Positions 1 through 58,530 of a stretch of 58,530 nucleotides of DNA are shown here, in pieces (position 1 is the stretch's first letter; every line of letters begins with the position of its first letter). Made by a program: the position numbers and the translations under genes. Origin of the DNA: a virus. Taxonomy: Duplodnaviria > Caudoviricetes. A model generated the notes under the pieces. It searched no databases and had not been told where the DNA came from. It was given only the letters and a program-made list of their open reading frames with translations. The stretch spans positions 1-58,530 of IMG/VR virus record IMGVR_UViG_3300043410_000871; one strand, 5' to 3'.

Positions 1-2103
1 AAATCCACATTCCATTGGAGTTAGTCCACACTCTTCAATAGCATCTTGTAATGTCATTGTTCTGTGACCAAAATCTAATTTTGTACTTAATTGTGCGCCA
101 CACTCTTTGGCTAAGATCAATCGTGCCTTAATTCTAGAGAATGGGCTCATTTCACCTTCAGCAATTGGTGATGGAGGAGGTTCAATAGCAGGTGGAGGCA
201 TTTCGCCAGCTTCTGGTGCTGGAGGAACTGGGCCACCTGGTGCTGGAGGCATTGCGCCAGCTTCTGGAGGAACTGCGGCTGCATCAGGTGTAGGTGCAGG
301 TGGAGGTGGAGCAACTGGTTCTGGTGCTGGAGGCGGAGCAGCTGGTTCTTCACCACCTGTTTCGCCTTCACCAAATGTCAATTGCATTGCAACTGCTGGA
401 TCTCTTTCCTGAACATACTTCTGGATTAATACACGGATATCTAAATCTGGATCAACTTGATCTAATGACTGGATAAACTCTGGGTCATCAATAATGCCTT
501 TTAGGCTTAACTTAGCATTGATTTCGTTATTTCCACCCTTAAGGTCAGACGCCAATAACTTGTTTAACTTGTTAATAGCAGTTTGCTGAACTTCTTTGTT
601 CAAGCTGAACAATGTATCAGTACCGTTTTGTGATTCTTCGCTCTCAACGATGCTGTTGATGAAGTCTTCAAATTGATCTTCAGCCATTGAGTTTTTCTTA
701 CTCATTTTATAAATGGCAGTATGTACACCCTTCAATCTCTTGTGTGCTTTTTTCTCACCTGGGTGATTGTAATCAATGTCATCATTTCTACCAATCTGTA
801 CACCTGTATCCAAGCCTGCCTTGTGCATGTGTCCAGCTGCATCGTATGCGCCTTTCTGTGCATAACTTGATAGTGTATCTTTGCTCAATTCATCAAGCTG
901 GTCATCTGTTTTGTACTTACGGAAGTTTTCACTTCCTTTCTTGTGTGCCAATCCCTGCGTACGATAAGCAGCTTTGGTTACACCAGATTCACGGCCTTTG
1001 TTTACAGTGCGTTCACCGTCACGGTCGTCATCACCCTTATGCGTTGCTTTGCTAACGTAAGAGTTTAGTGTATCTTTGCTCAACTCAGACAACATGTCCT
1101 CTGGACCCAATTCTTTAACTGGGATTTCTGATTCATCAACTAACTTGAAGATATATGGGAACGCTGTCTTTAAATCTTCGTTAAATGTGCGGACTGTTAA
1201 ACGGTCAATCCAGTCATCCATAATAGATTCTGGAATTTCTTGTGATACTGGTTCTTCAAAAGACTCAGCAAATGACTCATAGTAAGACTTGCGTTGTAGC
1301 TTTTGAACTTGATCTTTAATTTGGTCAATACGTTCCATGACCTTGCCATGGATATCACCCATTGCTTCTGCAAGGGCTTCATTACGTCCAACGTAACCTT
1401 TAAACTTACGTAGCTGTGCCATTTCCTCTGACAACCCAGTAATATGCTTACCAATTGGGTCATATGGATTACCGCCATGCTTTAAGTGTTCTGCTAAAGC
1501 GCGAGCACCATTTAAGTGCTTGTATGGGTATTTGAAACGCTCACCATCTGCGTTTTCAATATAGATGCTTTCAATGTGTAATGTGCGGCCAGCAGCTAAC
1601 TCTGTATTAACTGGTTGTGAGTGCTTGACAATTAAGCGAGCTTCACCCAAGTCTTGGTAGCTAATCTTTGCTGTGCCATAAAATTTACTTTCCATCACTG
1701 GTGCTACTGGTGGCATGATTGTTTCTTCCTTGCGCTTTGCTTGGAACTCATAGTCACGTTTATCTAAGTTACTTTTTTCCAAGTTGATGATTTTAAAATC
1801 TAATGTTCTTTTGTTGGCGAATCTACCCATACTACGGATAAACTTAAAAACGCCAGGGACATCACTATCAACTAAATCGCCACCCACTTGTACAACGATG
1901 CCATCATCGTCATCCAAGGTAACTGTGATTGTTCCAAGAACTCTCCCAGCTTCTTTATATGGGAATTCAAAGAAACGTGCTTTCGGAATGTCCTCTTTCT
2001 TAGATAGAACTTCACCGGATTCGTCACCGATCTTCACATCTGGAAAGCGTGTTTCTAGCTTTCCATACACTTCTAATGCGATATTGTCTAAATTAATGTC
2101 CAT
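1..2103 (-). CDS. Large conserved hypothetical phage protein, probably head-associated (partial, runs off the left edge; at least 701 aa)
   Basis: ATG at 2103-2101; read by hand, the frame stays open to position 1 (MDINLDNIALEVYGKLETRFPDVKIGD...YIENADGERFKYPYKHLNGARALAEH...). Contains two ELSKDTLxSY modules and a Pro/Ala-rich tract. A GATAAATA motif lies just upstream. Absent from the ORF track because there is no stop codon in the window. Confidence 0.85.
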   Translation of the reverse strand, partial: MDINLDNIALEVYGKLETRFPDVKIGDESGEVLSKKEDIPKARFFEFPYKEAGRVLGTITVTLDDDDGIVVQVGGDLVDSDVPGVFKFIRSMGRFANKRTLDFKIINLEKSNLDKRDYEFQAKRKEETIMPPVAPVMESKFYGTAKISYQDLGEARLIVKHSQPVNTELAAGRTLHIESIYIENADGERFKYPYKHLNGARALAEHLKHGGNPYDPIGKHITGLSEEMAQLRKFKGYVGRNEALAEAMGDIHGKVMERIDQIKDQVQKLQRKSYYESFAESFEEPVSQEIPESIMDDWIDRLTVRTFNEDLKTAFPYIFKLVDESEIPVKELGPEDMLSELSKDTLNSYVSKATHKGDDDRDGERTVNKGRESGVTKAAYRTQGLAHKKGSENFRKYKTDDQLDELSKDTLSSYAQKGAYDAAGHMHKAGLDTGVQIGRNDDIDYNHPGEKKAHKRLKGVHTAIYKMSKKNSMAEDQFEDFINSIVESEESQNGTDTLFSLNKEVQQTAINKLNKLLASDLKGGNNEINAKLSLKGIIDDPEFIQSLDQVDPDLDIRVLIQKYVQERDPAVAMQLTFGEGETGGEEPAAPPPAPEPVAPPPPAPTPDAAAVPPEAGAMPPAPGGPVPPAPEAGEMPPPAIEPPPSPIAEGEMSPFSRIKARLILAKECGAQLSTKLDFGHRTMTLQDAIEECGLTPMECGF

Positions 2104-2113
2104 GTTATATTTA

Positions 2114-3715
2114 TCAAATGCCAGAAGATATGAATATAGGTAAGGGTGGTTCCCAATTCTCATCTTCGCCCCAGTCTGTACCCACTTTTAAGTATTCAAA
2201 TACTGACGGGTCCCATTCTGCTAAAATCACGCTCATACGTACGATTAAAAGCAAACTAGACACTAAGTCGTCATGTAAACCCACTTTGGCTTTATAAGTT
2301 GTACCCGCGGCAATGAAGCCCTTTAGTTCACTCAATAATGGGCGACTATGAATCTTCATCTTGTCTTCTTCAATCATGTACTTCATTTTAGCACATGCTG
2401 AAATCTTATTACCAAAGGTGGTGTTGAAACCCTTGCGGAACTTCTTAACGTGTCCCTTGCGAAGTGGCTCACTTAGGAACAATCCAGGGAATGTTTCTTC
2501 ACCCAAGTTCTCAATAACTACTAGGGCACTCTCACCAACTGTGTTGTTTTCGACTGACCAATAAATTTGGTTGTAGTTTTCTTCACCAATTTCTTCTTGT
2601 ATGTATTTTAGAATATCTCTGAGAATTTTAACCTGTTGTTGGACTGGAGTAACGTTATGATGCCATTCTGCAACTTGTTCAAACGATGGAAGCTCAAATA
2701 CTTGAATAGCACCATAGTCACCACCAGTACCCAAACTAGGATCAAGCGATGCTATGTATGTTAACCCAGCAACTGGTTTCTTATACCAACGCACTTCGCC
2801 CATCTTAAATGCTGGTTCTTTACCAACAAGCTCTGCTAACTTAATACTATGGATGAGCGTTTCGTCATATACCAAGAATTCACAATTGTATTCTCGGCGG
2901 AACTTCTCTTCCCCAATACGTCCCATTTCAACTTCTTTCCACTTATCATCGCGGTCAGGGTGTTCCCACCAATCTGCTTTGTATCCGTGGAATCCGTTAC
3001 GCCCAGTGCCATCAGTCTTCTCATTACCAAATGAGTCAAATTTGTCTTGAGCTTCTTTCCAAATAGTAGCAAATGTGTCTTCGTCACTGTTTGGTGTTGA
3101 TGTAATAATTGCTCGTCCACCAGTTGCTAGTGTTGGTGATATTGACGTCCAAAATTCTTCAGCAATATTAGGTTGCACAAATGCGAACTCATCGCAGTAT
3201 AGAAGTGATATGGACATACCACGACCAGTGTTGCCAGTAGTTGTAGCAGAAACGATACGAGATCCGTTATCAAATTCAATACTCCCTTTGTTATAGCTTA
3301 CGACACCTGCTCGTAAGAAGTCAGGACATAATTCATAAGCGTAACGAATACGCTGCATAATTTCCTGAGAACCTGTATACTTGTGGGCAGCAACTAGAAT
3401 AGTTTGGTCTGGATGGAACATCGCAAACCACAACAAATAACCTGCTGCACAAGTTGTTTTGCCACTTTGACGTGGCATCATGTTAATGTTAAAACGATAA
3501 TCGTGATAACTTGCTAATAACCTTTCTTGATACTCAAAAGGTTCAAACAACACCTTCCCTTTAACAGGGTGTTGAATAAAGAAGAAGTTCTTGACAAAAT
3601 GCTCGTAACCACGAGCTGGGTCCGAACAAGCAACCATGTGCTGGATCTTTTCCTCAGTCCATTCTTCTTTGATATGCGCCTTTTTCGTTAAGACGCCGTC
3701 TAATGATTTTGCCAT
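2114..3715 (-). CDS. terL: Terminase large subunit (T4 gp17-like)
   Basis: Walker A MPRQSGKTT, Walker B LLYCDEFAF, coupling motif TSTPN, RNase H-like nuclease motifs SLDPSLGTGGDY and HDDLV. Confidence 0.97.
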   Translation of the reverse strand: MAKSLDGVLTKKAHIKEEWTEEKIQHMVACSDPARGYEHFVKNFFFIQHPVKGKVLFEPFEYQERLLASYHDYRFNINMMPRQSGKTTCAAGYLLWFAMFHPDQTILVAAHKYTGSQEIMQRIRYAYELCPDFLRAGVVSYNKGSIEFDNGSRIVSATTTGNTGRGMSISLLYCDEFAFVQPNIAEEFWTSISPTLATGGRAIITSTPNSDEDTFATIWKEAQDKFDSFGNEKTDGTGRNGFHGYKADWWEHPDRDDKWKEVEMGRIGEEKFRREYNCEFLVYDETLIHSIKLAELVGKEPAFKMGEVRWYKKPVAGLTYIASLDPSLGTGGDYGAIQVFELPSFEQVAEWHHNVTPVQQQVKILRDILKYIQEEIGEENYNQIYWSVENNTVGESALVVIENLGEETFPGLFLSEPLRKGHVKKFRKGFNTTFGNKISACAKMKYMIEEDKMKIHSRPLLSELKGFIAAGTTYKAKVGLHDDLVSSLLLIVRMSVILAEWDPSVFEYLKVGTDWGEDENWEPPLPIFISSGI

Positions 3716-3732
3716 ACTATTATTTAAGATGA

Positions 3733-3755
3733 AAAACCGGGCAACGCCCGGTTTT
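3733..3755 (-). terminator. Rho-independent terminator
   Basis: Inverted repeat AAAACCGGGC-aac-GCCCGGTTTT with a T-run on the minus strand, just after the 3775 stop codon. Confidence 0.75.
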
Positions 3756-3774
3756 CGGTGATTTTTACACCATT

Positions 3775-4599
3775 TTACTTACGCATTTTGCGTATCATTG
3801 CATTTGCTTCTTTTAATGACATTTTGTCAACAGCTTTTTCGATGCCATGTTGACGCTTCCATGCCTTCTTATCATTGTCAAGACCCTTGCGCTTTTGACC
3901 AAAATCAGCCCCAGCAACAAATGCCTTGTCATTCATGTCAGCAGCCGCTTTTTTAGTATATGAAGCTAATGTACCTTTGCTCAATTCATCCAATTGGCGT
4001 GACTTTACATCAGCATACAATGCAGCCAAAGCTTCTTGCATTGGGTTCTCACCACCGTTTACTTTACGTGGATGAGCTTGACCCTTGCTGAACATATCGT
4101 TACCTGTTTGTGTAACTGCTGCAACTGGCATAACTTCTGGACCAGCATCGCCTTGTGCTGCATTACCAAACTCTTCACCAACTGACTCGTCACCCATTAA
4201 TGGAACTTCGTCACCATGAACTGCGGCACCCTTACCCTGTAAGTGATTAACAAGTGCGATCAAGTCTTTCATTGATAACTGGACGTTACCTTCGCCACCG
4301 CATTCTTCAATTGATTCATCAGCAGCACCTGCACCGCCTTGAACTTCACTATTTTGTGGTGCAACGTCGGATACTGGTTCAGTTGCTTCTTCCTCAATAC
4401 TTTCATCAGTGCGGCCAGAATTCTTAGCCAAGTTGTCTTTGTGACTAATCTTGCCCTCTTTTTCTTCAGCATCCAAATCTTTCTTAGTAACTTTCCAGTC
4501 ACCACCTTGTGCTTTGCGTTGTACTGCTGGGATGTCGCTCTTCTTAGCACTCTCTTCAAGAGCTGCTAACTTTGCTAATAAATCGTGTAAATTACTCAT
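3775..4599 (-). CDS. Acidic hypothetical protein, likely head internal or core protein
   Basis: 274-aa E/D-rich low-complexity ORF with many L/I-x-E sites and a QLDELSKGTLASYTKKA module shared with the 1..2103 protein. Confidence 0.65.
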   Translation of the reverse strand: MSNLHDLLAKLAALEESAKKSDIPAVQRKAQGGDWKVTKKDLDAEEKEGKISHKDNLAKNSGRTDESIEEEATEPVSDVAPQNSEVQGGAGAADESIEECGGEGNVQLSMKDLIALVNHLQGKGAAVHGDEVPLMGDESVGEEFGNAAQGDAGPEVMPVAAVTQTGNDMFSKGQAHPRKVNGGENPMQEALAALYADVKSRQLDELSKGTLASYTKKAAADMNDKAFVAGADFGQKRKGLDNDKKAWKRQHGIEKAVDKMSLKEANAMIRKMRK

Positions 4600-4600
4600 A

Positions 4601-5218
4601 TTATCTTCCTTTCATTGGATCAGGAAGTTTAATCTTTTTAGAACCAATTGCGCTGGTTGCTCCTGATTTTTCTGCAGCCATATCTGCTTGCTTCTCAACT
4701 GGCGCTTTCTTGGCTAGCAATTCATCATTAAATCCTGTGACTGCTTCGCCAGTATGCTTTTCTTTGCCTAACTCTTTTAAGAAGTTCATCATATGCTTCT
4801 CACCAACCAATCCTTGGTCGTTAGATTTTTCATACTCAGTACCTAACAATGCCTTGCCAGATTTTACATCGTTGGCATGGTTGATATTGTATTCTTCTTG
4901 TTCAGCAAGTGTGCGTACGATTAGGTTAGAAGGTGCAAGTTTTGAGCACTCTGATACTAAACTTTGTACTTGTAAAGATGTCACTGGATAGCTAGTTGTA
5001 ACGTCAAATACAGTTATTTCAACGTGCTTTAGTGATGGGAATTCTTCTTGAGTTTCTTGAATTGGCGTACTCTTGCCTGCTGAGCAGCTTTCCACTTTAT
5101 ATGGAGAAAGTGCGTTCTTGATGTGTCCAACCATGTCCTTAGGGCATTGGCCAGCAACTTTAATCTTGAACTCGTATACTTTCTTGCTCTCAGTTAAGTA
5201 TTCTTTAAATGATTTCAT
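4601..5218 (-). CDS. Hypothetical protein with T4-type capsid-targeting-like N-terminus
   Basis: Starts MKSFKEYLTE, similar to the T4 internal-protein capsid targeting sequence MKTYQEFIAE. TAAATA motif upstream. Confidence 0.65.
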   Translation of the reverse strand: MKSFKEYLTESKKVYEFKIKVAGQCPKDMVGHIKNALSPYKVESCSAGKSTPIQETQEEFPSLKHVEITVFDVTTSYPVTSLQVQSLVSECSKLAPSNLIVRTLAEQEEYNINHANDVKSGKALLGTEYEKSNDQGLVGEKHMMNFLKELGKEKHTGEAVTGFNDELLAKKAPVEKQADMAAEKSGATSAIGSKKIKLPDPMKGR

Positions 5219-5239
5219 AATATGATCCTGATACTATAT

Positions 5240-5725
5240 TTATTTCATATTCCTGATTTTTTCCAACAAGCTATTGCGATCTGCAACAATAACCCCTTCA
5301 CCAGCAATATTGATACCACGATCTTCGCCACCCGCAGCATCTTGATCCAACTTTTGCTTTTTAAGCTGAAGTTCAATCATTTTTAACTTTTTATCTAGCT
5401 TTGCAGTTTTGGCATTAATTGCATTGCCCAGCATACTTGCAGCAACTTCGAACAAACGGCCACTGTATCTAGCCTCTACGTTCATACCCAAGTCCATGAT
5501 GTCATCATATGCGTCCGTTGCTTTTTTAGCAAGATCGTCTAGCTCTTGGTCGCCCAAATCACCAAGCCCTTTTACTGCTGGTAACGCTGCTGCAATCTTG
5601 TCAAACTCACTAATATCTCTAAGCAAAGGCTCAGGGACAGGAGGACGCTCTTGCTTCTTCTCTTCCTGCTTAACAATCTTCTTGCTTTCAGGTAAATTGA
5701 GGATTTCTTCAAGTTTTTTAGTCAT
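5240..5725 (-). CDS. Putative terminase small subunit (T4 gp16-like)
   Basis: 161-aa helical protein. The segment DIMDLGMNVEARYSGRLFEVAASML resembles the gp16 central helices (..PRAYEV..). Lies close to terL. Confidence 0.55.
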   Translation of the reverse strand: MTKKLEEILNLPESKKIVKQEEKKQERPPVPEPLLRDISEFDKIAAALPAVKGLGDLGDQELDDLAKKATDAYDDIMDLGMNVEARYSGRLFEVAASMLGNAINAKTAKLDKKLKMIELQLKKQKLDQDAAGGEDRGINIAGEGVIVADRNSLLEKIRNMK

Positions 5726-5739
5726 AGTATTACTTATCC

Positions 5740-6171
5740 TTACGTCTGACTAAAGATGTCGTTTTCGTTGAGGATTCTAAACTTGATGCCCTGTTGTCTA
5801 CACCATAATGTAGCTGCCGCCCACTTTGCTTGATTCTTTACAAACTGGGCTTGATTATATTTGTTCTTGCCTACGCGCTCTAGCAATGTTTGGCTAGCTG
5901 GCTTAATCTCAACTAGCTCAACGTGCATTTTGCCAAACTTGTCAGCATATTGAATAAAGAAGTCTGGAACGTATACTGTGCTGCGGTTTGTTAATGGGTC
6001 ACGATACGGAATTTGGATGGCTTCACTAGCCCACTTTTGGACACTAGCATTAGTATCGCAGAAGTTCATAAAGCTCCATTCCCAACTGGATCTGTACAAA
6101 GGCTGTTTAGTACCCACATACTTCTGTGGGTTCTTCATAGTGAACTTGCCCTTTGCGAACTTGCCAGCCAT
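5740..6171 (-). CDS. Head completion nuclease (T4 gp4-like, TnsA-type PD-(D/E)xK)
   Basis: KNPQKYVG, YRSSWE, WASE..IPY, YVPDF, LVEIKP and NQAKWAAA motifs. Confidence 0.9.
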   Translation of the reverse strand: MAGKFAKGKFTMKNPQKYVGTKQPLYRSSWEWSFMNFCDTNASVQKWASEAIQIPYRDPLTNRSTVYVPDFFIQYADKFGKMHVELVEIKPASQTLLERVGKNKYNQAQFVKNQAKWAAATLWCRQQGIKFRILNENDIFSQT

Positions 6172-6172
6172 A

Positions 6173-6529
6173 TTAAACTAGGATGTTACGTGCTTCGAAA
6201 GTGTTAGTTACAATCTCAACTCTGTAGCCCAACAAGCTAGTATTTTCTCTGCTTGCGTTGAGCACTTGCACGACTACTTGGCTTAACTGAACATCAGTTA
6301 GCCCTTTAAGTTTGTCCAGTAATGAAAAAACTGGAACATTGTCTTGACGAGCCTGATTTAAAAGTACAATGGCTGTGCTACTTGCACTGTTTGTATCAAA
6401 ACCTCGCTTGACAAAGAATCCCACTGTTGCATCAATTTCGGCAGCAGGGAACGTAACTTGATCTTGAAACAAGTTATCGAAAAAACTTTTAACGTTGTAC
6501 GTATTTGATGCTGGTAAATTAGTTGCCAT
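6173..6529 (-). CDS. Hypothetical protein (tail/baseplate region)
   Basis: 118-aa ORF tightly packed in the tail operon. Confidence 0.7.
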   Translation of the reverse strand: MATNLPASNTYNVKSFFDNLFQDQVTFPAAEIDATVGFFVKRGFDTNSASSTAIVLLNQARQDNVPVFSLLDKLKGLTDVQLSQVVVQVLNASRENTSLLGYRVEIVTNTFEARNILV

Positions 6530-6532
6530 ATA

Positions 6533-7459
6533 TTATTTTGGAAATGCAAACCCTTGTAATCCACTCAATACTGTATTTGCAGCATTTGCTTTATTAGCAA
6601 TAGCTGTGCCTAATGACTGAGTATTCTGAGCAGTATTTATTTGAGTAAGTACTGTATTAAGAATTGATTCAGCATTATTAGCAATACCAGTACTGCTGTT
6701 AAAACTTGGGCCATTTGTAGCAAGCTGACCAGATAACGGACTTGGTGTTGTGTCATAATGTGATGACCCAAAACCCTCTGGGAAATCAGTGTCAACATTA
6801 CCAATTGAATATCCAACACCTTCATAATGGATCTTCATGTCAAAATCGTGAACTTGGTTCTGTGAGTAATCGAGCTTATTGTGATTCCAAGAATTAATTA
6901 AAGGATTCTTTAACTCGTAACAAACATATTCGTGTCTTGCCATTTGATATATCTTAATATAAGAAAAGAATGGCGCAGTGCTGGAGTTATCCAAACCATA
7001 CGGAGTGGTAATAAAATCACTACTGCGTGTTGCAGTGCGCTCGTATGCACCTGGAACATTTGCAGCCATCGAGTCTGCATAGTAGTAACTATAATAATTT
7101 TGCCAAAGTTGGTTAATTAAACCCATGTTATCATCATGGAATTTAATACCAGCTTCTTGATATTTTACTTGAAACTGTACAACCTTTTTGCGGTTGTACT
7201 GGTTTAATGTTTCGGTTTGAATCGAAAAGTTAGGCAAATCAACACTCTTAACTAACATGTTGATCTCGGTACCATATCGTTGTACCAAATCAATAGTTTT
7301 AAGCGCAGCAACGTTTATTCCGAACGCAACGTGGAATAGGAATTTTTGTTTAGGTGCGAGTCTAAACTGATCAACCGTGAACAACTTAGATGCGTGTTGT
7401 GCGTCACGCAACGTGATATTTGGGTCAGATAATAGACTTGATGTGGGTGTGAATGCCAT
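6533..7459 (-). CDS. Tail tube-like / baseplate-tube junction protein (gp19/gp48/gp54 fold)
   Basis: LVKSVDLPNFSIQTETLNQYNRK...IKFHDD...YELKNPLINSW...FDMKIHYE is a tube-fold pattern. Adjacent to the tube gene. Confidence 0.7.
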   Translation of the reverse strand: MAFTPTSSLLSDPNITLRDAQHASKLFTVDQFRLAPKQKFLFHVAFGINVAALKTIDLVQRYGTEINMLVKSVDLPNFSIQTETLNQYNRKKVVQFQVKYQEAGIKFHDDNMGLINQLWQNYYSYYYADSMAANVPGAYERTATRSSDFITTPYGLDNSSTAPFFSYIKIYQMARHEYVCYELKNPLINSWNHNKLDYSQNQVHDFDMKIHYEGVGYSIGNVDTDFPEGFGSSHYDTTPSPLSGQLATNGPSFNSSTGIANNAESILNTVLTQINTAQNTQSLGTAIANKANAANTVLSGLQGFAFPK

Positions 7460-7507
7460 AATATTATTTATTTAAATAATAATGTGCATACATTATCGGA
7501 AGTCAAT

Positions 7508-7529
7508 AAAAAGCCCACCTAAGTGGGCT
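7508..7529 (-). terminator. Rho-independent terminator after the tail tube gene
   Basis: Minus strand AGCCCAC-TTAG-GTGGGCT-TTTT. Confidence 0.8.
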
Positions 7530-7534
7530 AGTTA

Positions 7535-8167
7535 TTAAGAACCTAATGTACTGTTGCCAGAACCATTGTTTCCAGCACGTTTTACAGTTTGTGATCCAAT
7601 TGTACCACCTGATGTTTGAACAGCGTTATCAAAACGGATGCTCATATCGATCATTGCAGGACCTTGTTCACTGTACTTCAAATCTTGCCAGTTTGTTGAT
7701 TCTAAGTAACAACCATAACATTCCCATGTTTCTAGTACTTGAACGTTTTGGCTAGCGTTACCACCATCCAAGATTTCAATACGTAGAGTGAACTTATAGT
7801 CACCAGCAGATGCTGCTGAACTTTGTTCAAAGAAGTCAAATTGTTTCTGGTTTTGTTCACCAACTAGTTTAGAAACTTGGCCAGTAACATCATCACGTAG
7901 CTTAACGCTAATTGGTTCCCATGCTGGCTTACCAGCATAGTTGATCTTACTGTTATAAATTTCAATAACTTGGTTAGTGTACTTAACTTGTGGACGAGCC
8001 GCTTCTGCTACTTGTTTTGTTAATTCAACAGTGCCTGAAGATACACCAAAGTTTTCGAAACTTAGTCTAAAGCGATACTTTAGTTTGGGCATCAACATAC
8101 CCTGTGAGCTTGAACTCTGGTCCGAAGCTAGGGGTACTGTAAAATTACTTAATGCTGCGATTGCCAT
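7535..8167 (-). CDS. Tail tube protein (T4 gp19-like)
   Basis: PKLKYRFRL, YAGKPAWEPISVKLRDD and WECYGCY...MSIRFDNA motifs; directly downstream of the sheath gene. Confidence 0.85.
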   Translation of the reverse strand: MAIAALSNFTVPLASDQSSSSQGMLMPKLKYRFRLSFENFGVSSGTVELTKQVAEAARPQVKYTNQVIEIYNSKINYAGKPAWEPISVKLRDDVTGQVSKLVGEQNQKQFDFFEQSSAASAGDYKFTLRIEILDGGNASQNVQVLETWECYGCYLESTNWQDLKYSEQGPAMIDMSIRFDNAVQTSGGTIGSQTVKRAGNNGSGNSTLGS

Positions 8168-8181
8168 TTATATTCTCCTAA

Positions 8182-11100
8182 TTATGCGCCAAGACCTTTA
8201 ATTGCCCCAGTGTTTTCCAAGCGTAATGGAATGTAAATAAATTCCACTGCCTTAACTGGTTCAATAGCGATATCAACGTGCAATTCGTTTCTATCAATTC
8301 TTGCTGGTGTGTTATTTGAAGTATCGCACACTACTAAGTAGTCATACAACGCACGTTGACCAGTCAATTCAAGCATTAGTTTTTCAACTTGCTGTTTGAT
8401 TTCGTTACGTGTAATAGTATCGTTTGGTTCAAATATGTAAGGTTTAGCGATTGCATTCAATTGGTAACGTAAGTAAATTACCAAACGTGCAACGTTAATA
8501 CGATCCATTGCACTAGCAACTAGTTGACGTGTCTTCTGACCGTAAGCAACTAAACCAATGCCACCAATGTATGTAATTGGGTTAACGTTAATTGCTGCTA
8601 ATGTATCACGCTGTCCGTTGTTCAATGCAACTGTGTTAAACTCGCCAGTTAATGGGTCAACATAACCAACACTGCTTACGTTTGTTACACCACCACGGCG
8701 TGTACCTGCTGGTGCAAACCATGGATAAGAAACATTGTCGCTCAATGCGATTGTACGTAACATGATGTGGCTTGGTGGAACAACGATGTTGTTACCATTC
8801 AAGTCAGTTGTATAACCCCATGGGTAGTAAACTGCGCTCAAGTTGTCTGTTGAAACTAAACCATCTTCACCGTCACCAGTTGCACCGTTTACGTTATTAC
8901 CCCAGTTGCTCAATGATGTAGCATCTGGTGTCAAACGAGCTGGAGCGTCAGCAACAATAAATGATAACAAACCACGGTCTGCATTCAATGCATTTAGTGC
9001 AGGTAATGTTTCTAAGTAACCTGGGCAAGAAATTAAGTTGAATACACGGCTGTCTTCATCACGGATTTGTTGGTTTTCGTTAATTAAACTGTTCAATCCT
9101 TTTAATACAACTGCACGTTGCGCTTTGCGACCAAATTGGCCTGCCCCCTTCTCAGTATTTGGAGCAGCTGAAACCCACTTGTCAACGAAGTAAGCAGATT
9201 GGCTAGCACCACCTTGACGGACGTTATGTGCTGTTGGGTCAATATAGTTTTTGTGGTATTGTAATACGTTGTTACCTGAACGGCGTAAGTTCCATAGCAA
9301 CATACCACGTGGATACAATGCAGGATCTGGAGCGTCAAAGTCTAAGAAGTTGCTGCTCAACAAGTCAACAATATTGCTTGCTGTTGGGCCTAAACCATCT
9401 GTGTCCCAACGTGCGTCATGGAATAGAACACCATTTTCGCTTGTTTGGTCAGTATTGTCAACCAATACCCACATTTTAGAAATAAAGTTGTACTTAGAAA
9501 TTAGTGGATAATTTTCTAAATCTGCTGTGCTAATCCACAAGTCACCGTGTGCTAATGGAGTACCATCGCTTTGTGTTGTTGGCTCAGTTGCGCTAACAAT
9601 TGGACCATTTGGATCTGTAGCAGTACTTGTTACGTTGTTTGCATCAGTAATACCAGTGTGTTGATCATAATTTAAGTAACCAACCCATGTTGTACCATTG
9701 TGGATTAAAATATCCACTTCGTTAACAACGCTGCTATACCATAGTTGACCGTCTGCTGGCTCTGCTGTTGGGGCATCTGGACCAGCTGCAACTGCTGCAC
9801 TGCCGTCACTAGCTTGTGAAGTCCAACCTGAAACTACATAACCACCAGTTGAGCTTGTGTATACATTAGCTTGACCACCGAAGATTGCACTTACGTTAAC
9901 ACCAGTTAAACCGTTTTGTACAAGACCAATTTCACCACCGGCAACATGTGTCAATACAAGGTATTCTTTACCATTAGCAACTGTTGTAGAAGCTACAACG
10001 TTTGTCATACCAGCAGCGTTAATTAAACCTGCAAGCGTATCTGCATCAGCACCTACACCAGTTGCAGTCATGCTAACTGTATGTGAGTTAACTAGGCTTG
10101 TTCCACCTGTTAAACTTTCTGTAAGTGTAAAGCTAATTGTACCAACAATTGATGCACCAAATGCTGCTGAAGTTGTTGCAACTGGGCCAGCCACTTTGCG
10201 TGTGAACACTTGGAAGTCAGCTAAGTTAGTTGCTGTGCTATCATACTTAACAAAGGTTGTGCCCATGTCAATGTTTAAACCACCGCCAATTGGGTCTAAA
10301 CCAGTGTTAGCTGCTGCACCGTTTGCGTAAACTGGGGCAATTTCTTCAACCCACTTGCCAGTATTTTCGTTGTATGTCTTAACAGAGTAGCTAGCACCCA
10401 TGTTAGGTGTAGTTGTCTTAACCCATACAGAACCTGTTGGACGTGGATCTGATCCGTTTGTTTTAAACTGTGGTGGTAATGTGTGTGATGCAATTGCAAG
10501 CTCTAGTGGCTTGAATGAACCAACTACTAAACCAGACGCTGCCAAATTGCTTGTACCACTTGAAACATCTGCCACAACGATTGTTACGCCAGTTGAATAA
10601 AGTTGAATGTTACCAGCAATGTTAATAGATGCTGAAATACCATCAGCAATCATTGTTGAGTTTGCGTTAATTGCAGCAACTAATGTTGTCTTTGTAGGTG
10701 TAATACTAACGTCAGTAATTGTAGTTCCGTTAATTTTAACACCACCACCAGTTGTCATACTTCCTGTGCCTGCTGCACCAACAGATGCTGGTTGGCTAGC
10801 AATCCAAGCTGTTGAACCAACTTGTACCCAAGCTACTGGAGTAGAGGTTGCTGGTTTCTTGTACCACAACTTGTATAAGTTTGAAACTGCTACTAATGCA
10901 TAATCACCAACTGCGCCAACGCTAGCCTTTGGTGTATAATCACCACCTAGGAAGTTCACAACTTTAGCTGAATCAGTAATTACTGTTGGAACCACGTTAG
11001 TAAATGTTTGACCACCAGTTACGTTAGCTGGGGCTGAGTTCCATTCAAAAATACCAAAGTATGATGATAATGTGTCTAACCACTGTGCGCCATTTGCTGG

Positions 11101-11490
11101 TTTACCATGTGGTGCTGTTGCGCTAGCTTGTAGTTGAGTTAAGTCAACGTCTGCACGAGCAACGTATGCGCGGTTGCTAATGCCCAAGAAGCTGTATGCT
11201 GCTTGTAAGCCATATTCGTTAATTTCGCCAGCATGAACTGGGTTATTGCTTGCGTCAGTTTGGAAGTAAGGAATACCAAAAGTTGCTCCCAAGTCCATTT
11301 GACTTGTTAATAGGTATACCTTGCCTGCATTAGCTTTCAATGTACCTGGTGCTGTACCAGTACCTGCGCTGTTTGCTTTGTTCTCGCCCGAGGCAACGAT
11401 AATTAGGGGTACTGTTCCTGGTGCAGATGGAGTATAAAAACTCTCATCAATAACGGTAACGCTTACACCTGGTGAACTTAATTGTGCCAT
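8182..11490 (-). CDS. Contractile tail sheath protein (T4 gp18-like) with large internal insertion
   Basis: N-terminal LSSPGVSVTVIDES; C-terminal YPWFAPAGTRRG, RDTL..INVNPI, GQKT, DRINVARL, FEPND and IEPVKAVEFIYIPL. Confidence 0.95.
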   Translation of the reverse strand: MAQLSSPGVSVTVIDESFYTPSAPGTVPLIIVASGENKANSAGTGTAPGTLKANAGKVYLLTSQMDLGATFGIPYFQTDASNNPVHAGEINEYGLQAAYSFLGISNRAYVARADVDLTQLQASATAPHGKPANGAQWLDTLSSYFGIFEWNSAPANVTGGQTFTNVVPTVITDSAKVVNFLGGDYTPKASVGAVGDYALVAVSNLYKLWYKKPATSTPVAWVQVGSTAWIASQPASVGAAGTGSMTTGGGVKINGTTITDVSITPTKTTLVAAINANSTMIADGISASINIAGNIQLYSTGVTIVVADVSSGTSNLAASGLVVGSFKPLELAIASHTLPPQFKTNGSDPRPTGSVWVKTTTPNMGASYSVKTYNENTGKWVEEIAPVYANGAAANTGLDPIGGGLNIDMGTTFVKYDSTATNLADFQVFTRKVAGPVATTSAAFGASIVGTISFTLTESLTGGTSLVNSHTVSMTATGVGADADTLAGLINAAGMTNVVASTTVANGKEYLVLTHVAGGEIGLVQNGLTGVNVSAIFGGQANVYTSSTGGYVVSGWTSQASDGSAAVAAGPDAPTAEPADGQLWYSSVVNEVDILIHNGTTWVGYLNYDQHTGITDANNVTSTATDPNGPIVSATEPTTQSDGTPLAHGDLWISTADLENYPLISKYNFISKMWVLVDNTDQTSENGVLFHDARWDTDGLGPTASNIVDLLSSNFLDFDAPDPALYPRGMLLWNLRRSGNNVLQYHKNYIDPTAHNVRQGGASQSAYFVDKWVSAAPNTEKGAGQFGRKAQRAVVLKGLNSLINENQQIRDEDSRVFNLISCPGYLETLPALNALNADRGLLSFIVADAPARLTPDATSLSNWGNNVNGATGDGEDGLVSTDNLSAVYYPWGYTTDLNGNNIVVPPSHIMLRTIALSDNVSYPWFAPAGTRRGGVTNVSSVGYVDPLTGEFNTVALNNGQRDTLAAINVNPITYIGGIGLVAYGQKTRQLVASAMDRINVARLVIYLRYQLNAIAKPYIFEPNDTITRNEIKQQVEKLMLELTGQRALYDYLVVCDTSNNTPARIDRNELHVDIAIEPVKAVEFIYIPLRLENTGAIKGLGA

Positions 11491-11522
11491 TTTGTAATCT
11501 CCATGAATACATGTTCTCCATG

Positions 11523-11530
11523 TATTTATA
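11523..11530 (-). promoter_or_regulatory. T4-type late promoter TATAAATA
   Basis: Exact T4 late consensus about 33 nt upstream of the sheath ATG, with a GGAG Shine-Dalgarno site downstream. Confidence 0.75.
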
Positions 11531-11596
11531 GCAAATGGTCAATTTCGAGTGGTTATAACAGCACGTTAAAGGGATGAAAAAGGTGTAAATATCGTT

Positions 11597-11932
11597 ATGA
11601 GACCACTTTGTAAGTGCGGTTTACGTCCCGCAGCTATTAATTATCACAAGAATGGTAGGGTATACTACAGGAAGCTCTGCGAAGCATGTTTAAAGGGCGG
11701 AGAACACGCCGGAGTACCTCGTTGGTATCTCAGTGGGTATCGCATGAAGAACTCTTGCGACAAGTGCGGATTTAAAAGTATCCATAAAGAAGTGTTTGCA
11801 GTATTCCATATCGATGGCGATTTGAATAACTGCAAACACTCAAACTTAAAAACGGTCTGTGCAAACTGCCAAAGAGTATTGCACAAAGAGGGTGTTAAGT
11901 GGAAGCAGGGTGGTTTGGTTCCGGATTTATAA
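11597..11932 (+). CDS. Zn-ribbon / HNH endonuclease-like protein
   Basis: CxC and three CxxC pairs plus HIDGDLNN..SNLKTVCANCQ. Overlaps the 3' end of the dNMP kinase gene convergently. Confidence 0.75.
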   Translation: MRPLCKCGLRPAAINYHKNGRVYYRKLCEACLKGGEHAGVPRWYLSGYRMKNSCDKCGFKSIHKEVFAVFHIDGDLNNCKHSNLKTVCANCQRVLHKEGVKWKQGGLVPDL

Positions 11933-12551
11933 GAGCTTGAACTTGCTTATATAAGTCCTCAATACTACTATCGTTTTCCATTACTGCATCGAACTCAGTT
12001 CCAACCCAAGCAGTTTCGCTAGCATGGATGCCAAGTTTTTCTAAATGATGCTTACTTAATGCCCAGTTCATATTCCCGTATTGGCCACGATTTACGCTTT
12101 CAGCAGCACTGTACCATTCAGGTTCTGGGCCACGTTTAACACGTATCACAATACCACCAGCATTACGGATTGATTTAATTTCGTTTGGGAAGCGACAGTC
12201 TGAGATTACAACACTGTCTTTAGAGTTGCGTAGCTTGTTTTCTAAGCTAGCGATCCAGATATCATCATGGAAGCCTTTGCGGCATACTTCTGTCCCCCAT
12301 TGTTGGAGGATATATCGTGGGGTAATTGGTTTGCCTAAACGCTCACTCCACCATTCATCTGGAATTTCACGCCACTCACGGGCTGCTTTTGTTCTGCCTT
12401 CAAGTAGTAGTCTATCCCAACCAAATACTTGTGCTACTGCATCTTTTAAGCTATTTGCGAAGCTTTCACGTCTGTAACCGTGGAAATTTGTAAGGTAATC
12501 AGCAATAGTATCTTTGCCAGACCCAATGAAACCGCACACACCAATAATCAT
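11895..12551 (-). CDS. Deoxynucleoside monophosphate kinase (T4 gp1-like)
   Basis: P-loop GFIGSGKDT, FANSLKD, TPRYILQQWGTEVCR, VISDCRFPNE and HASE. Confidence 0.93.
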   Translation of the reverse strand: MIIGVCGFIGSGKDTIADYLTNFHGYRRESFANSLKDAVAQVFGWDRLLLEGRTKAAREWREIPDEWWSERLGKPITPRYILQQWGTEVCRKGFHDDIWIASLENKLRNSKDSVVISDCRFPNEIKSIRNAGGIVIRVKRGPEPEWYSAAESVNRGQYGNMNWALSKHHLEKLGIHASETAWVGTEFDAVMENDSSIEDLYKQVQALINPEPNHPAST

Positions 12552-12573
12552 AAATCCTCCTGGATATCATGTT

Positions 12574-12602
12574 ATTATGTAGCAATTCTGTAACACAGTC
12601 AA
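12574..12602 (-). promoter_or_regulatory. Sigma70-like promoter for the dNMP kinase gene
   Basis: Minus strand TTGACT-N17-CATAAT, followed by a GGAGG Shine-Dalgarno site and ATG 12551. Confidence 0.6.
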
Positions 12603-12616
12603 ATAATTTTGTATCG

Positions 12617-13402
12617 TTAACCAGTAATAAAGTAGTAGCCAGTGCCACCAGAAACTAGAGTTTCTAGTTCTTTATCAAGCGCCGTGAGTTCTTCTTTAGC
12701 TTCAGCGATTAGTGCAGTACCATTTAAGGTAATAGATGACCCCGGGCCAGCAATACTTGCAAACTTGCTACGAGCTTGACCTAGCATCATTTTGCTTGTT
12801 GCCAATGCGTAATCGCGCAACCATTGCTTTGCATAGATGTCCTGTAGCAATACCCAATCAGGACGGAAATTGTATGCCTGAACTAGAATTTGCTCACCTT
12901 GGGCAAATGGTCTTTGTAAAATTAATAGGGTATGTGTAGTTGGTTTCCACTTAAATTCAATGAATGAACCAAACATTTTGCCCACTAATTTCTGGTATCC
13001 AGCAAACATTTCATATGTTGCTAAACCGCCCATCATACTACCAGACATCAAGTACGTGTTTGTGTACGCCAAGTTGAACGGCTCGAACAATGTTCCGCCT
13101 GCACCCATACCCGTTCTTGATCCAATAGCTCTACGAAATACTTGTCGAACTTCAATAACTTCGTCAGGTAATTTGTATTCGTTTTGATCTTGGATTAGTT
13201 CTAAAAACAAATAGCTTTCTTCCACAGCGTTTGGACTACGTTGTCTAAAGCGATTTAACGCTCTATCAAGTGCAATTTCCATGTGCTTTGGATCAAGGTC
13301 AACATCAACCATTCCGTCACCCAGCATTGTACGGATGTAATCAAATACTTTATTACGTTCGATAGTAGATGTAGATTCAGGGGTTGATGGCAGATTATCC
13401 AT
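12617..13402 (-). CDS. Neck protein (T4 gp13-like head-tail adaptor)
   Basis: YIRTMLG..VDVDL, WLRDYALA..KMMLGQARSKF..IAGP...ITLNG..L..EA motifs. Confidence 0.85.
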   Translation of the reverse strand: MDNLPSTPESTSTIERNKVFDYIRTMLGDGMVDVDLDPKHMEIALDRALNRFRQRSPNAVEESYLFLELIQDQNEYKLPDEVIEVRQVFRRAIGSRTGMGAGGTLFEPFNLAYTNTYLMSGSMMGGLATYEMFAGYQKLVGKMFGSFIEFKWKPTTHTLLILQRPFAQGEQILVQAYNFRPDWVLLQDIYAKQWLRDYALATSKMMLGQARSKFASIAGPGSSITLNGTALIAEAKEELTALDKELETLVSGGTGYYFITG

Positions 13403-13419
13403 TTTTAGCTCTCCAAGTA

Positions 13420-13439
13420 TATTTAGCTGGCGATAAATA
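13420..13439. promoter_or_regulatory. Back-to-back late promoter motifs (CTAAATA on minus, GATAAATA on plus)
   Basis: The 42-nt gap between divergent neck genes carries a TAAATA on each strand pointing at each gene. Confidence 0.6.
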
Positions 13440-13444
13440 TCATT

Positions 13445-14635
13445 ATGCCACGATTATCTCTTTACCGCCCAGAAAGGGGCAACGATTACAGATTTATAGA
13501 TCGTCAGATTTCTGAAATGTTTCAGGCTGGCGGTACTGATGTGTATTTGCACAAATACATGGGTCCTAAAACAGACGCTGATCTGCAAAGAGACCCAGAT
13601 TCTGTGACGGTTGATCAACCACAAATTGATACACAATCAGTCACTAACATTCAAGATTTGTTGTTTTTAGAGAATCGTGATAGAAAATACGATCAAGAAA
13701 TTTACAGAATTCGTGGCTTGTATAATGTACAAAATATTGACTTCAATCTAAGTCAGTTCGGATTGTTTATTGACAACGATACATTGTACATGACTGTACA
13801 CATTAATGATTTTATCAAATATATTGGTCGCAAACCAATAAGCGGTGATGTGCTTGAACTGCCACACTTGCGTGATGATTTTGCGTTGGGTGACTTTGAT
13901 GTAAGCCTACCACGCTACTATGTTATTGAAGATGTGGGCCGTGCAAGTGAAGGTTTTAGTGTAACTTGGTTCCCACATTTGTATAGATTAAAGTTAAAGA
14001 AGATTACAGACAATCAACAATTTTCTGATATTTTCAGCAAGCCTGCACTTGATGCAAATGGTGACCCAGATACAAGTGGCAAAACATTAAAGGATCTGTT
14101 AAGCACATATAACACTGAGATTAGCATCAATGACCAAGTAATTGGACAAGCTGAAGCTGATGCGCCACTAAGTGGCAGTGATACACGACAATATTATACA
14201 TTGGGTGTTGATCCAACTACTGGGCAACCAGTTATCCAAACTGCTGACCTAGACTCTGAATTTGCAAGTGATGGTGACTTGGTCAGTGAAAACGTCAATA
14301 GACCAGTGCGCGATGGATATACTGGATATTTGTTAGGCGACGGGATTCCATCAAATGGATATGATTTTGGTCACGGATCTCAATTCCCAGACGCACCATC
14401 AGACGGTGACTTCTACTTAAGAGTGGATTTCTTCCCCAACAGACTATTCCGCTTTAGTGGAAATTCGTGGGTAAAATATGAAGACGCTGTGCGTATGACA
14501 ATGACTAACAATGACACTCGTCAAACACTCAAAACTGGATTCATCAATAACACAAACGAGAATACATTTGGTACTGATCTGGTTCCAGAACGTCAATCAC
14601 TATCTAAGGCACTCAAACCTAGGGCGGATTTATAA
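13445..14635 (+). CDS. Neck / head-closure protein (T4 gp14-like)
   Basis: QDLLFLENRDRKYD, FNLSQFGLF, GRKPISGDVLELPH motifs; lies between the gp13-like and gp15-like genes. Confidence 0.7.
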   Translation: MPRLSLYRPERGNDYRFIDRQISEMFQAGGTDVYLHKYMGPKTDADLQRDPDSVTVDQPQIDTQSVTNIQDLLFLENRDRKYDQEIYRIRGLYNVQNIDFNLSQFGLFIDNDTLYMTVHINDFIKYIGRKPISGDVLELPHLRDDFALGDFDVSLPRYYVIEDVGRASEGFSVTWFPHLYRLKLKKITDNQQFSDIFSKPALDANGDPDTSGKTLKDLLSTYNTEISINDQVIGQAEADAPLSGSDTRQYYTLGVDPTTGQPVIQTADLDSEFASDGDLVSENVNRPVRDGYTGYLLGDGIPSNGYDFGHGSQFPDAPSDGDFYLRVDFFPNRLFRFSGNSWVKYEDAVRMTMTNNDTRQTLKTGFINNTNENTFGTDLVPERQSLSKALKPRADL

Positions 14636-16068
14636 TGCAGCATTTTTATGATGGTCAGATAAGACGCTATATCACACAAACTATTCGTGTGTTTAGCAAC
14701 TTTGTAGTAAAGTATGGTGACGGTAGTTTGCATCGCATACCCGTGATGTACGGTGATGCTGATAGACAAGCTGCAAGTATTATCCGCGGAAACAGTGAAA
14801 ATAAAACCAACTCTGTACCTAGGATTGCAGTGTACGTAACTGGTTTAGATATCGACAAAGAACGATTAGCAGACTCTAGCTTCGTCAGTAAAGTTAATAT
14901 TAGAGAACGTGATGTACTTGATGGTGCATATACACAATCACAAGGCCGTAATTACACAGTTGAGCGTTTAATGCCAACTCCATTTAAGTTAACTATGAAG
15001 GTTGACATTTGGTCTGCAAATACTGACCAAAAGTTACAGATACTTGAGCAGATTTTAGTATTGTTTAACCCAAGTTTGGAATTACAAACTAACAGCAACT
15101 TTATTGATTGGACAAGTTTGTCAGTATTAAACATGAGTGCAGTTGCTTGGTCTAGTAAAACAGTTCCAGTGGGCAACGACACACCAATCGATGTTGCAAC
15201 ATTAACATTGGATACTCCTATTTGGATTAGCCCACCAGTTAAGGTTAAACATTTGGGTGTTATTACACGCATTGTTACTAGCTTGTTTGGATCAAATACA
15301 ATTGACGACAGTACATACATTGACGGATTTGGACCAGATTTAAGCGGCGGGTCAGTAACAATGGACAACGCATTATCAGGACAATTCACTACAATTGGTG
15401 GTTTCAATATTACAGTATATAATACTGCAAGCACATTTAAAGCAGAGCTTGACAAGTATAGTGGTGATGCGACTATGCCAGCTGACTGGGGCTCATTATT
15501 TGACCAATACCCAGGGCAATATATTGCAGGGTCGTCAAAGATCTATATTGAGCAAATTGATGGCTCTGAAATATCAGGTACCATTGCTACAGATCCAGTT
15601 GATTCAACAGTGTTGAATATTGTTCCAGATGCTGACCTTGTATGGTCAGATGAAGAGCCACTAACAGTTAATCCATACAATGGATATACTAGTGTACGTC
15701 TTGGTAGCCCAAGTACGTTTGATGCTATTATTGACCCGTCAAGAGTGTACCCAGGGAATGGCATGTCTAATGTCGTTGCTGGTGATAGATTCTTAATTAT
15801 TGAAGACATTGGTAACCCGATTAATGGTGACGGTCCTGATGCTTGGAAATCTACTAGCGGTGTTGATTTTATTGCAAAATCTAATGATATAATCGAGTGG
15901 GATGGCAATCAATGGCACGTTATGTTTGATGCTACTCAAGAAGAAAGAATCATTACACAATCCAACATATATAATAACATTCGAGTGCAGTATACATGGA
16001 ATAACGTTTCATGGACTAAGCGTTTTGATGGATTATATACAGCTGGACAATGGAGAATCGTACTATAA
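14635..16068 (+). CDS. Tail sheath stabiliser / terminator (T4 gp15-like) with C-terminal extension
   Basis: HFYDGQIRRY...FSNF, IPVMYG, PRIAV, MPTPF, QKLQILEQILVLFNP motifs. Confidence 0.8.
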   Translation: MQHFYDGQIRRYITQTIRVFSNFVVKYGDGSLHRIPVMYGDADRQAASIIRGNSENKTNSVPRIAVYVTGLDIDKERLADSSFVSKVNIRERDVLDGAYTQSQGRNYTVERLMPTPFKLTMKVDIWSANTDQKLQILEQILVLFNPSLELQTNSNFIDWTSLSVLNMSAVAWSSKTVPVGNDTPIDVATLTLDTPIWISPPVKVKHLGVITRIVTSLFGSNTIDDSTYIDGFGPDLSGGSVTMDNALSGQFTTIGGFNITVYNTASTFKAELDKYSGDATMPADWGSLFDQYPGQYIAGSSKIYIEQIDGSEISGTIATDPVDSTVLNIVPDADLVWSDEEPLTVNPYNGYTSVRLGSPSTFDAIIDPSRVYPGNGMSNVVAGDRFLIIEDIGNPINGDGPDAWKSTSGVDFIAKSNDIIEWDGNQWHVMFDATQEERIITQSNIYNNIRVQYTWNNVSWTKRFDGLYTAGQWRIVL

Positions 16069-16499
16069 CAGAAAAAATCGTCTGTAGTGGCGCTTTGTTT
16101 TATGCAAAGTCTACTAGGCGCTTTCTGTTGGTTCAAAAAGCTCACGGTAAACACGAGGGAACTTGGGGTTTAGTTGGTGGCACAAATATCCCTGGCGAGA
16201 ACCCATGGCAGGGTTTAAAGAGGGAAGTTATTGAAGAAATAGGCGCAATGCCTAAAGTTATTAAAACTATCCCAATTGAAACTTTTGTTTCAAATGATAC
16301 TGTGTTTAACTTCCATACATACTTGTGTGTAATTGAGGACGAGTTTGTTCCTATACTAAGTACAGAACATATCGGGTGGGCTTGGTCCACAATTGATAGG
16401 GCGCCTAAACCATTACACCAAGGATTGCGTAATAGTTTCTCAAGCAAAACTATTCGCACAAAACTGCAAACAGTGTTTGATTTAATAGATATTCTCTAA
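16050..16499 (+). CDS. NUDIX hydrolase
   Basis: Nudix box G-TNIPG-E-NPWQGLK-REVIEEIG. Confidence 0.9.
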   Translation: MENRTITEKIVCSGALFYAKSTRRFLLVQKAHGKHEGTWGLVGGTNIPGENPWQGLKREVIEEIGAMPKVIKTIPIETFVSNDTVFNFHTYLCVIEDEFVPILSTEHIGWAWSTIDRAPKPLHQGLRNSFSSKTIRTKLQTVFDLIDIL

Positions 16500-16530
16500 C
16501 CAAGATCACTGAATTCAAAAAGCATATCAC

Positions 16531-16537
16531 GTAAATA
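16531..16537 (+). promoter_or_regulatory. Late-promoter-like motif GTAAATA upstream of the oxygenase operon
   Basis: TAAATA core about 25 nt before the GTG at 16562; the same motif precedes structural genes in this window. Confidence 0.5.
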
Positions 16538-16561
16538 CCCACTAGAACTCGGGATTAATAA

Positions 16562-17158
16562 GTGATTAAAGAACCGCTAATAATTGACGATATTGTTTCA
16601 CAACAAATCGCAGACAAGATAGAAGAAGTATTACTATCGGAAGCAGACTGGCATTTTATTTCAGATGTGACATTTGGATCAGGTGCTGATTATCGGTCAA
16701 CTCCTGCATTTGGTCACGTTTTTAAGAATACCGAATGGCCCGATCATTCAGATCCATTTTTGTCACTAGTTATGCCGGTGGTAGAAGCCGCCTGTAGTAG
16801 GATCAATTACCACATTCATTCAATACAAAAAGCAAGATCATTCTTGCAAGTCCCTTTACATGAGAGCTTCACAACAACAAAGTTGGATGCGCTACATGTT
16901 GATCAACAATTCCCTCACTTAGTAGTTCTATACTATGTCATGGATTCCGATGGTGACACTATTATTGTTGACCATAAGCGAGTTGGCGCACCGAACTATA
17001 CACTTGAAGCTGCTGATTTCCCACAACTTGTAAGAGTAACTCCCAAGAAGGGCAGAGTAGTAATCTTTGACGGTGATTATTACCACACTGCTGAACAACC
17101 AAAGCATGGGCTTCGTTGCATTGTTAATTTTAATGTATTAGGTGGTATTAGAGCATGA
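16562..17158 (+). CDS. 2OG-Fe(II) oxygenase 1 (DSDGDT subfamily)
   Basis: HVD...LYYVMDSDGDT...PKKGRVVIFDGDYYH...R: HxD..H triad plus the 2OG-binding Arg. Confidence 0.85.
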   Translation: MIKEPLIIDDIVSQQIADKIEEVLLSEADWHFISDVTFGSGADYRSTPAFGHVFKNTEWPDHSDPFLSLVMPVVEAACSRINYHIHSIQKARSFLQVPLHESFTTTKLDALHVDQQFPHLVVLYYVMDSDGDTIIVDHKRVGAPNYTLEAADFPQLVRVTPKKGRVVIFDGDYYHTAEQPKHGLRCIVNFNVLGGIRA

Positions 17159-17721
17159 ACGATATCCTAGTATTTGACGATATTATTCCAGTACAGCATC
17201 AAGAATTCCTTGAATATTATTTTCTCCGTGGTGAGAATAAATGGTATTTTCAAAAGGATATAACATACACTGACCCAGAGAATCAAGGAGCAGAAGTTAC
17301 ACACTATGGGTTTTCTAACCTAATATACGACCGTGCAACTAAGCCTGACATGGGTGCTGATTTTTATAATATCCTCCCTGTTCTTTATCAAGCAGGCGCA
17401 AGAGTGGGGTTTGATGTTGGTGCTGTACTTAGAATGCGAGCATTCCTCCAATTACCTATTGCGTCAAATGATGGCCCAATTAACAATGCACACACTGACA
17501 TGGCAATGAATCACTTAGTTGTGCTGTATTATTTGACCGACTCTGATGGTGATACATACATTTATAACGAGACTGAGAAATCAGAAACATACACCATTAA
17601 ACAACAGGTAACGCCCAAGCGTGGTAGATGCGTAGTATTTGATGGGCGACTCTACCACAGTAGCAGTAGGCCAACAAATAATAGACGCTGTATTTTAAAC
17701 ATTAATTTTATACCCAAATGA
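17155..17721 (+). CDS. 2OG-Fe(II) oxygenase 2 (DSDGDT subfamily)
   Basis: HTD...YYLTDSDGDT...PKRGRCVVFDGRLYH...R; ATGA overlap with the previous gene. Confidence 0.85.
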   Translation: MNDILVFDDIIPVQHQEFLEYYFLRGENKWYFQKDITYTDPENQGAEVTHYGFSNLIYDRATKPDMGADFYNILPVLYQAGARVGFDVGAVLRMRAFLQLPIASNDGPINNAHTDMAMNHLVVLYYLTDSDGDTYIYNETEKSETYTIKQQVTPKRGRCVVFDGRLYHSSSRPTNNRRCILNINFIPK

Positions 17722-18350
17722 CCACGTTTTATCAACCATTTGCATCACACATTTACCACAACACTGAGTCGCGAGTATCAAATCATGACGAGTTGAAAAA
17801 ATTTGTGTTAGACATGTATGCGGAATCACCAGTAAAAGAGGGAAACTTTTATCACACTGGGTTCACTACATACTTCTACGATGACTTTACGGGACATTTA
17901 TACACACATGAATTGTTTAATGAACTCCGTGACATGATTATTAGGGAAGCTAATAAGTTTGTGACTAAACGATATGAACATTTGGAGCAGCATGGAAAGA
18001 TTGTTTTTAAAAATATACGTCCATTGCGTTTTACTAACATGTGGTTTAATGTAAATCCCCCAGGTGGATATCAAGGTAGACACCACCATGCTATGAATTT
18101 GTTAGGCGGTACATACTATTTAGATGTACCAGATGAGTCTGGAAAGATTGGGTTTTATGATCCAAACCAGTTTGCATACTTTCATAATCAAGACCATAAT
18201 GCTATGAACTTGTTAATACCAGATTTCGATGTACAAACGTCTACTGGCGATTTATTAATTTGGCCAGGGTGGATGGACCATGAAATTTCAGTAAACAAGA
18301 CTGCTGATAAGAATAGGCTATCAATATCATTTGGGATTAATTGGGCATGA
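17718..18350 (+). CDS. 2OG-Fe(II) oxygenase 3 (HxH, TIGR02466-like subfamily)
   Basis: WFNVNPPGGYQGRHHH...GTYYL...GDLLIWPGWMDHEI...RLSISF. Confidence 0.8.
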   Translation: MTTFYQPFASHIYHNTESRVSNHDELKKFVLDMYAESPVKEGNFYHTGFTTYFYDDFTGHLYTHELFNELRDMIIREANKFVTKRYEHLEQHGKIVFKNIRPLRFTNMWFNVNPPGGYQGRHHHAMNLLGGTYYLDVPDESGKIGFYDPNQFAYFHNQDHNAMNLLIPDFDVQTSTGDLLIWPGWMDHEISVNKTADKNRLSISFGINWA

Positions 18351-18955
18351 TTAAAGTGTATGATGATTTATTACCCCCAGCTTTGGTTGATAGAATTGAA
18401 GCAACTCTTCTTAATGACCAATTTTATTGGTTTGCCCTGGATAACTTATCACTAGGTGGCCAGAAAGTAAAACGCGAATTTATTATGCCAGAGGGATACA
18501 AATATGTTGAGTCGCCTGGCATGACAAAGCCGTTCTGGCGTGATGGACTTTGGTACGACCCATATGACATGTTCATGATGAGTAATATGATTATTGATTA
18601 TTTTTCTGAAGCTAGTGGTATCCCAGCAAATCGTCTAGTTCGCATTAAGGGAAATATGCTAACTCCCAACCCGAATCCAGAATATGATGAAACAGCAATG
18701 CATTACCCACACATTGACTTCTATAATAATCATCATGTCTTGGTATACTATGTAAATGACAGTGATGGAGATACCGTCATCTTTAATGAAAAGTGGAGTC
18801 CTGAACATGATGGTAGTCTTATACCATTAACTATTAAAGAGCGTATTGCGCCTAAGCGTGGGAGAATTGCATACTTTGATGGACTGCATTACCATACTAG
18901 CACGAATCCAATGCATCACGGTGAGCGTGTAATTTTAAATATTAATTTCGCATGA
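18347..18955 (+). CDS. 2OG-Fe(II) oxygenase 4 (DSDGDT subfamily)
   Basis: HID...YYVNDSDGDT...PKRGRIAYFDGLHYH...R. Start placed at ATG 18347 (ATGA overlap). Confidence 0.85.
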   Translation: MIKVYDDLLPPALVDRIEATLLNDQFYWFALDNLSLGGQKVKREFIMPEGYKYVESPGMTKPFWRDGLWYDPYDMFMMSNMIIDYFSEASGIPANRLVRIKGNMLTPNPNPEYDETAMHYPHIDFYNNHHVLVYYVNDSDGDTVIFNEKWSPEHDGSLIPLTIKERIAPKRGRIAYFDGLHYHTSTNPMHHGERVILNINFA

Positions 18956-19530
18956 TACAAGTTTTTGATAACATTATCCCACTAACAGCACAACAGCGGC
19001 TTATTGATTTAGTGAATGAAAGACACTTTAGATGGTACTACAGAAAGTCTGTATCATATCAGTCCCCATCGAATGTGCCAGCGTTTTTTACAAACATGGA
19101 TACAAGTGGATATGCGTGTCCTGCATATATTAAAAATGCAATAGAAGTACAAGAGCTAATGCCATACGCACAGCAAATTTTTGATAATATGTACGACTTG
19201 ACTGGAATTAAAGTTAATGATTTAATTCGTGTTACATTCAACTTATTATATCAACACCCATCCAAGGAGTTTACTAAGGATACGTGGAACTCAGCCCACA
19301 CTGATCAACAACATGATCACAAGGTATTATTGTATTACGTGGACAACAGTGACGGTGACACATTTATTTTTAATGAAAGAGCTGGTGAGACTTTTGATAA
19401 ATTTACTGTTAATCAACGCATAACACCCAAACGTGGGTCAGCTGTGTTATTCGATGGGACACAATATCATGCCTCAAGTAACCCGCTTAATTCATTTAAA
19501 CGCTACACTATTAATTTTAACTTTGTATGA
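18952..19530 (+). CDS. 2OG-Fe(II) oxygenase 5 (DSDGDT subfamily)
   Basis: HTD...YYVDNSDGDT...PKRGSAVLFDGTQYH...R. Confidence 0.85.
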   Translation: MIQVFDNIIPLTAQQRLIDLVNERHFRWYYRKSVSYQSPSNVPAFFTNMDTSGYACPAYIKNAIEVQELMPYAQQIFDNMYDLTGIKVNDLIRVTFNLLYQHPSKEFTKDTWNSAHTDQQHDHKVLLYYVDNSDGDTFIFNERAGETFDKFTVNQRITPKRGSAVLFDGTQYHASSNPLNSFKRYTINFNFV

Positions 19531-20141
19531 ACGATATTATTGTACTAGATGATGTAATTCCTAAGCGTACACAGTATAGACTCGCTGACTATGTCTGTGA
19601 TTCAGAGTTTGCGTGGAATGATTACAACCACATTTTAACTGCTGGTATGTACTTTAAGGATGTTACAGTAACTTCAGACATGAACATGTGTCCTAGTGAT
19701 TCACTGATCAAGTTATGCTATTATAATGATTTTAGACGTAGTAAAATTTTTGATGAAACTATATATTGGTTAGGAATGGCTGTATTAGATGGATACTCGC
19801 AAAAAACTGGTGAAAAAGTCAACGGTGTTATGCGTATGAAAGTCAATAACCAAAGTGTATCCCCAATATATGGATATGATGGCAATTGCTGTAATGAGAT
19901 CCATGTAGATAATTTTGAAATGCACAAAACTTTAGTGTATTATATAAACGATAGTGATGGTGATACAATATTGTTTGATAAACTCTGGGAACCAGGTATA
20001 AAAGAATATGCTGTAAAAACTGCTGAACGAGTTACACCAAAGCAGGGTAGGATTGTGTGTTTTAATGGTTTGAGGTTCCATGCACCTAGTAATCCTATAC
20101 ATAACCGCAGACGTTATGTGTTAAATATTAACTTCTATTGA
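19527..20141 (+). CDS. 2OG-Fe(II) oxygenase 6 (DSDGDT subfamily)
   Basis: HVD...YYINDSDGDT...PKQGRIVCFNGLRFH...R. Confidence 0.85.
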   Translation: MNDIIVLDDVIPKRTQYRLADYVCDSEFAWNDYNHILTAGMYFKDVTVTSDMNMCPSDSLIKLCYYNDFRRSKIFDETIYWLGMAVLDGYSQKTGEKVNGVMRMKVNNQSVSPIYGYDGNCCNEIHVDNFEMHKTLVYYINDSDGDTILFDKLWEPGIKEYAVKTAERVTPKQGRIVCFNGLRFHAPSNPIHNRRRYVLNINFY

Positions 20142-20148
20142 GATAAAC

Positions 20149-20739
20149 ATGAAATCAGATATTAAAGACTTTATTGGTATTTTTGACGATGTTGTTAGCA
20201 AAGAGTTTTGCAACGATGTTATTGACTATTACAGATATGTACAGAATGCATCATTAACTTGCAGTAGGCAAGCAGCAGAGGGTGTTGAAAAGTTTAAAAA
20301 GCAGGATGACACTTACTTTTTCCAAGATGAAATGCAACAGGAATTCCAGTTGCATAATACAAATATTTTGCAAGAAGCAAATAGAGCATTTGCTGATTGT
20401 ATAAATGCATATTTTAATCACTATGACATTCTATACTCAACAAATTATGGAGTGTATTCATATAGGTTGCAAAAGACACCAATTAATGGAGGATACCATG
20501 TTTGGCACCATGAGCGTGGGGATTTAGAAAATCAGCATAGAATGCTGGCCATGATCCTATACCTTAATGATGTTGATGACGGTGGTGAGACTGAGTTCCA
20601 CTATTATCCACGTAGGGTGCAAGCAAAAGCCGGGCGAGTTCTAATATGCCCAGCTGATTTTACACATACACATCGTGGCAATCCGCCACTATCTAACGAA
20701 AAATATATTATTACAACTTGGGCATCTCACGTAAAATGA
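20149..20739 (+). CDS. 2OG-Fe(II) oxygenase 7 (prolyl-4-hydroxylase-like, HxE)
   Basis: GGYHVWHHE...ILYLNDVDDGGETEF...GRVLICPADFTHTHRGNPPLSNEKYIITTW. Confidence 0.88.
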   Translation: MKSDIKDFIGIFDDVVSKEFCNDVIDYYRYVQNASLTCSRQAAEGVEKFKKQDDTYFFQDEMQQEFQLHNTNILQEANRAFADCINAYFNHYDILYSTNYGVYSYRLQKTPINGGYHVWHHERGDLENQHRMLAMILYLNDVDDGGETEFHYYPRRVQAKAGRVLICPADFTHTHRGNPPLSNEKYIITTWASHVK

Positions 20740-21359
20740 TTAAAATTATTGACGATTTCTTACCAGAACCATTATTTGAAAGACTTTATCAGGATATAAC
20801 GTCCTTTGACTTTCCATGGTTTTATTTAAAAGATACTACCTATAAGAGCAAGTACAGTGATGACGAAGCTCTGTGGGATGACGGATTTTCATGCTTAATA
20901 TATTTGCAAAAAATTGATGAACAATTTGAGTTTAAAGCGCCTGCTTATGAAGCGTTTGTTCCACTAATGGCACATTGTGAGTTTGCTTTAGGATATAAAA
21001 TGTCATCATTAGCCAGGGTTAAAGCAAATCTAAGCACTACATCTATTACTAATGCTCCATTTGAACCACACGTTGATCAACCAGATGTTGCTATGAACAC
21101 TGCAATTTTGTATTTAAATGACTCCGATGGCCCAACATATATCTATGATAATAAATGCCCAGTTGGATCAACAACCAACCAGGCATTAGAGTATTATAGA
21201 AAGAATAAAGATGATTTTAAAGTACTCTGTGCGGTTCCGCCTAAACGCAATCGTATGGTATTATTTGATGGTGATTATTATCACTCTGGATCACGCCCAG
21301 TAACTAATAAAACCAGATTGAATATTAACTTCAACTGGTTTGCCAAAACTACTGAGTAA
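20736..21359 (+). CDS. 2OG-Fe(II) oxygenase 8 (DSDG subfamily)
   Basis: HVD...ILYLNDSDGPT...PKRNRMVLFDGDYYH...R. Start placed at ATG 20736 (ATGA overlap). Confidence 0.85.
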   Translation: MIKIIDDFLPEPLFERLYQDITSFDFPWFYLKDTTYKSKYSDDEALWDDGFSCLIYLQKIDEQFEFKAPAYEAFVPLMAHCEFALGYKMSSLARVKANLSTTSITNAPFEPHVDQPDVAMNTAILYLNDSDGPTYIYDNKCPVGSTTNQALEYYRKNKDDFKVLCAVPPKRNRMVLFDGDYYHSGSRPVTNKTRLNINFNWFAKTTE

Positions 21360-22632
21360 TTATTTTAATACCTTTAAAGTGATCCGCATGTCCACGTAGT
21401 GCTTGGGCATCGCGGTTTACTTCAATTAGACTGTCAAAGTCCGGTGCTCCAAAAGTTCTTTCACATGCGTGGCAATCCCAACACTCGTTCTTACAATTCT
21501 TTAGAACAGCATTGAGTGACTTTCCTTTACCAGTAGTCCATACAGTCTCACTATCAATTTGTGCGACATTTTCAAAAGTAGACTCATACTTGACATTACA
21601 ATAGCGCAACGGTTGGAAATTAGAAACAACTCCTGGATTATTTTCCATTATTTCTTCAAAATAATTTGCCATGCCATATTGAGCACCTGATTCAATGACA
21701 CCATTTAGGTTTGCATTGTCAGCAGCCCACTTTTGTCCTTTGACGTGTGCAATATTTGACCAGACAAATTTCTGATCATAGCTATTGTTTGGCATTGACA
21801 TCATGCGTCCAGAAAATTTAAAGTAGTCAACCTTATTTCTATATTCTTCAAACGTAGCTTTATTTGCCCAAACCATTTCGGTACCAATACGTGGGAGTTC
21901 GTTATACATCTGATGGCGCCAACGTTTACATGTCATGTTGCCATGATTTTCCCAGTAACTCCACCCAATTTCTTTATTCATCGTATCATGCTCAACTTTG
22001 AATGCACAGTTAGGCATACAGCCCTCTGTTACTAGCAATGATAGTTTTAAATTGGGAAACTTTTTACGAACTGGTTGCATTGCTTCAAGTGCATCCATAT
22101 TACGGTTTAAACTTCGATCCAAGTTAATAACGTCATATCCAAGAGCATGGTAATCAACTACTTGCTGTGGAGTGGTAATGATATGATTTACAGTATTCTT
22201 CCAGCGCATTTCTGGGAAATTACGTTGTAATATAGTAGTAGCCATCATATGTACATGTGAAATAGTACACGAACGTACACCCATTTCATAGTACTTACCA
22301 ATATGGTCTACAAAACCATTCATAATATCCATGTCTTCAACTAACTCCCTATTAGGATATGTTTCGTTAAAAGTTAATGATATTTCAATACCAAATTCTT
22401 TCTGGATCTTTAGTAGCGTTTGAATGTGTGCTTCATCCAGAGGCGCAGCCATCACATCACCGTAAATTCTTTCTACACCGTTGTATGTGTATCGATATGG
22501 GTCTGAGAAATAGATATCAAATATTTCTGCTCGGTATCTAGGATGTGAGTTTTTAATGCAGTGGTAGTAAAGCTCTGGGTCCTTAGTAAAACTAGGGTAA
22601 CCGAATGAAAATAGTTTATTGTAATTGCTCAT
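21349..22632 (-). CDS. U32 'peptidase'-family Fe-S protein (putative O2-independent hydroxylase)
   Basis: TIM-barrel pattern TVNHII..., INLDRSLNRN, LLVTEGCMPNC..H, VDYFKFSGR, plus a C-terminal CxxxCxxCxxC (CKNECWDCHAC). Confidence 0.65.
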   Translation of the reverse strand: MSNYNKLFSFGYPSFTKDPELYYHCIKNSHPRYRAEIFDIYFSDPYRYTYNGVERIYGDVMAAPLDEAHIQTLLKIQKEFGIEISLTFNETYPNRELVEDMDIMNGFVDHIGKYYEMGVRSCTISHVHMMATTILQRNFPEMRWKNTVNHIITTPQQVVDYHALGYDVINLDRSLNRNMDALEAMQPVRKKFPNLKLSLLVTEGCMPNCAFKVEHDTMNKEIGWSYWENHGNMTCKRWRHQMYNELPRIGTEMVWANKATFEEYRNKVDYFKFSGRMMSMPNNSYDQKFVWSNIAHVKGQKWAADNANLNGVIESGAQYGMANYFEEIMENNPGVVSNFQPLRYCNVKYESTFENVAQIDSETVWTTGKGKSLNAVLKNCKNECWDCHACERTFGAPDFDSLIEVNRDAQALRGHADHFKGIKIITQ

Positions 22633-22640
22633 AAAGATGA

Positions 22641-22670
22641 AAAAAGGTAAGTGTATTACTTACCCTTTTT
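22641..22670. terminator. Bidirectional terminator-like hairpin
   Basis: AAAAA-GGTAAGT-gtatt-ACTTACC-CTTTTT between the 22690 gene and the U32-family gene. Confidence 0.6.
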
Positions 22671-22689
22671 GTAAACTCACCAGTGGGGA

Positions 22690-23211
22690 TTATGGTTTAT
22701 ATGGACCAGAAACTGGGTTATCCCATTTTCCACTCATGTAATCTGCTGCCAACTCGTCAGCCATTTCCTGTGGTGTTTTGATTCTATATGCAGGATCGTC
22801 TGGGTGTTCATCATGTAAATTAATCATTACTTCCACTCTGCTAGATAACTCATCATTAGCTGCTAACATTGCTTCATGGTTGTCTTTAGGGAATAAAATC
22901 TTAATTTTTTCAATCCTTGCTGCCCATTCAGCCAACGGGTCCGTGTCACCATTTTGTACTGCTTTAAAAATAGTATCAAGCTGTGAACCAACGTCACCAT
23001 ATGCAACTCTACGAGCAACTTCGTAACGAGTTTCTGGTTTATATGGTGGACTAAATTCACCAGTTTCCCAGTTGTATTCCCACATGAATTGAACTTCTGG
23101 TCCGCATTCGTGCCAAACACTGTCAACGTGGACGTCAAAACGTTCTTGTTCATTTTCCGCGATACCTTGAACACGGGTTTCCTTAATATGCACTAGTGCG
23201 TATCTTGCCAT
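22690..23211 (-). CDS. Tail-fibre-associated / assembly chaperone-like protein
   Basis: YEVARRVAYGDVGSQLDTIFK...W...IEKIK..FPK motif, typical of small proteins encoded beside phage fibre genes. Confidence 0.55.
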   Translation of the reverse strand: MARYALVHIKETRVQGIAENEQERFDVHVDSVWHECGPEVQFMWEYNWETGEFSPPYKPETRYEVARRVAYGDVGSQLDTIFKAVQNGDTDPLAEWAARIEKIKILFPKDNHEAMLAANDELSSRVEVMINLHDEHPDDPAYRIKTPQEMADELAADYMSGKWDNPVSGPYKP

Positions 23212-23213
23212 TT

Positions 23214-24845
23214 TTATTGCTCCTCATTCTTAATATGAATATGTTTTTTTAGATACTCATAATGGGTAGGTAATTTCTCAATTGTTGGTAATAAAACGTT
23301 GTCTCTATATTCGACCCAATTCTTTGTGCTTTCTTCAGCACTCCATTGATTACGCATACCATACCTATCATTATCATCTTGTAAGTATCTCTTATTTACC
23401 GGATTATAGTTCTGTCCGGCAGCGATATACATAACTCCACCCATATTAAAGTCATATGCGTGATTAGTTAAAATTCTAGTTGAAAGATCCATATATGCAT
23501 TGCGTAAGCGTGGAACCCAATCATTCATTTCTGGTGAATAGCTTAGTTCCTGTGTTACATATTGCCAATATGGGGTGTCATGACGTTGTGACATTGTGTA
23601 GTGCAAAGAAATAAAGTCTTTAAAACCAACAATTTGGTCATGGAACGCAAAATTGTAAGTGTCAATGTCAAATTTAGTTACAAAGCCGTCGTGCTGTTGT
23701 AGTGTATCAATAATCTTCATGATACCCTCGTGTGTTAACATTAAACCAGTTGACTCTAGTGGCTCAATAAAGCCCATAGCCAATCCAATGCCTACAACAT
23801 TTTTAATCCAGCCCTGCTTGTGTGTACCGTGCTTAATCTTGATATGCTTTAATTCAGCTTGTTCTGCACGTTCTTGAGCACCTTCTCCATGGTAGTCCAT
23901 GCGGTTGCTTGCTAAGTACTTTCTAAATTGTGCTTCAGCTTCTTCCTCAGTTGCAAATTTGCTTGAGTAAACATACCCTGTACCAATACGATTAAACAAT
24001 GGAATGTTCCATGCCCATCCTGCTTCCAATGCAGTACAGTTTGTAGCAGAAGTCATTTCATTTTCAGTATCAATGTACGGAATAATTGTTGCAATGGCTC
24101 TGTCGTTCATCAATGTGTCGTGGAATGAAATAAATTCTGATCCCATTTGACCTTCCAACAACAGTGAACGGAAACCAGTACAGTCAATATACAAGTCAGC
24201 AGTTAATGTACCGCTGTTTTCAGTAATAATACCTGAGATTGAACCGTCATCGGCCTTTGTTGCGCCTGTCATTGTATCAAGAATGTGGTTAACACCTTCT
24301 GGAATACAAACATGATTCTTTAAGTATTGACCAAATAATGCAGCATCCATGTGGTATGCAGTATCGTATTTGAAATTAAAACCACGAATTTCAAAATTTT
24401 CATTATTTGTCATTTTGTTATGATCAGCCATAACAACGTGTGGGTGATAAAATTCAGCAAACGAGCGTGGTGGCCATGCATCTTTGTCGCCAGCATTTAA
24501 CAAGAACCATTCCATTGGACCATTTGGTTTATGTGTAATATCGCATATACCGAATGGATAATGGAATACATCTGGCTTTTCACCAGGTGCTTCTCTAAAA
24601 TCAGTAAACTTAATTGATGTTTTATATGTTGCGTTGCAGTGTGGCATCCACTCTTCGTCTTTAAGACCAACTGCGTTCATATAGCTGTTGATGTGACCAA
24701 TTGTACTTTCACCGACACCAATAGTTGGAATGCCCGGTGCTTCCATCAGTGTAATTTTAAGAGATGGTATTTGACGAACTAATGCGGCTGCTGTCATCCA
24801 ACCTGAACTCCCACCACCGACAATTAAAACACTTTTGATTTGCAT
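23214..24845 (-). CDS. Flavin-dependent halogenase (tryptophan halogenase / PrnA-like family)
   Basis: GGGSSG FAD motif, IGVGEST, catalytic Lys equivalent ATYK(75), DLYIDCTGF, WAWNIP (WxWxIP) and FIEPLESTG. Confidence 0.92.
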   Translation of the reverse strand: MQIKSVLIVGGGSSGWMTAAALVRQIPSLKITLMEAPGIPTIGVGESTIGHINSYMNAVGLKDEEWMPHCNATYKTSIKFTDFREAPGEKPDVFHYPFGICDITHKPNGPMEWFLLNAGDKDAWPPRSFAEFYHPHVVMADHNKMTNNENFEIRGFNFKYDTAYHMDAALFGQYLKNHVCIPEGVNHILDTMTGATKADDGSISGIITENSGTLTADLYIDCTGFRSLLLEGQMGSEFISFHDTLMNDRAIATIIPYIDTENEMTSATNCTALEAGWAWNIPLFNRIGTGYVYSSKFATEEEAEAQFRKYLASNRMDYHGEGAQERAEQAELKHIKIKHGTHKQGWIKNVVGIGLAMGFIEPLESTGLMLTHEGIMKIIDTLQQHDGFVTKFDIDTYNFAFHDQIVGFKDFISLHYTMSQRHDTPYWQYVTQELSYSPEMNDWVPRLRNAYMDLSTRILTNHAYDFNMGGVMYIAAGQNYNPVNKRYLQDDNDRYGMRNQWSAEESTKNWVEYRDNVLLPTIEKLPTHYEYLKKHIHIKNEEQ

Positions 24846-24876
24846 ATTGTTACCCTAATAAGTTATCGACTACTTA

Positions 24877-25566
24877 TTATCTGTAGGAATATACTACAAC
24901 AATTCCGGATGCGCCATAACCACCGCGAGAATGGTTTGAGTGGCAGCTCGAACCGCCTGCACCAGGTGCTTGGTAATGATCTTCACCAGTGTAACCGTAT
25001 GAATTATTACTCCATCCAGGGAACTTTGATCCACCGTAGAAACTCATACCACCTTTCCCGCCGCGGTTATCATGTCCTGAACCACCACCGCCAAATACGT
25101 TAATATCACCGCCGTGTCCTTGACCACCATGGCCGCCTGAGTGACCCCAGTTACGATTTGCGCCATAGCCACCACTTGCTGAAATCCATGGGCCAAATGA
25201 ACTTGTTCCACCGTCACCGCAATTTGAGTAATAACCACCGCCCCATCCGCGACCACCAACAGTAACTGACACTGTGCTATATCCACTTACGTCGATGTAT
25301 TTTTCAGCCATACCACCAGCTGCTCCAGATTCACCGTGGGCACATGAGCCGCCGCCACCACCGACTACAACTGCTCGCACATATCTACATCCACTTGGTT
25401 TTGTCCAAGTATAACCACCAGACACAGAAAGATTGTGACTATTACTCGGTGGAAATGTATCAATTTGAATTAATTCCCCCTGTGAGTCAGTGTCCTGCAT
25501 GAAACGGTTTGCTTGAACCGAACCATCAGGGAATGTAATTTGTGTATTTCCGATTTTTGTTGCCAT
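24877..25566 (-). CDS. Glycine-rich fibre/adhesin-like protein A
   Basis: ITFPDGSVQ N-terminus, TWTKPSG..VRAVVVGGGGG, repeated GGxGG motifs, C-terminal GASGIVVVY. Confidence 0.75.
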   Translation of the reverse strand: MATKIGNTQITFPDGSVQANRFMQDTDSQGELIQIDTFPPSNSHNLSVSGGYTWTKPSGCRYVRAVVVGGGGGSCAHGESGAAGGMAEKYIDVSGYSTVSVTVGGRGWGGGYYSNCGDGGTSSFGPWISASGGYGANRNWGHSGGHGGQGHGGDINVFGGGGSGHDNRGGKGGMSFYGGSKFPGWSNNSYGYTGEDHYQAPGAGGSSCHSNHSRGGYGASGIVVVYSYR

Positions 25567-25581
25567 TTTATACCTTAAATC

Positions 25582-26271
25582 TTATCTGTAAGAATATACA
25601 ACTACAATTCCAGAAGCACCGTATCCACCTCGAGAGTGGTTTGAGTGACAACTTGAACCACCTGCACCAGGTGCTTGGTAATGGTCTTCACCAGTGTAGC
25701 CATATGAGTTATTGTGCCATCCAGGGAATTTAGAGCCGCCATAGAAGCTCATACCGCCCTTACCACCGCGGTTGTCGTGTCCTGAACCACCACCACCGAA
25801 TACATTAATATCGCCACCATGGCCTTGGCCACCATGTCCGCCTGAATGCCCCCAGTTGCGATTTGCACCGTAACCACCACTTGCTGAAATCCATGGACCA
25901 AAGCTACTAGTACCACCATCGCCACAGTTAGAATAGTAACCGCCACCTGCACCACGTCCACCGACAGTAACTGACACTGTGCTATAACCGGATACATCTA
26001 TATATTTTTCAGCCATACCGCCAGCGGCACCGGATTCCCCGTGAGCGCAAGAACCACCACCACCACCGACTACAACTGCTCTCACGTATCGACAGCCAGA
26101 TGGTTTTGTCCAAGTATAGCCACCAGAAACTGACAAATTATGACTGTTACCAGGTGGGAATGTATCAATTTGAATCAATTCACCTTGTGAATCAGCATCC
26201 TGCATAAATCGGTTAGACTGAACTGATCCATCAGGGAATGTAATTTGTGTATTTCCGATTTTTGTTGCCAT
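25582..26271 (-). CDS. Glycine-rich fibre/adhesin-like protein B (224/229 aa identical to A)
   Basis: Same architecture as protein A with five substitutions. Confidence 0.75.
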   Translation of the reverse strand: MATKIGNTQITFPDGSVQSNRFMQDADSQGELIQIDTFPPGNSHNLSVSGGYTWTKPSGCRYVRAVVVGGGGGSCAHGESGAAGGMAEKYIDVSGYSTVSVTVGGRGAGGGYYSNCGDGGTSSFGPWISASGGYGANRNWGHSGGHGGQGHGGDINVFGGGGSGHDNRGGKGGMSFYGGSKFPGWHNNSYGYTGEDHYQAPGAGGSSCHSNHSRGGYGASGIVVVYSYR

Positions 26272-26280
26272 AATAATCTG

Positions 26281-26946
26281 TTATGAATAGTTATAAACAA
26301 TACAAATGCCACTTGTGCCATAACCACCACGGCTATGTTGTGACCACTCGCCATTACCACCAGTACCTGGAGGATTGTGGTTCAAACCTTCGTTCCAGTG
26401 TCTATAGTAGTAACCACCATGGTGTCCAGCAACTTGAGAGCCGCCAAAAAATGATTCACCACCACGGTCTTGGCCTTGGTCACCATGTGAACGGCCACCG
26501 CCACCCCACACGTTTACGTTACCGCCACCACCGTGGCCACCACGGCCACCAGTGTGGCCCCAGTCTGTATTTGCACCACGACCACCAGTTGCGTGATTAT
26601 ATGGACCAAACGCGGTTTGACCGCCATCACCACAACCTTGGTGATATGTTCTACCGTCACCACCGCCACCGATTGTCACACTTACTGTTGACAAGCCAGT
26701 AGCATCTAATAATAATTCTGAATAACCACCTGCACCGCCGGATTCATTGTGGCCGCAACCACCACCGCCACCACCAACACAAACAACTACAATCTTTCGG
26801 CAATCAGACGGCTTTGTCCAAGTACCACTGCTTGTGAATGTATCAACTCTGATTAATCTACCTTTGTCCAATGAATAGTTAAATGTGGTAGATTGTACTG
26901 TACCGTCATTATATTGAATACCAGATGATGTTAATTTAACTGTCAT
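26281..26946 (-). CDS. Glycine-rich fibre/adhesin-like protein C
   Basis: FTSSGTWTKP..CVGGGGGG, GANTDWGHTGG, GTSGICIVY. Confidence 0.75.
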   Translation of the reverse strand: MTVKLTSSGIQYNDGTVQSTTFNYSLDKGRLIRVDTFTSSGTWTKPSDCRKIVVVCVGGGGGGCGHNESGGAGGYSELLLDATGLSTVSVTIGGGGDGRTYHQGCGDGGQTAFGPYNHATGGRGANTDWGHTGGRGGHGGGGNVNVWGGGGRSHGDQGQDRGGESFFGGSQVAGHHGGYYYRHWNEGLNHNPPGTGGNGEWSQHSRGGYGTSGICIVYNYS

Positions 26947-26955
26947 ATTTCTCTC

Positions 26956-27615
26956 TTACGTAAAATTCCATACCATTACTGCGCCGTCTTTACCATGTTC
27001 ACCACGTCCATGTGATGTCCATGTTCCAACGCCGCCCGCGCCTGGAGCGCAATGGTTTTCTGTGTTGTTACCGTGTGCATGATGGTGAGCACCAATTGAC
27101 CCACCGCCCCAATATGAACCTGCGCCGTTGTGTCCGGCTTCATTTTCATGTCCAGAACCACCGCCACCACGTAAGTTCACGTTACCACCGTGTCCAATAC
27201 CACCGTGGCCACCTGTATGGCCCCAGTTACGATTTGCACCATATCCGCCAGAAGCAGCTACATATGGACCAAAACTAGATGTGTATCCATCTTCACGGTT
27301 TGAGTAATACCCCGCACCGTAGCCACCGCGACCAACAGTAACAGTTGTAGAACTAATACCTGTAACATCAAGCCAAAGTTCTGAATAACCACCAGACCCG
27401 CCGCCCTCACAGTGTCCACTAGCACCGCCACCACCACCAACACAAATAATACGTACCATACGGCCACCTGAAGGTCTACTCCAAGTATATGAACCGTTGG
27501 TAGTCCAAGAGTCAACTCTTAGTAACTTACCGCGGTCATCGTTGGCGTCATACCTAGCAGTTTGTGAAGTGCTATCTGGGTATACAATACCCGTTGACGT
27601 TAGCTTTACTGACAT
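26956..27615 (-). CDS. Glycine-rich fibre/adhesin-like protein D
   Basis: YTWSRPSG..CVGGGGG, GANRNWGHTGG, GKDGAVMVW. Confidence 0.75.
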   Translation of the reverse strand: MSVKLTSTGIVYPDSTSQTARYDANDDRGKLLRVDSWTTNGSYTWSRPSGGRMVRIICVGGGGGASGHCEGGGSGGYSELWLDVTGISSTTVTVGRGGYGAGYYSNREDGYTSSFGPYVAASGGYGANRNWGHTGGHGGIGHGGNVNLRGGGGSGHENEAGHNGAGSYWGGGSIGAHHHAHGNNTENHCAPGAGGVGTWTSHGRGEHGKDGAVMVWNFT

Positions 27616-27618
27616 GTA

Positions 27619-28740
27619 TTACTCTCCAATTCTTGCTTTAAGGCTGGCAACTTCTGCACTAAGTTCTTTAATGCCTTGAATCAATAATGGAACAATTTTT
27701 TCATAGTTTACAGCCAGATAACCATTATCACGTTTGATAACAGCTTCTGGAAGTACTTCTTCGATCTCTTGAGCAATAACACCAATATCGTTTACTTTAC
27801 GATCTGGATATAGATCAAGAGCTAATTGATTCCAATCGAAATTATAGCCGCCAATTTTATCGATCTTATTTAGTGCATTGCCAATTGGGGTAATCTTAGT
27901 TTTGAGGTTTCTATCTGATGAATACCAAGCAGTAATATCGTTACCGCAGTTAATAACGCTAGAAACGTATAACGCACCACCAATACCAACACCTCCACCA
28001 ACAACTAACGCACCGCTAGAATAGCTTGATGAACCAGTCGTACTCTGTACAGCCATTGTGCCAGAAAACTGACCATAACCACCAGAAACAACGTTACCAC
28101 CAGCATACACGTTACCAGCAATACCAGCACCGCCTGAAACTCTTAGCGCACCAGTTGATGTGCTTGAAGAACCAGTACTTGATGTTGTAACTAAGTCACC
28201 GTTTGCGTTCACTGATGTGAAGTTTGCAGAACCACGTGTAGTACCACCAATATTAATGTTATCCATTGTACCAGTAGTACCAGAAGTCAATGTAATTGTA
28301 CCAGAACCAGTTGGTGTAATACTAACGTTGGCGTTACTTGGGTTAACTGTTAATGCACCAGTGTTAGTGATACCAACAACACTTAATGAACTAGATAATG
28401 TTAATGTTGATCCAATCTGTGGACCACCTTCGTTGTTTGTTACAACGAAGTCAGTACCATCAGAAGTTAATGTATACGCTGCTTGGTTAGGAATAACTTG
28501 TGATGCTGCCGCAGTAAAACCAGGACCCTTAATGTTACCACTAGGGGTTGTTAAAGTTACTGCTGCACCAGTGTTATTCCAGTAAGTTTGTGACTGACCT
28601 GAATATAATACAGGACTAGCCAGTGTAACAGTATATGGGCCAGAACCAGTAAAGGTTGTCAACTGACCTTGTGTCAATGACGACAAGGTTGTAGTAGTCG
28701 TGGTAGTACCAACTGGCGCTACTGTATTATATCGTGCCAT
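27619..28740 (-). CDS. Tail fibre protein with C-terminal intramolecular chaperone (peptidase S74)
   Basis: GALxVxGGxGI repeats, then SDRNLK (Ser-Lys autocleavage dyad), GVIAQEIEEVLPEAV, VNYEKIVPLLIQGIKEL and a coiled coil. Confidence 0.9.
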   Translation of the reverse strand: MARYNTVAPVGTTTTTTTLSSLTQGQLTTFTGSGPYTVTLASPVLYSGQSQTYWNNTGAAVTLTTPSGNIKGPGFTAAASQVIPNQAAYTLTSDGTDFVVTNNEGGPQIGSTLTLSSSLSVVGITNTGALTVNPSNANVSITPTGSGTITLTSGTTGTMDNINIGGTTRGSANFTSVNANGDLVTTSSTGSSSTSTGALRVSGGAGIAGNVYAGGNVVSGGYGQFSGTMAVQSTTGSSSYSSGALVVGGGVGIGGALYVSSVINCGNDITAWYSSDRNLKTKITPIGNALNKIDKIGGYNFDWNQLALDLYPDRKVNDIGVIAQEIEEVLPEAVIKRDNGYLAVNYEKIVPLLIQGIKELSAEVASLKARIGE

Positions 28741-28755
28741 GTTCCAAATCCCCTA

Positions 28756-29082
28756 TTATGATGTTGATGTTTCGATTCCGTAAACTGTTACGTTTACTGC
28801 TGAACCAGCACTTGCGTATGCTACAACCAACTTGCCTGCGTCAAGAACCAAACCAGTTCTTTCAAATACACCCTTACCCAAAATAACAGTGTCGTACTCA
28901 ATCCACTCGGCTGTGCCTGGTGATGACGTTGCTGCCATTGCTAGTCTAATAGTCACTGACGACGCACTCGTGTTAGTGAATGATACGTTAAAAACTGAGT
29001 AGTACCCAGTTGGAATCGTATATACAGTAGTATTGGTAGCTGCCGCTAACTGCTGTGGAACCGCTAATCTTCCTGTTGCCAT
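28756..29082 (-). CDS. Small virion structural protein (~110-aa paralog family)
   Basis: TTVYTIP..N..VTIRL..IEYD..LVL pattern shared with 49457..49789 and 53062..53394. Confidence 0.7.
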   Translation of the reverse strand: MATGRLAVPQQLAAATNTTVYTIPTGYYSVFNVSFTNTSASSVTIRLAMAATSSPGTAEWIEYDTVILGKGVFERTGLVLDAGKLVVAYASAGSAVNVTVYGIETSTS

Positions 29083-29096
29083 TTAATTTTCTCCAA

Positions 29097-32000
29097 TTAT
29101 CTTTGCATAAAGAACCCAAGGGCAACGGGCGCACCGTCAATACCACCTGTAAAGTTCATTTTACTTGTTACGTTTAGTCCTACACCTGTTGTAGTACTGA
29201 TGCTGTTACCAGCTACATACACAACGCCCGAGGTCAATGTATTTACGTTCAAACTACTTTGACCGCCACCGATCTGTGATGTAATGTATGCTCTAATTGC
29301 TCTTTGTGTAGGAACAATACTATCGCTGTTAGCTGTGAAGTATGGATCTGTACTGAATTGCGTAATAATCGCGCTTCCGATACCCAATTCCACGCTACCC
29401 AATTGCAAGCTATTTAAACCAGCCAAGTTAAACGCTGAAGCGTTCAATGTAGCTGTACCAGTTGCCTGTTGTACCCCGAACAAGTTACCAACGTTGAAGT
29501 TACCGTCTTGGTCAGTACTTGTAAAGAACACACGACCACCTGCTGAATACAACTCTTGGTGAGCTTGGTTCGCTGCTTGTAGCGGTGTTCCTGGGAAGTT
29601 AGTTGTGGTATAACCACCTGTACCAATGTACAAGAAGTCATGTCCAGTTAAACGAACTTGTGAATATTTAATACGTGTTGTAATCAAATCACCATGTTTT
29701 GGTGCTTGTAATACAGTTAAACCTGGGTTGATTTGGAAAGTAGCTGTGTACTTGCCATAACCATCTGGAAGAACTGCCGTTACAGTAACTAACTTGAAGT
29801 ACAATCCTGGTAAGCTAGCAAATTCAACGTTTGCACCAGCTTGAGGTGCTTGGAATAGTCCAGACACGTTAATGAATGTGCTTGCTTGGTATAGATCGCT
29901 ATAACCGTCACCAGCTGTATCAGAAGTTGCAGTAGTATTATTTGCACCGCGGTTACTGAAGCTTGGGTTACCCAAAGCACCATCACCTAAACGCATTCTT
30001 AAAGCAACTGCCTTAACGTGGTTAGTATCTGTTACAGTCCAAATTGGACCTGCACGATATGTCATACCACTTGGTGAAGTTGTAGACAATGTAACTGCTG
30101 TTGAGCTTCCTGCTGTTGCAGATACTTTGAACTGTGTAGAAGTAATAGTAGAACCAATTACGTAGTAAGTTGTTCCAGCTGTTAAACCGCCTGAATCAGT
30201 ACCAAAGAACTCAATTGGTTGACTATCAACTAAGTTAATAGTGTTATCAACAGTAATCAAGTTTGTTGAAGTTGTTGTTGCAGATACTGCACCCTTTGGA
30301 TATCCAGATCCTGGATCAACCATACGAACTTCTGTTACAACACCACCAGCTACTTTTACACGACCCAATGCTGTTGCACCAGTTCTTAATGTTGCTGCTG
30401 TTGTACCACTTGTGCTAGAAATAGCAACCCAAGTTGGGTTATTCGATGGATTACCGAAGTGTACATCGTTCCAGTTACTGCTACTTGGCAATGCTTGTAG
30501 AGTCCAGTTGATACCAAATGGGCTTGTTGCTACTACAGTACCACCACTTGCTACTGCAACGAATAAACCTTCACCGTAGCGTACACGAGTCCATGTAGTA
30601 CTTGTTGGTAATCCAATTGGTGCTGCTGTCCAAGTTACACCCTTGTCTAAGCTGTATGCTACTGAACGACCACCACTTGCAATTGCTACAAAACGACCGT
30701 TACCATATGCAACGTTTGTCCATGTTGTTGAGCTTGGTAAGTTACCACCCTGTGTCCATGAAGTACCGTTTGTTGAATATGCAGTTGACAAGTCGTTTGT
30801 ACTAATTGCGACAAATGTACCGTTACCGTATGTTACAGAGTTCCATGTGCCAGTAGTTGTTGGAATAGTTCTGCTAATCCATGTTGTACCAGTTGTGCTT
30901 GAAACTGCACTTGCTGTACCACCAACTGCCACGAACATACCACCACCATAAACAATCGATGTCAAATCTGTCTTGCCAGTTGACCCACCAGCTGTCCATG
31001 TTGTACCAGCAGCAATTGCTGTTGATGTTGTGTATGCACTTGTTGTTGAACCGTTTGCAATTGCAACAACCTTGGCAACGCTATCACTAATAACAACGGT
31101 TGGTGTCGATGTATAACCAGCACCTGAGTATCCTAGGTAGTTAGTGTTATCTTCTCTAATTGTGTTTGAGTCAACTAGTAAGATTTGTGAAACGCCACTA
31201 TTTGTTAGAATAGCCTGTGCAGTTGCAGTTACGCTTGGTGAGCCACCGCCTGTAATTGTAATTGTTGGGGCACTTGTGAAGTTCTTACCCCATGTATTAA
31301 CAACAATCTTAGTTACACGGTCAGTAGCTGCTGCAACTGTTGGCGCAGTAGTGTACCCAGAACCTGGAATTGTCACTGTTACAGAAACAATCTTACCGTT
31401 CAATACTACCGCAGTAGCTTTAGCACCACTACCACCATTTGTTGGAGTAAACAAGATTGTTGGAGGTGTTGTATAACCTTGACCACCGTCAACAATTGTC
31501 ACACTAGCAACTTGGTCAGCTGTTGCTGCACCAGTTGTATTTGGTACACCCAATACTGCTGTTAGGATAGCACCACGGCCACCTAGACCACCAACAATAG
31601 CTGTAGCAGTTGCTTGTTCGCCACCACCGTATGTTAAGCCAGTCCATGATGCACTGCTTGGTAATGCACCAGCTGTTGCCCATGTTGCACCGTCTCTTGA
31701 ATAACCAGTTGTTGTACCAGTTGTTGGGATAGCAACGAACATTCCGTCACCATACTCAACCTTGTTCCAAGTTGTTGATGCGTTTAATGTACGTGCAGTA
31801 GCAGTAAAGCCAGGTGCAGTATAACTTACTCTTGGTTCAATTGTGTAACCAGTAGTTAAGTCAAGTGCATTCTTGATAGTAGTTCCTGGGATAATATGAT
31901 CCCAACCTGCTGCTAATAATGTAATTGATACTGAGCCAGTTGTTGTAATTGTTACTGCTGTACCAGCTGCACCAGTTGTACTTACTGAGAACTGTGTGCT

Positions 32001-35000
32001 AGTAAAGCCAGTTGTTCTTACATAGTACAATGTGTTAGCTGTTAAACCGTTTGCTGTACTTGTTAACCAAATAGGCATACCTGGTGTTAATGTAGCAGTA
32101 CTTGCAACTGTTAATAAGTTGTTTGTAACTGCTGTTGCAGTAACAGTTAATGGAGTGAACATATCTCTGTAAACTGTAGCAATCTTAGAACCGTTACCGT
32201 ATGTTAAGATGTTTGCAAATTGTCCAACACCTGTACCAGCAGTAATTTGAATACGCATACCATTGTATGTGTTGCTTAATGCTGTATCAGTAGCAGCAAT
32301 TGTGATGCTTGTTGTATCACCAGTCTGTGCTGCGTTTGTTTGTGTTACATAACTTGTACCACCGTAACCATTGCTATCATTCAAGTCAATAATTCTTGAC
32401 TCAAATACTGCGCCATCACGGAATTCATCAGCTGTTGCTGCTGCGTTGTAACCAGTACCACTAATGTTGTGAACTGTATTAGTATAGCCTTGACCAGCAT
32501 TACCGTATTCAAAACGCAATATCTGGTTAGTACCATCAGTAACAGTAGTTGTAATTTGTGCTTCGTATGCTTGGTTGTTCACTGTACCATACAATGGTGT
32601 TTCTTTAGTGTCAACACCTTCAGCAACAACACCATATGTACCATATGAGCTGTTACCGTTAGTAGCACGGATCTTACCACCCAACTCAGCCAAGTAACCT
32701 GCATAACCATAGTAGTTAAACACTGAAACAAGTTCGGTTAGGGAGTTAGAACCAGTACACCAAATACCAATACCATCACTGATAATTGTTGTAAAGTCGT
32801 TAGCAACAGTTGAACGGTTACCACCAGCGTGTAACGCACCATCAATCTTACCACCAACGCAACCTGTACCAAACATAGTAACGTTTTGTGAGTAGCATGA
32901 ACGTGTTGTGATCCATACACGAGTGTCCCACTGACCAAAACCTGGGTCTAGGGAAACATACGCACCAGCTGTTGGGCGTTTTGTGCCGTAATCATTTACG
33001 TCAGTTAACTGACCATTCAATCCACTTAATGTCATGTTACGTACGCCAGTACTGTTACGTACCCAGTACATGTCTGACATTTCACTACCACCAACTGCGT
33101 TGTTGTATAGTCTTGCAGCGTATGTAGAAGCGTAGTTACCTGTATATTGTAAATCATCAATCAATGCACTTACGTATGCGCCCATATCGCGGCGGCATGA
33201 AACTGCATCAAATGCATAAGTTACTGTAATTGCACCAGTGTCAGTTGTTACTGAAACTGGGCTTGAAGCTGTTGAAGTAGTACCAAATGTGAACGATGTC
33301 AATGTTGGAACACTTAGGATGTAGTATTGTGTACCACTTGTAATTGTACCAACTGTTGTACCAACGTTGACTGATAAAATACCAGTGCCAGTACCTGGAT
33401 CCATTGTAGCACCATCAAATGTTGCGCTCAATGTAACTTGTGTACTGTTAACAACTGATTTAATGTAATAAACAGTTCCAGATACTAGGTTACCAATGGT
33501 ATCACCAGTCACAGTTGAGAATTTCTGACCAGCAAACATGCCAGTAGTTGATTCCAATGTTACTAGGTTACCAGTAGAGTTTGTTGCAATAATAGTACCA
33601 GCGATTGATGGGATTGTAAATGTAATTGGGTCACCAACTGATAAGTGGTGTGCCAACTTAGTAGATACAGTGTTTGTGCTGCTATCTGTACCAATTGTAG
33701 TACCACCGTAGTTTGAACTAATCCATGCAGTAGCTTCACTCTCTAGGAATGACTTATTAACTCTTAGGATCTCAGCTGCTGTTGCAATACCTTGATTATT
33801 GTTGTATGTAACTGTACCAGTAACTTCTGGAGTCTTACCAATTCCCTTGTCTGCAATATCGATAACAATAGTCATCGCAGCTTTAACTCTAGCTAATGCT
33901 GTTGCGTTAACTGTAACAACGTTTGCAACCAATCCCTTCATGTAACGGAATGCATCAAGTGTTGCTTTCTTCTGACCAGCAACAACCTTAGCAGCAGTAG
34001 CTCTGTAATAGCTCATACCTGCTTTGACTGACATAAAGTTTGTATTTAAAACCATATCCCAACCAATTGCATCGATAATTAAACCAACGTCACGTGAACA
34101 TGTTGCTGAATCATATACCAAGTTTGGATAGTTTGTACCAATGTACGAAATAACACTTGCTTGGATAGATGCTTTTGCACTTGACAATGCTGTTTGTTGT
34201 GCTGTTAAACCACTGTCAACCCATGCTGTACTTGGGTTCACTGCTGCTGGCAAGTTAGCCAATGCAGTAACAGTATTAATAATACCGTCCATTAATGTAC
34301 CAGCTGCTGTTGCGGCACCTGCTGATCCAGCTGTACCAGAAACTTGAGTTACTGATGTCTGTAATGGGCTTGCAACTGTAGAGTTAACTGCAATTGACTG
34401 TACCAATGACTTCAAGTATGTGTAAGCTGCTACTGAAGCAGTTCTATCTGCACTATCAATTTGTAATGCATTTGTTAGACCTGAGTAGTATGCTTGTGCA
34501 GATTGGCGTGATGCCAAGTTGCCACCATATGTTAAGTCGAAACGTAGAGAGTCAACAATGTAGCCAACGTCACGAGCACAAATTGTTTGGTTAAAGTCAT
34601 AACCAGAATATGTTTCGTTTACAAAGTTAATTACGTAACCTTGTAATGTTGCCTTATCAGCTTGCAATGTTGCAAATGCTGTTTGTAAATCTGATGCAGT
34701 CCATGTAATTACTGGAGTAATTGTTGCTGGTGCTGTAGCAGCGTTGATAATGTCGTAAATGTTTTGTACACGATCTTGTGCAAATGTAGCTGCTGCGCTT
34801 GAACCAGCAGTACCAGACACATCTTGTGTCATCACGTTACCAGTTGAGCGTGTGATTAGTGTTGCTTGTGCAATGCTACCAACAATTGCCTTCAATCTTG
34901 CGTATGCTGCCAATGTTGCAGTTACTTCACCAGAAGCAATTTCAAGTGTGCTGAATGAGTAGTATGCATTACCAACAATTAATGATAACAAGTTACCACC

Positions 35001-38000
35001 GTATGTTAGGTCATAAATTAATGCATCAACCAAGTATCCAGTATCACGTGAGCAAGTTGCTTGTGTGATTGATGTCCAAACGCTGTTATAGTTTACGTTC
35101 AAGTAGTAGTTAATTTCGTTAACAATGAACGCCTTGTTAGCAAGGATTAAACGACGAGCGTTAGAGTAACCAGTATCGTAACCAGTTGGATCTGGGTAAA
35201 CATAACTTGGAACACTTCCTAAACCATTCGTTAGAATAGCTAAGATTGTTGTCATATTGTTGTTTACACTTGTAACTGCGGTGCTGCTTGCTGCAACAAC
35301 TGCTGCAACTTGACCCTTCAAGTAAGTCATAGCTGCAATTGTAGCTTCTTTTTCACGGCCACGTACAACATAAGACTGTGTTCTTAAGTATGCTAGACCA
35401 ACTTGTACTGACTGGTAGTTAGAACCAAATGCTAAGTCATAGCTCAATGCATCGATTACATAACCGACGTCACGTGAGCAAGTTGTTCTGTTATATGATG
35501 TATCGCTGTAATTTGCAGCCATATAAGCAATAACTTCAGCTTGTAAGAATGACTTGTTATCCTGAATCAATGTTCGTGCTGCTTGATAACCACTGTCAAT
35601 ACCTGTATAATCAGGCATTGCAAAGCGTGGAACTGCACCACCGTTGATGGTGTTAATAACGTCATCAATAGCTGTTGTAATTTGTGCAACGCCACCATTA
35701 ACTGCGATGTTCTTTAACTTATATTTTAGGAAGTTAACCATTCCTAAACTTGCAGTCTTTTGTGAAGCTAACACAGTTTGTGCTGAACTAATTGCACGGT
35801 AGTAGCTCTTACCAACAATAGTTGATGCAAAATTGCTACCGAACATCATGTCGTAACCAATTGCGTCGATAATGTAACCGACGTCACGTGAACATGTTGC
35901 TTCTGTGAATGTCAATTCTTGGTGATACTTGTTAACCCAACCCAACGCATCTTTCTGAATTTCAGACTTCTTAGCTTGTAACGCTGCAACACCTGCAACT
36001 AATACTGGGTCAACCCATGTAGTTGTTGGTGTAATGGTTGCTGGGGCTGTACCATTATTGATCCAGTCGTAAATGTTTTGTACACGAGCTTGTGCAAATG
36101 TTGATGCTGTACCAACTGTGTCTTTTGCACCACTTGTTGATTGTACTTGTGTATTACCAGCAGTTCTAGTAATAGCATTACCACTAGCAATGTCATCAAT
36201 AATTGACTTCAAGTAGTTGTATGAAGCAAGAATTGCTGTTGTTTCGCTGCTTGCGATAACCAAGTTAATGTATGAGTAGTATGAGCTACCAACAATTAAT
36301 GATTGTGTATTTCCGCCATATGTTAGGTCATAACGTAATGCGTCAAGGATGTAACCAACGTCACGTTGGCAACTTGCTTGACCAGAAACACCAAGTGCTG
36401 TCCAAACGCTGTTGTAGTTTACGTTCAAGTAAGCAGAAATCTCAGCCTTCAAGAATGTGTAGTTATTTGCAATTTGGTTTTTAGCGCCAGCGAAGTTAGC
36501 ATCCAATGATGCTGGGTTTGGCATAACTTCGTTTGGTGCTGTTGAAATACCGTTGTTGATGATATCATACATCAAGTTACAGTTTTTCTCAATGCTTGTA
36601 ACTGCTACTGTTCTACCAACTGTGCTACCAACACCTGTCTTAATTTCCTTAACTGCCGCACCAACAAAACCTAGAACACCTAGTGTTGGTTGCAATTGTT
36701 GTGTTAAAACAACGTTTGTAGAAGTCAATGATCTGTAATAGCTCATTGCATTTTGGATTGACAAGAAGTTGCTACCAAACATCATGTCGTAGCATAATGC
36801 ATCAATAATGTAACCTACGTCACGTTGGCATGTTGCCACTGTGTAGTACAATGATGGATATGTTTTGTTAATCCAATCAGTTGCAGCAACTTGAATATTA
36901 GCTTTCTGAGCTTGGATATTTGTATTTGCTGTAGTTAATGCTGAAGCAACCCAAGTTAAACTTGGTGCAACTGTAGTTGGTGTTGTACCAGAATTGATAC
37001 AATCATAAACTTCTTGAATACGTGCTTGTGCAAATGTTGCTGCGCCTGCAGATCCAACGATACCACTTGTTACTTGTGTACCTGAGTTACCGACAGACTT
37101 TGTCCAACCTGCTGTGTTACCAATAACAATGTTGTCAATGATATCTTTAATACGTGCTTGAACTGCAAGAGCTGCTGTCTTTTCTGTACTTGCCTCAACA
37201 AAAGAGTTGTTGCTATAGTATGCACGTGAAGCAATAACTGTTGCCAAGTTACCTTGATAAGTCAAGTCATAAGCCAATGCATCAATAATATAACCAATGT
37301 CACGTGTACATGCTGCTTGACCACTTGTACCAAGTGCGGTCCATACTGAGCTATAGTTAACAACCATATATGCTGCAACTTCACTCTGTAGGAATGTCTT
37401 GTTAGCAAGAACTAATCTACGTGCGTTGTAGTAACCATTGTCGTAACCAACTGGATCTGGGTAAACATAACTTGGAACAACTGCTGTACCATTTGCAATG
37501 ATGTTAGTCATTGTGTTGATATTTGATGTAAGAACATCAGTACCTTGAGTTGCTTGTTCTGCTAGTAAACCAACGTATGAAACTACGCCAGTTGTTGGGG
37601 CCAATTGTGATGTTGTAACAACACTTGTTGAAGTCAACGCTCTTAAGTAGCTTGCACCAGCCTTAATGCTGCGGAAGTTACCAGCAAACATTAAATCGTA
37701 ACATAATGCATCAATAATGTAACCTACGTCACGTGAGCATAGTGCTTGATCAAATGTCAAACTTGGGTAATTAGATGTAATCCAAGTAATTGCCTGTGCT
37801 TGCATCAAAGTCTTCTGTGCTTGGATGCTTGTACGAGCTGCAACAAGGCTTGGGCTTACCCATGATGTACTTGGTTCAATAATTACTGGAGTAATACCAG
37901 TATTAATGCAATTATACATTTCTGTAATGCGAGCTTGTGCAAAAATACCTGCTGCACTAGAACCTGCTGTACCACTTGTAACTTGTGAACTTGAGTTACC

Positions 38001-41000
38001 AACAGATTTTGTCCAACCTGCTGTATCACCAGTTACAATATTGTCAATGATGTCGTTTAATCTTGTTTGTACTGCCAATGCTGCTGTCTTTTCATTGCTA
38101 TTTTCAACAAAAGTTCCTTTGCTATAATAAGCACGAGCAGCCGCTACAGTTTCTAAGTTACCACCGTATGTCAAATCATATTGTAATGCGTCAACAATGT
38201 AACCAATATCACGTGTACACGCAGCCTTTTGGTTAGTAGATAGACTTGACCATAAACTGCTATAGTTTGCGGCCATGAATGCTGTTACTTCATCCTTTAG
38301 GAACTGTGTGTTAGCAACAATCAAACGACGAGCGTTAAAGAATCCAGTGTCAAGATTGCTTGGATCAACAATGGTTGCACTTGGTGCAGAACCACCGCTT
38401 AGGATTGTATTAATTGTTGAAACGTTTGCGTTTACTGAGCTTGAAACAATACTTTCATTGTTGTTGAATACATAGTATTGTACATCTGTGTTACCAGTTG
38501 TTTTTGCAACTGTATTGTTTGCAATCAAGTTTGGAATAATTGCTTTTAGTCTGTTCAATGCAGATACAGTCTTTGGCTTATCGTTTACTAAATTAGCAAT
38601 CGCAGCCTTTGGACTTACAACAGTACCACGTAATTCGTCACCAACAACTGCTGTATTTCTTGGAACAATAATTGGCAATACTTCGAAATATGTACCTGTT
38701 TTAATGAATACAGTAGTGTTAGACAATGCACTAGTTGGGATTTCAGAAGCTGTACCAGCTAAAATGCCATTTGTAACAATTGACAATAAGTTAGTTGATA
38801 CTGTTGCTGTACCATCTTCAGCTGGGTTTGCAGTATCAAAAACTTGTGTTGGGCCAGTAGTAATACCATTAGCTACTTGGTAACCAATCGCTGGTGACAT
38901 ATTGCCTAATACGTTAGCAATCAATGTCTTCAAGTAGTTGTAAGCTGCAACAGTCTGTGCAATTTGTTGTCCAAAGTTGCTGTTGATGTATGCGCTACCA
39001 GATGTTGTGTAGTATGCTTTTGCAGCTTTTGTTGATTCGTCAGTACCGCCGTGTGTTAAGTCGTATAATACTGCTTCAACTAGTAAGCCAGTGTCACGTT
39101 CACAGAATGATGAGTCATATGCTAATGTACCGGTCATTGAACCAGAACCATCACTTAGGCCTTTTACAAGACCGCCCTGTGTTGCACTGATTGTGAAATG
39201 AGTGCTATCAATAATTTCTTTAACAAAATACTTAGTACCAGCAACTACTCCGCCCATTGTGCTAGAGAATTGAATTGGCATGTTTACTGCCAAGTTACTT
39301 GTTTTGTTTGATGTAAATTGGTTAGTTGCTACAGAAGATGCAGTAATTGTAACAGTATATGTATATGTTACCCAGTTACTGATTTCCTTCATAATGAACT
39401 GCTTGTTTTTCTTCAACAATGCAGCCGCATTTCTATTTTGATAACCTACGCGAACTTGATCACACGCAAAGCGTACAGTTCTCCATGGTTTATCAATAGT
39501 TAAACCCCAACCATCATCTTCGCTGTCAGTACCTGTCGGAGCAACGTAAACAACGTTATTAATAACTCCGTAGTATGCCCATGTTGGGTACCCACCAGTT
39601 ACACGTAGTAATTGTCCATCTGCACCGATTGGCAAACGTGTTGGGCCGTTAGCACCATAATAAACTGTGTCACCAGCTACTGTAAGAACTGCTGCTTCTG
39701 AACCAGAAGCCATTAAGTTCCAATATGTTGCTGTTAAATCGTTATCTGGACGGTTTCCAGAACTTGCAGTATGTGCTAATACGCAAATGTAGCTACTTGC
39801 ACCATAGAATGCAACGTCACCTAGTACATAATCGTGTCCAGGAGTCCATGATGTTGAGATACCAGATACTGTAACTCCAGTAATTACATGGTTTAAGACA
39901 GTTGAAACTGTGATTTCTAAATCGTTAACTGGTGATAAACCACCAACTTGTGTACCAAGGATTTTAACTTTATCACCGGCGACAAAGGAATCACCACCAT
40001 TGTTAACAACAACTGCGTATGTTGCACCAGTACGTGTAACATCAAATGTTGCATTTTCACCAACACCAACAATTGTTGTACCAACAACTGCGGTATATGT
40101 TTGTTGTGGGTTAGTCCAGCTAACACCACTGTTTAATCTTGTCCAGAATGAACCATTTGGTGGAATATTACCAGTTGTATCAGCAGTTGCTAGGTATGTA
40201 TATCCACCTAAGCGAACTACATCACCTACTTTGTATGCTGTTGCGTTGAGGTAGTCACCACGGAAGTTAAATCCAGTTGTGTAAACAGCCCAATCTGTTG
40301 AACTGTTGATACCAGTTGATGGGTTTGAACCAACGTTATTGCGTTTAGCAATATAAGAATAACCACCATAAGTGACAGTGTCACCAATTTGGTAAATTGT
40401 TGCGTTATCCCATGAACTTTCGAATTGTAAACCTTCAACAAAAATGCTGAATTTTGCATCGTCAAAAGTTGTTGATGATGTGTGGTTTGTAACACAAATC
40501 CATGTGCTTGCGCCATACTTAACAATGTCGTTTACTTTGTAACGAACATCGTTGGTCCAGTCACCTAAGTATACCACACCTTTGTTAAAGATGTCCCACT
40601 TGCCTTGGTCTGCTTCTAAACCACTTGCGTCAGTTGAAGCTGAAATGTGACCAACATTACAAACGTAAGTTACACCACCATATGAAACAAAATCATTTAA
40701 ACGATATTTTGTGCTGTTTGTCCAAGCACCAGTCCAGTTAAATGACTCGGCAAATTGATCCCATTTTGCGAGATCGTCTTCAAGACCCAACCATGTTGGG
40801 CTAGTATTTGTAGCAGAAGTATGGGCAGTATTACAAATGTATACCATACCACCATATTTGACCATTGAACCAACGTCATAATAGTGAGTTGGTAGCCAAT
40901 CTCCAGTCCATTCAGTGCCATCACTTAATAGATTCCATTTTGGTGCGCCTGGTATGTTCAAATCGCCAGCAAAAGTGCCATCTGTGACACCCGCGGTATG

Positions 41001-41123
41001 ATTCAATACACAAATATAGCTCTTACCGCTAATTGTTACAACGTCGTCTACGACATACGGGGTGCCAAGGGTCCATTCACCTTGCCATACAAATTTAATT
41101 CTACCTAGTTTAAATTCTGCCAT
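29097..41123 (-). CDS. Giant virion structural protein (4008 aa; long fibre or baseplate-attached)
   Basis: N-terminal W..Y..GD.V.YGG..Y.C..H carbohydrate-binding-like repeats, beta-helix-like segments, about 12 CxRDxGY helical repeats, YGxGxFVA propeller-like repeats. The C-terminus RLTGHDFL...GRVFFTSTDQDGNF is shared with the 2619-aa protein. Confidence 0.85.
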   Translation of the reverse strand: MAEFKLGRIKFVWQGEWTLGTPYVVDDVVTISGKSYICVLNHTAGVTDGTFAGDLNIPGAPKWNLLSDGTEWTGDWLPTHYYDVGSMVKYGGMVYICNTAHTSATNTSPTWLGLEDDLAKWDQFAESFNWTGAWTNSTKYRLNDFVSYGGVTYVCNVGHISASTDASGLEADQGKWDIFNKGVVYLGDWTNDVRYKVNDIVKYGASTWICVTNHTSSTTFDDAKFSIFVEGLQFESSWDNATIYQIGDTVTYGGYSYIAKRNNVGSNPSTGINSSTDWAVYTTGFNFRGDYLNATAYKVGDVVRLGGYTYLATADTTGNIPPNGSFWTRLNSGVSWTNPQQTYTAVVGTTIVGVGENATFDVTRTGATYAVVVNNGGDSFVAGDKVKILGTQVGGLSPVNDLEITVSTVLNHVITGVTVSGISTSWTPGHDYVLGDVAFYGASSYICVLAHTASSGNRPDNDLTATYWNLMASGSEAAVLTVAGDTVYYGANGPTRLPIGADGQLLRVTGGYPTWAYYGVINNVVYVAPTGTDSEDDGWGLTIDKPWRTVRFACDQVRVGYQNRNAAALLKKNKQFIMKEISNWVTYTYTVTITASSVATNQFTSNKTSNLAVNMPIQFSSTMGGVVAGTKYFVKEIIDSTHFTISATQGGLVKGLSDGSGSMTGTLAYDSSFCERDTGLLVEAVLYDLTHGGTDESTKAAKAYYTTSGSAYINSNFGQQIAQTVAAYNYLKTLIANVLGNMSPAIGYQVANGITTGPTQVFDTANPAEDGTATVSTNLLSIVTNGILAGTASEIPTSALSNTTVFIKTGTYFEVLPIIVPRNTAVVGDELRGTVVSPKAAIANLVNDKPKTVSALNRLKAIIPNLIANNTVAKTTGNTDVQYYVFNNNESIVSSSVNANVSTINTILSGGSAPSATIVDPSNLDTGFFNARRLIVANTQFLKDEVTAFMAANYSSLWSSLSTNQKAACTRDIGYIVDALQYDLTYGGNLETVAAARAYYSKGTFVENSNEKTAALAVQTRLNDIIDNIVTGDTAGWTKSVGNSSSQVTSGTAGSSAAGIFAQARITEMYNCINTGITPVIIEPSTSWVSPSLVAARTSIQAQKTLMQAQAITWITSNYPSLTFDQALCSRDVGYIIDALCYDLMFAGNFRSIKAGASYLRALTSTSVVTTSQLAPTTGVVSYVGLLAEQATQGTDVLTSNINTMTNIIANGTAVVPSYVYPDPVGYDNGYYNARRLVLANKTFLQSEVAAYMVVNYSSVWTALGTSGQAACTRDIGYIIDALAYDLTYQGNLATVIASRAYYSNNSFVEASTEKTAALAVQARIKDIIDNIVIGNTAGWTKSVGNSGTQVTSGIVGSAGAATFAQARIQEVYDCINSGTTPTTVAPSLTWVASALTTANTNIQAQKANIQVAATDWINKTYPSLYYTVATCQRDVGYIIDALCYDMMFGSNFLSIQNAMSYYRSLTSTNVVLTQQLQPTLGVLGFVGAAVKEIKTGVGSTVGRTVAVTSIEKNCNLMYDIINNGISTAPNEVMPNPASLDANFAGAKNQIANNYTFLKAEISAYLNVNYNSVWTALGVSGQASCQRDVGYILDALRYDLTYGGNTQSLIVGSSYYSYINLVIASSETTAILASYNYLKSIIDDIASGNAITRTAGNTQVQSTSGAKDTVGTASTFAQARVQNIYDWINNGTAPATITPTTTWVDPVLVAGVAALQAKKSEIQKDALGWVNKYHQELTFTEATCSRDVGYIIDAIGYDMMFGSNFASTIVGKSYYRAISSAQTVLASQKTASLGMVNFLKYKLKNIAVNGGVAQITTAIDDVINTINGGAVPRFAMPDYTGIDSGYQAARTLIQDNKSFLQAEVIAYMAANYSDTSYNRTTCSRDVGYVIDALSYDLAFGSNYQSVQVGLAYLRTQSYVVRGREKEATIAAMTYLKGQVAAVVAASSTAVTSVNNNMTTILAILTNGLGSVPSYVYPDPTGYDTGYSNARRLILANKAFIVNEINYYLNVNYNSVWTSITQATCSRDTGYLVDALIYDLTYGGNLLSLIVGNAYYSFSTLEIASGEVTATLAAYARLKAIVGSIAQATLITRSTGNVMTQDVSGTAGSSAAATFAQDRVQNIYDIINAATAPATITPVITWTASDLQTAFATLQADKATLQGYVINFVNETYSGYDFNQTICARDVGYIVDSLRFDLTYGGNLASRQSAQAYYSGLTNALQIDSADRTASVAAYTYLKSLVQSIAVNSTVASPLQTSVTQVSGTAGSAGAATAAGTLMDGIINTVTALANLPAAVNPSTAWVDSGLTAQQTALSSAKASIQASVISYIGTNYPNLVYDSATCSRDVGLIIDAIGWDMVLNTNFMSVKAGMSYYRATAAKVVAGQKKATLDAFRYMKGLVANVVTVNATALARVKAAMTIVIDIADKGIGKTPEVTGTVTYNNNQGIATAAEILRVNKSFLESEATAWISSNYGGTTIGTDSSTNTVSTKLAHHLSVGDPITFTIPSIAGTIIATNSTGNLVTLESTTGMFAGQKFSTVTGDTIGNLVSGTVYYIKSVVNSTQVTLSATFDGATMDPGTGTGILSVNVGTTVGTITSGTQYYILSVPTLTSFTFGTTSTASSPVSVTTDTGAITVTYAFDAVSCRRDMGAYVSALIDDLQYTGNYASTYAARLYNNAVGGSEMSDMYWVRNSTGVRNMTLSGLNGQLTDVNDYGTKRPTAGAYVSLDPGFGQWDTRVWITTRSCYSQNVTMFGTGCVGGKIDGALHAGGNRSTVANDFTTIISDGIGIWCTGSNSLTELVSVFNYYGYAGYLAELGGKIRATNGNSSYGTYGVVAEGVDTKETPLYGTVNNQAYEAQITTTVTDGTNQILRFEYGNAGQGYTNTVHNISGTGYNAAATADEFRDGAVFESRIIDLNDSNGYGGTSYVTQTNAAQTGDTTSITIAATDTALSNTYNGMRIQITAGTGVGQFANILTYGNGSKIATVYRDMFTPLTVTATAVTNNLLTVASTATLTPGMPIWLTSTANGLTANTLYYVRTTGFTSTQFSVSTTGAAGTAVTITTTGSVSITLLAAGWDHIIPGTTIKNALDLTTGYTIEPRVSYTAPGFTATARTLNASTTWNKVEYGDGMFVAIPTTGTTTGYSRDGATWATAGALPSSASWTGLTYGGGEQATATAIVGGLGGRGAILTAVLGVPNTTGAATADQVASVTIVDGGQGYTTPPTILFTPTNGGSGAKATAVVLNGKIVSVTVTIPGSGYTTAPTVAAATDRVTKIVVNTWGKNFTSAPTITITGGGSPSVTATAQAILTNSGVSQILLVDSNTIREDNTNYLGYSGAGYTSTPTVVISDSVAKVVAIANGSTTSAYTTSTAIAAGTTWTAGGSTGKTDLTSIVYGGGMFVAVGGTASAVSSTTGTTWISRTIPTTTGTWNSVTYGNGTFVAISTNDLSTAYSTNGTSWTQGGNLPSSTTWTNVAYGNGRFVAIASGGRSVAYSLDKGVTWTAAPIGLPTSTTWTRVRYGEGLFVAVASGGTVVATSPFGINWTLQALPSSSNWNDVHFGNPSNNPTWVAISSTSGTTAATLRTGATALGRVKVAGGVVTEVRMVDPGSGYPKGAVSATTTSTNLITVDNTINLVDSQPIEFFGTDSGGLTAGTTYYVIGSTITSTQFKVSATAGSSTAVTLSTTSPSGMTYRAGPIWTVTDTNHVKAVALRMRLGDGALGNPSFSNRGANNTTATSDTAGDGYSDLYQASTFINVSGLFQAPQAGANVEFASLPGLYFKLVTVTAVLPDGYGKYTATFQINPGLTVLQAPKHGDLITTRIKYSQVRLTGHDFLYIGTGGYTTTNFPGTPLQAANQAHQELYSAGGRVFFTSTDQDGNFNVGNLFGVQQATGTATLNASAFNLAGLNSLQLGSVELGIGSAIITQFSTDPYFTANSDSIVPTQRAIRAYITSQIGGGQSSLNVNTLTSGVVYVAGNSISTTTGVGLNVTSKMNFTGGIDGAPVALGFFMQR
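33150..39110 (-). repeat. Intragenic array of about 12 CxRDxGYxxDAxxYD repeats
   Basis: Motif cores near 39095, 38210, 37730, 37300, 36820, 36360, 35885, 35470, 35045, 34570, 34090 and 33190; spacing about 415-480 nt in the central array. Confidence 0.9.
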
Positions 41124-41182
41124 TTTATTGTTCCTCTGATAATATTTATCTTATCAAAATCTTCTGTTTTTCAAACCACTGA

Positions 41183-44100
41183 TTAACGGTGGTTCCATCC
41201 CTTTATAAAGTGTGCCATCGCCATACCATCACCATCCCAGCCAGCAAACTGACCTTGAACGTGTACTGTATTCTTCATAACAACTCTACTACCATCTGTT
41301 CCCTCTGGAATAGTACTTGCGATTCTATCAGGACCACCAAGCAATACTGTACCAGCAATTAACTGTCCAGTAAATGTGTTTGAACCACCCTGGCTCAAAC
41401 GCCCTGTTAAGTATGCCTTGATAGCACGTTGGGTTGGAATAATATTGTTACTATTAGCAACGAATGAAGTATCAGTACTAAACTGTCTAACAACAACACT
41501 CGAACCACCAACTGCAATACCACCCAAACTCAATGTTTCCAAACCAGTCAATCCAAACTGGCTTGCACTTAAAGTAACAATACCAGTCGCCTGTTCAACA
41601 GCAAATAAGCTACCAACACGGAAGTTACCATCTTGGTCAGTACTTGTGTAGAATACACGGCCGAAGTTCACTTCAACTGCTTGATCCTGTGGAGCAAGAA
41701 CTGTGTCAGCCGGCATGCCTGGGTAATTTGACTCAATTGCGTTACCATAACCTACGTTCAAGAAGTCATGCCCTGTTAAACGACATTGACTGTATGCTTG
41801 ACGAATTGTTACTGCTGCCTCATGGTCTGGGCTTAACGCTGTTGTCATATCTGGAGCGATTTGAACGTTAGCTTTAATATTTGGTGCTGTTGTACCAAAT
41901 ACTGCTGACGCACTTGTTACTTTGTAAATCTTGCTATTACCAGCAATAACCAAGTTATCACCAGGGCTTGGTAATTTTGTTAAATTCTTAACAATAATTG
42001 TCAAACCAGTTTGATATGTATCAGCATAACCACCACCGTTAATAACAATGCTTGTTGAGTTTGTGTTATATCCATTGCCACGGTTAACAAATGATGGGTT
42101 ACCCAATACACCGTTGCTTGTGCGAGTCACAACTGTTACCATATTTGTAACGTTTGGATCAGCTAATGTTAATGTTGGTGGGGCAGCATAGTTACTACCA
42201 GCTTCCCACATACTAAACGATTTAACTTTTCCTGACGAAATAACTGCACGGCCTTTTGCTCTACAACCTGCTCTAATAACGCTAGCAACTGATTGACCAG
42301 CAACTGTAACAAATTTACCAACATAATCAGCACCAGCATCATAGCCGAAGGCAATTGCACCATAACCGTCATTGGATATTGTTCTACTAATCCAGTTGTA
42401 CCCATCTTCTGTTGTATAACCTGTGCCATTTGCAGAGTTTACTGCAACAAATACACCTTGACCATACGAAATCTGTGTAGCCGCAACTGATAAGTTTGAT
42501 GAATACCAAGTAATACCATCTTGGCTATATGCTGATGTTCCTGATGTTTTGCAAACTGCAACGAACACGTTGTTACCATATTCTACATCTGACCAATCAG
42601 CAGTTCTTGGAAGTGTTACTGATGTCCAAGAAGTACCATTAGTACTATATGCCGCAGTTTTTGCAATAGCAGTACCTGCGGCTGAAACAGTTGCAATTAA
42701 ACCAGTACCACCAGTTGGTTGCAATCCAGTAACAGTTAATGTCACATCATTTGTTGGTGATGTTCCACCTAACGAAGTGCCAAGAATCTTAATTTGATCA
42801 TTAAGCGCATAGTTGCTACCAGATGCATTAATAACAGCAGTATATGTTGAGCCAGAGCTAGTGACATCAAAGGTTGCTGATGTGCCACTACCACTTAGGT
42901 TTGTACCACTTAATCCAGTGTATGTAACACCGCTAGAAACGGCAACAAATGTGCCCTTGCCATATGTTAATCCAGTCCAGTTTGCGTTTGGTAATCCAGA
43001 ACCTGATGACCAAGTTGTGCCCAAGTTAATTGAGTATGCAGTAGTTGAACTGCCATTCGCAATTGTAACAAATTTACCGTTACCATAGACGATGTTGCTC
43101 CAGTTAGACTTGCTTGGCAAGTAATATACACGCCAGCCAGCACCATTGGAATTAGATACAGCAACTGATGATCCTGGATCTGTTATTACTCCACTCTTGG
43201 AAATCATTACCCAGTAATCACTGCCATATGCAATGTCAGTCCACTGTGCTGATTTTGGTAATGAATATGCTGTCCAATTTATACCATCAGTAGAATATGA
43301 CCCAGTTGCATTACCACTTGGGACTGCAACCCAAGTATTATTTCCATAACCAAGTGCTGCCCATGAAGTCCCAAGAGCAATACTTGTTGTAGTACCACTT
43401 GATTGGCTAAATCCAGGCATATCATACGTTGTTCTTGGTTCAATATAGTACACACTTGAGCTGTCTAATGTTGGAGCAATTGGTGTTCCTGGGTTAATAT
43501 GATCCCATCCGATTGCTGCAACGTTCATAGAACCAGTATCAGTCTTTAACGTAAATGCTCCACCGCCGCTTGTTTCGCTCACACTAAATGAGTTGCTGTT
43601 GATGGTTGAAATATAATATGTATTACCAGGTACAACATTACCAAATAATGATGTACTGAACGTGCCATTCATCGCACCGTAACCAATAGTTACTACAGAA
43701 CGTGCATTAGTTGTCGAACCAGTCATTGTACCAGTTGCATCAGATAACGTTACTGCTGGTCCAGCAGTTCTAAATGACATTTGACCACTTGCTGTTACCA
43801 AGTTAACTGCTGATCCATTAACTGTTGAACTAACAGTGAACGATGTACCATCGTTGATTGACAAGATATAGTACAATGCACCGTTTGATAAACCACCAAA
43901 TGTATTTCCAGTGAAATAAATCGGTGCGTTAAGTGTGAATGATGAGGTGTCATCCACTGTAATCAAGTTTGTAGTCCCTGCTGTTGTGTAAACAGTGTCT
44001 GAAATAATTGAGCTAGTCAATGTAATTGCAGAAGATGTTGGGATTGTATAAACGTAGTATTTTGTTCCAGCAACGATTCCACCAAATGTTGTTCCAGAGA

Positions 44101-47100
44101 ACATAATTGGGTTCAACTGTGCCATTGAAGTTGTTGAATCAACAGTAATTCTACCGTTTGATGCAGTCGTTACAGTAGCAGTTGCCTGGATCAATGTTGT
44201 TGAAACAGTAAATGACCCACTATCAATAATTTCGTTAACATAATATACGCTACCAACAGTTAGTCCACCAACACTTGTTCCAGTAAACTGGATTGGCATG
44301 TTGATTTGCATGTTTGTTGTTGAACCATATACGTAATTATTATAGCCAGGGAATGACATTGTCATTGTACCAGTAGCCGTTGTTAACATCCATACGTTGC
44401 CAAAAATTTCAGTTGAAAGGATAATTGTATTGCTATTAACAATTTCTTTAATATAATATGTATAGGTCTCTGTTACACCACCAAAAGTTGTTCCAAAGAA
44501 ACGAACTGGCATGTTAATGTCTAATCTACTTGTATCAGATACAGTCATAGTATTAACAATACCACCAGTTGTGGCTGTGGCAGTTACATAATCATCACCA
44601 GTTTTGCTAATTGTGGTGCTGTAATATGTTGGAATGAATTGTACTGCTTGGTTTGCATAAAGAGTATCAGTTGTACCACTTGCCAATGTTAGTAATCCAG
44701 TACCGTTATCTGCACCGGAAATGCTCAATGGTATAAATGACTCTTTTAATACTTCTGCTGACTTTGATGATTCAGCATCATATGCTGAAATATAACCATA
44801 TTGACCAGCACCAGTACCACTATTAATAAACACACGCATACCCAAGTAGTTGTGTTCAGAATTAGTGTCAGAGCCTGCTAGTAAAATGTTAGTACTTGTA
44901 CCACCCTGTGCGTTGTTACTTGCAGTCAAATAACTTGCACCACCAATACCAGTACCAACGTCTGTTACACGAGTTTGGAATACACCACCTGAGCGTAGTT
45001 CGTCACCAACAACAATTGCGCCAGTACCTGCACCAACTACATTGTAGTTTGCAAACGCTGAGAATTTGTTAGTAGTAGTTTCCAAGTAGAATGTTGGTGC
45101 TGTACCAATTTGTAATTGTGAACCATAGAAGCATGTGCTTCCGATTGGGGCTGATTTACCACGTGGATACAATCTAATCTGCAATGTGTTATTCAATGCA
45201 TTTGTATCATAGAAAGTAAACCAAATTCTGTACCAACCATTTGGTAGTTCTAATTTTGAATATGATGTTGGTAGGAACCCACCTGTTGCATTACCGGAAG
45301 TAAATGTTTTAGATGTAAAGTTGTAATTTATAGAACTAGAAACACTGCTTGTTCCACTAAATGTTGCGACAATATCAAATGCACTAGCAGTACCCTGTTT
45401 AGCATAGACACTAAACGTATATTTTAGGGCACTTCCTTCTGGCACTACGCCTGTAACAGTTACCCCAGTAATTGCACTACCTGACAACGCTGCTACTGTT
45501 AAAGTACAATCGTTAACACCGTCAATACCACCTAATTGGCTACCAACGATAGTGATTTCATTTCCAACAACGTAGTTAGAACCACCAATGTTTACGTTTG
45601 CAGAATATGCAGAACTTCCAACAACAATGTCGAATGTTGCTGCTGATCCGCTACCAGAAGCGTTGATACCTGACAACCCAGTATATGATGCACCTACTGG
45701 GGAAATTGGTACGTTTTGATATATGTAACTTGAATCTGTTGTTGCAGTTGTTCCAGTCAATGTCCAACCATCAGTAAATGTACTTGGGCTTAATAGGTTA
45801 CGTTGAACTGTGACGTTACCATCATTAGTCCATCCAGTTAAGAAATCATTACTATAATTCATCAAGTTAGTTGATAATTCGTTGTAACCAGAGCCTGCGT
45901 TGGCAAATTGCATTTTTAACAATTGGGCACTAACACCAAACGCACTCTGTACGCTTGCTTGAACTTGTGTTGAACGATTGTCAACTAAACCAGCCACTGG
46001 CACTTCAGTATCATCATAACCTTCAGCAATAACACCATATGTACCATAAGAACTGTTACCGTTAGTAGCACGGATTCTACCACCGGCTTCTGCAAAATAA
46101 CCAGCGTAGTTGTAATATGTAAACACTGAAACACACTCAGTTAATGATCCACTACCTGTACACCATACACCAATACCATCACTGATAATCTGTGTAAAGT
46201 CATTGGCAACAATAGATCTGTTACCACCAGCATGTAGTGTACCGTCGATCTTCATACCTGTGCAACCAACACCAAAGTTAGTTACGTTTTGAACATATGG
46301 TGAACGTTTTAGAATCCATGTTGTAGAATCATCTGGACCAGTACCTGGGTCTAGGGAAACATACGCACCACCAGTTGGGCGGCGTGTTAGGTTTTCGTTA
46401 ATATCAGTCAATGTACCAGCTAAACCAGTCAATGACATGTTGCGGATTCCAGAACCGTTGCGTACATAGAACATGTCTTTTAGACAGTTACCAGCGTACA
46501 CGTTCATAATACCTCTACCACGTGTTAGTTGAACTGGGTCTCCACCAACAGTTTCTGAAATGCTTACTTTTAATCCATCAATTGCTAAAACATAATATGT
46601 TTTACCAGCAGTGATTCCGCTAAAATAATCATTTGATGTTACAATAGCAAATTGGATTGGCATATCAACTTCAAGATTGTCAGTTGATGCAAATGTAAAC
46701 ATATCAGTAGTTGGATCTGCTGATGTTGTTGAAGTATAAACTGAATTCTTAGGTTGTACCACTGCACCACGCAATTCATCACCAACCAATGCAGTATTCT
46801 CTGGTAAAATAATTGGTAAATCTTCTGCGTATGTTCCTGTTTTAACAAAAATTGTTGAGCTAATACCTTGATTAGGTTGTGGAACTGTTACTGTATCAGC
46901 ATTTGCAATAGCAGTAGTAACAATATTCATCAACGATGTGACTAGATCAATAGAACCGGTTTCAGCAACTAGTGATGGATTGAAAACTTGTGAAATTTGG
47001 TCGTCAATAAGCACATCATTGGCTACTTGATACAGAACTGTCGGACTTTGTTGTTGCAATACGTTACCAACTAATGTTAATAAGTAACCTAATGATGCAA

Positions 47101-49042
47101 CAATATATTGTTGTGCTGCATCTGTTGCAGCATTAAAGAATGATGTAGTACTACCATCAGCAAAATATCTGATAGTTGCAGCAACAGTTTGACTATTACC
47201 ACCACGAGTCATGTCATATGACAGTGCATCAATAATTAAACCAGCATCACGTCTAGATGCTGCTTCAGTATAAACTGATGAAGATGTAAATGGTGCAATG
47301 TTATTGGCGCTTTGAAAGGCCATCCATTGCCATACTTCTTCAACAATAAATGACTTGTTTGCTTTCAATAAGGTGTTTGCATTTTGGTTTACTGATCCGT
47401 TCAATACTATGTCACACGCATACTTAATTGTCTTAAAAGGACGATCCCATGTATCACCATAACCAACAGCGTCAGTACCAATTGGTGCTACGTAGTAAAC
47501 TTTTGGAACTGCCAAGATATACTTCCACTGTGGCATGCCGTCAGTAGATCGCAATACATAGTCTTCAGTACCAATTGACACTGGTACGTGTTTCTCACCA
47601 TCAAATGTTGCTAAGTCACCCTGGTATACCATCGCATTTAAGCGATCATGCAATACATAAGGAACCCACATGTTATGCGTTACATCATTATCTGGTCGAT
47701 TTGAGTCAATAGCAACCCCGCCACCAACTGATCCAGTATTTCTTGTACCAGATACGTGATTTTGGATACATCTATATGTACCGTTGCCATAAATTGCCAA
47801 GTCTCCAACTACATACTGAGTTTCAAAATCCCAGAAATTCTTCCATTGAGTGCCTGGTACAACTAAATGCCAATAAACATAGTTTACACCAACAAACGCA
47901 AATGGCTCTGCATCTGTCATAACTGCGTCTGGTGCTTCGTTTAATGTAACTGTTGTTGGGCTATCAACTGACACAATAGTCTGTCCGCGGTTAAATCCAA
48001 CACCGATTGCAATCATACCAACAAGCAATCCTGTTGTTGATGTAACTGCTAACGTTGTACCACTGCTGTTAGCCATGTCAAAGATGACGTTCATTGTAAT
48101 AGCAGCAGGATCTTGTCCGCTACTATCTGCTGATGCACTAAACAACTGGCCGCTTCTGCGTACTACATCGCCAATTTGATATTGAGTACCAGAATTCCAC
48201 TCGTCGGACATCTTATAGCCCTGAGTAACAACTTCCCAGTCGTTAGAACTAGTTGAAGGAACATTGCCCAAGTTGTTAATAGTCTTACTTACGTAGCTAT
48301 AACCACCATAGATTTCTAAATCACCTGGTTGGTATGTTGTACCACTATTCCAAGTATTACCATAATCAAGTGCTGGTAACCATAGTGACCACTTTGTTGC
48401 GTCAAACGATGATGTTGATGTGTGTCCTAATGTACACTTGTAGATGTCAGCATCTAATCTAACTAAGTCGTTCTTTTTATAACGTGTGGAACCAGTCCAG
48501 TCAAGTTTATAATCAAGACCGTCATTTACAATTTCCCACTTACTTAAATCTGCTTCAAGACCAATTGTTGTATTTGCAGCAGATACGTGATTAGTTACGC
48601 AACGATAAACAATACCGCCATATTTTACAATATCACCAACACCATAAACAAAATTGATTGACCAATTTGTGTTCCACTTATCATAACTTGCATAAGTTGA
48701 CCAGTTTGCTAAATCAATCTGAGTTAAACCACTTGTGTGGTGAGTTGTACAAATGTATACTCTACCACCGTAAGTTACGATGTTTCCTAAACTGTAATAT
48801 GTGTCAGGTGTCCATACATTCTTCCACATTTTACCATCGAGCATTAGTTCCCAATATGGAGTTGATGCACCTAAATTATTAACGTGGGCAATATCATCGT
48901 AGAAATCACCAGAAGTATGTGGCTCTAAACACACATAAGTTTTACCGTTGAATTGCGTTACCGCATCACGGTTGTAAAATGTAGCAGTAGCCCATTGCCC
49001 TCTCCATGTGTAGCGCAGTCTACCAATCTTAAATTCTGCCAT
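41183..49042 (-). CDS. Giant virion structural protein (2619 aa), paralog of the 4008-aa protein
   Basis: Same MAEFKxGR start, VKTGTY.E.LPI..P.NTA.VGDELR and TDQDGNF motifs; only one RD-repeat, which lacks the Cys. Confidence 0.85.
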   Translation of the reverse strand: MAEFKIGRLRYTWRGQWATATFYNRDAVTQFNGKTYVCLEPHTSGDFYDDIAHVNNLGASTPYWELMLDGKMWKNVWTPDTYYSLGNIVTYGGRVYICTTHHTSGLTQIDLANWSTYASYDKWNTNWSINFVYGVGDIVKYGGIVYRCVTNHVSAANTTIGLEADLSKWEIVNDGLDYKLDWTGSTRYKKNDLVRLDADIYKCTLGHTSTSSFDATKWSLWLPALDYGNTWNSGTTYQPGDLEIYGGYSYVSKTINNLGNVPSTSSNDWEVVTQGYKMSDEWNSGTQYQIGDVVRRSGQLFSASADSSGQDPAAITMNVIFDMANSSGTTLAVTSTTGLLVGMIAIGVGFNRGQTIVSVDSPTTVTLNEAPDAVMTDAEPFAFVGVNYVYWHLVVPGTQWKNFWDFETQYVVGDLAIYGNGTYRCIQNHVSGTRNTGSVGGGVAIDSNRPDNDVTHNMWVPYVLHDRLNAMVYQGDLATFDGEKHVPVSIGTEDYVLRSTDGMPQWKYILAVPKVYYVAPIGTDAVGYGDTWDRPFKTIKYACDIVLNGSVNQNANTLLKANKSFIVEEVWQWMAFQSANNIAPFTSSSVYTEAASRRDAGLIIDALSYDMTRGGNSQTVAATIRYFADGSTTSFFNAATDAAQQYIVASLGYLLTLVGNVLQQQSPTVLYQVANDVLIDDQISQVFNPSLVAETGSIDLVTSLMNIVTTAIANADTVTVPQPNQGISSTIFVKTGTYAEDLPIILPENTALVGDELRGAVVQPKNSVYTSTTSADPTTDMFTFASTDNLEVDMPIQFAIVTSNDYFSGITAGKTYYVLAIDGLKVSISETVGGDPVQLTRGRGIMNVYAGNCLKDMFYVRNGSGIRNMSLTGLAGTLTDINENLTRRPTGGAYVSLDPGTGPDDSTTWILKRSPYVQNVTNFGVGCTGMKIDGTLHAGGNRSIVANDFTQIISDGIGVWCTGSGSLTECVSVFTYYNYAGYFAEAGGRIRATNGNSSYGTYGVIAEGYDDTEVPVAGLVDNRSTQVQASVQSAFGVSAQLLKMQFANAGSGYNELSTNLMNYSNDFLTGWTNDGNVTVQRNLLSPSTFTDGWTLTGTTATTDSSYIYQNVPISPVGASYTGLSGINASGSGSAATFDIVVGSSAYSANVNIGGSNYVVGNEITIVGSQLGGIDGVNDCTLTVAALSGSAITGVTVTGVVPEGSALKYTFSVYAKQGTASAFDIVATFSGTSSVSSSINYNFTSKTFTSGNATGGFLPTSYSKLELPNGWYRIWFTFYDTNALNNTLQIRLYPRGKSAPIGSTCFYGSQLQIGTAPTFYLETTTNKFSAFANYNVVGAGTGAIVVGDELRSGGVFQTRVTDVGTGIGGASYLTASNNAQGGTSTNILLAGSDTNSEHNYLGMRVFINSGTGAGQYGYISAYDAESSKSAEVLKESFIPLSISGADNGTGLLTLASGTTDTLYANQAVQFIPTYYSTTISKTGDDYVTATATTGGIVNTMTVSDTSRLDINMPVRFFGTTFGGVTETYTYYIKEIVNSNTIILSTEIFGNVWMLTTATGTMTMSFPGYNNYVYGSTTNMQINMPIQFTGTSVGGLTVGSVYYVNEIIDSGSFTVSTTLIQATATVTTASNGRITVDSTTSMAQLNPIMFSGTTFGGIVAGTKYYVYTIPTSSAITLTSSIISDTVYTTAGTTNLITVDDTSSFTLNAPIYFTGNTFGGLSNGALYYILSINDGTSFTVSSTVNGSAVNLVTASGQMSFRTAGPAVTLSDATGTMTGSTTNARSVVTIGYGAMNGTFSTSLFGNVVPGNTYYISTINSNSFSVSETSGGGAFTLKTDTGSMNVAAIGWDHINPGTPIAPTLDSSSVYYIEPRTTYDMPGFSQSSGTTTSIALGTSWAALGYGNNTWVAVPSGNATGSYSTDGINWTAYSLPKSAQWTDIAYGSDYWVMISKSGVITDPGSSVAVSNSNGAGWRVYYLPSKSNWSNIVYGNGKFVTIANGSSTTAYSINLGTTWSSGSGLPNANWTGLTYGKGTFVAVSSGVTYTGLSGTNLSGSGTSATFDVTSSGSTYTAVINASGSNYALNDQIKILGTSLGGTSPTNDVTLTVTGLQPTGGTGLIATVSAAGTAIAKTAAYSTNGTSWTSVTLPRTADWSDVEYGNNVFVAVCKTSGTSAYSQDGITWYSSNLSVAATQISYGQGVFVAVNSANGTGYTTEDGYNWISRTISNDGYGAIAFGYDAGADYVGKFVTVAGQSVASVIRAGCRAKGRAVISSGKVKSFSMWEAGSNYAAPPTLTLADPNVTNMVTVVTRTSNGVLGNPSFVNRGNGYNTNSTSIVINGGGYADTYQTGLTIIVKNLTKLPSPGDNLVIAGNSKIYKVTSASAVFGTTAPNIKANVQIAPDMTTALSPDHEAAVTIRQAYSQCRLTGHDFLNVGYGNAIESNYPGMPADTVLAPQDQAVEVNFGRVFYTSTDQDGNFRVGSLFAVEQATGIVTLSASQFGLTGLETLSLGGIAVGGSSVVVRQFSTDTSFVANSNNIIPTQRAIKAYLTGRLSQGGSNTFTGQLIAGTVLLGGPDRIASTIPEGTDGSRVVMKNTVHVQGQFAGWDGDGMAMAHFIKGWNHR

Positions 49043-49075
49043 TTTGTAATTTCCTTGATATTGTCCGTATAGTTA

Positions 49076-49447
49076 TTAAACGATTTGATCTTGAGTATAA
49101 TTATATTGTTGATTAATTCTTACAACAAATTCGCCGTTGTCATTTATATAGTAAAATGTGTTCTTGTTATCCCAGCGATACTGATCCCAGTGTAAGTTAG
49201 ACTTTGGTCTACTATGATCTGACTCCAAGCGTCCATCAAAAAAGTCTGTGCCATACGAAAATTCTTCATAATCATTTTCTGTAAGACCTGGATCATTAAT
49301 GACAATAGTTTCAGTGTCTTTGATTTGGTCAATCTTTGCAAAGAATAAGTTGCCAAGATCATCTCTGCGTAGCGCATAGAAGAATCGTGGGTTACCATTT
49401 CCAAGTAGATCTGATAAGTTATTTTCGTTACCAACGTAGTATGTCAT
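49076..49447 (-). CDS. Hypothetical protein (tail/baseplate operon)
   Basis: 123-aa ORF in a tightly packed operon with an AGGA Shine-Dalgarno site. Confidence 0.7.
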   Translation of the reverse strand: MTYYVGNENNLSDLLGNGNPRFFYALRRDDLGNLFFAKIDQIKDTETIVINDPGLTENDYEEFSYGTDFFDGRLESDHSRPKSNLHWDQYRWDNKNTFYYINDNGEFVVRINQQYNYTQDQIV

Positions 49448-49456
49448 AATAATTCC

Positions 49457-49789
49457 TTAGCTAATTTCAACGTAGCTTAAAACAACGTCCAAGCTGCTAT
49501 CTGTATTAGCATTTACAATTAATCTAGTAGATGGACCAACTACTAGACGCTCACCCCCGTTAACTACTCGCAAACTCTGATTTGGGGGGACTATTACATC
49601 TTTAATAAAGTATGCAGTTGTAGCTTCAACAGTATCATTTAATTGGATACTTGCCAAAATAATACTTTGTGTAAGGTTTGTTAAGCTCATGCCCACAACT
49701 GTTGTAGTAGCAGTACCGCTACTGGTTAAAATAGTTTGTGGTGTTGTGCCTAATTCGTTAATTAATTTTGATCTAAATAATGTCGTCAT
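49457..49789 (-). CDS. Small virion structural protein (~110-aa paralog family)
   Basis: TTVVGMSLTN...YFIKDVIVPPNQSL...RLVV...DVVLSYVEI. Confidence 0.7.
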   Translation of the reverse strand: MTTLFRSKLINELGTTPQTILTSSGTATTTVVGMSLTNLTQSIILASIQLNDTVEATTAYFIKDVIVPPNQSLRVVNGGERLVVGPSTRLIVNANTDSSLDVVLSYVEIS

Positions 49790-49793
49790 GTTA

Positions 49794-50849
49794 TTATCCT
49801 AACATTAGTGCAGTTTGAACACCAATATCTTGTGCAGTGTTACCTGTAACACCTGAGCTACTACCAGCAACGCTACCCCATTGAGTACCGTCAAAAATTT
49901 CCACCAATTGCAACTCTGTATTAAAGCGCATCATGCCCATTTCACGATATTGTGTTAATGGACGGTTTGCAACGTTACCTACTGGAATTACAACACCAAA
50001 AGTACCAGCAACTTTTACATATCCACTACTTGTTTCAGTGAATTGTGTAACTGCGTTTGGTGAAATGTTTGTAATACTATTTTGTGAGAATCTCAAATTA
50101 CCAATTAAAACGCCACCAGTACCACTTGTTACAAAGTTAATATCAGTGTTTGTTGTAGTTGCTGTGATGCTATTTCCAACAATATCCAAGTTAGCTGTTT
50201 TTAACTCTGGAACAGAAATAGACGCAGTATTTACGGTTGATGTTGCTATTGCATTTACGTAGACGTTATTCCAACGAGCTGTACTTGAGCCCAAGTTGTA
50301 TGTATTTGATACGTTTGGAATTACGTTACTGTTTACTTCACCAGCAAATACAACATTATCAGTATCAGCATTACCAAGTGTAATGTTACCGTCAGCAGTA
50401 ATTGTGCCAGTTGCGTGTAAGTTACCAAATACAGTAACGTTTGAGTTAAACTCAACAACTCCTGTACCAGTAGTTGTAATTTCCAAATTGGTGTTTGTGC
50501 CAGCACCAGCAATAGTGTTTCCACTAATGTTTAAGTTGCCAACAGAAATTGTACCCTGATAAACTACAGGGTTTACACCACTTGGAAGTAAATTGATTGT
50601 GCTTGAACTACTGCTAAGTGTATTACCACTGAATGTTAATTGTGCTAATGTAGCAGAGTTTGTAGCTTGTAAATTGGTAGTACGGGTTGTTCCATTGACA
50701 CTTAAATCGTTGGTCGGTGTTGATGTGTTGACACCAATGCGTCTATTCACAACATCTAGATAGAGTAAGTTCGTCTCAAAGGCCAGATTTACGCCGTTAC
50801 GGAGTAGATTATCCTTTAAGAGCGGACCTGAAATTCGACCAACAGCCAT
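49794..50849 (-). CDS. Baseplate/fibre-like structural protein
   Basis: GRISGPLLKDNLLRNG N-terminus, RIGVNTSTP, and C-terminal RP...GMMRFNT; paralog of 50971..52017. Confidence 0.7.
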   Translation of the reverse strand: MAVGRISGPLLKDNLLRNGVNLAFETNLLYLDVVNRRIGVNTSTPTNDLSVNGTTRTTNLQATNSATLAQLTFSGNTLSSSSSTINLLPSGVNPVVYQGTISVGNLNISGNTIAGAGTNTNLEITTTGTGVVEFNSNVTVFGNLHATGTITADGNITLGNADTDNVVFAGEVNSNVIPNVSNTYNLGSSTARWNNVYVNAIATSTVNTASISVPELKTANLDIVGNSITATTTNTDINFVTSGTGGVLIGNLRFSQNSITNISPNAVTQFTETSSGYVKVAGTFGVVIPVGNVANRPLTQYREMGMMRFNTELQLVEIFDGTQWGSVAGSSSGVTGNTAQDIGVQTALMLG

Positions 50850-50866
50850 TAACGCTCCCGTATACC

Positions 50867-50956
50867 CCGTGTTTCACGGTTAACCACCTTACATTGCGGG
50901 TTTACCACAGTTGAATATCGTAAAATCTTGGTCAGATCTTACAGTAATAGTATTTA
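50867..50956 (-). promoter_or_regulatory. Late promoter motif plus structured 5' leader
   Basis: TAAATA at 50951-50956, then hairpins at 50920-50942, 50878-50906 and 50867-50879 before the GGAG site and ATG 50849. Confidence 0.55.
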
Positions 50957-50970
50957 GCGTTTTTTGATTT

Positions 50971-52017
50971 TTAGCCTAGGATCAAGTCCCAAACGTACAT
51001 TGCATCAGTTACTTGATCAATGTTAAGGGTCTCTGATATACCACCAACTGGTTGCCAGAAGGCGCCGTTAAAGATACGGACATATCCCAAGTCAGGATCA
51101 AAGCGTAGCATACCAGTTTCAACACCAGTAATGTCGCTTGAGTTTGAAATTGGGACTGTAATACCCAATGTTCCAGCAAACTTCGTGTATCCGTTTGCTG
51201 TGCTGTTTAAAGTAAAAGTCCCAGGGACTGGAATCTCGTTACCATTAACATAATTGATGCCATTAAAATACAATAAACCAGTGCCATCACCAGCCATAAC
51301 AATATCGTTACTTGGTGTTGTATTTTGGATGGTGTTTGTTTCAAAGTTAATTTCACCAATCGTTGCAACGCTAGTAGTAACTAATGTTGCTGACAGCGAT
51401 GTACTATCTAAGTTCTTTGCATTTACTGTATTCCATTGTAACAATGGTGAACCCAAGTCATATGCATTGTTGATATTTGGAATAATGCTGCTGTTAACAT
51501 CTGCACTAAATGTGATAGTATCAGTTGGACTATTACCAAGTTGAATATCACCATCCCATGTAATATTACCAGTTGCGTGTAATGATCCATTAACCACGGT
51601 ATCATTTCTAATATTAGAAACACCCAAGCCCGATGGTGTAAATTCAATGTTACTTCCACTTGTACTGTTTACTAGTGAATCACCACTGAATGTTAATAAG
51701 CTGGTTGCCAACCCTGGGGTAGTAATAACTGGATTAACTTGTGCTGGGGAGATTGTAATCGTTGAAATCGGATTCTGAATCTGACTTGATGTAATTACAA
51801 AATTTGCAATTTCAGACTGAGTATCTACAATTAAATCAGTAGTATCAGCAGTATTTGCTATTGTTAAATCGCGTGTTGGTGCAAGGGTATTGATACCCAA
51901 ACGTTTGCTGCCAACATTGAGCAGAAATAAATTAGAGTCGAATACTAAGTTGTTGCCGTTACGTAGTAAATTTTCTGCTAGTAACGGGCCGCTTATTCTA
52001 CCTAGCTCTCTGCCCAT
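50971..52017 (-). CDS. Baseplate/fibre-like structural protein
   Basis: GRISGPLLAENLLRNG, RLGINTLAP, GSLHATGNIT and GMLRFD; paralog of 49794..50849. Confidence 0.7.
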   Translation of the reverse strand: MGRELGRISGPLLAENLLRNGNNLVFDSNLFLLNVGSKRLGINTLAPTRDLTIANTADTTDLIVDTQSEIANFVITSSQIQNPISTITISPAQVNPVITTPGLATSLLTFSGDSLVNSTSGSNIEFTPSGLGVSNIRNDTVVNGSLHATGNITWDGDIQLGNSPTDTITFSADVNSSIIPNINNAYDLGSPLLQWNTVNAKNLDSTSLSATLVTTSVATIGEINFETNTIQNTTPSNDIVMAGDGTGLLYFNGINYVNGNEIPVPGTFTLNSTANGYTKFAGTLGITVPISNSSDITGVETGMLRFDPDLGYVRIFNGAFWQPVGGISETLNIDQVTDAMYVWDLILG

Positions 52018-52030
52018 AGTTACGTCCTAA

Positions 52031-53062
52031 TTATTGGTCAAAGCCAAGTAGTGCAGTAACAATTTTACCGTATGGTGGTGGGCTGTTAAACTTTAAGTAA
52101 TATCCGCTACCACCCTGAGAACCCTCAGTGATAGTAATTGACACACCCCCATTAATTTGTGCAGTAATCAATGGTTTATTAATTGTAATGCTTGTCAATG
52201 CATCAGTAACTGAGTCAGTTGTAAACGATACAATTGCTGTATTTGATTGAATACTTGCACTACCAGTAATAATAGCACCAACGATACTAGTACCTGGATA
52301 CACTGTTGAAGCTGCTGTAACAACGCCTGGGAATACCAAGCTACCAGTTGCTGTAGATGCATAGCTTACAGAATTTGTTGTTGCAGATGTAACGACAAAG
52401 CTGCCATTATAAGCAGACGGTGTTACTGCGTTTACAACGATAGTTTGTCCAACTGAAAATGGCACACCACCTTGAGTGGCGAACGTTAATGTTGCAACTG
52501 TACCAGTTCCACTTGCGCCAATTACTTCCAATGAAGTATTGAAACGCAATGTTGTTGCACCAATAGGGGCAACTGCGCTAGTAACACCAGTGTATGTTTC
52601 ACCACCAATAGTTGGGTTTTGTTCAATTGTATAGTTTGTGTTATATAATTGTAATACGTTTTCAACAACTACAAAGATATTCTGTCCGTTATATTCACCA
52701 ACACCCTGGCCGCCTGACAATGGAACATTACTAGAGATATTAGTTGGGTTATAGGCAGAATTCAATGGTCCGAAATACACAGTATTTGCATCACCTGCGC
52801 CAAGATTTTGTTGCACGATTGGTGAAGCTTCTTTGAACTTCAGTGAACGCCACTTGCTTGATTGATATAGCTCAACCTCATTAAGTGTTGTGTTGTAACG
52901 GATCATACCGTTTACTGGGGTCACTGGGCGGTCAGTCGTTGCACCTGATGGTAGCATCAAGTTGTTCGTTGTGCCCATGACAACAGATTTCGTTGTATCT
53001 ACATACAACGTGTTATCATATGGTGCTCTTCTGTTGAGCGTTTGGCGTCTTAAGTATCTCAT
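52031..53062 (-). CDS. Virion structural protein
   Basis: PSGATTDRP..GMIRYNT motif; beta-rich S/T/G composition. Confidence 0.65.
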   Translation of the reverse strand: MRYLRRQTLNRRAPYDNTLYVDTTKSVVMGTTNNLMLPSGATTDRPVTPVNGMIRYNTTLNEVELYQSSKWRSLKFKEASPIVQQNLGAGDANTVYFGPLNSAYNPTNISSNVPLSGGQGVGEYNGQNIFVVVENVLQLYNTNYTIEQNPTIGGETYTGVTSAVAPIGATTLRFNTSLEVIGASGTGTVATLTFATQGGVPFSVGQTIVVNAVTPSAYNGSFVVTSATTNSVSYASTATGSLVFPGVVTAASTVYPGTSIVGAIITGSASIQSNTAIVSFTTDSVTDALTSITINKPLITAQINGGVSITITEGSQGGSGYYLKFNSPPPYGKIVTALLGFDQ

Positions 53063-53394
53063 TATACTGGTAGTGTGCTAATTGTAATTGATAGTGTTGA
53101 TCCAGTGTCGCTTAATGCAACAAGCGTATCACCGTTACCTAAAACTAATTTTTCTTGATCTAAACTTAATGTTTCACCCGCAGTAATTGGGATAGCATTA
53201 ACGATCAAATTAGTGTTACTAGCGGAATTCCCGCTTGCCACAGCCCATAAACTAAACTTGGCAGTGTGATCTGTTGGATAAGCTGGATTGTAAGCGTACA
53301 CGTTACATACAATAATGCTAGTAATGGCGTTATTACCACTGCTAGAATAAACTGTGGTATTTGTTGTGCCAATTGCTGTTGATGATAGTGCCAT
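53062..53394 (-). CDS. Small virion structural protein (~110-aa paralog family)
   Basis: TTVYSS..AITSIIVCN...IVNAIPITAGET...EKLVLGNGD. Confidence 0.7.
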   Translation of the reverse strand: MALSSTAIGTTNTTVYSSSGNNAITSIIVCNVYAYNPAYPTDHTAKFSLWAVASGNSASNTNLIVNAIPITAGETLSLDQEKLVLGNGDTLVALSDTGSTLSITISTLPV

Positions 53395-53403
53395 TTGTAA
53401 TCC

Positions 53404-54390
53404 TTATAATAAAATACTTAGTAATACTGCTCTGTTTTTGCTCACTAGTTCGTCGCTGTTATATGCGTTTCCACCATAAGGTACATCATTTACAAAATGA
53501 ATCCCAGTTCTTCCTGGACCTTCGGCAGCAGTGGTATACAACTTTGTAGTACCTGCTGTCGCCGTCGTGTCGTAAGAACCTGCTAAACTTTCCAAGTTGT
53601 CTAAGTTTAAAATTGATTTAACTTCTACATTATTATTAGTAGCTGTAATTCTTAAATTACTTGAACTTGAGTTTGTAATTGTGTTACTAGTGAAGAAAAT
53701 ATTGTCAATTGCAACACCTAATGTGGTAATTCTAGCTCTTAAATAGCCGCTAATTGCAAAGTCAATAGATGTACTTGATGTTGTTACACTTGCTTGTGGT
53801 GTACCACCATTTAAAACAAGTGGGTAATGAATGTTTGATGTGTTAGCTGTACCACCAGTTGCTGACACATAATCTGTAACGAACTTTCTGTTAGGAATAT
53901 CGTTTGAGTCTAAAACATTCTGAGAATAATTTGGGCTATTTGCGATACGCAATACATAGCTTGAGTTTTGCATATCAAACATTAAGTTTGAAACGCCATT
54001 TACGATAGTCGATGTTTGTAATCCAGTTAACCCAGCATCTGCTATTCCTAAAACAAATGTTCCTGCAACGTTTTGGGCAAGAATTGGATCATAATGGTTA
54101 ACTGATTCGTTCCAAAGAAACTGTGCATCGTTTAATGAACCACGGTTAATATCAACACCAGATGTAATTAACGAAACACCAGCGTGTGACGCACTTTCAC
54201 CTTGGTTTAAAATAATAATGTTATCAGTTACGTTTAAGTTTGTTGTATTAATCTGTGTGCTATTACCAATAACTGTAAAGTTACCAGTGACAGTTGTCGT
54301 TCCAGTCACACCTGTATCTAGGACAATATTCCCAGCATTCTGTGTTTGGATGATGTAATCACCTTTGTTTACTTTTACGACTCTTGACAT
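53404..54390 (-). CDS. Virion structural protein (fibre/baseplate-like)
   Basis: VTGNFTVIG..TQINTTNLNVTDNIIILN..G..INRG motif typical of T4-like fibre proteins; C-terminal ELVSKNRAVLLSILL. Confidence 0.65.
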   Translation of the reverse strand: MSRVVKVNKGDYIIQTQNAGNIVLDTGVTGTTTVTGNFTVIGNSTQINTTNLNVTDNIIILNQGESASHAGVSLITSGVDINRGSLNDAQFLWNESVNHYDPILAQNVAGTFVLGIADAGLTGLQTSTIVNGVSNLMFDMQNSSYVLRIANSPNYSQNVLDSNDIPNRKFVTDYVSATGGTANTSNIHYPLVLNGGTPQASVTTSSTSIDFAISGYLRARITTLGVAIDNIFFTSNTITNSSSSNLRITATNNNVEVKSILNLDNLESLAGSYDTTATAGTTKLYTTAAEGPGRTGIHFVNDVPYGGNAYNSDELVSKNRAVLLSILL

Positions 54391-54404
54391 TGTTTATCCT
54401 TAAA

Positions 54405-54420
54405 GGGGGCCGAAGCCCCC
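54405..54420 (-). terminator. GC-rich hairpin with C(UUCG)G tetraloop; terminator or RNA stabiliser
   Basis: Minus strand GGGGGC-TTCG-GCCCCC-TTTA. Confidence 0.7.
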
Positions 54421-54427
54421 GTTTTTA

Positions 54428-55387
54428 TTAAGCGTTATCGATCTTTAATGAATCAGCTGTAGCTGCTGTCATGTTCCACTTAACACATGCGCCAGTTGGA
54501 AATGCAGTCTGTACACCTGTACCACGAGTGATCGTAGCTTTGTGTGCAGTAAGTTTAGTAGCAAAGTATGTGCCACCATCACTGTCTAACAAACGAAGAC
54601 TACCTTCACCAGCTGCTGTTGCAACTGAAGATTTTAATTTAACAATACCAGTGCGTGTACCGTCTGTTACCTTGTAACGTGATGTTGATACTTGTTTGAT
54701 AATGTCAACAGTAACAGCGCTACCACCAGTTAAACGTGCTGTCATTAACAACGCATTTTCTTGATTAGTAACTGAACCAACTGCACCGCTATCAGTAGTT
54801 AATGTAGGAGTGTTACCACTTGGAGTTGTACCGTCAAGAGTAGTCCATGTTAGTGAAGGAACGGCAATGTAACCAGAACCTTTGTTGGCAATAGCAATGC
54901 TCTTAACACGGAATGTAATTGTTGCTTGTGCGCCAGTTTGTGCGCCTTTTACAACAGCCCAAGTTGTAATACCTGTGGCATCAATGCTTGTGAACTCACC
55001 ACGGTTACCGCCTGTGAAGTTGTAAGCATCTGGTGCGCCACCAGTTACGTGTGTGATGTTAATGACTGGAGCCACTGTGGCTTGTGTTGTCAAACCAGTG
55101 ATAGCAGTAGTTAAGCCAGTTGTGTAAGTTGTACCACCACCGTCAAATGTAACAGTATCAATTTCCCATGTAACAGTTGTAAGAGCAGTAACACCATTTG
55201 GAAGTGTTGGTGCTGCAACAGTTAAACCAGGAAAATGTGGGAATGAGTTATTAATATTAATACTGCCAGCTACTGGATTATCAATGCTTGCAATACCTTC
55301 ACCGCCGATTCCGTTGTCAGATGTTACACCACCGTTAACACCAATGTTGCGGTTACCAAAATATTTTTTGTTTAGAGGACGACCCAT
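54428..55387 (-). CDS. Virion structural protein (possible head decoration)
   Basis: MGRPLNKKYFG start, T/G-rich beta composition, strong AAGGAG Shine-Dalgarno site, close to the capsid gene. Confidence 0.6.
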   Translation of the reverse strand: MGRPLNKKYFGNRNIGVNGGVTSDNGIGGEGIASIDNPVAGSININNSFPHFPGLTVAAPTLPNGVTALTTVTWEIDTVTFDGGGTTYTTGLTTAITGLTTQATVAPVINITHVTGGAPDAYNFTGGNRGEFTSIDATGITTWAVVKGAQTGAQATITFRVKSIAIANKGSGYIAVPSLTWTTLDGTTPSGNTPTLTTDSGAVGSVTNQENALLMTARLTGGSAVTVDIIKQVSTSRYKVTDGTRTGIVKLKSSVATAAGEGSLRLLDSDGGTYFATKLTAHKATITRGTGVQTAFPTGACVKWNMTAATADSLKIDNA

Positions 55388-55409
55388 TTTATTTTCTCCT
55401 TAAGAAATA

Positions 55410-55484
55410 ACAGCGTTCTAGGCTGTACGCGGTTGGATTTCCGCATAAAACTTACCCTATGTAAGTCATTACTATGTATTTATG
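55410..55484 (-). promoter_or_regulatory. Late promoter motif plus three-hairpin 5' leader
   Basis: CATAAATA at 55477-55484, then hairpins at 55450-55466, 55426-55447 and 55410-55426. Confidence 0.6.
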
Positions 55485-56064
55485 CGTAGGTTAATCGAAT
55501 TCCAACTTGGTCCAAATAAACCGTATCTCTATGTGGATAAATCATGTTGCTTCTAAAACTTATAGCAACCCCAAAAGACGCATCTGTTATATCTTGTGCA
55601 GAAAGTGTAGTTCCCCATAAGTCAGTAGAGCTACCATATATGTTAAAATCGTCAATTGGATCCAACATTACGGCAGTGTCAGCAGTATACATATCAGCTT
55701 GTATGGGGTTTATTAAACTTGCACGGTTTTCACCAATTAACTCACCGTTTAGTATAAGTTGTATTACTAAATCTTGTATTCTAGCAACTCGCCTTGCATT
55801 TAACGAAAGCTCTATACCAACTAATGTTCCACTATTCGCTGGAATATTATAACCACTTGTATTAAGTTGGCTGGTTTCGCTATAAAATTTCTCTTGCCAA
55901 AACCCACTTATTGTGTATAATGTACCACGTGTGCTAGCAGCACTGTCTGTACTAATGATACTTTCTGAATGATCCCACTGAATTGAGGGTCTACCAGTCA
56001 CACTATTAACTGAATGAACTTGTTCTATAATAGATGGTAGGAAGAAAGCGGTTGTGGTAGTCAT
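55480..56064 (-). CDS. Hypothetical protein (possible jelly-roll virion protein)
   Basis: 194-aa ORF with its own GTAAATA motif; GTLVGIEL and YGSSTDLWG..FGVAI. Confidence 0.6.
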   Translation of the reverse strand: MTTTTAFFLPSIIEQVHSVNSVTGRPSIQWDHSESIISTDSAASTRGTLYTISGFWQEKFYSETSQLNTSGYNIPANSGTLVGIELSLNARRVARIQDLVIQLILNGELIGENRASLINPIQADMYTADTAVMLDPIDDFNIYGSSTDLWGTTLSAQDITDASFGVAISFRSNMIYPHRDTVYLDQVGIRLTYA

Positions 56065-56077
56065 ACTTTATTTACCC

Positions 56078-56105
56078 AAAATAAAAGGGCTCCGAAGAGC
56101 CCTTT
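56078..56105 (-). terminator. Rho-independent terminator after the major capsid gene
   Basis: Minus strand AAAGGGCTC-TTCG-GAGCCCTTT-TATTTT (C-UUCG-G loop). Confidence 0.88.
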
Positions 56106-56129
56106 GTATTTTTCAACACTAGGTTTGAA

Positions 56130-57311
56130 TTAGCTGAACTTAACGTTACCAGCAGTAATTGCAACACGACCTAAATAGTCAGCTGCGTTACCTAGAGAAG
56201 AAGCTGTGTTAGACAACTCAACATAACCATAACGTGTCATGAATGATACGACTGGTTCGAATGTTGATGGGTCTAGAACAACACCGCTGCTCATCAATGG
56301 AATGTATGGGCAGTAGAACGCTGGAGCGTCAGACTCTGAACCGCCTTTGTAGCCGATTAGGATGTCTGTGCTGTCTGTAGCATATGAGTTAACATACACT
56401 TTCATAGCGTTGTTTAGTGTACCAACGAACTTAGTGTTTGTTGGAGCTTCAAATGTACCTTCTGTTGTACGAGCAAAAGCTGAAGTAGTAGCAGATTGTA
56501 GGATGGTCAATGCGAATGGAGAAACCACTGCATAGTTACCAGCACCACGGCGAGTACGTTGAGCGATCAAGTTAGAAACACGGTTGATCTGAACAGCTAA
56601 AGCAGCGTGTTCGTCACCAACGAATGTTGCTGTACCAGAAACGGCAGCTTGGTCGTAAGTTTGTGTTGCTGTACCAGCTAAAGCTAGTAAAGAACCAATG
56701 ATTTCTTGGTCGATTTCAGCAGTAATTTCTTGTGCCAAAGCGGCCATGATTTCTGCTTCTACGTCGATACCTTGTTGAGCTTGTGCATCTTGAGCTGCTT
56801 CGAAAGTCCAACGAGCACTTAGCTTGCGAGTCTTTGCTTCAACAGTTTGTTTCAAGATCTGGATGCTCATACGCTTACCAGCTTGGCCTTCTAAAGTAGC
56901 TGTAGAAGCTGCCTTAGCTGCACCTGCATTACCTGTGCTATCTTGGTTACCAGAATAGCTTTCAGCAATTTTGAATGGGCTTAGTGCTTCTTCACCTGCT
57001 AGAGCAGTACCTGCGCTATCAGCATAACGCACACGTAAAGTGTGGATCTGACCAACTGGGCCAGTCATTGGCTGTACGCCTACCAACTCGTTAGCAATAA
57101 CTGTTGGCATAACACGGCGGATTACTGGTAGAATCACGCGGTTTAGTGTTGAAACGTTTCCGGCAGAAGTGGCACCAGCTGTTGCGCTTTCTTGAAGATA
57201 CTTACGTGTATTTTCTAGGGTTACGCCCATTACTGATTTTTTAGTGCCTTGTAAGCCTTCTAATAGGGCTTCCTTAGTCTCTGCCCAACGTCCGTTTAGT
57301 AGTTCTGACAT
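56130..57311 (-). CDS. Major capsid protein (T4 gp23-like)
   Basis: IRRVMPTVIANELVGVQPMTGPVGQIHTLR, VEAKTRKLSARWTFE, EIDQEI, RRGAGN, FYCPYIP and FMTRYG. Confidence 0.97.
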   Translation of the reverse strand: MSELLNGRWAETKEALLEGLQGTKKSVMGVTLENTRKYLQESATAGATSAGNVSTLNRVILPVIRRVMPTVIANELVGVQPMTGPVGQIHTLRVRYADSAGTALAGEEALSPFKIAESYSGNQDSTGNAGAAKAASTATLEGQAGKRMSIQILKQTVEAKTRKLSARWTFEAAQDAQAQQGIDVEAEIMAALAQEITAEIDQEIIGSLLALAGTATQTYDQAAVSGTATFVGDEHAALAVQINRVSNLIAQRTRRGAGNYAVVSPFALTILQSATTSAFARTTEGTFEAPTNTKFVGTLNNAMKVYVNSYATDSTDILIGYKGGSESDAPAFYCPYIPLMSSGVVLDPSTFEPVVSFMTRYGYVELSNTASSLGNAADYLGRVAITAGNVKFS

Positions 57312-57326
57312 TTAAATTCTCCTAAT

Positions 57327-58424
57327 TTATTTTAGTCCAGCTAGCTTGCGAATGTCTACGATGTTACTATCGCCGCCTACGCTGCTACGGTTGGTGTTGG
57401 AAATTGTCTTATTTCCGGTTACTTCTTTAGCCTCTACTAGTGCCTGTTTCTTCTGCGGAGCTTTGCCACCAATTACTGATGGAAGATACTTATCGAAAGA
57501 TTCGTTAAGTTTCTCTGTTTTAACACTCTCCATTAATTCACCCATGATTGCTTTTTGCTCACTGTTTAGGGGAGCTAGCAACTCACTCATGATTTCTTTT
57601 CTTGTTTGACTCTCTTTAAGAGTACGGATTTCTGATTGCTTGCTTTCTAGGATTTGTTCAGCTTTTACAACAGCTTCAGCAGCTTCTTGAATAGCTAAAT
57701 CTTTCAAGTCTATAACTTTGAGCAATTTTGCAGTTTCCGATTTTTCATTTAGGTAACTTGTCTGATACTCAGAAGCAAAAGCTTCGAATAACTTACGGCC
57801 GAAGTCTGCACGGCGAGCGGCTTCAATGTCTTCTTTAAGTGCAGTAATTTCAGAATTTAAGTTCTGAGTTACTACGCTTTCGACCATAGTAGCAGCACGT
57901 TGTACAAATGCTTCTTTTACCTTCTTGATTTCTTGACGTCCTTCACGGATCAACTTAACTTTAGTTTCAGCTAAGTCCTTCTTGTCTTTGAAGAATTCTG
58001 TAATTTCTTGAGCCAATGCCTCAACAACGAATTGTTCTAATGCACCAAACTTAGTTGCCATAGCAACTTGATCTTCATGCAACTCTTTAACTTCTGCTGC
58101 TAAACGACGAGTAACGAATTCCTTCATTACAAATGCGTTTTGCTTCATAGCCTTAGCGTACTTGACTTTCATCTCGTCCAATTGCTTACGATCGTCTGCA
58201 AACTCAACAAGTTCAGCAGCTAGTTGCTCGCTGATCATACGATCAACGGCTTCAACCATTGTGCTCTTGTCGTGTTCATATTTCTGTGCGAACTCTTCGC
58301 GTAATTGAAGAGCAACTTGTTCTTTATTCTCGTTTACACGAGCTTCCCAAGCTTCTTCAATCTGGCCTTTGATCTCTTCAGAAACCACATTGTTTTCAAA
58401 TAACGTTTTCAATGCATCCAACAT
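57327..58424 (-). CDS. Prohead core / scaffold protein (T4 gp22-like)
   Basis: E/K-rich coiled-coil protein directly upstream of the capsid gene. Start moved to MLDALK (58424) because a GGAG site lies at 58431-58434. Confidence 0.8.
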   Translation of the reverse strand: MLDALKTLFENNVVSEEIKGQIEEAWEARVNENKEQVALQLREEFAQKYEHDKSTMVEAVDRMISEQLAAELVEFADDRKQLDEMKVKYAKAMKQNAFVMKEFVTRRLAAEVKELHEDQVAMATKFGALEQFVVEALAQEITEFFKDKKDLAETKVKLIREGRQEIKKVKEAFVQRAATMVESVVTQNLNSEITALKEDIEAARRADFGRKLFEAFASEYQTSYLNEKSETAKLLKVIDLKDLAIQEAAEAVVKAEQILESKQSEIRTLKESQTRKEIMSELLAPLNSEQKAIMGELMESVKTEKLNESFDKYLPSVIGGKAPQKKQALVEAKEVTGNKTISNTNRSSVGGDSNIVDIRKLAGLK

Positions 58425-58437
58425 GTGATTCTCCTTG

Positions 58438-58530
58438 TTATTGGAGTTTGCCAATTATTGCTAATAGGCTCTCTTTGAGATATTTTTGTGCTTTAGGATC
58501 ACCCTTAACCTCTTGCGCTATGCGTAAGGC
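58438..58530 (-). CDS. C-terminal end of an upstream gene, probably the prohead protease (gp21-like); partial
   Basis: Open frame ...ALRIAQEVKGDPKAQKYLKESLLAIIGKLQ* ending at 58438; identity inferred from T4-like synteny (21-22-23). Confidence 0.55.
   Translation of the reverse strand, partial: ALRIAQEVKGDPKAQKYLKESLLAIIGKLQ

Follow-up and report, generated by a model that had tools for sequence, protein, structure and literature searches.

Gly-rich fibre-tip genes are inherited together with a VirX1-type halogenase gene in cyanophages and in a jumbo phage lineage

The genes for Gly-rich fibre-tip proteins, a conserved 173-residue protein (p173) and a flavin-dependent halogenase are co-inherited in Kyanoviridae cyanophages and in the jumbo phage lineage of the window studied here (the whole stretch of DNA analysed, 58,530 nucleotides, from IMG/VR record IMGVR_UViG_3300043410_000871); local rearrangements have not broken them up. 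The cluster of tandem dioxygenases and halogenase is itself already known from Syn9, and it is the linkage between halogenase and Gly-rich genes that is new here. Because they are inherited together with the halogenase, the Gly-rich tip proteins are a testable candidate for its natural target. From genomic context throughout, we tentatively read the row of genes as a late fibre-tip cassette in which the halogenase would act on the tip proteins.

The window comes from a freshwater myovirus, a giant (jumbo) phage with a T4-like structural module. It is a 58.5-kb fragment with a CheckV completeness of 16%, so the full genome would be roughly 350 kb. On the left, the enzyme and fibre block is bordered by a gp15-like tail sheath stabiliser (14635–16068, plus strand; PF16724, E 7.8e-23; phrog_11196 and phrog_227), whose top tblastn matches are Sinorhizobium and Pseudomonas jumbo phages with 33–35% identity; on the right it is bordered by giant fibre genes. 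The block thus lies within the tail module, as the sequence-only reading had it. A NUDIX hydrolase gene (16050–16499, plus; PF00293, E 8.5e-14) is followed by eight oxygenase genes, which converge from the neck and sheath-completion side on a gene for a TIM-barrel protein of U32 fold. That gene lies beyond a hairpin at the end of a minus-strand row, which consists, in order, of a 4008-residue giant fibre-like protein (29097–41123; an ORF call that opens the predicted late unit), the conserved 108-residue p108 (28756–29082; no family match in Pfam or PHROG), an S74 fibre (27619–28740), four Gly_rich_2 paralogs, the halogenase and p173. The S74 fibre, correctly placed beside the enzymes by the earlier reading, carries a C-terminal intramolecular chaperone domain (PF13884, E 7.6e-16) and matches many tail-fibre PHROGs. 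In a first phmmer scan p108 was found at 25 loci, mostly heading the block, and in many relatives it lies upstream of the fibre and Gly-rich row. The site corresponds to a region described as hyperplastic in a passage of PMC3037559. Gene order in the T4-like structural region is conserved by descent, which runs counter to the fibre-tip reading.

The halogenase gene (23214–24845, minus) comes directly after the Gly-rich genes, on their strand, with a gap of 31 bases. Its product matches PF04820 (E 1.6e-105), and its closest solved relative is VirX1 (6qgm, E 1e-148), which bears out the flavin halogenase assignment. The GxGxxG glycines, K75, W277/W279/P282 and E361 are invariant in 30 sequences; judged from the sequence, the catalytic residues of the window halogenase are intact. 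VirX1 forms trimers, its active site is large and accessible, and in vitro it halogenates many diverse small molecules; the sections of that report drawn on here list neither a gene cluster nor a natural substrate (PMC8407142).

The four Gly-rich paralogs all match PF21722 and lie on the minus strand at 24877–25566 (paralog 1; E 2.3e-10; phrog_863, E 7e-39), 25582–26271 (paralog 2; E 5.8e-11), 26281–26946 (paralog 3; E 1.6e-12) and 26956–27615 (paralog 4; E 1.3e-9). Paralogs 1 and 2 are 98% identical in protein and 83% in DNA. As noted earlier, all four keep the motif GAN[RT][ND]WGH[ST]GG, for example GANRNWGHSGG in paralog 1 and GANRNWGHTGG in paralog 4. The AlphaFold (AF2) model of paralog 3 (pLDDT 84.4) has as top fold matches the fibre of cyanophage Pam3 (7ypx_A, E 2e-8) and the tail tip of Bxb1 (9d93), then the glycine-rich domain of ALK/LTK; the Gly-rich proteins are therefore predicted to share their fold with virion fibre proteins seen by cryo-EM in these two phages. 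None of 64 halogenase-bearing records is named as a Pseudanabaena or Mycobacterium phage, so Pam3 and Bxb1 are outside these records, a point against the fibre-tip reading, although the collection itself may lack them. The proteins had also been called rich in Gly, His, Trp, Tyr and Asn. Compared to ten other window proteins, only Gly (25–27% vs 9.5%) and His (3.9–5.9% vs 1.1%) are clearly enriched; Trp (1.7–3.2% vs 1.6%), Tyr (5.0–6.1% vs 4.9%) and Asn (5.2–5.9% vs 6.4%) are not. Nor does the layout strictly resemble that of a RiPP cluster: the proteins proposed as substrates are folded 220-residue fibre domains and not leader-core peptides.

The linkage was surveyed in 39 metagenomic IMG/VR loci with sufficient flanking sequence, which are not phylogenetically independent and include many near-duplicates. 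A halogenase was found nearby in each of the 30 loci that have two or more Gly-rich genes and 5 kb or more of downstream sequence; a halogenase or a U32-like gene was present in 37 of the 39 loci and p173 in 30, in most loci with the Gly-rich genes on one side of it and the halogenase on the other. Within the VirX1-like clade, 50 of 55 halogenases lie no more than 6 kb from a Gly-rich gene, the other five being dispersed within it. Each phage record with a tblastn Gly-rich match (15/15) has a halogenase at most 4.3 kb away. Likewise, the six isolates inspected in detail whose halogenase shares 37% or more identity with that of the window (S-CREM1, Syn9, S-WAM1, S-SZBM1, Sf-FR1 and Sf-CH11) all have adjoining PF21722/Gly-rich genes; by BLASTP, p173 matches Syn9 gp40 (9e-9) and S-CREM1_68 (5e-10). 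The relatives show at least five local gene orders, and proximity is retained; in Sf-CH11, two PF21722 proteins flank the enzymes on either side. In S-SRM01, the neighbours of a distant halogenase (29% identity) are a tail fibre on one side and, on the other, an 'adhesin tip' protein that is rich in Gly, Trp and Cys but non-homologous.

This linkage has to be weighed against a doubtful but quite possible alternative, that the enzymes form an accessory small-molecule or metabolic cluster functionally unrelated to the fibre-tip genes and adjacent to them through a shared hyperplastic region and inherited order. Such a cluster might yield halogenated or hydroxylated amino-acid-derived metabolites, or serve 2-oxoglutarate turnover. 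In the portion of PMC2938197 used here, Iyer et al. (2010) proposed organohalogen secondary-metabolite synthesis for the Syn9 cluster, which has ten dioxygenases in tandem and two halogenases, and described bacterial clusters that lack fibres and combine a halogenase with SapC, a TonB receptor and a Syn9-gp52-like dioxygenase; a role for 2OG and nitrogen was proposed by Sullivan et al. (2010; PMC3037559, in part). The action of VirX1 on diverse small molecules fits the same idea, and so do halogenases found apart from Gly-rich genes. The locus with the closest IMG/VR halogenase (51% identity; a fragment) has 2OG genes and no Gly-rich gene within 10 kb, and HTVC008M has halogenase and 2OG genes without Gly-rich genes; in S-B64 the halogenase is 87 kb from a Gly-rich gene, in S-MbCM6 it adjoins psbA and hli, and in Campylobacter phage CP21 a ligase. 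Against this, the Gly-rich genes and halogenase are non-core genes of a high-turnover region and still stay together down to about 38% halogenase identity and through several rearrangements. In the complete 354-kb relative, the only halogenase genome-wide lies 2.3 kb from the sole Gly-rich array, of three genes. Moreover, Pfam and PHROG searches of the block turned up neither a peptide synthetase nor a transporter nor any other pathway gene.

The expression context also bears on this alternative. The minus-strand row lies on a single strand with gaps of at most 57 nt; its only sizeable gap holds a terminator-like hairpin 3' of p173 (22640–22670, minus; a 13-pair stem, then a T run). A T4-late-promoter-like ATAAATA (41143–41149, minus), a putative promoter, is located about 20–25 nt upstream of the giant fibre gene. 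Seven minus-strand copies occur in the window; those at 5237, 7465, 11523, 41143 and 55477 are at most 60 nt upstream of p205, a tube-like gene, the sheath gene, the giant fibre and p194, respectively. Across loci, 19 of 43 p173 genes have ATAAATA in the 70 nt before them, compared to 150 of 1075 background ORFs. In Syn9, it is found 27–33 nt upstream of gp34, gp38 and gp40, and gp40 to gp54 follow with no gap above 20 nt. One RNA-library contig covers p173, the halogenase and the 3' end of paralog 1; the RNA-library contigs stop at the hairpin while the DNA contig continues, a weak hint only. We infer that it would be unusual for metabolic genes to carry late-promoter-like motifs and to be packed, operon-like, with structural genes.

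In the fibre-tip reading, the halogenase and p173 would be expressed late, alongside the tip proteins, and the halogenase would modify the Gly-rich tip proteins, which would alter the receptor-binding surface. The likeliest targets would be conserved or loop Tyr and His residues, rather than the motif Trp. The motif Trp is not conserved in halogenase-linked relatives, the window alone having it among the scanned loci; many halogenase-linked paralogs have 0–1 Trp and several have none. In the halogenase-linked Gly-rich proteins, E68, E77, Y101, H131 and H154 are invariant, in a contrast drawn with seven sequences of one divergent subfamily. These residues could instead make a metal or ligand site, which fits an unlikely variant of indirect functional linkage, with a different target for the enzymes that is required for adsorption or fibre assembly: another virion protein such as the giant fibres, a component of the host surface, or a small ligand or cofactor that the tip domain binds. 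In this variant p173 (22690–23211, minus; phrog_1787) would be an assembly chaperone and the true partner of the Gly-rich proteins. The position of p173 in most loci, between Gly-rich genes and halogenase, would suit it, as would the 2OG oxygenase that the cited part of PMC12801897 lists among the virion proteins of cyanophage S-SCSM2R. That oxygenase is also circumstantial support for the fibre-tip reading, as is a mutated 2OG gene of S-TIM4 (see below). Against the variant, the residue contrast is narrow, and none of our results points to a ligand or an alternative target. The fibre-chaperone-like label given to p173 fared similarly: language-model leads to XkdW and tail-assembly-chaperone clusters score 0.84–0.86, below the tool's own reliability level, and Pfam gives no match.

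Linkage to the Gly-rich genes, earlier expected of the enzymes as a set, holds for the halogenase, and p173 shares it; it is absent or weak for the 2OG genes and the U32-like family. Loci with more Gly-rich genes do not have correspondingly more 2OG genes, contrary to a suggested dosage relation (Spearman 0.30, p 0.07, with loci that are not independent), and halogenase number shows no evident relation to Gly-rich number among halogenase-bearing loci; this lack of dosage again suits a metabolic cluster. The proposed virion-protein modification system is thus partly supported, by the halogenase linkage, and not by dosage, the motif Trp or the 2OG and U32 linkage. Of the gene inventory behind it, the gene set stands, the U32 and chaperone labels do so in part, and the composition claim falls. 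We regard the 2OG array and the U32-like enzyme as probable variable additions to the dioxygenase-halogenase cluster known from cyanophages; with less support, they may hydroxylate the same or other virion proteins.

The U32-like protein (P427; 21349–22632, minus) is 427 residues in length, with a predicted TIM-barrel and two conserved Cys clusters. Its U32 identity is supported by fold and not by sequence: Pfam and NCBIfam gave no match even at E 10, and no PDB sequence matched. The clear top fold match of its AF2 model (pLDDT 89.9) is U32 peptidase Mk0906 (5d88; Foldseek E 6e-8; VIA-align Z 16.3, rmsd 3.2, 229/247 residues; next matches Z at most 10.9). E203, C205, C209, H215, D216, C235 and C380/C384/C387/C390 are invariant in 35 sequences. 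The family is mainly bacterial, from anaerobe MAGs, with reductive dehalogenase, AP_endonuc_2 and URO-D-like genes as neighbours; Gly-rich or p173 neighbours occur in only 2 of 25 loci, which counts in favour of the metabolic alternative.

The eight tandem 2OG oxygenases were recognised correctly: head-to-tail plus-strand ORFs at 16562–21359, all matching 2OG-Fe(II) families. The Pfam cut-off is reached by four (og2, og3, og7 and og8); the other four match phrog_274 at E 5e-25 to 3e-33. Six are of phrog_274 type and carry HxD...H: og1 (16562–17158; PF13640 19.1 bits, below cut-off; phrog_274 E 1.1e-29), og2 (17155–17721; 27.9 bits; E 1.3e-36), og4 (18341–18955; 23.4 bits, below cut-off; E 2.7e-33), og5 (18952–19530; 26.6 bits, below cut-off; E 3.3e-30), og6 (19527–20141; 25.6 bits, below cut-off; E 5.4e-25) and og8 (20718–21359; 29.2 bits; DUF6445 31.6 bits; E 2.4e-39). 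og3 (17718–18350) is of PF13759/TIGR02466 type (72.9 bits, E 3.1e-20, and 77.5 bits), and among PDB entries it is closest to 2rg4 and 3bvc, both uncharacterised (E 6e-14). og7 (20149–20739) is of phrog_61 type (E 4.4e-48; PF13640 43.7 bits, E 5.5e-11) and weakly prolyl 4-hydroxylase-like, matching the Bacillus anthracis enzyme (3itq, 5hv0) at E 2.5e-4. A role of these oxygenases in AlkB-like repair or base modification is very improbable. A DNA-repair proposal is credited to Weigele et al. (2007) in the part of Sullivan et al. cited here (PMC3037559), and PHROG names phrog_274 'DNA endonuclease V', which might reflect such a role. However, none of the eight matches an AlkB or Tet/JBP family, and the sole solved relatives found are the prolyl 4-hydroxylase and uncharacterised proteins. 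Since the phrog_274-like proteins have 2OG Pfam matches and HxD...H, the endonuclease label looks to have been carried over. In S-TIM4, according to an excerpt of PMC6224464, six non-particle genes acquired mutations in the course of host adaptation, one of them a 2OG gene.

The window was estimated by CheckV to be 16% complete as a viral contig of 58,530 bases, therefore the genome of the phage is about 350 kb in size. The public runs containing the record are mostly labelled freshwater metagenomes. The window is a myovirus structural region, with genes for terminase, tail tube and sheath, for neck and sheath-completion proteins, for giant fibres and for a major head protein. The gp15-like protein is nearest to those of jumbo phages of Sinorhizobium and Pseudomonas (33–35% identity), not to those of cyanophage isolates, yet the fibre and enzyme block is of the type known from marine Kyanoviridae. 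Large relatives of the window are represented by loci L005 (genome G003, 354 kb) and L006 (genome G004, 265 kb). Nucleotide search of the block against phages gave no match.

Eight ORFs resembling 2OG-Fe(II) oxygenases (og1–og8) were called with Pfam and PHROG profiles; they are arranged head-to-tail on the plus strand (16562–21359), flanked by the gp15-like gene and its NUDIX neighbour on one side and by the fibre genes on the other. The minus-strand genes follow one another, in the order of transcription, as one giant fibre-like protein (29097–41123, 4008 aa, several long internal repeats seen in translation), the 108-aa gene p108 (28756–29082), the S74 fibre (27619–28740), four Gly-rich paralogs of the PF21722 (Gly_rich_2) family (24877–27615), the halogenase (23214–24845), the 173-aa gene p173 (22690–23211), one 13-pair hairpin and the 427-aa TIM-barrel protein P427 (21349–22632). 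A second giant fibre-like protein (41183–49042, minus strand, 2619 aa) is located upstream of the block. The S74 fibre indeed possesses a C-terminal Peptidase_S74 domain (PF13884, 58.6 bits against a cut-off of 22, residues 275–334). The sequence-only reading had compared this arrangement to a RiPP-like cluster, by which the phage may hydroxylate or halogenate Gly/His/Trp-rich fibre tips; most of what it observed was borne out. The block belongs to a cluster already known from cyanophages and is found here in a freshwater jumbo phage, together with an additional U32-fold protein.

In 2010, Iyer, Abhiman, de Souza and Aravind described 'remarkable' cyanophage neighbourhoods (PMC2938197). The Syn9 neighbourhood (gp40–gp54) contains a tandem row of ten dioxygenases from at least five families, besides two Trp halogenases and one dUTPase-fold protein, and the authors proposed that it synthesizes halogenated secondary metabolites (PMC2938197). 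Like Syn9, the window has tandem, distinct 2OG-Fe(II) dioxygenases adjoining a Trp-halogenase-type gene in a T4-like phage, which is the definition of an Iyer-type cluster. Syn9 and S-CREM1 have these enzyme families in this neighbourhood, too. Syn9 also has Gly-rich genes, two in number (gp38 and gp39, annotated 'tail fiber assembly'), and one p173 homologue (gp40) upstream of its cluster; in its passages on Syn9, the 2010 paper does not connect fibre genes to the cluster (PMC2938197). Different from Syn9, the window carries one halogenase instead of two, four Gly-rich paralogs, the extra U32-fold protein and a 2OG array on the opposite strand, and its phage is a freshwater one of about 350 kb. 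Unlike in the Syn9 cluster, neither a JmjC/MINA-type gene nor a dUTPase-fold gene was detected in the window.

The halogenase matches PF04820 with 354 bits against a cut-off of 21 (E 1.6e-105). Its best solved relative is VirX1 (6qgm) of phage Syn10, with an E value of 1e-148 over residues 2–537; the identity to the Syn10 gene is 44% by tblastn. Among 30 halogenase sequences, G10, G11, G12, G15, K75, W277, W279, P282 and E361 are invariant, and the WxWxIP motif is readable as 'WAWNIP'. Judged from its position, K75 would be equivalent to K79 of VirX1. The predicted halogenase of the window and VirX1 thus have GxGxxG, the catalytic Lys, WxWxIP and the Glu in common (motif names and catalytic Lys and Glu as in PMC8407142). 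According to that review, VirX1 is trimeric, with an active site that is large and accessible, and prefers iodide over bromide over chloride; its small-molecule scope is broad, and the review's passages on the enzyme list no natural substrate (PMC8407142).

As the sequence-only reading had stated, the motif GAN[RT][ND]WGH[ST]GG is present in all four Gly-rich paralogs. PF21722 also matches all of them, with 38.9–48.4 bits against a cut-off of 24.3; PDB sequence search with the Gly-rich profile gave nothing useful. The model of paralog 3 (pLDDT 84.4) is most similar to the fibre of cyanophage Pam3 (7ypx, E 2e-8), followed by the tail tip of mycobacteriophage Bxb1 (9d93) and the glycine-rich domain of ALK/LTK. 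For Pam3 and Bxb1, the E values are 2e-8 to 4e-6 and the TM scores 0.5–0.6, and these matches identify the Gly-rich paralogs as fibre-tip domains of the kind seen in virions. The identity to the Pam3 and Bxb1 fibre proteins is only 21–26%. The Pam3 fibre (7ypx, 7yfw) and Bxb1 tail tip (9d93) were seen in virion structures; the window has four short paralogs in tandem, compared to one in Pam3 or Bxb1. By name, no Pam3 or Bxb1 record is among the 64 halogenase-bearing phage records. With sizes of 219–229 aa, a whole-domain fold and matches to full-length fibre proteins, the candidates do not look like RiPP precursors made of leader and core, and that part of the sequence-only reading was given up. 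No Pfam or PHROG family of a RiPP recognition element, leader protease or exporter was found in the 21 proteins scanned, among which p173 and p108 have no family.

The association of the halogenase with the Gly-rich genes was followed in other genomes. Tblastn located the halogenase in 64 phage records and the Gly-rich protein in 15 records, each of which has a halogenase at a distance of 4.3 kb or less. Profile searches identified two or three Gly-rich genes together with p173, halogenase and 2OG genes in S-WAM1, S-SZBM1 and Sf-FR1. In IMG/VR, 58 loci were seeded with the Gly-rich alignment and scanned with custom HMMs; many are near-duplicates and the loci are therefore not independent. Among the 39 loci with at least 5 kb downstream, 31 have the halogenase, 12 have P427, 37 have either of them, 30 have p173 and 33 have some 2OG gene. 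Co-occurrence holds for the halogenase in every locus with at least two Gly-rich genes (30/30). The eight loci without halogenase contain a single Gly-rich gene of divergent subtype, and six of these eight have P427. In the complete 354-kb genome G003, the only halogenase of the genome is located 2.3 kb from its only three Gly-rich genes.

A quick tree of 62 distinct halogenases contains one well-supported VirX1-like clade of 55 rows, 50 of which lie within 6 kb of a Gly-rich gene. Since the five exceptions are scattered inside the clade, the linkage looks ancestral, with later separations. The gene order varies by lineage: Gly-rich genes and p173 may be followed by the halogenase directly, by 2OG genes and halogenase, or by P427, 2OG genes and halogenase. 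Other lineages show the window's order (Gly-rich, halogenase, p173, P427) or opposite-strand versions, and in Sf-CH11 (L107, 5773–11935) two 2OG genes, the halogenase and two further 2OG genes are sandwiched by two divergent PF21722 proteins, which the depositor annotated as GspG-C-terminal and LamG-like. Literature search returned no paper linking phage halogenases to glycine-rich fibre proteins. Narrower than the sequence-only reading had proposed, the conclusion with real support is that the VirX1-type halogenase and p173 are co-inherited with Gly_rich_2 fibre-tip genes.

A distantly related halogenase (29% identity) of the freshwater cyanophage S-SRM01 has a tail fibre on one side and a Gly/Trp/Cys-rich 'adhesin tip' protein on the other. 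The latter (L074, 13500–14588) directly follows the halogenase, is 362 aa in size, Gly-rich with a Trp/Cys-rich stretch, and is annotated as 'gp37-gp38 adhesin tip complex'. We considered it as a homologue of the window's Gly-rich family, but the hhalign probability is 0.3%; the arrangement is therefore only analogous.

Several genomes argue against a functional tie. The closest IMG/VR halogenases (51% identity; L061 and L062) lie with three 2OG genes among small non-structural genes, and within 10 kb of them no Gly-rich gene was found, both contigs being 11–16% fragments. In HTVC008M, halogenase and 2OG genes are located between packaging genes; the halogenase is 87 kb away from the Gly-rich gene in S-B64, adjoins psbA and hli in S-MbCM6, and adjoins a ligase gene in CP21. 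These placements, like the small-molecule scope of VirX1, are what one would expect of a small-molecule or metabolic cluster unrelated to the tips; the 15 Gly-rich-bearing records and the single halogenase of G003 speak for a tie to them, and we regard the unrelated cluster as only slightly less probable than action of the halogenase on the tips. Should it be the right explanation, the cluster remains an unexplained metabolite pathway, as Iyer et al. proposed, and the window adds a further member, from a freshwater jumbo phage. In addition, descent preserves the order of genes in T4-like structural regions. A linkage that is functional but indirect we consider unlikely. One expectation of the sequence-only reading failed: the number of enzymes does not track the number of Gly-rich genes. 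Across loci, neither the 2OG count (1 to 10) nor the halogenase count follows the Gly-rich count, and a dosage relation was rejected.

Sequence signals and RNA contigs both bear on the expression of the block. In the minus-strand row of the window, no gap exceeds 57 nt from the giant fibre to p173, and the hairpin comes after p173. A T4-late-like ATAAATA is present upstream of the giant fibre, and likewise of the sheath gene, the tube-like gene, p205 and p194. In Syn9, ATAAATA is found 27–33 nt upstream of gp34 (fibre), gp38 (Gly-rich) and gp40 (p173), and no gap exceeds 20 nt from gp40 to gp54. Over the loci, ATAAATA occurs within 70 nt upstream of p173 in 19/43 cases and of the first Gly-rich gene in 25/63, compared to a background of 150/1075. 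Contigs of one RNA library cover all 30 bins of positions 13000–30000; they give no expression levels, and carried-over DNA may contribute to them. One of these contigs runs from p173 through the halogenase into paralog 1; another stops at the hairpin, where a DNA contig continues. PMC7238727 mentions none of the block's genes. Halogenase and p173 are probably co-expressed with the Gly_rich_2 fibre-tip genes.

The eight 2OG oxygenases were confirmed, with four of them over the Pfam cut-off and the other four just under it. The four latter match phrog_274 with E values of 5e-25 or lower; the same PHROG is hit by two of the passing ORFs. In the alignment, these six phrog_274-type ORFs have H-x-D, a distal H (the invariant H175) and R about 10 residues further on; for og3 (17718–18350) and og7 (20149–20739), the placement of the HxD...H triad is ambiguous in the same alignment. 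The array contains at least three types, namely phrog_274, phrog_81/PF13759/TIGR02466 (og3) and phrog_61 (og7). The gap between array and halogenase is about 1.9 kb. Although phrog_274 is named 'DNA endonuclease V', its members in the window match 2OG-Fe(II) Pfam models and carry HxD...H. The same label is found in the RefSeq annotations of Syn9, S-WAM1 and Sf-FR1, and it looks like a wrongly propagated name.

For the role of such genes, Sullivan et al. (2010) related cyanophage 2OG oxygenases to 2-oxoglutarate and the status of nitrogen, and referred to an idea of DNA repair (PMC3037559). Nucleic-acid targets of the array would agree with that idea; og7 is weakly similar to the Bacillus anthracis prolyl 4-hydroxylase (3itq and 5hv0, E 2.5e-4), and we consider such targets very improbable. 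One 2OG oxygenase was present in the virion proteome of S-SCSM2R, where the authors took it as carried along or highly expressed (PMC12801897). During host adaptation of S-TIM4, a 2OG gene was among six mutated genes whose products are not of the particle (PMC6224464).

The product of p173 had been described as fibre-chaperone-like. This label stands as a lead: its language-model neighbours score 0.84–0.86, under the tool's level of 0.9, and no Pfam match was found at E up to 10, Caudo_TAP, Phage_tail_APC, XkdW or similar being sought. Tblastn with p173 gave no match; its homology is visible by pairwise BLASTP.

Flavin halogenases such as MibH and SrpI act on ribosomal peptides, and chlorovirus PBCV-1 has a protein prolyl 4-hydroxylase. 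These peptide halogenases and protein prolyl 4-hydroxylases are precedents for both enzyme classes acting on peptide or protein. Different from the MibH and SrpI substrates, the candidates here are folded virion domains of 220 aa without leader peptide. For other dioxygenase operons of bacteria, Iyer et al. also predicted that the enzymes hydroxylate tail-collar or collagen-like Gly-rich proteins encoded alongside them (PMC2938197). Those operons are like the present case in the idea of a dioxygenase modifying a neighbouring Gly-rich or fibre-like structural protein; they differ in containing beta-hydroxylase and phytanoyl-CoA-type dioxygenases with sulfotransferases and, as described in the paper, no halogenase, and their enzyme-substrate pairs are predicted. 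Further bacterial clusters in the paper combine a halogenase, SapC, a TonB receptor and a Syn9-gp52-like dioxygenase (PMC2938197).

That the halogenase acts on the Gly-rich tip proteins is a serious possibility, although we hold it with somewhat less than even confidence. In its fuller form, the natural substrate of VirX1-type halogenases would be the neighbouring Gly-rich tips, whose Tyr, His or Trp may be halogenated or hydroxylated before assembly, perhaps with help from p173 and some 2OG enzymes; this we consider rather unlikely. The linkage names a concrete candidate substrate, the Gly_rich_2 tips, for the viral halogenase VirX1, and, as far as the cited papers treat them, bears on the role of cyanophage 2OG oxygenase arrays and the natural substrate of VirX1. 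If the tips are modified, this would be the first case of a virion protein halogenated by an enzyme, a new phage means of adjusting adsorption, host range or stability in waters that contain halide, and one more addition to the known ways by which phages diversify receptor-binding proteins. Cultured carriers of the block are Syn9, Syn10, S-WAM1, S-CREM1 and Sf-FR1.

The composition of the tips had been claimed to be rich in Gly, His, Trp, Tyr and Asn; the enrichment of Gly and His was confirmed, that of the other residues was not. The least confident region of the model, at residues about 150–200, is the His/aromatic-rich stretch that is most variable between the paralogs. Variable receptor-binding loops would account for the composition without any modification. 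To find conserved candidate residues, 109 distinct halogenase-linked Gly-rich proteins were contrasted with 7 unlinked ones. The linked proteins retain E68, E77, Y101, N126, H131 (99%) and H154 (100%), and other residues stand at these positions in the unlinked ones; Y101 is 100% Tyr in the former and Asn in the latter. This contrast points to Tyr or His rather than Trp; it is only a lead, because the unlinked set is one small divergent subfamily. Several halogenase-linked paralogs have zero Trp, with 5–15 His and 6–20 Tyr.

We also considered the motif Trp as the halogenation site and rejected it. In an alignment of 161 Gly-rich ORFs from the loci, Trp occupies this position only in the four of the window; elsewhere the residue is mostly N, Y, Q, H or G. 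Together with the paralogs that lack Trp altogether, this speaks against a functional tie.

The U32 family includes the O2-independent hydroxylases UbiU/UbiV, TrhP and RlhA, and P427 had been assigned to it. The assignment holds for the fold and not for sequence-profile membership: P427 has no match to PF01136 or any other Pfam or NCBIfam model at E up to 10, none of 120 homologues among the matches listed has a Pfam domain, and PDB sequence search gave nothing useful. The model is confident (pLDDT 89.9), and its best fold is the U32 peptidase Mk0906 (5d88; Foldseek E 6e-8), with a Z score of 16.3 and an rmsd of 3.2 with 229/247 residues aligned; other TIM barrels reach Z scores of 10.9 or less. 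P427 is therefore described as U32-like, not as a member. It keeps two Cys clusters; its conserved Cys residues are C122 (90% or more), C205, C209, C235 and C380/384/387/390, and they could hold an Fe-S cluster. Compared to the U32 family, P427 has an additional C-terminal CX3CX2CX2C motif.

The P427 family, with 392 homologues at E 1e-5 or better, has no Pfam model and occurs mostly in MAGs of anaerobes, where the genes lie beside those of reductive dehalogenase, AP_endonuc_2 barrels and URO-D-like proteins. Only 2 of 25 P427 loci have Gly-rich or p173 neighbours, both on presumed viral contigs, a distribution that counts against a functional tie to the tips. One Dehalogenimonas chromosome carries three family copies (L082, L085 and L090; further loci of the family are L092 and L103), one of them adjoining a reductive dehalogenase. 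An AP_endonuc_2 TIM-barrel gene is adjacent to the P427 homologue in two of the three contexts examined.

Two further observations concern the Gly-rich row. A 139-aa His-rich ORF (26283–26702, plus strand) lies antisense to paralog 3; rather than a gene, this is in all likelihood a mirror artefact of the Gly-rich coding strand. Paralogs 1 and 2 (24877–25566 and 25582–26271, minus strand) encode proteins that are 98% identical, with 573 of 690 bases identical. They differ by 101 synonymous and 5 non-synonymous codons, evenly spread, a pattern that points to very strong purifying selection on the tandem pair or to selection that disfavours their recombination with each other.
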